Part shown: one piece after another, positions 1 to 64,000 of the stretch
How positions within the stretch are numbered: position 1 is the first letter of the stretch
Layout: every line of letters starts with the position of its first letter
Source of the DNA: Escherichia coli
GTDB lineage: Bacteria > Pseudomonadota > Gammaproteobacteria > Enterobacterales > Enterobacteriaceae
Length of the DNA stretch: 64,000 nucleotides
NCBI RefSeq assembly: GCF_017348835.2
Contig: NZ_CP071375.1
Reading direction: 5' to 3' (one strand)
Made by a program: the position numbers and the translations under genes
The notes under the pieces: model-generated
The model's database searches: none
Told to the model about the DNA's origin: nothing
What the model saw: only the letters and a program-made list of their open reading frames with translations

Positions 1-1107
1 AGAGAGTTTATAATTTTCTAGTCGTGCAGTATAGTTACCATTAAAATTGATTTCATGATTTCCAGCCAGAACGATGACATTTTTATTAATACAGCTATCT
101 TTATTACCCTCCATATTTCGCATAGAATTTAGCAAAGTAAGGATATATTTATCACCAAAAATAGTACTAAATCTATCGCCTGTATGATCCCCAAGGAAGA
201 TACAAGGGGTTATCGCATCGTCCTTTAAAAAAACATGTTGATGCAACTCATTCAATATCATGTCTCTCGTATTTAATAAATTGTAGAGCAATTTATTATT
301 TTTATGTATGTATGCAGATGAAGCCATGTCTTCGTGTTTTAATAATTCACATAATAAACTCCAACCCTTTTCCCTGATGCCTATATGCCCTGAAACGAGC
401 AATGCATAAAGTACAGCGCCTACTCTTCCATCTGTATCGCCAAAATAAGCCGTGTTGGCATTTTGTGGGTTAATCACACCACACTGTTTATAAAAGTCTA
501 TTTTAGAAAACACAGATTTAACATAGCTATCAAACTTATCCTTAGGAAACGTCTCTTTAGAGACATCCCAACGCCAGTCAGCTTTAAAATTACCGCTAAG
601 AAGAGTAAAGAAATTTTCAGGTATGATAGAAAGCCCATTAACTTTATAAATTATGTCTGATTTATAAATTATGTCTGATTTATCTCCGGAGAAATTAATA
701 AAATAATAACCATCCTTACACTCAATCTTAACTGTAATGGGAGACGATAATTTTATCACATGGTTATTGTCTGGTATAATTGTAAAGATAAACGTGTTAG
801 TAGTATTATCGGCGAAACTATTATATTCTTGAATATCTATAGATGGCTCACTATTGTAAAACCATATTTTCTCCATCTGAAGACTATGTTCATTTACCCT
901 CCAGTGACCATGTTGCAGGAAATAGATGATATTCAGGCCTAAATCGTTATCTATTTGCGAAAAGTCATTCAGCATATTAACTTCAACTGTGTTTGATCGA
1001 TATTTTTTATCAACCTTGCCATGGTGTTGATGACTGTTAACTTTATCTGAATGCTTATCTTGATGGCTTGAAGAGATGTGCTTAAATATATTTTGAAATA
1101 CTTTCAT
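1..1107 (-). CDS. AT-rich hypothetical protein, 3' end beyond window start (yhiL-like position; possible degenerate metallophosphoesterase motifs)
   Basis: Hand translation of the reverse complement from ATG at 1107 (MKVFQNIFKHISSSHQDKH...) stays open to position 1 in one frame; absent from the ORF track presumably because no stop lies in the window. Upstream of and divergent from yhiM. Contains LGDHTGDR and AGNHE motifs near the visible end. Confidence 0.55.
   Translation of the reverse strand, partial: MKVFQNIFKHISSSHQDKHSDKVNSHQHHGKVDKKYRSNTVEVNMLNDFSQIDNDLGLNIIYFLQHGHWRVNEHSLQMEKIWFYNSEPSIDIQEYNSFADNTTNTFIFTIIPDNNHVIKLSSPITVKIECKDGYYFINFSGDKSDIIYKSDIIYKVNGLSIIPENFFTLLSGNFKADWRWDVSKETFPKDKFDSYVKSVFSKIDFYKQCGVINPQNANTAYFGDTDGRVGAVLYALLVSGHIGIREKGWSLLCELLKHEDMASSAYIHKNNKLLYNLLNTRDMILNELHQHVFLKDDAITPCIFLGDHTGDRFSTIFGDKYILTLLNSMRNMEGNKDSCINKNVIVLAGNHEINFNGNYTARLENYKLS
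643..678. repeat. perfect 18-bp tandem duplication (tttataaattatgtctga x2) inside the yhiL-like ORF, in frame (SDIIYK x2)
   Basis: Read directly: two identical adjacent 18-mers at 643-660 and 661-678; length is a multiple of 3 and in register with the minus-strand frame from 1107. Confidence 0.85.
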
Positions 1108-1489
1108 AAATAACCTGCAATATTTATAACTTGTTAGTAACAAAATAAATGATACATGTCTGAAAGACATATTTACGACGATACAAAGTAATAATACTTA
1201 TATATTCGATGATTTTACGCACCGAGACTATCCGGTCTTTTACTAAATAAAGGAAAACAATCCATCCCTGGAAGATAATTGTAAAAAAAAACAGAATAAG
1301 AATTAATCTTAGGATAAATATTTATTTATCATGGCCTTTTAACCGCTAAAAAATGGCACTCGGCACAGTAAACCCCGCTATAGTTATGCTATGCATTTGT
1401 CTTTAATGATATCTCGTCGTTATATTAATAGGCTGAAATTATCATTAATGCACATTTCAATATTAGCAGGGATACCTGAGGAGTTTAAA

Positions 1490-2542
1490 GTGAACATATA
1501 TATCGGGTGGCTTTTCAAATTAATCCCTTTGATTATGGGCTTAATTTGTATCGCTTTAGGTGGCTTTGTGCTGGAAAGTTCAGGGCAAAGCGAGTATTTC
1601 GTCGCGGGTCATGTGCTGATTTCTCTGGCAGCCATATGCCTGGCATTATTCACTACCGCATTTATTATCATTTCGCAGCTCACGCGCGGCGTTAATACGT
1701 TTTACAATACATTGTTCCCCATTATTGGCTATGCGGGGTCAATTATCACCATGATATGGGGTTGGGCACTGTTAGCAGGCAATGATGTGATGGCAGACGA
1801 GTTTGTCGCCGGCCATGTTATTTTCGGCGTTGGTATGATTGCCGCCTGTGTATCGACGGTGGCAGCATCATCCGGTCACTTTCTGCTCATTCCCAAAAAT
1901 GCAGCGGGGAGCAAGAGCGATGGAACGCCGGTACAGGCTTATTCTTCATTAATCGGTAATTGCCTCATTGCCGTTCCCGTTTTACTCACCCTGCTCGGTT
2001 TCATTTGGTCTATTACGCTGTTACGTAGTGCTGACATAACTCCGCATTATGTCGCGGGTCACGTATTGCTTGGGTTAACCGCAATCTGTGCCTGTCTAAT
2101 TGGCCTTGTTGCCACAATTGTCCATCAAACACGTAATACGTTTTCAACTAAAGAACACTGGCTGTGGTGTTATTGGGTTATTTTTCTCGGCTCAGTCACG
2201 GTGCTGCAGGGGATATACGTCTTAGTCAGTTCCGATGCAAGCGCCCGACTGGCTCCCGGTATTATCCTCATTTGCTTGGGAATGATCTGTTACAGCATAT
2301 TCTCAAAAGTCTGGCTACTGGCACTGGTCTGGAGACGTACCTGTTCGTTAGCCAACAGAATACCGATGATACCGGTATTTACCTGTCTGTTTTGCCTTTT
2401 CCTGGCATCGTTTCTTGCGGAAATGGCGCAGACCGACATGGGATATTTTATTCCTTCGCGGGTTTTGGTCGGTTTGGGAGCGGTATGCTTTACGTTGTTC
2501 TCAATCGTTTCAATATTAGAAGCGGGTTCTGCTAAAAAATAA
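1490..2542 (+). CDS. yhiM: inner membrane protein YhiM (GTG start; 350 aa)
   Basis: ORF 1391..2542 trimmed to GTG at 1490 preceded by gaggag RBS; product MNIYIGWLFKLIPLIMG... with repeated FVAGHV motif matches recalled YhiM. Confidence 0.8.
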   Translation: MNIYIGWLFKLIPLIMGLICIALGGFVLESSGQSEYFVAGHVLISLAAICLALFTTAFIIISQLTRGVNTFYNTLFPIIGYAGSIITMIWGWALLAGNDVMADEFVAGHVIFGVGMIAACVSTVAASSGHFLLIPKNAAGSKSDGTPVQAYSSLIGNCLIAVPVLLTLLGFIWSITLLRSADITPHYVAGHVLLGLTAICACLIGLVATIVHQTRNTFSTKEHWLWCYWVIFLGSVTVLQGIYVLVSSDASARLAPGIILICLGMICYSIFSKVWLLALVWRRTCSLANRIPMIPVFTCLFCLFLASFLAEMAQTDMGYFIPSRVLVGLGAVCFTLFSIVSILEAGSAKK

Positions 2543-2560
2543 TTGCAACGTACCGGATAA

Positions 2561-2596
2561 AACCAGCGTTGACCATTTGCGTAACGCTGGTTTTTC
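2561..2596 (+). terminator. rho-independent terminator after yhiM
   Basis: Stem ccagcgtt / aacgctgg followed by ttttt. Confidence 0.6.
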
Positions 2597-2857
2597 TCAG
2601 GTATCATGAAATGATGCAGCATTAATGCATAGTGGTTAAGGATAAAAAAACAACAAAGTTACTGTCTTTTTCAGCCTGTTCATATTTTATAAAGATCTGG
2701 CCACTGGGTGAGTTTTCAATCACCTTTCCTTCCACCTTATATTAAGCCTGGAGGGTTTCAGTTCACGGGCTCATTAGAAAATAATCACAAGATAGCCACT
2801 ATCAAAATTAGCTCATTTTTAATGCGGCTCTAATAATTTTCATCTTTAGGTAACAGG

Positions 2858-4060
2858 TCAGGACGACTTCGCTGCAATCAAATCCTGCGCACAAGCCCAT
2901 GCACTCGACCACGCCCACTGGAAGTTATAGCCCCCCAGCCAGCCGGTGACGTCCATCACTTCGCCGATGAAGTACAGCCCAGGCACTTTGCGCGCTTCCA
3001 TCGTCCGTGAAGAGAGTTCGTTGGTGTCCACGCCGCCGAGCGTCACTTCGGCAGTGCGATAGCCTTCAGTGCCGTTGGGTTGTACGCGCCAGTCGGTCAA
3101 TGTGCTAATCAGTGCCTGTTGGTCACGCACGTTGAGCTGTTTTAGCGAAACATCCGGGATTTGCCCGAGTTGCTGTAAGCGTTCAACCAACCGCTTCGGT
3201 AGATGAACCGCCAGTGTGTTTTTCAGGCTCTGATTCGGATGTGCGTTACGCTGCTCATTCAGGAAGGTTTCGAGGTCCACATCCGGTAGCAGATTGATAC
3301 TGACAAATTCACCCGGTTGCCAGTAGCTGGAAATCTGCAACACCGCCGGTCCAGATAAGCCGCGGTGGGTGAAGAGTAAGTTCTCTCGGAAAACGGTGCC
3401 GTTTTCAGCGGTAATCACGGAAAGCACCGCCACGCCCGCCAGCACCTGTAACTCTTCGAGCAACGGTTTATGCAGAGTGAATGGCACCAGACCCGCGCGG
3501 GTCGGCAGCACGTTGAGACCAAATTGTTCGGCAATCTTATAACCAAACGGCGACGCGCCCAGCCCCGGCATTGACAGCCCACCGGTCGCGATGACCAGCT
3601 TTTCGCAACCGACAGTCATGCCGTTCAGTTCAAGCGTGAAGCCTGTATCATCCTTCTCCACGCTCAGCACTTCGCTACGCAATCTGAAGGTCACATTGCC
3701 CTTCTCGCACTCATCCACCAGCATGTCGACAATCTGCTGCGCGGAGTCATCGCAGAAGAGTTGTCCTAACGTTTTCTCGTGCCAGGCGATGCCGTGTTTA
3801 TTGACCAGATCAATGAAATCCCACTGGGTAAAACGCGCAAGTGCAGACTTACAAAAATGCGGATTCTGGCTCAGATAAGCGCCCGGTTCGACATAAAGGT
3901 TGGTAAAGTTGCAGCGCCCACCGCCAGACATGAGGATTTTGCGCCCTGGTTTTTTACCATTATCGATCAGCAGAACCCGGCGTCCTGCCTGACCTGCCAG
4001 CGCAGAACAGAACATACCCGCCGCACCAGCGCCTATAATAATGGCATCAAACCTTTCCAC
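2858..4060 (-). CDS. yhiN: FAD-binding flavoprotein YhiN (HI0933-like family)
   Basis: 400-aa ORF starting MERFDAIIIGAGAAGMFC (Rossmann GxGxxG); synteny upstream of pitA. Confidence 0.85.
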   Translation of the reverse strand: MERFDAIIIGAGAAGMFCSALAGQAGRRVLLIDNGKKPGRKILMSGGGRCNFTNLYVEPGAYLSQNPHFCKSALARFTQWDFIDLVNKHGIAWHEKTLGQLFCDDSAQQIVDMLVDECEKGNVTFRLRSEVLSVEKDDTGFTLELNGMTVGCEKLVIATGGLSMPGLGASPFGYKIAEQFGLNVLPTRAGLVPFTLHKPLLEELQVLAGVAVLSVITAENGTVFRENLLFTHRGLSGPAVLQISSYWQPGEFVSINLLPDVDLETFLNEQRNAHPNQSLKNTLAVHLPKRLVERLQQLGQIPDVSLKQLNVRDQQALISTLTDWRVQPNGTEGYRTAEVTLGGVDTNELSSRTMEARKVPGLYFIGEVMDVTGWLGGYNFQWAWSSAWACAQDLIAAKSS

Positions 4061-4291
4061 GTTGCGCTCCTCTTAGAAAAAACGGGCGTGAATTGTAAAG
4101 ATTCCTCAGTGGTCGCACCAGCATCAATATTACTAAAAGGAAGTATTTGCCTGAATTATATAAGATAATTATTTTTTGAGTGAAATCCATACAGGAGGCA
4201 AATCAAAAAAAGTCTATATTTCACTTTGCCCGCGCCGCGAAAGTCACTGATAATGCGCCGCGTTCATGTCCTCAAAATGGCGTAACGTCCT

Positions 4292-5791
4292 ATGCTACAT
4301 TTGTTTGCTGGCCTGGATTTGCATACCGGGCTGTTATTATTGCTTGCACTGGCTTTTGTGCTGTTCTACGAAGCCATCAATGGTTTCCATGACACAGCCA
4401 ACGCCGTGGCAACCGTTATCTATACCCGCGCGATGCGTTCTCAGCTCGCCGTGGTTATGGCAGCGGTGTTCAACTTTTTGGGTGTTTTGCTGGGTGGTCT
4501 GAGTGTTGCCTATGCCATTGTGCATATGCTGCCGACGGATCTGCTGCTTAATATGGGATCGTCTCATGGCCTTGCCATGGTGTTCTCTATGTTGCTGGCG
4601 GCGATTATCTGGAACCTGGGTACCTGGTACTTTGGTTTGCCTGCATCCAGCTCTCATACGCTGATTGGCGCGATCATCGGGATTGGTTTAACCAATGCGT
4701 TGATGACCGGGACGTCAGTGGTGGATGCACTCAATATCCCGAAAGTATTAAGTATTTTCGGTTCTCTGATCGTTTCCCCTATTGTCGGCCTGGTGTTTGC
4801 TGGCGGTCTGATTTTCTTGCTGCGTCGCTACTGGAGCGGCACCAAGAAACGCGCCCGTATCCACCTGACCCCAGCGGAGCGTGAAAAGAAAGACGGCAAG
4901 AAAAAGCCGCCGTTCTGGACGCGTATCGCGCTGATCCTTTCCGCTATCGGCGTGGCGTTTTCGCACGGCGCGAACGATGGTCAGAAAGGCATTGGTCTGG
5001 TTATGTTGGTATTGATTGGTGTCGCACCAGCAGGCTTCGTGGTGAACATGAATGCCACTGGCTACGAAATCACCCGTACCCGTGATGCCATCAACAACGT
5101 CGAAGCTTACTTTGAGCAGCATCCTGCGCTGCTGAAACAAGCTACCGGTGCTGATCAGTTAGTACCGGCTCCGGAAGCTGGCGCAACGCAACCTGCGGAG
5201 TTCCATTGCCATCCGTCGAATACCATTAACGCGCTCAACCGCCTGAAAGGCATGTTGACTACCGATGTGGAAAGCTACGACAAGCTGTCGCTTGATCAAC
5301 GTAGCCAGATGCGCCGCATTATGCTGTGCGTTTCTGACACCATCGACAAAGTGGTGAAATTGCCTGGCGTAAATGCTGACGATCAGCGTCTGTTGAAGAA
5401 ACTGAAGTCCGATATGCTAAGTACCATCGAGTATGCTCCGGTGTGGATCATCATGGCGGTCGCGTTGGCGTTAGGTATCGGTACGATGATTGGCTGGCGT
5501 CGTGTGGCAACGACTATCGGTGAGAAAATCGGTAAGAAAGGCATGACCTACGCTCAGGGGATGTCTGCCCAGATGACGGCGGCAGTGTCTATCGGCCTGG
5601 CGAGTTATACCGGGATGCCGGTTTCCACTACTCACGTACTCTCCTCTTCTGTCGCGGGGACAATGGTGGTAGATGGTGGCGGCTTACAGCGTAAAACCGT
5701 GACCAGCATTCTGATGGCCTGGGTGTTTACCCTTCCGGCTGCGGTACTGCTTTCCGGCGGGCTGTACTGGCTCTCCTTGCAGTTCCTGTAA
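4292..5791 (+). CDS. pitA: low-affinity inorganic phosphate transporter PitA
   Basis: 499-aa polytopic membrane ORF; sequence and synteny match PitA. Confidence 0.9.
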
Positions 5792-5850
5792 TCGTACGCA
5801 CCAAAACGAGCGGGTCAGCTGGCCCGCTTCAGATTGTTGACATAGTGCGC

Positions 5851-5957
5851 TTTGTTCATGCCGGATGCGGCGTGAACGCCTTATCCGGCCTACAAAAACA
5901 TGCAAATTCAATAGATTGCAGAGATTATGTAGGCCTGATAAGCGTAGCGCATCAGGC
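5851..5957. repeat. REP/BIME palindromic units between pitA and uspB
   Basis: gccggatgcggcgtgaacgccttatccggcctac and gtaggcctgataagcgtagcgcatcaggc, typical E. coli REP sequences. Confidence 0.7.
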
Positions 5958-5983
5958 AATTTTGCGTTTGCAATCAGTCTCGA

Positions 5984-6011
5984 GCGGGTCAGTTTACTGG
6001 CCCGCTTTTTT
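5984..6011 (+). terminator. rho-independent terminator (gcgggtcag...ctggcccgc + T-tract)
   Basis: GC-rich hairpin followed by tttttt; a near-identical hairpin lacking the T-tract lies at 5808-5825. Confidence 0.55.
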
Positions 6012-6034
6012 ATGCGTTATTATTGCTGAAGTGC

Positions 6035-6370
6035 TTAATGCCAAATCATCAATGCAATCAGGCTGACCACCACCAGACCACACAATGCGCTGGTCAGAAT
6101 AAACTGCCGACGCACCCGCTCACAGCGGCGAATAAATTCATCATCGTGATGATCGCGATAACGTTGGGCATAGATATACCAAACGAGACGCACCTGTTTG
6201 TTGGGTTGGCCATGTGAGGTAAAAAAGCCCCCTCCATCAACATATTGATAGAGCAATGGATCGCAGTTACGCAGTACCACTAACAACGCGCGTAGTGATG
6301 AGAAATAGCGCGCCATGTTAACAATGCAAACGACACATAAAGCCCAAAATAATGCGACGGTGCTTATCAT
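6035..6370 (-). CDS. uspB: universal stress protein B
   Basis: 111-aa [26 protein letters not shown]...; divergent from uspA. Confidence 0.9.
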
Positions 6371-6760
6371 ACCTCCTCCCCGGCGACCTGCCCGCGGAGT
6401 TCCACCCCGGGGCTACCGCTCCCGATACGCTGCCAATCAGTTAACACCAGGTCCTGGAGAAACCGCTTTTGTGGTGACCAACATCCGAGCGGCTCTATAG
6501 ATAGTGTAGGAGATCAGGTTGTTTTTTTTCCAGAAGGTTAACCACTATCAATATATTCATGTCGAAAATTTGTTTATCTAACGGGTAAGCAAGGCGGATT
6601 GACGGATCATCCGGGTCGCTATAAGGTAAGGATGGTCTTAACACTGAATCTTTACGGCTGGGTTAGCCCCGCGCACGTAGTTCGCAGGACGCGGGTGACG
6701 TAACGGCACAAGAAACGCTAGCTGGCCAGTCATCGACAACTTTATGGAAGGAGTAACACT

Positions 6761-7195
6761 ATGGCTTATAAACACATTCTCATCGCGGTCGATCTCTCCC
6801 CGGAAAGCAAAGTTCTGGTAGAGAAAGCAGTCTCTATGGCTCGCCCCTACAATGCGAAAGTTTCTCTGATCCACGTAGATGTAAACTACTCTGACCTATA
6901 CACCGGGCTTATTGATGTGAATCTGGGTGATATGCAGAAACGCATCTCTGAAGAGACACATCATGCGCTGACCGAGCTTTCCACTAATGCAGGCTACCCA
7001 ATCACTGAAACCCTGAGCGGCAGCGGCGACCTGGGCCAGGTTCTGGTCGATGCAATCAAGAAATACGATATGGATCTGGTGGTTTGTGGTCACCACCAGG
7101 ACTTCTGGAGCAAACTGATGTCTTCCGCACGTCAGCTGATCAACACCGTTCACGTTGATATGCTGATTGTTCCGCTGCGCGACGAAGAAGAATAA
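6761..7195 (+). CDS. uspA: universal stress protein A
   Basis: 144-aa [27 protein letters not shown]... Confidence 0.95.
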
Positions 7196-7221
7196 TCTTC
7201 CCTCCACGACGTGTTCCTGAA

Positions 7222-7250
7222 CGCCCGCATATGCGGGCGTTTTGCTTTTT
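7222..7250 (+). terminator. uspA rho-independent terminator
   Basis: cgcccgcatatgcgggcg hairpin followed by ttttgcttttt. Confidence 0.7.
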
Positions 7251-7512
7251 GGCGCGCCTTGTTACCTGATGCAGCATAAACACCTTATCTGGCCTACGAT
7301 CTGCGCACGCAATCAAAATCCCCTGCCAATACAACATTTAACACCATTATATTTTCCATCATTAGTGTGATCGGCTGGTTATTTTCTGTTGTAATAGTGT
7401 ATTAATCTATTCGCCGCATCAATATTAAGAATCTCTGACAGATGTAAACTTTTTCGCGCGTTATCCCTTACGCGTTCATACTTTTCAGGATGGTATTGGA
7501 AGGTTAATAAAT

Positions 7513-8982
7513 ATGAATACAACAACACCCATGGGGATGCTGCAGCAACCTCGCCCATTTTTCATGATCTTTTTTGTCGAGTTATGGGAGCGATTCGGCT
7601 ACTACGGCGTGCAGGGCGTACTGGCGGTTTTCTTCGTTAAACAGCTTGGATTCTCGCAAGAGCAGGCTTTTGTCACTTTTGGTGCTTTTGCTGCGCTGGT
7701 CTATGGCCTCATTTCCATTGGCGGCTATGTCGGCGACCACCTGCTGGGGACCAAACGCACCATCGTTCTTGGAGCACTTGTGCTGGCGATTGGCTACTTC
7801 ATGACCGGCATGTCGCTACTTAAGCCTGACCTGATTTTCATCGCCCTGGGGACTATCGCTGTCGGTAACGGCCTGTTTAAAGCTAACCCAGCCAGCTTGC
7901 TTTCGAAGTGCTATCCGCCGAAAGATCCGCGCCTTGATGGCGCATTCACCCTGTTCTATATGTCGATCAACATCGGCTCGTTGATAGCGTTATCGCTGGC
8001 CCCTGTGATCGCTGATAGATTCGGTTATTCAGTCACCTACAACCTGTGCGGGGCGGGGTTAATTATCGCATTACTGGTTTACATCGCCTGTCGTGGAATG
8101 GTGAAAAACATTGGTTCTGAGCCCGACTTCCGGCCAATGAGCTTCAGCAAACTGTTGTACGTATTACTTGGCAGCGTGGTGATGATCTTCGTCTGCGCCT
8201 GGCTGATGCACAACGTAGAAGTCGCCAATCTGGTGCTGATTGTTCTCTCCATCGTCGTCACCATCATCTTCTTTCGTCAGGCATTCAAGCTGGATAAAAC
8301 CGGGCGCAATAAAATGTTTGTCGCCTTTGTCCTGATGCTCGAAGCGGTGGTGTTTTACATTCTCTACGCCCAGATGCCAACGTCGCTGAACTTCTTTGCC
8401 ATCAACAACGTGCATCATGAAATTCTCGGCTTTTCCATCAACCCGGTCAGCTTCCAGGCGCTTAACCCGTTCTGGGTGGTACTCGCCAGCCCAATACTGG
8501 CAGGCATTTACACGCATCTGGGTAACAAAGGCAAAGACCTCTCGATGCCGATGAAATTTACTCTCGGCATGTTTATGTGCTCACTGGGCTTTTTGACGGC
8601 GGCAGCTGCGGGAATGTGGTTTGCGGATGCACAAGGGCTGACATCGCCATGGTTTATCGTGCTGGTGTACTTATTCCAGAGCTTAGGTGAACTGTTTATT
8701 AGCGCCCTTGGCCTGGCGATGATTGCTGCCCTGGTGCCGCAGCATTTGATGGGCTTTATTCTCGGGATGTGGTTCCTGACGCAGGCTGCCGCGTTCTTGC
8801 TGGGCGGCTATGTGGCAACATTTACCGCGGTGCCGGACAACATTACCGATCCGCTTGAGACGTTGCCCGTCTATACCAACGTGTTTGGTAAGATTGGTCT
8901 GGTCACGCTGGGCGTTGCAGTAGTGATGCTGTTGATGGTGCCGTGGCTGAAACGCATGATTGCGACGCCGGAAAGCCATTAA
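7513..8982 (+). CDS. dtpB: dipeptide/tripeptide permease B (POT family)
   Basis: 489-aa MFS/POT membrane ORF; synteny uspA-dtpB-rsmJ. Confidence 0.9.
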
Positions 8983-8995
8983 TTATTCTTGCAGA

Positions 8996-9027
8996 AAGCA
9001 GGGTAGCGTTATCGCTACCCTGCTTTA
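8996..9027. terminator. bidirectional terminator between dtpB and rsmJ
   Basis: agcagggtagcg...cgctaccctgct palindrome flanked by A and T runs. Confidence 0.6.
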
Positions 9028-9030
9028 CTT

Positions 9031-9783
9031 TTACACTGGCGTACCTGCATAAATATCAAACCTATGCCCTTTAGTGACAACCGCGTTTGGCGTGGCGACA
9101 TTCGCTAGCGGTGGCGCGTAGTCCGGGCGCTTTACCACCACGCGTTTGGTCGCCAGCAAGCGTGCAGGCTCCAGCAACCCATCCGCGTCGAGATCCGGCC
9201 CCACCAGCGACTGAAAGACACGCATCTCTTTTTTCACCAGCGCGCTTTTCTGCTTATGCGGGAACATCGGATCGAGATAAACCACCTGCGGGCGCGGGGT
9301 AATATCGGTCAGCGCCGTCAGGCTGGAGGCGTGAATTAACTGCAAACGCTCCTGCAACCAGCCGCCGATTTCCGCATCCGCATAACCACGCGCCAGGCCG
9401 TCGTCGAGCAATGCGGCAACGACTGGATTACGCTCCAGCATCCGCACGCGGCAGCCGACTGAAGCCAGCACAAAGGCATCGCGCCCCAGCCCTGCGGTGG
9501 CATCCACCACATCCGGCAAATAATCGCCTTTAATGCCCACCGCTTTCGCCACCGCCTCACCGCGACCACCGCCGAATTTGCGTCGGTGCGCCATCGCTCC
9601 GCCAACAAAATCAACAAAGATGCCGCCAAGTTTTGGCTCATCACGCTTGCGCAATTCCAGATGTTCCGGCGTTAACACCAGCGCCATCAGGTTGTCTTCA
9701 TCGTGCTCCAGCCCCCAGCGGGCCGCCAGAACAGATAAGGCACCGTCTCCGGTGCCTGTTTCATCAATTAAGCAGATTTTCAC
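9031..9783 (-). CDS. rsmJ: 16S rRNA m2G1516 methyltransferase RsmJ (GTG start)
   Basis: ORF 9031..9888 trimmed to GTG at 9783, 8 nt after the prlC stop; product (M)[22 protein letters not shown]... Confidence 0.8.
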
Positions 9784-9790
9784 TGAATGA

Positions 9791-11833
9791 TCAGCCCTTA
9801 ATGCCGTAATGCTCCAGCATCGCATCCAGCTGCGGTTCACGACCACGGAAGCGTTTGAACAGATCCATCGGCTCTTCTGAACCGCCACGGCTCAGAATGT
9901 TGTCGAGGAACGACTGCCCGGTTTCACGGTTGAAAATGCCCTCTTCCTCAAAGCGCGAGAAAGCATCTGCCGCCAGCACATCGGCCCACAGGTAGCTGTA
10001 GTAACCTGCGGCATAACCACCGGCGAAAATATGGCTGAAAGCGTGCGGGAAACGGCCCCAGGATGGAGACGGTACTACGGCAACCAGTTTCTTGATTTCT
10101 GCCAGAGTTTCGAGGATTTTCGCTCCCTGATCCGGGCGGAACTCGGCATGGAGGCGGAAATCGAACAGGCCGAACTCCAGCTGGCGCAGAATAAACAGCG
10201 CCGCCTGGTAGTTCTTCGCTGCCAGCATTTTATCCAGCAACTCTTTCGGCAGCGGTTCGCCGGTTTCATAGTGACCGGAGATAAACGCCAGCGCCTCCGG
10301 CTCCCAGCACCAGTTTTCCATAAACTGGCTCGGCAGTTCGACCGCATCCCACGGCACCCCGCTGATACCAGACACACCAGCGGTTTCAATGCGGGTAAGC
10401 ATATGATGCAGGCCATGACCGAACTCATGGAACAGAGTGATCACTTCGTCGTGAGTGAACAGCGCCGGTTTACCATTCACCGGGCGGTTGAAGTTACAGG
10501 TCAAATACGCGACCGGTTTTTGCAGCGAACCGTCGGCTTTACGCATCTGGCCTACGCAGTCATCCATCCACGCCCCGCCGCGCTTGTTTTCACGGGCATA
10601 CAGGTCGAGGTAGAAGCTACCGCGCAGTTCGTTGTTCTCGTCATACAGTTCGAAGAAACGTACATCCGGATGCCAGACATCAACATCTTTACGCTCTTTA
10701 GCGGTGATGCCGTAAATACGTTTCACCACTTCAAACAGGCCGTTAACCGCTTTGTTTTCCGGGAAGTACGGACGCAGCTGTTCGTCACTGATGCTGTAGA
10801 GGTGCTGTTTTTGTTTTTCGCTGTAGTACGCGATATCCCACGGCTGCAACTCATCGACGCCAAATTCGGCTTTGGCGAAGGAACGCAGTTGTGCCAGCTC
10901 TTTTTCGCCTTGCGGACGTGCGCGTTTTGCCAGATCGGTTAAGAAATCAAGCACCTGCTGCGGGTTTTCTGCCATTTTAGTGGCAAGGGATTTAAAGGCG
11001 TAGTTTTCAAAGCCCAGCAGTTGCGCCAGTTCGTGACGCAGCGCGAGGATCTCTTCCATCACCTTGCTGTTGTCCCACTTACCGGCGTTCGGACCTTGAT
11101 CGGAAGCGCGAGTGCTGTAAGCACGATACATCTCTTCGCGCAGAGCCTGGTTGTCGCAATAGGTCATTACCGGCAGGTAGCTTGGGATATCCAGCGTCAG
11201 CAAATAACCTTCCAGCTCTTTCGCTTCGGCCTGGGCTTTTGCCGCAGCCAGCGCGCTTTCTGGCATCCCCGCCAGCTCCGCTTCGTCGGTAACGAGTTTG
11301 GTCCAGCCCATTGTCGCATCGAGGACGTTGTTGCTGTACTGGTTTCCCAGCTCGGAAAGACGAGTGGCAATCTCACCGTAGCGTTGCTGTTTCTCTTTTG
11401 GCAGACCGATGCCAGAGAGTTCAAAGTCGCGCAGTGCGTTATCAACCGCTTTCTTCTGCGCCGTGTTCAGCGTGGCGTAATGATCGCCATCGCGCAGGTC
11501 GCGATACGCTTTATACAGCCCTTCATGTTGCCCTACCCAGGTGCTGTATTCCGACAGCAGCGGCAGGGTTTGCTCGTAGGCTTCACGCAGTTCCGGGCTA
11601 TTTTTCACCGAGTTCAGGTGGCTGACCGGGGAGAAGATACGCCCCAACACATCGTCCACTTCCGCCAGCGGCTGGCAGAGATTTTCCCAGGTGTACGGTG
11701 CCCCTTGCGCTACTACGCGCTCCACATTTTCCCGGCAGTCGTTCAGCGCCTGAGTCACGGCTGGAACGACATGTTCCGGGAGAATTTTAGAAAACGGAGG
11801 CAATTCAAAGGGAGTCAGTAACGGATTCGTCAT
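9791..11833 (-). CDS. prlC: oligopeptidase A
   Basis: ORF trimmed to ATG at 11833 ([17 protein letters not shown]...); HEFGH zinc-binding motif present. Confidence 0.9.
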
Positions 11834-12035
11834 TAGCGCAGTCCTGGTTAAAGAGGTTAAAGAAGCGCTCAACAGGCGCTTTACATAATGTTTGTAGCAT
11901 GGGGTTAAGTGTAGTGAATTTCAATGAGAAACGTTACGCTTTCGCGGCGGCGGCCTCTTTTCGGTATACTGTCCTGATAGGCTTTTGTGCGCCCCGAATA
12001 CGGGCCGATTTTTACTTACCGGAACACCTTTACCC

Positions 12036-12878
12036 ATGCTCAGTTATCGCCACAGCTTTCACGCTGGCAACCACGCCGACGTCCTTAAACATACCGTTCA
12101 GAGCCTGATCATCGAGTCGCTGAAAGAGAAAGATAAACCGTTTCTCTATCTCGACACCCACGCAGGGGCCGGGCGTTATCAGTTAGGCAGCGAACATGCC
12201 GAGCGTACCGGCGAATATCTCGAAGGTATCGCCCGTATCTGGCAGCAGGACGATTTGCCCGCAGAACTGGAGGCGTACATCAATGTGGTAAAACACTTCA
12301 ACCGTAGCGGTCAGTTGCGTTACTACCCCGGTTCGCCGTTGATTGCTCGCCAGCTACTGCGCGAACAAGACAGCCTGCAACTGACCGAACTGCACCCGAG
12401 CGATTACCCGTTGCTGCGTTCTGAATTTCAGAAAGATAGCCGTGCGCGCGTTGAAAAAGCCGACGGTTTCCAGCAGCTTAAGGCCAAACTGCCGCCGGTT
12501 TCCCGCCGTGGTTTAATCCTTATCGACCCGCCGTATGAAATGAAAACCGACTATCAAGCGGTGGTCAGCGGGATAGCAGAAGGTTACAAACGTTTCGCCA
12601 CTGGTACATACGCACTGTGGTATCCGGTGGTGCTGCGTCAGCAAATTAAGCGCATGATCCACGATCTGGAAGCGACCGGTATTCGCAAAATTCTGCAAAT
12701 TGAACTGGCGGTACTGCCAGACAGCGATCGCCGTGGCATGACCGCTTCCGGCATGATTGTGATTAACCCGCCGTGGAAGCTGGAACAGCAGATGAATAAC
12801 GTGCTGCCATGGCTGCACAGCAAACTGGTTCCGGCAGGTACCGGGCACGCCACCGTAAGCTGGATCGTGCCGGAGTAA
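12036..12878 (+). CDS. rlmJ: 23S rRNA m6A2030 methyltransferase RlmJ
   Basis: ORF trimmed to ATG at 12036 (MLSYRHSFHAGNHADVLKH...). Confidence 0.85.
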   Translation: MLSYRHSFHAGNHADVLKHTVQSLIIESLKEKDKPFLYLDTHAGAGRYQLGSEHAERTGEYLEGIARIWQQDDLPAELEAYINVVKHFNRSGQLRYYPGSPLIARQLLREQDSLQLTELHPSDYPLLRSEFQKDSRARVEKADGFQQLKAKLPPVSRRGLILIDPPYEMKTDYQAVVSGIAEGYKRFATGTYALWYPVVLRQQIKRMIHDLEATGIRKILQIELAVLPDSDRRGMTASGMIVINPPWKLEQQMNNVLPWLHSKLVPAGTGHATVSWIVPE

Positions 12879-12949
12879 TTGCAGCCATCGCTGGCACCTA
12901 TTACGTCTCGCGCTACAATCGCGGTAATCAACGATAAGGACACTCTGTC

Positions 12950-14302
12950 ATGACTAAACACTATGATTACATCGCCATCGGCGGCGGCAGCGGCGGTATC
13001 GCCTCCATCAACCGCGCGGCTATGTACGGCCAGAAATGCGCGCTGATTGAAGCCAAAGAGCTGGGCGGCACCTGCGTGAATGTTGGCTGCGTGCCGAAAA
13101 AAGTGATGTGGCACGCGGCGCAAATCCGTGAAGCGATCCATATGTACGGCCCGGATTATGGTTTTGATACCACTATCAATAAATTCAACTGGGAAACGTT
13201 GATCGCCAGCCGTACCGCCTATATCGACCGTATTCATACTTCCTATGAAAACGTGCTCGGTAAAAATAACGTTGATGTAATCAAAGGCTTTGCCCGCTTC
13301 GTTGATGCCAAAACGCTGGAGGTAAACGGCGAAACCATCACGGCCGATCATATTCTGATCGCCACAGGCGGTCGCCCGAGCCACCCGGATATTCCGGGCG
13401 TGGAATACGGTATTGATTCCGATGGTTTCTTTGCCCTTCCTGCTTTGCCAGAGCGCGTGGCGGTTGTTGGTGCGGGTTACATCGCCGTTGAACTGGCGGG
13501 CGTGATTAACGGCCTCGGCGCGAAAACGCATCTGTTTGTGCGTAAACATGCGCCGCTGCGCAGCTTCGACCCGATGATCTCTGAAACGCTGGTCGAAGTG
13601 ATGAACGCCGAAGGCCCGCAGTTGCACACCAACGCCATCCCGAAAGCGGTAGTGAAAAATGCCGATGGTAGCCTGACGCTGGAGCTGGAAGATGGTCGCG
13701 GTGAAACGGTGGATTGCCTGATTTGGGCGATTGGTCGCGAGCCTGCCAATGACAACATCAACCTCGAAGCCGCTGGCGTTAAAACCAACGAAAAAGGCTA
13801 TATCGTCGTCGATAAATATCAAAACACCAACGTTGAAGGTATTTACGCAGTGGGTGATAACACGGGTGCAGTGGAACTGACACCGGTAGCAGTTGCAGCG
13901 GGTCGCCGTCTCTCTGAACGCCTGTTTAATAACAAGCCGGATGAGCATCTGGATTACAGCAACATTCCGACCGTGGTCTTCAGCCATCCGCCGATTGGTA
14001 CTGTTGGTTTAACGGAACCGCAGGCGCGCGAGCAGTACGGCGACGATCAGGTGAAAGTGTATAAATCCTCTTTCACCGCGATGTATACCGCCGTCACCAC
14101 TCACCGCCAGCCGTGCCGCATGAAGCTGGTATGCGTTGGACCGGAAGAGAAGATTGTCGGTATTCACGGCATTGGCTTTGGTATGGACGAAATGTTGCAG
14201 GGCTTCGCGGTGGCGCTGAAGATGGGTGCAACCAAAAAAGACTTCGACAATACCGTCGCCATTCACCCAACGGCGGCAGAAGAGTTCGTGACAATGCGTT
14301 AA
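12950..14302 (+). CDS. gor: glutathione reductase
   Basis: 450-aa [30 protein letters not shown]...[13 protein letters not shown] (redox-active disulfide motif). Confidence 0.95.
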
Positions 14303-14309
14303 ATGTTAA

Positions 14310-14339
14310 AGGGCTAAGAGTAGTGTGCTCTTAGCCCTT
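14310..14339. terminator. bidirectional terminator between gor and dinQ
   Basis: gggctaagag...ctcttagccc palindrome immediately after the gor stop. Confidence 0.6.
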
Positions 14340-14355
14340 AATTACGTTTCCGCTA

Positions 14356-14439
14356 TCAGTTCAGAAGCTGAAGCAGAAAGCGGATCAGTTCCAGCAGCGC
14401 AATTAACGCCCCAAGAACGATGATTGCTTTATCAATCAC
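14356..14439 (-). CDS. dinQ: DinQ type I toxin peptide (27 aa, GTG start)
   Basis: Minus-strand translation gtg att gat aaa gca atc atc gtt ctt ggg gcg tta att gcg ctg ctg gaa ctg atc cgc ttt ctg ctt cag ctt ctg aac tga gives (M)IDKAIIVLGALIALLELIRFLLQLLN, matching recalled DinQ. Confidence 0.8.
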   Translation of the reverse strand: MIDKAIIVLGALIALLELIRFLLQLLN

Positions 14440-14632
14440 CCGTTTTCTCCATGCGATGGAGTGAGAATGCATCCGCTTACTCATCCACTGCCTGTCACGG
14501 CGCATGTCTCATTGTTAGATAAGAACTCTCTCACTCCGGCCAGAGCATCAGTTAACGGCACCACCCGTACTTCTGACCAGGACTTTGAAAGCGTTTATGC
14601 GCATTACCAGAGTGAAAATGCCTCAGAGCTAA

Positions 14633-14648
14633 CTGGATAATCATACAG
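14633..14648. promoter_or_regulatory. LexA box (CTG-N10-CAG) in the dinQ promoter
   Basis: ctggataatcatacag matches the SOS box consensus CTGT-N8-ACAG closely; located upstream of dinQ on its strand. Confidence 0.65.
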
Positions 14649-14677
14649 TACATTCAGGTTATAAAACCAGCATGTCC

Positions 14678-15773
14678 TGTGTAAGTTCACAGAGATATTG
14701 CAATTGCCTCCGGATAAGTAAGGGGAGATTGCACTATGCAAATGCAGCATCTGATGGTTGGCTATCCTAAGTACTACCAAACGGCCGATTATGCGTTGAG
14801 GCTTTCAGTGATGGCTGATATAGCAACAATGAGAATGAAGGCTCTGCACTTCTGGGATAAACACGGTATTTCTGCAGCTTCTGAAGCCTTTGGCGTGTCC
14901 TGCCGCACGCTTTACTGGTGGCGTCAGTTACTGAACAAGGAAGGACCTGAGGGGCTAATCCCGCACAGTAAGGCACCTCTGGTGCGACGAAAAAAACACT
15001 GGCATCCCGATGTGCTGAAAGAGATTCGACGCCTCAGGACAGAGCTGCCGAACCTCGGTAAAGAGCAGATTTTTGTTCGCCTGAAGCCCTGGTGCGAACA
15101 GCGCTATCTGGCCTGTCCGAGTGTTTCCACCATCGGCAGAATGATCGCTGCCGCACATGATAAAATGCGGATGATACCTGTGCGTCTGGGATCGCGGGGG
15201 AAGGCACTGCTTGTCAAAAAGCGGTCTGCCAAACCCCGCAGGCCAAAGCACTACCGCCCGGTAAAGACAGGTGAGCTCATTGGGATGGACGCCATTGAGC
15301 TCAGAATGGGCGAACTGCGTCGCTATGTCATCACCATGATCGACGAATGCAGCAATTACGCGCTGGCGCTGGCTGTGCCGTCACTCAACAGTGATATCGT
15401 CAATCACTTCTTCAGCCGCGCAGCCCGGTTGTTCCCGGTCGGTATCAGCCAGATAATCACAGATAACGGAAAAGAGTTCCTGGGAAACTTCGACAAAACG
15501 CTGCAGGAAGCCGCTATCAAACACCTCTGGACCTATCCCTACACGCCAAAAATGAACGCTATCTGTGAACGTTTTAACCGGACGTTAAGAGAGCAGTTTA
15601 TTGAATTTAATGAGATTTTACTCTTTGAAGATCTGGCGCTATTTAACCAGAAGCTGGCGGAATATCTGGTGCTGTATAACAGCAAAAGACCCCACAAGGC
15701 GCTCGCACTAATGACGCCCGTGGAATATATTTTAAAAGAGAATAAAAATTGCAATATGTGGTGGACCCATACA
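14678..15773 (+). mobile_element. insertion sequence, single-ORF DDE (rve) transposase, IS481-family-like, about 1.1 kb
   Basis: Imperfect ~28-bp terminal inverted repeats (left tgtgtaagttcacagagatattgcaatt; right reverse complement tgtatgggtccaccacatattgcaatt) flanked by a 5-bp direct repeat tgtcc (14673-14677 and 15774-15778). Boundaries are uncertain by a few bp. Confidence 0.6.
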
Positions 15774-15818
15774 TGTCCTTGCAATAGTTTCAGTATGGTA
15801 TTAGCATTGATGCGTTAG
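14736..15818 (+). CDS. DDE-type transposase (integrase core domain; N-terminal HTH)
   Basis: 360-aa ORF with HTH (GVSCRTLYWWRQ) and catalytic residues consistent with D (GMDAIE), D (ITDNGKEF) and E (ICERFNRTL) about 36 aa later; the ORF reads 45 nt past the inferred right end of the element. Confidence 0.7.
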   Translation: MQMQHLMVGYPKYYQTADYALRLSVMADIATMRMKALHFWDKHGISAASEAFGVSCRTLYWWRQLLNKEGPEGLIPHSKAPLVRRKKHWHPDVLKEIRRLRTELPNLGKEQIFVRLKPWCEQRYLACPSVSTIGRMIAAAHDKMRMIPVRLGSRGKALLVKKRSAKPRRPKHYRPVKTGELIGMDAIELRMGELRRYVITMIDECSNYALALAVPSLNSDIVNHFFSRAARLFPVGISQIITDNGKEFLGNFDKTLQEAAIKHLWTYPYTPKMNAICERFNRTLREQFIEFNEILLFEDLALFNQKLAEYLVLYNSKRPHKALALMTPVEYILKENKNCNMWWTHTCPCNSFSMVLALMR

Positions 15819-15895
15819 ATGATGGCATTCTCACTCCAGCCAGAGCCACCAACTCTGGGCTGCAAAGTAAAAAACCGACGCAAAGTCGGTTTTTT
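15812..15895 (+). ncRNA. agrA: agrA-like small RNA (repeat copy with intrinsic terminator)
   Basis: Shares the gttagat...ctcactccagccagagccaccaactc...aaaaaccgacgcaaagtcggttttttt core with the downstream copy; candidate -35 ttgcaa (15779-15784) and -10 tagcat (15802-15807) with 17-bp spacer. Confidence 0.6.
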
Positions 15896-16042
15896 TACAT
15901 CCGGATTCGGACAAGGCTTAATATGACGATGACCCAGTGAAAGTATATAAATCGTCACTGCGATATATACCGAAGTGCCCCCTCCGCCAGCTGAAGAAAT
16001 CGCTAATTCTTGCAATGTTAGCCACTGGCTAATAGTATTGAG

Positions 16043-16127
16043 CTGTTAGATAAGAGCTCTCTCACTCCAGCCAGAGCCACCAACTCAGGGCTGGAAAGTA
16101 AAAAACCGACGCAAAGTCGGTTTTTTT
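16043..16127 (+). ncRNA. agrB: agrB-like small RNA (antisense regulator of dinQ)
   Basis: Second tandem copy; -35 ttgcaa (16010-16015), 17-bp spacer, -10 tagtat (16033-16038); about 33 nt (gttagataagagctctctcactccagccagagc) complementary to the dinQ leader copy at about 14510-14542; ends in hairpin + T7. Confidence 0.65.
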
Positions 16128-16161
16128 ACGTCCTGATTCAGACCTCCTTTCAAATGAATAG

Positions 16162-16241
16162 CCAACTCAAAATTCACACCTATTACCTTCCTCTGCACCT
16201 ACGCATTCGTTAAACCATATATGTTTTTGACTTATCCGCTT
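16162..16241 (+). promoter_or_regulatory. ars promoter/ArsR operator remnant (retains -35 TTGACT), downstream part replaced
   Basis: ccaactcaaaattcacacctattaccttcctctgcacctacgcattcgttaaaccatatatgtttttgacttatccgctt closely matches the K-12 Pars region as I recall it; similarity ends after ccgctt. Confidence 0.55.
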
Positions 16242-16242
16242 T

Positions 16243-16292
16243 GGTTTGTAACGCTGGCTGCGCTGGCGCTACGTCTCTCTTTCACTTTGTAA
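16243..16292 (+). pseudogene. arsB: arsB 3'-terminal remnant (last ~16 codons, ...FVTLAALALRLSFTL*)
   Basis: In-frame reading of ggtttgtaacgctggctgcgctggcgctacgtctctctttcactttgtaa ends in a stop 12 nt before the arsC ATG, the expected arsB-arsC arrangement; no arsR or arsB body precedes it. Confidence 0.5.
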
Positions 16293-16304
16293 TGAGATAC
16301 TGAT

Positions 16305-16730
16305 ATGAGCAACATTACCATTTATCACAACCCAGCCTGCGGCACATCGCGTAATACGCTGGAGATGATCCGCAACAGCGGTACAGAACCGACCATTATC
16401 CATTATCTGGAAACACCACCAACGCGCGATGAACTGGTAAAACTCATTGCCGATATGGGGATTACCGTACGCGCGCTGCTGCGTAAAAACGTCGAGCCGT
16501 ATGAGGAACTGGGCCTTGCGGAAGATAAATTTACTGACGAGCGGTTAATCGACTTTATGCTTCAGCACCCGATTCTGATTAACCGTCCGATTGTGGTGAC
16601 GCCGCTGGGAACTCGCCTATGCCGCCCCTCGGAAGTGGTGCTGGAAATTCTGCCAGATGCGCAAAAAGGCGCGTTCTCCAAGGAAGATGGCGAGAAAGTG
16701 GTTGATGAAGCGGGTAAGCGGTTGAAATAA
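16305..16730 (+). CDS. arsC: arsenate reductase (glutaredoxin-coupled ArsC)
   Basis: 141-aa ORF MSNITIYHNPACGTSRNTLEMIRNSG... with catalytic Cys12 context (HNPACGTSRN). Confidence 0.95.
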   Translation: MSNITIYHNPACGTSRNTLEMIRNSGTEPTIIHYLETPPTRDELVKLIADMGITVRALLRKNVEPYEELGLAEDKFTDERLIDFMLQHPILINRPIVVTPLGTRLCRPSEVVLEILPDAQKGAFSKEDGEKVVDEAGKRLK

Positions 16731-16778
16731 AGCGGCTATATCCCCCCCACAGGTTGTTAGAAAAGTGCGCTTTATTTA

Positions 16779-16880
16779 TGTCGGATGCGACGCTGGCGCG
16801 TCTTATCCGACCTACAAGGTTATGAAAATTCGATGAATTGTATGTTATTTGTAGGCCTGACAGGCGTAGCGCATCAGGCG
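16779..16880. repeat. REP/BIME palindromic units downstream of arsC
   Basis: tgtcggatgcgacgctggcgcgtcttatccgacctaca and tgtaggcctgacaggcgtagcgcatcaggcg. Confidence 0.7.
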
Positions 16881-17356
16881 ATTTTGCTATTTACACATTA
16901 CTCCCTGCGTGAGATTCCAATTATCGCGTCCAGCATGGTGTATCAGTGATCTGCTTAGTGATCAGCGATACAGTGCAGCAGTTTAAAGACGTACTGGATT
17001 ATGATTTATCAGTGCTTTACACAACAAATTATTCAATAATTATAAGATACCTTAACCCATTTTATTATTACACATCTAAAACATCACAAAAATATCATTT
17101 CACACACTATCGGAGAACATCATAACTTTTTAAAATGAGCGCTTTTTGATAGTTGTTAACGTTTTCTTTTACGATACTATCAATGCCCTTTTTTATACAC
17201 AAATATTACCGGGTGGAGATAAAAGGGAAGTCAAAGGTAATTATATCAGGAAGATATGACGCATGATATTTATTGTGCGTAGAAGAAAATCCATTCCTGC
17301 TCTAATTATCCAATTTAAAAATCTTAGCATAAAACAGATAATGAATAAGGAATGTT

Positions 17357-18472
17357 ATGTCAATTGACTTTACCCCAGGTGTGATAAATACATATCACGG
17401 CGATATTTATAACCGCACAACAGATACCGACAATGTTAAAACACCAGACACACCGATGTGGCCTTGTGATAATCGGGAAGAACAACAACCCATTAATTCC
17501 ACATTCTCTGGAGAAGGATACAACCCTGAACAATATGATTTAGCGCGGCAACACCTCCCACAAATTTATGCGTGCCGCACGAACACCAAATATACAGATG
17601 CAGACTACTCAAAAGTTGTGGCTCAACTTGTAAGTCTTATTACTAACATTGAATCGATAAGTTCGACACCACTTACGCGGCAGGCACAGGAAATACTTAA
17701 TCAAATTAATAACATTAGATACGAAAAGAACAAAAGTGCTGAATGTCGAATCATTGTTGTCGCTAATCCTAAACCCGACAAGGCAATCATAACTAAAATT
17801 AGCGTAGAAGAGGGAATACCAGTAAGATTCAGTGTCCAAACCATGTTTTCAGATACTAATTTTATTGCTGAACAACGAGCTGACTTACCGACTAATATAA
17901 AAGATATTCAAATCCTGTATCAAAAAATGACGAAGTTATATATTGAACACAGTGAAAATAAAAACAGGATGAAAGTCTTTGCCGGAACCAACTTTATTGA
18001 TTTCAATATGACAGGACAGAACCTGTCCGGGTTCGTTCTAACTTTGTCAAGGTTTTATTTCGAAGATCTACTTAATATAAATTTCACTGACGCAAATTTA
18101 GGTGACACTATTTTTTCACATAAAGAACACCCTACCCCCAAATTATATAAAGACGAACAATATCTTGACAAACAAATCGAAGGTTTATTTTCAACATTAT
18201 TAACCATTAATGACAACTTTTTACGAGCAAAAGCGGAAATTGCTTCGACAATAATTAAATTCTTAGAGGCCAGGATAACCAATCTTTCATACAATGACAT
18301 ATTAAAATATCAGCAAGAATTCCAAAAACAATGTTATAAGCAAGTTAAAGCCTTTACGACACTCTCCCGATACAATAAAATTCAAACATGGGCAGAAATG
18401 TCTGAATATCAATTCGAAGTATTTCAATACGAGACGCTTAACCCAAAAAAATGTCACGTACGCCTTATTTAA
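17357..18472 (+). CDS. AT-rich hypothetical protein with a pentapeptide-repeat tract (intact yhiS-like gene)
   Basis: 371-aa ORF; residues [46 protein letters not shown] place F/L/M at every fifth position for about 9-10 repeats, usually preceded by N/D (A[DN]LXX pattern). Position between arsC and slp matches yhiS. Confidence 0.6.
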
Positions 18473-18826
18473 AGAGGCCACTTCCTAATGAAAAAGATAT
18501 ATATTATGGGGTGGAAATAGAAATACCATCTGGCAAAAGAATTCGCTTATCAAATCATTATCAGAATATAATACCATAATATTGATTATTAGCACTTTAT
18601 AATTATTGAATAAAAATATATTTTATGTAATTTTAAAACAAAGGATTATATTATGGGGCGATGGATACTCATGTCACGCCCCAAAATCAATGGAATTGAA
18701 CTAAACAGAAGGGATATAAACATCAGACAGGTTTACGTTACTATCAGGCATATCGCCTCAGAATCAGATGAAAACTATAAAGAAATATCTATTATGGTTT
18801 TAATATTTGTTGATAAGGATAGTAAC

Positions 18827-19393
18827 ATGAACATGACAAAAGGTGCACTCATCCTCAGCCTTTCATTTTTGCTTGCCGCATGTAGTTCAATTCCGCAAAA
18901 TATCAAAGGCAATAACCAACCTGATATTCAAAAAAGTTTTGTTGCTGTTCATAACCAGCCGGGGTTATATGTTGGTCAACAAGCGCGCTTTGGCGGGAAG
19001 GTTATCAACGTTATCAATGGCAAAACGGATACGTTGTTAGAAATCGCTGTATTACCGTTGGATAGCTATGCGAAACCTGATATTGAAGCCAACTATCAGG
19101 GCCGACTGCTCGCCAGACAAAGCGGCTTCCTTGATCCAGTGAACTATCGTAATCACTTTGTTACCATCCTCGGTACCATTCAGGGTGAACAACCCGGCTT
19201 TATCAATAAAGTCCCGTATAACTTCCTGGAAGTGAATATGCAGGGCATCCAGGTGTGGCATTTGAGAGAAGTGGTTAATACCACCTATAACCTGTGGGAT
19301 TACGGCTATGGTGCATTCTGGCCGGAACCGGGCTGGGGTGCGCCTTACTACACCAATGCGGTGAGTCAGGTAACACCTGAGCTGGTCAAATAA
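18827..19393 (+). CDS. slp: starvation-inducible outer-membrane lipoprotein Slp
   Basis: ORF 18653..19393 trimmed to in-frame ATG at 18827 giving MNMTKGALILSLSFLLAACSS (lipobox LAAC), 188 aa. Confidence 0.85.
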   Translation: MNMTKGALILSLSFLLAACSSIPQNIKGNNQPDIQKSFVAVHNQPGLYVGQQARFGGKVINVINGKTDTLLEIAVLPLDSYAKPDIEANYQGRLLARQSGFLDPVNYRNHFVTILGTIQGEQPGFINKVPYNFLEVNMQGIQVWHLREVVNTTYNLWDYGYGAFWPEPGWGAPYYTNAVSQVTPELVK

Positions 19394-19548
19394 CACCACC
19401 GAAAGATGCAGATGCTTTCTCAGCATCTGCATCGTGCATTACATCAAATTAATACACAGCAAGCTAACTATTATTACTATAAGCCCTGTCCTGTTAATTA
19501 CCTTTGGCAAACTGATTATAAAGTTAATGTCCGCACCAGGAGTCGGTT

Positions 19549-20079
19549 ATGTTTCTTATAATTACCAGGGATACGATGTTCTTCACCGCGATGAAAAACA
19601 TTCTGAGTAAAGGTAATGTCGTTCATATACAGAACGAAGAAGAGATCGACGTAATGTTGCATCAGAATGCCTTCGTCATTATTGATACATTAATGAATAA
19701 TGTATTTCATTCTAATTTTCTCACTCAAATTGAACGATTAAAACCTGTCCATGTCATTATTTTCTCCCCCTTTAATATTAAACGCTGCCTGGGGAAAGTG
19801 CCGGTGACCTTTGTTCCGCGGACTATCACTATCATTGATTTTGTCGCACTCATCAATGGCAGTTACTGCTCTGTGCCTGAAGCGAATGTGTCACTTTCGC
19901 GCAAGCAACATCAGGTTCTGAGCTGCATTGCGAATCAAATGACAACGGAAGATATTCTGGAGAAACTGAAAATATCGCTAAAAACGTTCTACTGCCATAA
20001 ACACAATATCATGATGATCCTCAATCTTAAGCGGATCAATGAGCTGGTACGCCATCAGCATATTGATTATCTGGTATGA
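19549..20079 (+). CDS. dctR: LuxR-family transcriptional regulator DctR (YhiF)
   Basis: 176-aa ORF with C-terminal LuxR-type HTH; synteny slp-dctR. Confidence 0.85.
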   Translation: MFLIITRDTMFFTAMKNILSKGNVVHIQNEEEIDVMLHQNAFVIIDTLMNNVFHSNFLTQIERLKPVHVIIFSPFNIKRCLGKVPVTFVPRTITIIDFVALINGSYCSVPEANVSLSRKQHQVLSCIANQMTTEDILEKLKISLKTFYCHKHNIMMILNLKRINELVRHQHIDYLV

Positions 20080-20139
20080 ACGATTGATCAATATAAAGAG
20101 GCCCAGCAATAAATAGCCAGACCTCCCGTTAATTATACG

Positions 20140-30297: not shown

Positions 30298-30630
30298 TTA
30301 CATATCTTTCTTAATTTTGTCCCATTCGCCTTTAACTTTATCTTTAAAGTTGGCTTGTTTATCCTGAGTACAAGCCTGAACGATAGCTGGGGTTACGGTT
30401 GCAATACCCTGAACATCTAAAACCGCATCTTCTGGTTTATCTTTGTTGTTCAGCGCTTCAGCAAAACCAACTGCAGTTGGCTGGAAGGATTCGTCCACAG
30501 CCAGGAAATCTTCACAGGTCCAGGAGTTGACCGGTTTTTTGTTATCAGCTGCTTTTTGCGCATCCGCTGCATTGCTCACAACTGGCAGAAGAAGCAGACC
30601 ACCAAGAATAACGCCTAATACTTTTTTCAT
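30298..30630 (-). CDS. hdeA: periplasmic acid-stress chaperone HdeA
   Basis: 110-aa ORF MKKVLGVILGGLLLLPVVSNA... Confidence 0.95.
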   Translation of the reverse strand: MKKVLGVILGGLLLLPVVSNAADAQKAADNKKPVNSWTCEDFLAVDESFQPTAVGFAEALNNKDKPEDAVLDVQGIATVTPAIVQACTQDKQANFKDKVKGEWDKIKKDM

Positions 30631-30788
30631 CGTAATATCCTCAACTATAAAGTGAAAGAGCCGTCACGAATCAATTTCGACACTGAGGTTATAACCTGGT
30701 TTTCTGTATATGTCATGTTGATGGAAAATATCAAAATCAGATATTTTTATTTCAATACAATGAGTTACAGATGCATCAGATACTGCAA

Positions 30789-30807
30789 TTAGGAAATTTT
30801 TATTAAA
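30789..30807. promoter_or_regulatory. gad-box-like sequence in the hdeA/hdeD divergent promoter region
   Basis: ttaggaaatttttattaaa resembles the GadE-binding consensus TTAGGATTTTGTTATTTAAA. Confidence 0.3.
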
Positions 30808-30884
30808 TCGACTGCATTCTTAGACGCGTTTTTGGCATAGATTGATAGCAGGGGATTTTCTTCTTAATTTTATAGGGTGGTTCT

Positions 30885-31457
30885 ATGTTATATATAGATA
30901 AGGCAACAATTTTGAAGTTTGATCTGGAGATGCTGAAAAAGCATCGCAGAGCAATCCAGTTTATTGCCGTGCTGCTGTTTATCGTCGGGTTGCTGTGTAT
31001 CAGTTTCCCGTTCGTCTCTGGCGATATTTTAAGCACAGTAGTGGGTGCATTATTAATCTGCTCGGGTATTGCGCTTATTGTCGGGTTATTCAGCAACCGC
31101 AGTCATAATTTCTGGCCGGTATTATCTGGTTTCCTCGTCGCAGTCGCCTATTTATTGATCGGCTATTTCTTCATCCGCGCACCGGAGCTGGGCATTTTTG
31201 CCATTGCGGCATTTATTGCCGGTTTGTTCTGTGTTGCAGGGGTTATTCGCCTGATGAGTTGGTATCGTCAGCGTTCAATGAAAGGCAGCTGGCTACAGCT
31301 CGTTATTGGTGTGCTGGATATCGTCATTGCCTGGATATTCCTTGGTGCAACGCCGATGGTATCTGTAACGCTGGTTTCCACACTGGTGGGAATTGAACTG
31401 ATATTTAGCGCCGCCAGCCTGTTCAGCTTCGCCAGTTTGTTCGTTAAGCAGCAATAA
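30885..31457 (+). CDS. hdeD: acid-resistance membrane protein HdeD
   Basis: 190-aa membrane ORF. Confidence 0.9.
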   Translation: MLYIDKATILKFDLEMLKKHRRAIQFIAVLLFIVGLLCISFPFVSGDILSTVVGALLICSGIALIVGLFSNRSHNFWPVLSGFLVAVAYLLIGYFFIRAPELGIFAIAAFIAGLFCVAGVIRLMSWYRQRSMKGSWLQLVIGVLDIVIAWIFLGATPMVSVTLVSTLVGIELIFSAASLFSFASLFVKQQ

Positions 31458-32255
31458 TTATCCCGGTTGTCACCCGGATCATAGTCACTTGATGTGACTA
31501 TGATCCGATTAATACTCTCTCCGCTACGCAGTGTTGTAGATCAATTGCGCACTATCATTGAAATAATTACCTGCTAGTGATTATTTCAACCTACTGAATT
31601 TCATCTAATTTTTTTCACTCCATGGCAAATTAGCCATTTCAAACATTATCATGGCTGATATTTTCCGTAGTCAGGTTTAATGTTTTAAAAGTGCTGTGGG
31701 AAAGTGAACAAAGAGTTCCGTAAGCGTTGATGCTATGGGCGGTTAAATAAGTAATCCGGGTTCATTTTTTTGCAACTGGCGTTGATTACATTGCATAAAT
31801 ATCCGTGTCTCCAGACGCTATATAAAAACCTGAAGACATGAATGCGTTATTTACTCAGGTAATTTCAATGCGTTAAAAGAAAGCTGGCAATCCAATTGCC
31901 AGCTTAAGTCGAAACAAGGAGACTCGATATTTAAATCGGATTACATTTTAACTTTAGTAATATTCTTCAGAGATCACAAACTGGTTATTGATAACTTATT
32001 CTTGGGCAGTAATCCGCAAACGTTAACTTTTTGTTTACTATTTACAATCTGATAACAACCAGGAATATTACTTAGGATCAATATATGGAGTGCGTGATGG
32101 ATAAATCTGAAGTATTGATTAGTGTTAATAGACGTATTAGTTCACGAAGGGCAAAGTTCTTATAGGCGTTTACTATATTGAACAACGATTCGGACAAGGA
32201 TGTAAATAATGAAAAGGATGACATGTTCGAAACGATAACGGCTAAGGAGCAAGTT
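31458..32255 (+). promoter_or_regulatory. long AT-rich gadE upstream regulatory region
   Basis: About 800 bp without a convincing ORF ahead of gadE; consistent with the known multi-promoter gadE control region. Confidence 0.5.
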
Positions 32256-32783
32256 ATGATTTTTCTCATGACGAAAGATTCTTTTCTTTTACAGGGCTTT
32301 TGGCAGTTGAAAGATAATCACGAAATGATAAAAATCAATTCCCTGTCAGAGATCAAAAAAGTAGGCAATAAACCCTTCAAGGTTATCATTGATACCTATC
32401 ACAATCATATCCTTGATGAAGAAGCGATTAAATTTCTGGAGAAATTAGATGCCGAGAGAATTATTGTTTTGGCACCTTATCACATCAGTAAACTAAAAGC
32501 TAAAGCGCCTATTTATTTTGTTAGCCGCAAAGAAAGTATCAAAAATCTTCTTGAGATTACTTATGGTAAACACTTGCCCCATAAGAATTCACAATTATGT
32601 TTTTCACATAATCAGTTCAAAATTATGCAACTGATTCTGAAAAATAAAAATGAAAGCAATATCACGTCGACGCTCAATATTTCGCAACAAACATTAAAGA
32701 TTCAGAAATTCAACATTATGTACAAGCTGAAACTAAGACGTATGAGCGACATCGTCACCCTGGGTATCACATCTTATTTTTAG
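32256..32783 (+). CDS. gadE: acid-resistance transcriptional activator GadE (LuxR family)
   Basis: Trimmed to ATG at 32256 with aaggag RBS (MIFLMTKDSFLLQGFWQLKDNHEM...), 175 aa. Confidence 0.9.
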   Translation: MIFLMTKDSFLLQGFWQLKDNHEMIKINSLSEIKKVGNKPFKVIIDTYHNHILDEEAIKFLEKLDAERIIVLAPYHISKLKAKAPIYFVSRKESIKNLLEITYGKHLPHKNSQLCFSHNQFKIMQLILKNKNESNITSTLNISQQTLKIQKFNIMYKLKLRRMSDIVTLGITSYF

Positions 32784-33121
32784 TCAGGACATAAGCAACT
32801 GAAATTGATGGCTGGCATGACGAGGGATGCAGATGCTGATTTCATTACCCCCGGTGATTACTAAAGGAGAGGCTAAAACGACTTTATTCCCCTGGTATGT
32901 GTATCCACCAGTAGAACCCTTCGTTGCCCGAATGCTGGCAGGAACTGTTGGCAGAACGGCAACATTTTTTTTGTCGTTGACCTCACCATGTCGATCACTA
33001 TGCCTGTATCCCACCTTACTGGCTGACAACCCCACTATGCCGCTGGTCTGTAAATCCCTCATATCTCTCCTCGCGCGCAATTTAAAGAACCGTTATTTCT
33101 CAAGAATTTTCAGGGACTAAA

Positions 33122-34279
33122 ATGAACAGAAGAAGAAAGCTGTTAATACCGTTGTTATTCTGCGGCGCGATGCTCACCGCCTGCGATGACAAATCGGCGG
33201 AAAACGCCGCCGCCATGACGCCTGAGGTCGGTGTCGTCACACTCTCCCCTGGCTCGGTCAATGTGTTGAGCGAATTGCCCGGTAGAACCGTTCCTTATGA
33301 AGTTGCCGAGATACGTCCCCAGGTGGGCGGTATTATCATTAAACGCAACTTTATCGAAGGCGATAAAGTGAACCAGGGCGATTCGCTGTATCAGATTGAT
33401 CCTGCACCTTTACAGGCCGAGCTAAACTCCGCCAAAGGCTCGCTGGCGAAAGCACTCTCTACCGCCAGCAATGCCCGCATCACCTTTAACCGCCAGGCAT
33501 CGTTGCTGAAGACCAACTACGTTAGCCGTCAGGATTACGACACCGCGCGCACCCAGTTGAATGAAGCAGAAGCCAATGTCACCGTCGCCAAAGCGGCTGT
33601 TGAACAGGCGACGATCAATCTGCAATACGCGAATGTCACCTCGCCGATTACGGGCGTCAGCGGGAAATCGTCGGTGACCGTCGGCGCACTCGTTACCGCT
33701 AATCAGGCAGATTCGCTGGTTACCATACAACGTCTGGACCCGATTTATGTCGATCTCACGCAGTCGGTGCAAGATTTCTTACGCATGAAAGAAGAGGTCG
33801 CCAGTGGGCAAATCAAACAGGTTCAGGGCAGTACGCCAGTACAGCTCAATCTGGAAAATGGTAAACGTTACAGCCAGACCGGCACGCTGAAATTCTCCGA
33901 CCCGACGGTTGATGAAACCACGGGCTCCGTGACGTTACGGGCGATTTTCCCCAACCCAAATGGTGACTTGCTGCCTGGCATGTATGTCACGGCATTAGTG
34001 GATGAAGGTAGCCGCCAGAATGTATTACTGGTGCCGCAGGAAGGCGTCACCCACAACGCCCAGGGTAAAGCAACGGCGCTCATTCTGGATAAAGACGATG
34101 TCGTGCAGCTACGCGAAATTGAAGCCAGCAAAGCCATCGGCGACCAGTGGGTCGTCACCTCTGGCTTGCAGGCTGGCGATCGGGTGATCGTTTCCGGTTT
34201 GCAACGCATTCGTCCGGGTATCAAAGCACTAGCAATTTCCTCCAGCCAGGAAAACGCCAGCACCGAATCGAAACAATAA
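33122..34279 (+). CDS. mdtE: RND efflux membrane-fusion protein MdtE
   Basis: 385-aa lipoprotein (LTAC lipobox); precedes the RND pump gene. Confidence 0.9.
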   Translation: MNRRRKLLIPLLFCGAMLTACDDKSAENAAAMTPEVGVVTLSPGSVNVLSELPGRTVPYEVAEIRPQVGGIIIKRNFIEGDKVNQGDSLYQIDPAPLQAELNSAKGSLAKALSTASNARITFNRQASLLKTNYVSRQDYDTARTQLNEAEANVTVAKAAVEQATINLQYANVTSPITGVSGKSSVTVGALVTANQADSLVTIQRLDPIYVDLTQSVQDFLRMKEEVASGQIKQVQGSTPVQLNLENGKRYSQTGTLKFSDPTVDETTGSVTLRAIFPNPNGDLLPGMYVTALVDEGSRQNVLLVPQEGVTHNAQGKATALILDKDDVVQLREIEASKAIGDQWVVTSGLQAGDRVIVSGLQRIRPGIKALAISSSQENASTESKQ

Positions 34280-34303
34280 CGTTGCAGGCTTAAGGGGACT
34301 TTC

Positions 34304-37300
34304 ATGGCTAACTATTTTATTGATCGCCCGGTTTTTGCCTGGGTACTTGCCATTATTATGATGCTTGCAGGTGGTCTGGCGATCATGAACTTACCGGTTG
34401 CGCAGTATCCGCAGATTGCGCCACCGACCATTACCGTCAGCGCTACCTATCCGGGTGCCGATGCGCAAACGGTAGAAGACTCGGTCACTCAGGTGATTGA
34501 GCAAAATATGAATGGGCTTGATGGCCTGATGTACATGTCTTCAACCAGTGATGCGGCGGGTAATGCCTCTATCACTCTGACCTTCGAGACTGGGACATCT
34601 CCTGATATCGCACAGGTTCAGGTGCAAAATAAACTGCAACTCGCTATGCCTTCATTACCTGAAGCAGTGCAGCAGCAGGGGATTAGCGTCGATAAATCGA
34701 GCAGTAATATCCTGATGGTAGCGGCGTTTATTTCTGATAACGGCAGCCTAAACCAGTACGATATCGCGGACTATGTAGCGTCTAATATCAAAGACCCGCT
34801 AAGCCGTACCGCGGGCGTTGGTAGCGTACAGCTCTTTGGTTCCGAGTACGCCATGCGTATCTGGCTGGACCCGCAAAAACTCAATAAATATAACCTTGTA
34901 CCTTCCGATGTTATTTCCCAGATTAAGGTGCAAAACAACCAGATTTCCGGTGGTCAACTGGGTGGCATGCCACAGGCGGCAGACCAGCAGCTAAACGCCT
35001 CGATCATTGTGCAGACGCGTCTGCAAACGCCGGAAGAATTTGGCAAAATCCTGTTGAAAGTTCAGCAAGATGGTTCGCAAGTGCTGCTGCGTGATGTCGC
35101 CCGCGTCGAACTTGGGGCGGAAGATTATTCCACCGTGGCGCGCTATAACGGCAAACCTGCTGCCGGGATCGCCATCAAACTGGCTGCCGGAGCAAACGCC
35201 CTGGATACCTCGCGGGCAGTCAAAGAGGAACTGAACCGCTTATCAGCCTATTTCCCGGCAAGTCTGAAGACGGTTTATCCTTACGACACCACGCCGTTTA
35301 TCGAAATTTCTATTCAGGAAGTTTTCAAAACACTGGTTGAGGCTATCATCCTCGTCTTCCTGGTCATGTATCTGTTTTTGCAGAATTTCCGTGCCACAAT
35401 CATCCCGACGATTGCCGTACCGGTGGTTATTCTCGGGACGTTTGCGATCTTGTCGGCGGTCGGTTTCACCATCAACACGTTAACTATGTTCGGGATGGTG
35501 CTGGCGATAGGGTTACTGGTGGATGACGCCATCGTAGTGGTGGAGAACGTCGAGCGTGTCATTGCGGAAGATAAGCTACCGCCGAAGGAAGCGACGCATA
35601 AATCGATGGGGCAGATCCAACGTGCGCTGGTCGGTATTGCCGTTGTTCTTTCCGCAGTGTTTATGCCGATGGCCTTTATGAGCGGTGCAACCGGGGAGAT
35701 CTACCGCCAGTTCTCCATCACGCTGATCTCCTCCATGCTGCTTTCAGTATTTGTGGCAATGAGCCTGACCCCTGCCCTGTGCGCCACCATTCTGAAAGCC
35801 GCGCCGGAAGGCGGTCACAAACCTAACGCCCTGTTCGCACGCTTCAACACGCTGTTTGAAAAATCAACTCAGCACTATACCGATAGCACCCGCTCGCTGT
35901 TGCGTTGTACCGGTCGCTACATGGTGGTCTACCTGCTGATTTGCGCCGGGATGGCGGTGCTGTTCCTGCGCACGCCGACCTCTTTCTTACCAGAAGAGGA
36001 TCAGGGGGTATTTATGACCACCGCGCAGTTACCTTCCGGTGCCACCATGGTTAACACCACGAAAGTGCTGCAACAGGTGACGGATTATTATCTTACAAAA
36101 GAGAAAGATAATGTTCAGTCGGTGTTTACCGTTGGCGGCTTTGGCTTCAGCGGCCAGGGGCAAAACAACGGTCTGGCGTTTATCAGTCTCAAGCCGTGGT
36201 CTGAACGTGTCGGTGAGGAAAACTCGGTTACCGCGATCATTCAGCGGGCAATGATTGCGCTAAGCAGTATCAATAAAGCCGTCGTCTTCCCGTTCAACTT
36301 ACCCGCGGTGGCTGAACTGGGTACCGCGTCAGGTTTTGATATGGAACTGCTGGACAACGGTAACCTGGGGCACGAAAAACTAACCCAGGCACGAAACGAG
36401 CTGTTATCACTAGCAGCGCAATCACCGAATCAGGTCACCGGGGTACGCCCGAACGGCCTGGAAGATACGCCGATGTTCAAAGTGAACGTCAACGCCGCGA
36501 AAGCTGAGGCAATGGGTGTGGCGCTGTCTGATATCAACCAGACAATTTCCACCGCCTTCGGCAGCAGCTACGTGAACGACTTCCTCAACCAGGGGCGGGT
36601 GAAAAAAGTGTATGTCCAGGCAGGCACGCCGTTCCGTATGTTGCCGGATAACATCAATCAATGGTATGTACGCAACGCCTCTGGCACGATGGCACCGCTT
36701 TCTGCCTACTCGTCTACCGAATGGACCTATGGTTCACCGCGACTGGAACGCTACAACGGCATCCCGTCAATGGAGATTTTAGGTGAAGCGGCGGCCGGGA
36801 AAAGTACCGGTGACGCAATGAAATTTATGGCAGACCTGGTCGCTAAACTTCCGGCAGGCGTCGGCTACTCATGGACCGGACTGTCGTATCAGGAAGCGTT
36901 ATCCTCAAATCAGGCTCCTGCGCTGTATGCGATTTCACTGGTCGTGGTGTTCCTCGCCCTCGCCGCACTTTATGAGAGCTGGTCAATTCCATTCTCGGTG
37001 ATGTTGGTTGTTCCGTTAGGCGTCGTTGGCGCATTACTGGCCACCGATCTGCGCGGCTTAAGTAATGACGTCTACTTCCAGGTTGGTTTGCTGACCACCA
37101 TCGGGCTTTCCGCCAAAAACGCCATCCTGATTGTCGAATTTGCCGTTGAGATGATGCAGAAAGAAGGGAAAACGCCGATAGAGGCAATCATCGAAGCGGC
37201 GCGGATGCGTTTACGCCCAATCCTGATGACCTCTCTGGCCTTTATTCTCGGCGTGCTGCCGCTGGTTATCAGTCATGGTGCCGGTTCTGGCGCGCAAAAC

Positions 37301-37417
37301 GCGGTAGGTACCGGCGTGATGGGCGGGATGTTTGCCGCAACAGTGCTGGCAATTTACTTTGTTCCGGTCTTTTTCGTTGTAGTGGAACATCTCTTTACCC
37401 GCTTTAAAAAAGCGTAA
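34304..37417 (+). CDS. mdtF: RND multidrug efflux transporter MdtF
   Basis: 1037-aa 12-TM RND ORF ([21 protein letters not shown]...). Confidence 0.95.
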
Positions 37418-37779
37418 CGTGTAAATGAGAGTAAGGTTGAACGTGAAGGTTCAGCCTTACTCTTTCCTGCTAACCATTCACCACTCAACAACCAGCTAAC
37501 CGTCAGGAATACCAGGCTTAGTACACAGCACTGAAAGTAGAAACCACTCCAGCCATTCGTCATCAATTTGAACAACACAATACTGACCCACATTCCCGTA
37601 ATCGTATGAATTGTCAGCTTAATAATCCCAAACATGCCGAGTCTTTTCCTCCTGAAAATACCTATACCGCCTGGCAAACTGCGAAAGAGAACTAGCCGGT
37701 AGCCCGGCAGAAATCATCAGGGAAGAGTTTCACATGAAGCAGGTGTGAGATCCTGACCAATATTCAAATGCAAAATATG

Positions 37780-38508
37780 TCAGGAAAAGGTACCTGGCGA
37801 ATGTTGCGCAAACTGATGTGGCGTTACACCATAATATTGTCGAAATGTGTTTATAAAGTACGACGTACTGCTATAGCCACATTTTTCTGCAATAGTATGC
37901 AGAGGAATTTGACGTAACTCGAGTAATCGTCTGGCCATCGACATCCTGGAAGCGAGTAATATTTTACTGAAACAGGTATTTTCATCCTGCAACTTTTTTT
38001 TGATTAGACTCTCGCTGGTATACATTCTTTCCGCAATATCGCGCAGATACCAACGTTTGGCGATATCAAAGCTAATAAGGCGTTCAACTTTTCCTGAAAC
38101 AGTACTGATACTATTGAAAAGTAAGGGGATCAGTTCTTTCTTATGAGAAAACATCGATAAACAGGAAAGATAGAGCATTTTGCTCAGTATCGGCGAATTT
38201 ACCCCGGAGTCATTGAAACTATCAAAAATCGCCGTCACCAGCGGCATGGGGGGTGACTGGTTAATTAACAGACGGTCTTTGCTATGTAACCCTAAATTGC
38301 GTGGTAGCTGACGAATATTTTGTAAGTAATGGCAAACTGTCAGCTCATCGATATCCAGCCGTCGCGTATCCGGTGAACAAAACGCAAAATCGTCTGCCAA
38401 ATTTTTATCCAGCAGCAGGATACTCTCGTTATGCAGCGATATTTTTTGCTGTTCATGATAAATATCGAATGAACGACGAATGAGGATCACCGAGCAGACA
38501 TGAGTCAT
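37780..38508 (-). CDS. gadW: AraC-family regulator GadW
   Basis: 242-aa ORF with C-terminal AraC HTH. Confidence 0.9.
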   Translation of the reverse strand: MTHVCSVILIRRSFDIYHEQQKISLHNESILLLDKNLADDFAFCSPDTRRLDIDELTVCHYLQNIRQLPRNLGLHSKDRLLINQSPPMPLVTAIFDSFNDSGVNSPILSKMLYLSCLSMFSHKKELIPLLFNSISTVSGKVERLISFDIAKRWYLRDIAERMYTSESLIKKKLQDENTCFSKILLASRMSMARRLLELRQIPLHTIAEKCGYSSTSYFINTFRQYYGVTPHQFAQHSPGTFS

Positions 38509-38753
38509 GATTATCCCTTATATTTCATACTGCGATTATTTCAATTTCAGTATACTAATGAAATGATGCCAGACTGTTTCTTAGCGCAAAAACTGCCAGA
38601 TTTGGTAGGACCAAAATTTATCCACAAAGTAGTTTTGCATAACAGTTAATTGATAATAAGTAAATGCAACACGAATATATTTTCGCACAGCGTATAGCTT
38701 ATGTTTATAAAAAAATGGCTGATCTTATTTCCAGTAAAAGTTATATTTAACTT

Positions 38754-38859
38754 ACTGAGAGCACAAAGTTTCCCGTGCCAACAGGGAGTGTTATAACGGT
38801 TTATTAGTCTGGAGACGGCAGACTATCCTCTTCCCGGTCCCCTATGCCGGGTTTTTTTT
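38754..38859 (+). ncRNA. gadY: GadY small RNA (overlaps gadX 3' UTR, opposite strand)
   Basis: actgagagcacaaagtttcccgtgccaacagggagtg... ending in cccggtcccctatgccggg + T8 matches recalled gadY; 5' end approximate. Confidence 0.6.
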
Positions 38860-38875
38860 ATGTCTGAGTAAAATT

Positions 38876-39700
38876 CTATAATCTTATTCCTTCCGCAGAA
38901 CAGTCAGTGCCGTAAAAATTCCCTTGCGCAACAATACTTGCCGCCGAGTCACGGTTCGACAATCTCTGCGCCGATCGCTCCTGATACTCTGTGGGCGTCA
39001 TCCCATAATAATTTCGAAAGACGTAAATGAAATACGACACGCTGTGATATCCACAGGATACTGCAACTCGCTTAATTGAAAAACCATGTATAACAATAAG
39101 TTGCAAAGCACGTTGCATTCTACACTCAGTAAGCAACTGTGAATATGATGTCTCTTCTTCGCGCAATTTTTTCTTTAACAGACTTGGACTCATCAACAGC
39201 TCGCTGGCGATTCGGGCTAGTGTCCACTCATGGGCGATATTATTATTGATAACCGTACAAACTCGTGTTCGCATGTTCGGTTGTAAAACGTTCAGAAGCA
39301 GCGGTATAAAGTGCTCATCCTCAAGAAAAACAGATAACAACGCAAAGATTAATGCTCTTTTACGTAGCATTTCTGCATAGCGAAGATTCTTATTCTGCGA
39401 TAGTTGCGCAACTTCCTGAAAAACAGGAATATCTCTGCTACAGTGATGAACGAGTAATGAAGAAACTTTTTTATGTGCATGAAGATTTAATGCCTCCTCC
39501 TTGAGCATCGGGAGAAATAATGAAAGTGTGTCCCTTGACACAAATACAAAATTTTCAACACACTTATCTACTCGAATTTGGCTTGCATCCGCAAAAACCA
39601 AGTCACCGCCATTAAAATAGCGATATTCACCATTAACCATGGTGAGAATATATTTATGTCTTGCGTACGCAATTAGACAATTCCCATGTAGTGATTGCAT
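38876..39700 (-). CDS. gadX: AraC-family regulator GadX
   Basis: 274-aa ORF downstream of gadA on the same strand. Confidence 0.9.
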   Translation of the reverse strand: MQSLHGNCLIAYARHKYILTMVNGEYRYFNGGDLVFADASQIRVDKCVENFVFVSRDTLSLFLPMLKEEALNLHAHKKVSSLLVHHCSRDIPVFQEVAQLSQNKNLRYAEMLRKRALIFALLSVFLEDEHFIPLLLNVLQPNMRTRVCTVINNNIAHEWTLARIASELLMSPSLLKKKLREEETSYSQLLTECRMQRALQLIVIHGFSIKRVAVSCGYHSVSYFIYVFRNYYGMTPTEYQERSAQRLSNRDSAASIVAQGNFYGTDCSAEGIRL

Positions 39701-40069
39701 AGTTGGCTTAATATTACATAAACATATTACTGTTTATTAATGTAGCACGCCGCCCTCTTAAGTCAAATTGATTGATAAATAAATTTAAACGAAGCGGGAG
39801 AACAGGATGATAATGTGTGATGTTCTACGGGCAGGATGACTGGATTTATAATACAAATACGTGTTTAAGAACGCAGGGAAATTAATAGTAAGCAAATAAT
39901 CCCTTTTCGTGACATTAAAGGCAATCGCTACATTTAATAAACATTCATATAACATATATCTTATCAACACGATGAATAGACAGCCAATATATTATTGCGA
40001 TTAATAAGCAACCGAATGCCCAGCTGTTTTTTTAAAGGCTGGGCATTCGGTTTTTACAACGTTATGTTA

Positions 40070-41470
40070 TCAGGTGTGTTTAAAGCTGTTCTGCTGGGCA
40101 ATACCCTGCAGTTTCGGGTGATCGCTGAGATATTTCAGGGAGGCTTTGTAGTCTTCCAGCAACAGTTCAGCAAAGTCCATTTCGAAGCCGCGACGACACA
40201 TAATGCGCATCACCACGATGTCGGTGGCTTCACCGCCGAGAGTGAAGGCCGGAACCTGCCAGCCGCGCAGACGCAGACGTTCAGAGAGGTCGTACAGGGT
40301 GTATCCCGGATCTTCACCATCTTTCAGTTTGAAGCAAACCGCCGGGATGCCTTCGTCCGGGCGACCCGTACAGATGAACTCATACGGCCCCAGTTTGGCG
40401 ATTTCATCCGCCAGATAGGCAGCGACCTGGTAGGAAGCATTCTGTACTTTGGTATAGCCTTCACGACCAAGGCGCAGGAATTCATAGTACTGTGCAATCA
40501 CCTGACCTGCCGGGCGGGAGAAGTTGATGGCGAAAGTACCAATCTGACCCCCCAGGTAGTCAACGTTGAACACCAGTTCCTGCGGCAGCGCTTCTTCGTC
40601 ACGCCAGATAACCCAGCCGCAGCCCAGAGGAGCCAGACCGAATTTATGGCCTGAAGCACTGATCGATTTCACACGCGGCAGGCGGAAGTCCCAGACGATA
40701 TCCGGGGCGACGAACGGTGCCAGAAAGCCACCGCTGGCGGCGTCGATGTGCATGTCGATGTCGATACCGGTGTCGGCCTGGAATTTATCCAGCGCATCGT
40801 GCAGCGGTTGCGGGAACTCATAGTTACCGGTGTAGGTCACGCCGAAAGTCGGCACCACGCCGATGGTGTTTTCGTCGCAGGCTTCAATCATGCGTTTCGG
40901 GTCCATAAACAACTGACCGGGGCGCATAGGGATCTCACGCAGCTCCACATCCCAGTAGCGGGCGAATTTATGCCAGCAGATTTGTACCGGACCGCACACC
41001 AGGTTTGGTTTATCCGTTGGTTTGCCTGCAGCTTCCATACGCTTGCGCCAACGCCATTTCATCGCCATCCCGCCGAGCATACAGGCCTCGGAAGAACCAA
41101 TGGTGTTGGTGCCAACGGCCTGACCATTTTTCGGCGCAGGCGCATGCCACAGATCGGCAACCATGTTTACGCAACGCAGGTCGATGGCTGCGGATTGCGG
41201 ATATTCTTCTTTGTCGATCCAGTTTTTATTGATCGACAAATCCATCAATTTATGGACGTTTTCGTCGTCCCAGGTCTGGCAGAAAGTGGCCAGGTTCTGA
41301 CGAGCGTTGCCATCAAGATATAATTCATCATTGATAATCTGGAATGCGACATCATCGCGCATTTCGTGCAGCGGAAATCGTTTTGACTCCGCGATAGTAG
41401 AAATGGCCTTTGCGCCAAAACGTGAATCGAGTAGTTCTGAGCGGAAATCCGTTAACAGCTTCTGGTCCAT
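40070..41470 (-). CDS. gadA: glutamate decarboxylase alpha (PLP-dependent)
   Basis: Trimmed to ATG at 41470 ([23 protein letters not shown]...), 466 aa; adjacent to gadX, so gadA rather than gadB. Confidence 0.9.
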
Positions 41471-41549
41471 TTCGAACTCCTTAAATTTATTTGAAGGCAA
41501 TAAAAAAGTAGGATTTATCCGCAATGGAAGCAAGGCATTACAGGCTTAA

Positions 41550-41569
41550 TTTAAATAACAAAATCCTAA
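41550..41569 (-). promoter_or_regulatory. gad box (GadE-binding site) upstream of gadA
   Basis: Minus-strand sequence TTAGGATTTTGTTATTTAAA is a perfect match to the recalled consensus, about 80 nt upstream of gadA. Confidence 0.7.
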
Positions 41570-41640
41570 GCAGAAAAACTACTTTTTATAATATAAACAT
41601 TTAACATGATAATATTAAAAACAGACTTTATTATCGTAAT

Positions 41641-41670
41641 AAAAATCGCCCAAACATTCCTGTTCGGGCG
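41641..41670 (-). terminator. rho-independent terminator after yhjA
   Basis: On the minus strand cgcccgaaca...tgtttgggcg followed by atttttatt. Confidence 0.55.
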
Positions 41671-41680
41671 ATCAAATTAA

Positions 41681-43078
41681 TTATTGTTTATCCTGCATAT
41701 ACGGCGTGTACACCCCGTTCAGACTGTGCAGGAAAGCTACGATATCATCCACATCCTCCTGCGGCAGCTCTTTGCCTACCTGATAGCGCAACATCAGTTT
41801 CACCGCCCCGTCCAGCGTCGGCACGTCACCGCGATGGAAGTACGGTGCCGTTAAAGCAACGTTACGTAAACCGGGTACTTTCTGACGCAATTTATCACGC
41901 TCTTCTTTAGTCACATTCATACGACCAATATCCGCCGCCGTAATTTCCCCAAAGTTAAAGTCTTTTTTCAGCCCCAACGGTTCAAAGGAACGTCCGCCGA
42001 GAATAATTCCACCATGACAAGTTGCACATTTATTATCTTTAAATAATTGATAGCCTTTTTTCTGTTGCGCCGTCAGCGCATTCTCATCTCCACGCAACCA
42101 TTTATCAAATGGGGAATCCGGCGTAATTAATGTTTTCTCAAATTCAGCAATGGCATCAGTAATATTTTCGCCACTGAAACCTTGCGGATAGACGTCGAGG
42201 AACTGCGCTTTAAGCTGCGGATCTTTTTCCAGCTTAGCAATAATTTCGTCCCAGGATTTTGACGCCATTTCAATCGGGTTCAACGGCGGTCCACCAGCCT
42301 GATCCTGCAATGTTGCCGCACGACCATCCCAGAACTGCTCAACGTTAAATACTGAATTAAATACCGTCGGCGCGTTAATCGGCCCAACTGCGCCACCAAC
42401 ACCAATCGATGTTTTTCTGCCATCGACGCCCCCCGCATTCAACGCATGGCAATGAGCGCATGAAATGGTGTTATCTGCCGATAAACGGGGATCGTGATAC
42501 AGCGCAAAGCCCAACGCCACTTTTTGCGCATCGGTAGGCAGTTTTTGCGGGATGGGCTGCACCGGTTCATTGCGATGCTCCGGAGCAGTATCATTACTGG
42601 CGTAATATTCTGCGCGCTGTTTTGCAATCCAGGCCAGTATTTCCGCCCGCTCTTCATCACTCACCTTACCCGCCCAGTGAAGCGCGGTATAACGCGTTGG
42701 CGGCATAGTTTCATACTGCATCACCCATTCAATCTTATTCAGATCGCTTTGCGAAACGGGTTTATCAGCCAGCAGAGCAGCACGCACGGCCTCGAGGTTA
42801 AAAGATTTATATCCAAGCTTAATGTCGTAATCCATCAACTGTTTCGCGCCAGGAATATAATAATAGGCGGGTAATTCTGCCGAAGGCGTGTGGCAATAGT
42901 CGCATCCTTTTTCGCGGAGAAAGCCTAAAACCTTATTATTTTCACTGACAGCAGATGCCTGAACATCGGCCTGTTTACTGCGTTTATTATCGTGGTACCA
43001 CACATAACCAGATAACCCTAAATAGCAAATCGCGACGCCAGCCAGGCCGATCGCGGTAATACGTGAGACCATTTTCAT
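41681..43078 (-). CDS. yhjA: cytochrome c peroxidase YhjA (CcpA family)
   Basis: 465-aa ORF with several CxxCH haem-binding motifs (CDYCH, CAHCH, CATCH). Confidence 0.9.
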   Translation of the reverse strand: MKMVSRITAIGLAGVAICYLGLSGYVWYHDNKRSKQADVQASAVSENNKVLGFLREKGCDYCHTPSAELPAYYYIPGAKQLMDYDIKLGYKSFNLEAVRAALLADKPVSQSDLNKIEWVMQYETMPPTRYTALHWAGKVSDEERAEILAWIAKQRAEYYASNDTAPEHRNEPVQPIPQKLPTDAQKVALGFALYHDPRLSADNTISCAHCHALNAGGVDGRKTSIGVGGAVGPINAPTVFNSVFNVEQFWDGRAATLQDQAGGPPLNPIEMASKSWDEIIAKLEKDPQLKAQFLDVYPQGFSGENITDAIAEFEKTLITPDSPFDKWLRGDENALTAQQKKGYQLFKDNKCATCHGGIILGGRSFEPLGLKKDFNFGEITAADIGRMNVTKEERDKLRQKVPGLRNVALTAPYFHRGDVPTLDGAVKLMLRYQVGKELPQEDVDDIVAFLHSLNGVYTPYMQDKQ

Positions 43079-43451
43079 TATTCTTCCCTCACGGTGGTGA
43101 GTTATTGTGACCCAGAAAATTTTCCAGAATGCTGCAAACGTCTCTGCGAGACAAAGCCATCATAAAAAACAGGGAGATACACTTTTTGATAGGAATCAAT
43201 CAATTACATGAATATAAACTATCAATAAGATAGCCTGTGCCTATTACCCAGATCAGGAATGGCATATCATGATTGCGGCGAGAGCAGGATTGAATGTTCT
43301 GAAAATGAAAAACAACACGAAATCTGTATTTTTATAAATTCCATTGATATTAGTGCGTTATATTTTTTGACAGGTTAATAAACGTGATCCACCGCACGCT
43401 TTGTCGCCCACCAGGCGGAGCGAATGACTACCCTTAAAGAAAAGCCGATAA

Positions 43452-45131
<1,680 letters not shown>

Positions 45132-45181
45132 TATTTTTACAGCCAGCCGCTAACTTCCTGCTGGCTGTAAAATTATCCTCT

Positions 45182-45784
45182 TCAGGAGGAGATATTTAAC
45201 ATCATTGCCGCCTGGGTGCGATTTTTCACTTCCAGACGGCGATACAGGGATTCCAGATGCGCTTTTACCGTTCCGGTACTGATATTCAGCGCTCTGCCGA
45301 TCTCCTTATTTGATTCGCCCGCCGCTAACATGGTTAAAATCTCCCGCTGGCGGGCGCTTAACGATTTGAGATCTTTAATGTCCTTTTCCGGCGTCGTCCG
45401 CCAGTCTCCAGGCAGAAACATCATCCCCATCGCCGCACTATTTACCGCCAACGCAAATGTCTCGACGGTTGAATCACGAGGCACAATGGCCAGCACATTA
45501 AAATGGATAACTTCCTGTAACCACCGTTTATTGCAATCCGTCGCCGTAATTAACACCTTAACCTCAGGAAATTGCACCACGGTTTTTTGCAGCAACCAGT
45601 AGCAAAACTCACCATCCTGATCGCCATCGAGCATAACTAAGGCTTCAGGGTAACTTTCCAGCTTTTGCCATAACTCGTCTGCCTGACTGGCCCCCTGAAT
45701 ACTCACTCCTGGAATACGCTGCTGTAAACTGATTTTCATTCCATGAATAAATATTGACTGCCTGTCAAACATGACTATTTGCAT
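45182..45784 (-). CDS. yhjB: LuxR-family response-regulator-like protein YhjB
   Basis: 200-aa ORF with C-terminal LuxR HTH. Confidence 0.85.
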   Translation of the reverse strand: MQIVMFDRQSIFIHGMKISLQQRIPGVSIQGASQADELWQKLESYPEALVMLDGDQDGEFCYWLLQKTVVQFPEVKVLITATDCNKRWLQEVIHFNVLAIVPRDSTVETFALAVNSAAMGMMFLPGDWRTTPEKDIKDLKSLSARQREILTMLAAGESNKEIGRALNISTGTVKAHLESLYRRLEVKNRTQAAMMLNISS

Positions 45785-46303
45785 AACTGAATCTCCACCT
45801 GAATACGTTAAAAAGACTTAAGTAGTGGAAGGGTATTACCTGCGAGAAAAAATAAGAATTCGCCATTTGGCGGTGGCCATTCTACAGAGATGACGCGTAG
45901 AAAATAGTTACCGATATAAATAGTTACAGCTAAACGCCTGAAATTACATGTCGAGGGCACTATTTAAAATAATTTTGAGGATTTCCTTATATTGATGGTT
46001 AGTACGCATGCAATTAAAAATGAAATTCCGCGACCACAAGCCAAAATAACAAACGGCAATGAGACAAAAATAAGCACAAATAGCCAATACGTCCTCTATT
46101 CACTTTAAAGGGAATCGCTGAAAAATACGCTCTGTTTAAGGGGATTCACCTTTCTCAGAAAGCTATTCCGCCCTTTTCCTGCTGAGAAATCGCCACATTC
46201 GTCATGACAACATTGTGAAACCCGGCATTAGATGTTAGAAAAAACAATAAACAATGCGATATGCGCGTTACTGTTTCGCTGTGAACAACAATCGGTCAAA
46301 GAA

Positions 46304-47203
46304 ATGGATAAAATTCACGCAATGCAGTTGTTCATCAAAGTCGCGGAGCTGGAAAGTTTTTCCCGCGCGGCGGATTTCTTTGCTTTGCCAAAGGGAAGTG
46401 TTTCGCGCCAGATACAGGCACTGGAACATCAACTTGGCACCCAGCTTCTCCAGCGCACCACGCGACGGGTCAAACTCACGCCAGAAGGCATGACCTATTA
46501 TCAACGGGCAAAAGATGTGTTGAGTAATCTCAGCGAACTGGACGGTCTGTTTCAACAGGATGCCACCAGTATCAGCGGTAAATTACGCATCGACATCCCG
46601 CCAGGAATCGCGAAAAGCCTGTTACTGCCGCGCCTGTCGGAATTTCTCTATCAGCATCCGGGAATTGAGCTGGAACTGAGTAGCCATGACCGTCCGGTAG
46701 ATATTCTTCATGATGGTTTTGATTGCGTGATACGCACTGGCGCGTTACCGGAAGATGGCGTTATCGCCCGTCCCCTCGGCAAACTGACCATGGTCAACTG
46801 TGCCAGTCCGCACTATCTGACGCGCTTTGGTTATCCGCAAAGCCCCGATGATCTGACTTCACACGCAATAGTGCGTTATACACCGCACCTGGGTGTACAT
46901 CCGTTAGGTTTTGAGGTTGCCAGCGTTAATGGCGTCCAGTGGTTTAAGTCTGGCGGCATGTTGACGGTAAACAGTAGCGAAAACTATCTCGCCGCCGGTC
47001 TTGCCGGTCTGGGGATTATTCAGATCCCGCGCATTGCCGTGCGCGAAGCCCTGCGTGCCGGGCGGCTTATTGAAGTGTTGCCAGGCTACCGTGCCGAGCC
47101 GCTCTCCCTTTCGCTGGTTTATCCGCAGCGTCGGGAGCTTTCCCGGCGTGTAAACCTGTTTATGCAGTGGCTGGCTGGCGTAATGAAAGAGTACCTGGAC
47201 TGA
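46304..47203 (+). CDS. yhjC: LysR-family transcriptional regulator YhjC
   Basis: Trimmed to ATG at 46304 (MDKIHAMQLFIKVAELESFSRAA...), 299 aa. Confidence 0.8.
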   Translation: MDKIHAMQLFIKVAELESFSRAADFFALPKGSVSRQIQALEHQLGTQLLQRTTRRVKLTPEGMTYYQRAKDVLSNLSELDGLFQQDATSISGKLRIDIPPGIAKSLLLPRLSEFLYQHPGIELELSSHDRPVDILHDGFDCVIRTGALPEDGVIARPLGKLTMVNCASPHYLTRFGYPQSPDDLTSHAIVRYTPHLGVHPLGFEVASVNGVQWFKSGGMLTVNSSENYLAAGLAGLGIIQIPRIAVREALRAGRLIEVLPGYRAEPLSLSLVYPQRRELSRRVNLFMQWLAGVMKEYLD

Positions 47204-47251
47204 CCGACTATACTTTTTAAGAATGACCACGACAGAAGGACAAAAGAGCGG

Positions 47252-48265
47252 ATGACGCAGGAAAACGAGATCAAACGTCCCACCCAGGATCTGGAGCACG
47301 AGCCGATTAAGCCGTTGGATAATAGCGAGAAAGGCGGCAAAGTTAGCCAGGCGCTGGAAACCGTCACCACCACTGCCGAAAAAGTCCAACGCCAACCAAT
47401 TATTGCGCACCTTATTCGCGCGACAGAACGCTTTAACGATCGGCTGGGTAACCAGTTTGGTGCGGCTATCACCTATTTCTCATTTTTGTCGATGATCCCG
47501 ATTTTGATGGTGTCGTTTGCCGCAGGGGGCTTTGTACTGGCCTCCCATCCGATGTTGCTACAGGATATCTTCGACAAAATTCTGCAAAACATCAGCGATC
47601 CGACGCTAGCCGCCACGTTGAAAAACACCATCAACACCGCCGTTCAGCAGCGTACGACTGTAGGGCTTGTCGGCCTGGCGGTGGCGCTTTATTCCGGCAT
47701 CAACTGGATGGGTAACCTGCGTGAAGCGATTCGCGCCCAGTCGCGCGATGTCTGGGAACGCTCGCCGCAAGATCAGGAGAAGTTCTGGGTAAAATATCTG
47801 CGTGATTTTATTTCGCTGATTGGTTTGTTGATTGCGCTGATTGTGACGCTTTCGATCACCTCGGTTGCCGGTTCGGCGCAGCAAATGATTATTAGCGCCC
47901 TGCACCTGAACAGCATTGAGTGGCTGAAACCGACGTGGCGGTTGATTGGCCTGGCGATTTCCATCTTCGCCAACTATCTGCTTTTCTTCTGGATCTTCTG
48001 GCGGTTGCCGCGCCACCGTCCGCGCAGAAAAGCCCTGATTCGCGGAACATTTCTGGCTGCTATTGGTTTTGAAGTGATTAAAATCGTGATGACCTACACC
48101 TTGCCATCGTTGATGAAATCCCCCTCTGGCGCAGCATTTGGTTCCGTGCTGGGGCTGATGGCATTTTTCTACTTCTTCGCCCGTTTGACGCTGTTTTGCG
48201 CGGCGTGGATTGCCACCGCCGAATATAAAGACGACCCGCGAATGCCGGGGAAAACGCAGCCTTAA
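47252..48265 (+). CDS. yhjD: inner membrane protein YhjD (YihY/BrkB family)
   Basis: 337-aa membrane ORF; synteny. Confidence 0.85.
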   Translation: MTQENEIKRPTQDLEHEPIKPLDNSEKGGKVSQALETVTTTAEKVQRQPIIAHLIRATERFNDRLGNQFGAAITYFSFLSMIPILMVSFAAGGFVLASHPMLLQDIFDKILQNISDPTLAATLKNTINTAVQQRTTVGLVGLAVALYSGINWMGNLREAIRAQSRDVWERSPQDQEKFWVKYLRDFISLIGLLIALIVTLSITSVAGSAQQMIISALHLNSIEWLKPTWRLIGLAISIFANYLLFFWIFWRLPRHRPRRKALIRGTFLAAIGFEVIKIVMTYTLPSLMKSPSGAAFGSVLGLMAFFYFFARLTLFCAAWIATAEYKDDPRMPGKTQP

Positions 48266-48270
48266 AATAG

Positions 48271-48345
48271 GCCGGATGCGGCGTACGAATTTATTCGGCC
48301 TGGCTCCCCGTAGGCCGGATAAGATGCGCCAGCATCGCATCCGGC
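48271..48345. repeat. REP palindromic units downstream of yhjD
   Basis: gccggatgcggcgtacgaat...gtaggccggataagatgcgccagcatcgcatccggc. Confidence 0.65.
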
Positions 48346-48657
48346 TATAATGCGCACATAACCTCTTGAAACTCTTCCCCAGAGCCTCTTCAGCCATCTA
48401 TTTGGGAGCAAACAATTTCATGCCAACTCATAACCCCAGCATATAAATCCAGTTGGTAACTTTTATTTAACCTGAAACCAGTTTTATCCACCATTTATAA
48501 AATTATGTGAAGCATTTCATAGAAGAAAAATCACTGGCCTAAACATTATCCCCTTTTTGCCTTATTTTTGACCATTTCCGCGATTTGTTACACATTGAAA
48601 TATCACTTTTGCTGTGCGTAATATGGCTATTCGTTAGCCAAAAAATAAGAAAAGATT

Positions 48658-49980
48658 ATGCAAGCAACAGCCACAACACTCGACCACGAGCAAGAATACA
48701 CGCCGATCAACTCGCGTAATAAAGTCCTTGTCGCCTCTCTCATTGGCACGGCCATTGAGTTCTTCGACTTTTACATTTACGCCACTGCGGCCGTTATTGT
48801 GTTTCCGCATATCTTCTTCCCGCAGGGCGATCCTACGGCAGCAACGCTACAGTCGCTCGCCACCTTCGCCATCGCCTTCGTCGCGCGCCCCATTGGCTCT
48901 GCCGTATTTGGTCATTTTGGCGATCGCGTTGGGCGTAAAGCGACGCTGGTCGCCTCGTTGCTAACGATGGGGATTTCGACCGTGGTGATTGGTCTGCTGC
49001 CGGGCTATGCCACGATTGGTATTTTCGCCCCGCTGCTGCTGGCGCTGGCTCGATTTGGTCAGGGTCTGGGCTTAGGCGGTGAATGGGGCGGCGCGGCGCT
49101 GCTGGCGACTGAAAACGCCCCACCGCGCAAACGTGCACTGTATGGCTCCTTCCCACAGCTGGGCGCACCGATTGGCTTCTTCTTTGCCAACGGCACTTTC
49201 TTGCTGCTTTCCTGGCTACTGACCGATGAGCAGTTTATGAGCTGGGGCTGGCGTGTGCCATTTATCTTCTCGGCGGTGCTGGTCATTATCGGCCTGTATG
49301 TTCGCGTGTCGCTGCATGAGTCGCCGGTGTTTGAGAAAGTCGCTAAAGCGAAAAAACAGGTGAAGATCCCGCTGGGTACGCTGCTGACCAAACATGTTCG
49401 CGTAACCGTACTGGGTACGTTCATTATGCTGGCAACCTATACGCTGTTTTACATCATGACGGTCTACTCTATGACCTTCAGTACCGCCGCCGCGCCAGTT
49501 GGGCTTGGCCTGCCGCGTAACGAAGTGTTGTGGATGCTGATGATGGCAGTTATTGGTTTTGGCGTGATGGTGCCAGTCGCCGGATTACTGGCTGATGCCT
49601 TTGGTCGCCGTAAAAGCATGGTAATTATCACCACGCTGATCATTCTGTTCGCGCTGTTCGCCTTTAACCCGCTGCTCGGTTCTGGCAACCCGATTCTGGT
49701 TTTTGCCTTCCTGCTGCTGGGGTTAAGTCTGATGGGTCTGACCTTCGGGCCAATGGGTGCGCTGTTACCAGAGCTGTTTCCGACAGAAGTGCGTTACACC
49801 GGAGCATCGTTCTCTTACAACGTAGCGTCGATTCTCGGGGCTTCCGTTGCGCCGTATATCGCAGCCTGGTTGCAGACTAACTACGGGTTAGGTGCGGTGG
49901 GGTTATATCTGGCGGCGATGGCTGGCTTGACGTTAATCGCCCTGCTGCTGACCCATGAGACGCGACATCAGTCGTTGTAA
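48658..49980 (+). CDS. yhjE: MFS transporter YhjE
   Basis: 440-aa 12-TM MFS ORF. Confidence 0.85.
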   Translation: MQATATTLDHEQEYTPINSRNKVLVASLIGTAIEFFDFYIYATAAVIVFPHIFFPQGDPTAATLQSLATFAIAFVARPIGSAVFGHFGDRVGRKATLVASLLTMGISTVVIGLLPGYATIGIFAPLLLALARFGQGLGLGGEWGGAALLATENAPPRKRALYGSFPQLGAPIGFFFANGTFLLLSWLLTDEQFMSWGWRVPFIFSAVLVIIGLYVRVSLHESPVFEKVAKAKKQVKIPLGTLLTKHVRVTVLGTFIMLATYTLFYIMTVYSMTFSTAAAPVGLGLPRNEVLWMLMMAVIGFGVMVPVAGLLADAFGRRKSMVIITTLIILFALFAFNPLLGSGNPILVFAFLLLGLSLMGLTFGPMGALLPELFPTEVRYTGASFSYNVASILGASVAPYIAAWLQTNYGLGAVGLYLAAMAGLTLIALLLTHETRHQSL

Positions 49981-49993
49981 TAAGAGTGAAAAG

Positions 49994-50091
49994 CCTGATG
50001 CGCTACGTTTATCAGGCCTGAATTTCCATACAATATATTGAATTCGCAAGGATTTGTAGGCCGGATAAGGCGTTCACGCCGCATCCGGCAT
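49994..50091. repeat. REP/BIME palindromic units downstream of yhjE
   Basis: gcctgatgcgctacgtttatcaggcc ... gtaggccggataaggcgttcacgccgcatccggc. Confidence 0.65.
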
Positions 50092-50161
50092 GAACAAAGC
50101 ACACTTTGCCAACAATCTAAATCTGTTTAATTGCCGGATGTCAGACATCCGGCAATTATCA

Positions 50162-52237
50162 TCACTTCTTCATCTGCGACAAAATTGTCCGACACTGATT
50201 AGCCTCCCCTTCGGAAGGTGAGATCAGCGCCAGTAACGCCGCCGCCGGTGTTACCAGCGTTGCCAGTGCCGCAGCAACAGCACCACGGGCAATCAGCGGT
50301 CCGGCTTTCACTCCAGCCTGCGGATTTTTAAACGTCCCACGCACATACAGCGGCGAACGCAGTGTGATAATCCGAATTCCTTTACTCTCCGGATCAATAG
50401 TCAAATCCAGCTGTTCCGAAGCAAAACTTGCCGTGCCGGTAACGTTAATCAACGCGTTCTCAGTATCGAAAGCAAAAATCTGCGGGCGCGCCACGCCGTT
50501 GGCAATATTCAGATTCGCCGCCGCGCAGTTCACCCGCACCTCATCGTCACCAAATATCGCACCGACAATGTAGTTGCCGACATTCAGCCCAACAATCTCC
50601 ATCAGGTTGCGGCTCACCAGCCCGTCATTCATCAACAGTTTCAGGTTGCCGTTACTGTTGCCTAAAAGCGCCGCCACCGAGTTACCGCTACCGCGTAGTT
50701 CCGCGTCACCGTTCATTTCCCCCAGCGTCTTCTGCATCAGTTCCACATCGGGCATCAGTTCTTTCAGTTTCAGTCGACGAGCCTGAATATCTGCCCGCCC
50801 CTGCATCGGCTTTTTATCGCCTTCCAGATGAATATTCGCCGCAATGCTGCCGCCCGCCATGCCAAATTTCAGCGGTTGCAGGCGCAGGTCAGCATTTTTG
50901 AGGATGATATGAGTAGAAAGATCGCTAATCGGCAGGCTACTGCCATGCTCAATGCGCCGCCCTTTGAAGCGAACATCGGCATCCATGACATCCCATTTAT
51001 CGGTTTCGAAGCGGTCATAAGGCAGCACTTTGCCCGCAGGCTGAACGCTTTTTTCGCCCTTCTTCTGTTCAGACCGTTTCGACTTGTCTGCCCCTTTCCC
51101 GGAATCAACGCCAATCAACGGTCCCAGGTCCGCCAGCCGCAATTGCCGCGACTCGACATCACCTTCCAGTTTTGGTCGTGGCTTGCCGGTGGTGTAGACC
51201 AGAGAACCGTGGATATCGCTATCGCCAATTCGCCCATTAAAGCCGCGATAATCAAAGACCGACGATTTTTCAGTGTCGATTTTCGCTACCAGCCGACCAT
51301 CCGTTTCAAACGGCGGGGTATCGGGCAGCAGAACGCCCGTCAGTTCATAGAGATCACCCAGTGAATCGCCAGAAAATTTAAGCCGTAAATCGACACCGCC
51401 CATCTTCATTGGGTCATTCACGACGCCATCAAAAGCAACACGGGTATTACCTGAACGGAAATCAGCCTGTACCGGAAACGGCGTCCCTTCGCCACGCAGC
51501 GCCAGCATACCGCCTATTTTTCCCGTACCAGTGAGCGGTTCACCGTTATAACGTCCCTGCGCCTTCAGGCCAAAAACGTAATCGCCCACCTTTTCTTTAT
51601 CCGCTTTACCTTTCGATCCAGTAACTTCGCTGAACGGCAGCGGCTTGCCTAAGGGATCAACAAAAATCTCCAGATCCGCTTTGCTTACTTTGTCATCAAT
51701 GGCGATCCGCCCTTGATCGAAAAGAATATTATCCAGCCGAAACGACCATGCCGACGGCTTTGCATTCGCGTCTTTGTTATCATCGTTGGCGAGATTAAAC
51801 GTCCAGTTATTGTTCTTTTCAGAGAGGCGAATCAGGCGCGCGTCGGGCTTTTCGAGCTTGATCCACGGCAGCCAGACCGTTTTGGTCAGCAGCGCCAGCG
51901 GGGCCAGCGTTGCTTCTACGCGTGGCAAATGCACCATCGTGACTTCGGGAATATCCGGTGGATTGCCAAGAATGATGTCTTCCGCGTGTACATGGGGCCA
52001 CGGCACCCAGCTGCGCCAGCCAGTTTCTTGTTTTTGCCGCTCCCACACCACGCCCAGATCGCCACGGATAGCGAACGGACGATTCAACTCCACAGAGACT
52101 TTCTGGTTGATGGTCGGTTTGAGTCGATTCCAGTCAAAAGTTGCAATCAAAATGATCGCCACGACAATCAACAACAAGAAAGCCCCTGAAATCGCAGCGG
52201 TTATTTTGCCTGCCTTGCTCATCGTTCGCTTCCTCAT
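50162..52237 (-). CDS. yhjG: AsmA-family protein YhjG
   Basis: 691-aa ORF with N-terminal TM anchor; the true start may be the ATG 5 codons in (MSKAGKITAA...). Confidence 0.85.
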   Translation of the reverse strand: MRKRTMSKAGKITAAISGAFLLLIVVAIILIATFDWNRLKPTINQKVSVELNRPFAIRGDLGVVWERQKQETGWRSWVPWPHVHAEDIILGNPPDIPEVTMVHLPRVEATLAPLALLTKTVWLPWIKLEKPDARLIRLSEKNNNWTFNLANDDNKDANAKPSAWSFRLDNILFDQGRIAIDDKVSKADLEIFVDPLGKPLPFSEVTGSKGKADKEKVGDYVFGLKAQGRYNGEPLTGTGKIGGMLALRGEGTPFPVQADFRSGNTRVAFDGVVNDPMKMGGVDLRLKFSGDSLGDLYELTGVLLPDTPPFETDGRLVAKIDTEKSSVFDYRGFNGRIGDSDIHGSLVYTTGKPRPKLEGDVESRQLRLADLGPLIGVDSGKGADKSKRSEQKKGEKSVQPAGKVLPYDRFETDKWDVMDADVRFKGRRIEHGSSLPISDLSTHIILKNADLRLQPLKFGMAGGSIAANIHLEGDKKPMQGRADIQARRLKLKELMPDVELMQKTLGEMNGDAELRGSGNSVAALLGNSNGNLKLLMNDGLVSRNLMEIVGLNVGNYIVGAIFGDDEVRVNCAAANLNIANGVARPQIFAFDTENALINVTGTASFASEQLDLTIDPESKGIRIITLRSPLYVRGTFKNPQAGVKAGPLIARGAVAAALATLVTPAAALLALISPSEGEANQCRTILSQMKK

Positions 52238-52291
52238 ATTCTTCCTGTGCCAGTCCTAAAGATAGTCCAGCCAGGCGGAAAATGAGGCAGC

Positions 52292-53059
52292 TTATAGCGC
52301 CAGAACCGCCGTATTCAGCGTTTCTATCGGTGCCGGGCGTGAAAGAAACCAGCCTTGTGCGGCGAATGCGGGCGAGTTCTGAACATCACGCCACTCTTCC
52401 GGCGTTTCTACGCCCTCGACAATCACCCCGCGACAATAGCGATTCATTAGATGTAAAAGCTGAGAAAAGAGTGTGCGTCCTTCCGGCGACTGACGCAGCA
52501 TCACAAACAGTTCTCGCGCGATTTTGATGTAGTCATAACGCACTTCACTTAGTGCAGAGAAATTTGCCATCCCGGTACCAAAATCATCCAGCCACAGCGG
52601 GCCAAATTCACACATCGAGGCAAAGGTTGAATCTTTCGGCAGACGGATATGCTCCACCAGTTCGAAACGCAGCCAGGGAAGACGCTCAATCTGGCACAGG
52701 ATTTTTGGTTGCTGACGCAGGGCGATGAGCGTAGGGCCATCAATATTGACCGATGCCAGCAGGCCGTGCTCTACAAAGAAGTCGGCTTTTTGCGCCAGCA
52801 AATCAATCTGCTCTTTCACAACCTCCATCCGATGGCTAACGGTGATTTCAGTAAAATAGCGATCCGGCGGCAGGCGTTGCGAAGGGTTCAAGGGATGCGT
52901 GACCGCAGTTAATAGCTCCACGGCCATTAACCGCCCGCATGTTTGATAGATCGGCTGCCAGGTGTAAGCACGCTCACACTGCAACCAAAAACGCCGTTCC
53001 TGCAAGCTCTCGATGCTTGCTTCAGGGTTGCTTATTCGCTGGATAACCTGCCTTATCAT
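52292..53059 (-). CDS. pdeH: c-di-GMP phosphodiesterase PdeH (EAL domain)
   Basis: Trimmed to ATG at 53059 (MIRQVIQRISNPEASIESLQ...), 255 aa. Confidence 0.85.
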   Translation of the reverse strand: MIRQVIQRISNPEASIESLQERRFWLQCERAYTWQPIYQTCGRLMAVELLTAVTHPLNPSQRLPPDRYFTEITVSHRMEVVKEQIDLLAQKADFFVEHGLLASVNIDGPTLIALRQQPKILCQIERLPWLRFELVEHIRLPKDSTFASMCEFGPLWLDDFGTGMANFSALSEVRYDYIKIARELFVMLRQSPEGRTLFSQLLHLMNRYCRGVIVEGVETPEEWRDVQNSPAFAAQGWFLSRPAPIETLNTAVLAL

Positions 53060-53202
53060 CAAAGATGTCCTGTGTTTAAAAGTGATGCAGCCCGGACTCG
53101 ACAAAGATTATCGGCGCGCAAGGGCAGAACTTTACCGCCTGGCCGGGGTAAATTTCCCCACTCCACAACGGAATCTTTCAGGAATACGTTCTGGCTCAAA
53201 AA

Positions 53203-53224
53203 AATAATGGAACACTGTTTTAAT
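53203..53224. promoter_or_regulatory. candidate KdgR operator in the kdgK promoter
   Basis: aataatggaacactgttttaat is an imperfect palindrome resembling the KdgR box (AATGAAACA-N-TGTTTCATT). Confidence 0.35.
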
Positions 53225-53290
53225 ATGGTTGACCAGCAAACCACCACAGCGCAAACTAACGCTAATTTTTTACAGATCAGGTTCACGACT

Positions 53291-54220
53291 ATGTCCAAAA
53301 AGATTGCCGTGATTGGCGAATGCATGATTGAGCTTTCCGAGAAAGGCGCGGACGTTAAGCGCGGTTTCGGCGGCGATACCCTGAACACTTCCGTCTATAT
53401 CGCCCGTCAGGTCGATCCTGCGGCATTAACCGTTCATTACGTAACGGCGCTGGGAACGGACAGTTTTAGCCAGCAAATGCTGGACGCCTGGCACGGCGAG
53501 AACGTTGATACTTCCCTGACCCAACGGATGGAAAACCGTCTGCCGGGCCTTTACTACATTGAAACCGACAGCACCGGTGAACGTACGTTCTACTACTGGC
53601 GTAACGAAGCCGCTGCCAAATTCTGGCTGGAGAGCGAGCAGTCTGCGGCGATTTGTGCAGAGCTGGCGAATTTCGATTATCTCTACCTGAGCGGGATTAG
53701 CCTGGCGATCTTAAGCCCGACCAGCCGCGAAAAGCTGCTTTCCCTGCTGCGCGAATGCCGCGCCAACGGCGGAAAAGTGATTTTCGACAATAACTATCGT
53801 CCGCGCCTGTGGGCCAGCAAAGAAGAGACACAGCAGGTGTACCAACAAATGCTGGAATGCACGGATATCGCCTTCCTGACGCTGGACGATGAAGACGCGC
53901 TGTGGGGTCAACAGCCGGTGGAAGACGTCATTGCGCGCACCCATAACGCGGGCGTGAAAGAAGTGGTGGTGAAACGCGGGGCGGATTCTTGCCTGGTGTC
54001 CATTGCTGGCGAAGGGTTAGTGGATGTTCCGGCGGTGAAACTGCCGAAAGAAAAAGTGATCGATACCACCGCAGCTGGCGACTCTTTCAGTGCCGGTTAT
54101 CTGGCGGTACGTTTGACGGGCGGCAGTGCGGAAGACGCGGCGAAACGCGGGCACCTGACCGCAAGTACCGTTATTCAGTATCGCGGCGCGATTATCCCGC
54201 GTGAGGCGATGCCAGCGTAA
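53291..54220 (+). CDS. kdgK: 2-dehydro-3-deoxygluconokinase
   Basis: ORF 52943..54220 trimmed to ATG at 53291 (MSKKIAVIGECMIELS...), 309 aa; PfkB-family sugar kinase. Confidence 0.85.
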   Translation: MSKKIAVIGECMIELSEKGADVKRGFGGDTLNTSVYIARQVDPAALTVHYVTALGTDSFSQQMLDAWHGENVDTSLTQRMENRLPGLYYIETDSTGERTFYYWRNEAAAKFWLESEQSAAICAELANFDYLYLSGISLAILSPTSREKLLSLLRECRANGGKVIFDNNYRPRLWASKEETQQVYQQMLECTDIAFLTLDDEDALWGQQPVEDVIARTHNAGVKEVVVKRGADSCLVSIAGEGLVDVPAVKLPKEKVIDTTAAGDSFSAGYLAVRLTGGSAEDAAKRGHLTASTVIQYRGAIIPREAMPA

Positions 54221-54315
54221 ACGCAGCATATGCAAAAGGCTGGATAAAGTGTTACCCCTCTATCCAGCTCATCCATAAATACCTGATGGTTGTGCTAACT
54301 CATCACCATTAGGCA

Positions 54316-64000: not shown

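Follow-up and report, generated by a model that had tools for sequence, protein, structure and literature searches.

An RcsB/GadE-type GAD box, very probably functional, precedes gadA in an Escherichia coli acid fitness island that carries the chu insertion

Introduction

When the acid fitness island of an Escherichia coli strain differs in structure from that of K-12, does the gadA promoter still carry the elements through which GadE acts, and what does an exact match to the known box tell us about the quality of the site? The GAD box of the K-12 gadA promoter was reportedly described by Castanie-Cornet and Foster in 2001 and by Ma et al. in 2003. In a sequence-only reading of the 64-kb stretch of E. 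coli DNA analysed here (referred to as the window), a perfect copy of this box was placed upstream of gadA, a match in the hdeA/hdeD region was judged weaker, and the box was considered consistent with intact GadE control of gadA despite a rearrangement of the island. We followed up these claims by pattern search, by a weight-matrix scan, and by comparison with K-12 and with 5426 complete E. coli genomes.

Materials and Methods

Version 2 K-12 coordinates were converted to window coordinates by subtracting 3,624,133. The weight matrix was built from the 16 K-12 GadE ChIP-exo peaks in Supplementary Table 1 of Seo et al. (PMC4918353). The peak coordinates were converted to NC_000913.3, and the conversion was supported by the presence of the box within the gadA and gadBC peaks. 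The matrix is home-made and non-curated; it was obtained de novo by expectation-maximisation, assuming one site per sequence on both strands, from 14-16 peaks. The IUPAC motif TTARGAWWWWAAATA printed by Seo et al. (PMC4918353) was tried as a scan matrix and rejected, as it had mismatches at five of 15 positions to the gadA and hdeD sites and matched dozens of A+T-rich non-sites. Its last five positions disagree with TTAGGAWWWWWTTAT, the motif derived from the peaks of the same paper; the logo was possibly transcribed in a different register.

The transcription start of gadA was set from the published primer F/gadA-176 (GATCGCCCGAACAGCAA, PMC3050690), the 5' end of which corresponds to window position 41673. 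A generic sigma-70 scan missed the gadA arrangement TTGCTT-17-TACTTT and gave only A+T-rich decoys; the published spacing was used instead. Gene order was drawn from the open reading frames together with the PE164 and K-12 annotations.

Results

The minus strand of 41300..41900 reads ...ttctgcTTAGGATTTTGTTATTTAAAttaagcc... around the 20-mer at 41569..41550, and the exact minus-strand read of 41569..41550 is TTAGGATTTTGTTATTTAAA, the string given as the known site in PMC4918353. The perfect 20-bp box that had been claimed at 41550-41569 of the minus strand was therefore found, with a match at 20 of 20 positions. A pattern search allowing up to three mismatches on both strands of the 64-kb window returned this single match, and no match to TTAGGATTTTGTTATTTAAA appeared in 100 dinucleotide-preserving shuffles. 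The 3'-terminal base of the box, 41550, was 79 nt away from the gadA ATG (41470), as against the previous estimate of about 80 nt.

The gene downstream is gadA (40070..41470, minus strand), an intact gene of 1401 bases encoding glutamate decarboxylase A (466 aa), with a protein identical to K-12 GadA and with gadX and ccp as its flanking genes. A gadB identity for this gene was ruled out by the synteny with ccp and gadX and by the flank sequences. The transcription start (+1) falls at 41497 (minus strand), giving a 27-nt leader, and differs by no more than 1 nt from what the ChIP-exo distance to the transcription start (-64) implies. Relative to this +1, the GAD box TTAGGATTTTGTTATTTAAA (41550..41569, minus strand) extends from -72 to -53, with its centre at -62.5. 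It is oriented as gadA and is separated by exactly 16 nt from the -35 hexamer TTGCTT (41528..41533, minus strand), whose position follows from the published spacing. This geometry agrees with the literature, where the box is 16 bp from the -35 hexamer and has its centre near -63. The -10 hexamer TACTTT (41505..41510, minus strand) would be set off from the -35 hexamer by a 17-nt spacer and would precede 41497 by 7 nt, in accordance with the published layout (PMC2887963).

The other known elements of the promoter are also present. An RcsB box, GGATAAATCCTA (about 41509..41520, minus strand), lies upstream of the -10 hexamer and overlaps it. Its sequence is identical to that of K-12, where it has been described as a low-affinity site for the RcsB homodimer that serves repression (PMC2887963). 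Upstream of the GAD box, the binding region of the AraC-type activator GadX (41594..41635, minus strand) was located by the K-12 GadX ChIP-exo peaks P39 and P40 (version 2 coordinates 3665727-3665768). Within this region, the K-12-identical sequence AAGTCTGTTTTTAATATTAT (41628..41609) resembles the published GadX/W motif AtGtcTGATtTttatattat (PMC4918353). An intrinsic-terminator-like hairpin after ccp (yhjA), with a T run behind its 13-bp stem (41644..41673, minus strand), bounds the gadA regulatory region on its upstream side. As for the proteins that act on the box, gadE, which encodes a LuxR-type activator of 175 aa identical to K-12 GadE, is found at 32256..32783 (plus strand), and rcsB lies outside the 64-kb window.

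The exact match to the consensus requires some caution. The consensus is the block common to the gadA and gadB promoters (PMC2887963). Since these two promoters define it, the match of gadA is circular by construction. The claim of an exact match thus holds for the string but is uninformative: what the match shows is that the promoter is unmutated, not that the site is an unusually good one.

A matrix trained on other promoters does not have this drawback. The de novo motif was TTAGGAWWWWWTTAT, both with and without the gadA and gadB peaks in the training set. Its most informative columns were G5, A6, T12, T13, and A14, with position 5 (G) at the top (1.84 bits). The motif is fitted by an informative 15-nt core of the GAD box, TTAGGATTTTGTTAT (41555..41569, minus strand), in which both G residues of TTAGGA are kept. 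When the window was scanned with the matrix from 14 peaks (gadA and gadB omitted), this core scored 19.57 bits and ranked second among 127,972 window positions. For a score of at least 19.5 the exact p was 1.3e-7 per position, or 0.016 expected per window. Far from scoring poorly in the weight-matrix scan that the sequence-only reading had proposed, the site is therefore a high-scoring one. The gadA box kept the second rank when the flanks were set to 10 or 30 nt, when the pseudocount was raised, and when training omitted all acid-island peaks; with a 12-nt matrix it fell to rank 5. A matrix of width 20 trained without gadA and gadB extended leftwards, not rightwards, and placed the site fifth, which indicates that the other sites do not share the five right-hand bases of the classical 20-bp box: its TTAAA end is not conserved among other GadE sites.

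The first rank was taken by the hdeD site (30789..30803, plus strand; 22.33 bits). A second site in the hdeA-hdeD spacer (30736..30750, plus strand; 16.1 bits) ranked third, the gadE-promoter site, equivalent to peak P11 (32072..32086, plus strand; 15.75 bits), fourth, and the yhiM-promoter site, orthologous to peak P8 (1309..1323, plus strand; 15.68 bits), fifth. The sequence TAAGGATATATTTAT at 138..152 (plus strand) scored 15.5 bits. It is situated inside a gene for a DUF4049 protein (PE164 annotation), upstream of yhiM, and may be a chance match. In K-12 the gadA box is also occupied in vivo: GadE ChIP-exo peak P12 maps to 41548..41576 of the window, directly over the GAD box, with a weak signal (S/N 1.48; PMC4918353 peaks).

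The hdeD-promoter site TTAGGAAATTTTTAT (30789..30803, plus strand) is thus the top GadE site of the window, at 22.3 bits. In its 20-nt form, TTAGGAAATTTTTATTAAAT (30789..30808, plus strand), it lies in the hdeA-hdeD intergenic region and is identical to the gadA box at 15 of 20 positions. It corresponds to K-12 ChIP-exo peak P10 (S/N 40.96), which maps to 30782..30810. Like the gadA box, it contains the 15-nt TTAGGAWWWWWTTAT with the TTAGGA end promoter-distal, and hdeD is activated by GadE in K-12. It differs in that its matrix score is higher despite the 15/20 identity, its ChIP-exo S/N is about 28-fold greater, and its centre is at -54 rather than -63. A match in the hdeA/hdeD region does exist, as had been noted, but it is not the weaker one, since the scores are 22.3 versus 19.6 bits and the S/N values 40.96 versus 1.48. 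Counting letters against one promoter's own sequence hence misranks the sites: the hdeD site is weaker by letters and stronger by both matrix and in vivo occupancy. The second GadE-type site of this spacer, ATCAGATATTTTTAT (30736..30750, plus strand; 16.1 bits), is 53 nt upstream of the hdeD site, and both point towards hdeD.

The conservation of the box was assessed by alignment with K-12 and by searches of the complete E. coli genomes. Between the ccp stop codon and the gadA ATG (210 bp of intergenic DNA), the window shows two substitutions relative to K-12 MG1655, both outside the box and outside every mapped site. One replaces C by G in the loop of the terminator hairpin that follows ccp. 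The other replaces C by A at 41580 (-83), 11 nt away from the box on its upstream side. Of the 5426 complete genomes, 5396 contained a 36-mer with the GAD box at its centre, and in 5120 of them it was 100% identical. In two gadA promoters examined as examples of the less than 100% matches, the differences lay outside the box only. Some 501 bases around the site found a match in 5413 of the 5426 genomes, annotated there as ccp and gadA. The matches at 100% identity over this region were two pig isolates, PE164 and F2_81, and the same two alone (2 of 5426) matched the 36-mer across the C-to-A change at 41580. This change sits between the GadE and GadX ChIP-exo footprints; because it is outside all mapped footprints, it is probably neutral. 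It is the sole strain-specific feature of the promoter.

Two observations were made on the gadA loci of other strains. In PE164, the closest database genome, the annotation treats gadA (20331..21730 of the PE164 locus) as a pseudogene, 1400 bases long with a frameshift, whereas the gadA gene of the window is intact at 1401 bases; the frameshift could be an assembly error or a real difference. The gadA promoter of E. coli EC26 (NZ_CP196718.1 3723517-3723784) is gadA-like upstream through the GAD box and then gadB-like through the RcsB-box region. Such a chimeric sequence suggests gene conversion between the paralogous gadA and gadB promoters.

When the window, K-12, the two variant strains, and K-12 gadB were aligned, the 20-mer was the sole block upstream of the -35 hexamer common to the gadA and gadB promoters. 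The K-12 gadBC promoter has the same 20-mer in the same orientation, with near-identical -35, RcsB-box, and -10 regions, and its ChIP-exo peak P3 is centred at -62.5. It is distinct in its chromosomal locus, which is outside the window, in the unrelated flanks of the box, and in a 22-bp upstream insertion relative to gadA. The RcsB box of gadB has a C at the left end where that of gadA has a G. Compared with the K-12 gadA promoter (PMC2887963), the window has the same 20 bp, the same distances to the -35 hexamer, the +1, and the ATG, the same flanking genes, the same RcsB box, and the same GadX region. It differs by the two intergenic substitutions and by the chu (O-island 140) insertion 12 kb away.

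The order of genes in the window is yhiM ... slp, dctR, chuS, chuA, chuTWXYUV, yhiD, hdeB, hdeA, hdeD, gadE, mdtE, mdtF, gadW, gadX, gadA, ccp, treF. BLAST of K-12 3652000-3672000 against the window gave two collinear blocks. The first pairs K-12 1232-3215 with window 18098-20080. The second pairs K-12 3251-20001 with window 29140-45890, and runs for 16.75 kb at 99.09% identity without gaps. The sole structural difference from K-12 is an insertion of 9,059 bp (20081..29139) between dctR and yhiD, which contains the chu heme-uptake genes and ends 12.4 kb from the GAD box. The acid fitness island is already known in this O-island 140 form from O157:H7, O145:H28, EAEC 042, and others (PMC10540162, PMC9144400). 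A rearrangement of the island was accordingly not borne out, as the island is collinear with K-12 apart from this insertion; on the same grounds of BLAST collinearity, we rejected the idea that a rearrangement affects the box. The proteins GadE, GadA, HdeA, HdeB, HdeD, and YhiD are identical to those of K-12, while GadX has one substitution and GadW three.

Some further features of the window may be recorded. Rfam matches at gathering score were obtained for the sRNA GadY (38751..38864, plus strand), between gadX and gadW; for ES205 (32901..32972, plus strand), at the GadF position after gadE; for the shuA/chuA 5'-UTR thermoregulator (23197..23228, minus strand), in front of chuA; and for ES036 (5896..5936, plus strand). 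All four are expected for the locus. An open reading frame at 14736..15818 (plus strand) matches a PE164 CDS annotated as 'IS481 family transposase'. It has dinQ on one side and two antisense RNA hits of AgrB type on the other. These hits are at 15815..16129 and 16305..16730, and arsC begins about 175 nt after the second. As this leaves no room for arsR and arsB before arsC, the ars operon appears truncated relative to K-12.

Discussion

The site at 41550..41569 is, with high confidence, the canonical GAD box of the gadA promoter in E. coli, at which a heterodimer of RcsB and GadE activates transcription; its binding and regulation are taken from the identical K-12 sequence. The GAD box of the window is already known, and there is nothing new in it. 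Binding and activation at the identical K-12 sequence have been established by footprinting, gel shift, and in vitro transcription (PMC2887963), as well as by ChIP-exo (PMC4918353). At K-12 gadA, Castanie-Cornet et al. (2010; PMC2887963) found that RcsB and GadE together protect -50..-76 from DNase I. The complex contains both proteins in equal amounts and has an apparent Kd of about 10 nM (PMC2887963). A G-to-C mutation in the box (M1) abolished both binding and GadE-dependent activation in vivo, and a TT-to-CC change in its right part had little effect (PMC2887963). The heterodimer is active irrespective of whether RcsB is phosphorylated (PMC5651002).

By analogy with K-12, GadE, encoded 9 kb away on the same island, and unphosphorylated RcsB would bind as a heterodimer to this activator site, an asymmetric stretch of 20 bp with its centre about 62.5 bp upstream of +1. 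Binding would lead to transcription of gadA, and to gadA-gadX read-through transcription, in stationary phase and in acid. As the site is placed much like that of a class I activator, RNA polymerase would presumably be contacted from upstream of the -35 hexamer. The separate low-affinity RcsB box at -10 would bring about repression on activation of the Rcs system, with the GadX/GadW sites acting further upstream. Although point mutations have not defined the half-sites of the GAD box (PMC2887963), the promoter-distal TTAGGA end is most likely the half-site of RcsB and the proximal TTAT end that of GadE. In the crystal structure of RcsB with DNA, K180 and S184 touch a TTAGGAA half-site at its G, A, and A (PMC5829831). 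The GAD box has TTAGGAT at its left end, and that G and A are the two most informative columns of our matrix. Relative to the gene, the motif points the same way in all five of the activated promoters with the best documentation (gadA, gadBC, hdeD, gadE, and yhiM), which is consistent with a fixed polarity of the heterodimer.

According to an older model, which is also implied by the wording of the sequence-only reading, GadE alone would bind the box as a homodimer and activate gadA. Earlier reports, as cited in PMC2887963 (its refs 8, 21, and 22), described binding of GadE to the GAD box, and Seo et al. (PMC4918353) name the site a 'GadE-binding site'. However, MBP-GadE purified free of RcsB gave no protection and no probe shift, and the earlier binding was attributed to RcsB that had co-purified with GadE (PMC2887963). 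Moreover, an asymmetric motif composed of an RcsB-like TTAGGA and an unrelated TTAT is better fitted by a heterodimer than by a homodimer. We regard the homodimer model as very unlikely. Since RcsB-free GadE neither bound nor protected the box in K-12 (PMC2887963), the earlier conclusion of intact GadE control must be reworded: the GAD box, the cis elements, and the 175-aa GadE are indeed identical to those of K-12, but GadE does not act on the box by itself.

The resemblance of the left half, TTAGGAT, to the RcsB half-site TTAGGAA raises the converse possibility of an ordinary site for the RcsB homodimer or for RcsA-RcsB. The likeness extends to RcsB/RcsAB boxes such as that of flhDC (PMC5829831), where the corresponding TTAGGAA is contacted and, as in the GAD box, the G is critical. 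But these boxes are pseudo-palindromic (TTAGGAA ... TCTTAGA-type), whereas the GAD box has TTAT, needs GadE, and works independently of RcsB phosphorylation. We looked for a second RcsB half-site within the GAD box and found none: the right half is GTTAT, the inverted TCCTAA of the homodimer is missing, and only the left half fits a pseudo-palindrome of two TTAGGA/TAAGA-type half-sites. Without GadE, RcsB protects the separate -10 box only and leaves the GAD box unprotected (PMC2887963). GadX and GadW do regulate gadA, which might suggest that the box is one of their sites, yet the GadX ChIP-exo peaks (41594..41635) are upstream and do not overlap it. Either of these assignments, to RcsB without GadE or to GadX/GadW, is extremely unlikely. 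That the box is a chance match without specific function is hardly conceivable. The region is very A+T-rich, and a background set to the extreme of 80% A+T would give about 1.25 hits of this score in 128,000 positions. Against this stand the exact 20-mer with zero matches in the shuffles, the 36-mer that stays unchanged in 5120 of 5426 genomes, unlike its flanks, the identical 20-mer at an equal distance in the paralogous gadB promoter with its diverged flanks, and the in vivo occupancy in K-12 by ChIP-exo. Taken together, assignment to the RcsB/GadE heterodimer remains the reading that we adopt.

It is also conceivable that the change at -83 alters the interplay of RcsB/GadE with GadX/GadW or H-NS bound upstream, and thereby shifts gadA expression in this lineage, and, separately, that the functional motif is the 15-nt TTAGGAWWWWWTTAT, with the last 5 nt dispensable and the hdeD site as the best genomic match. 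We consider this proposal very improbable.

The strain has kept its cis-regulatory module for glutamate-dependent acid resistance unaltered, comprising the GAD box, the RcsB box, the GadX region, gadE, and gadA, despite the chu insertion in its acid fitness island.
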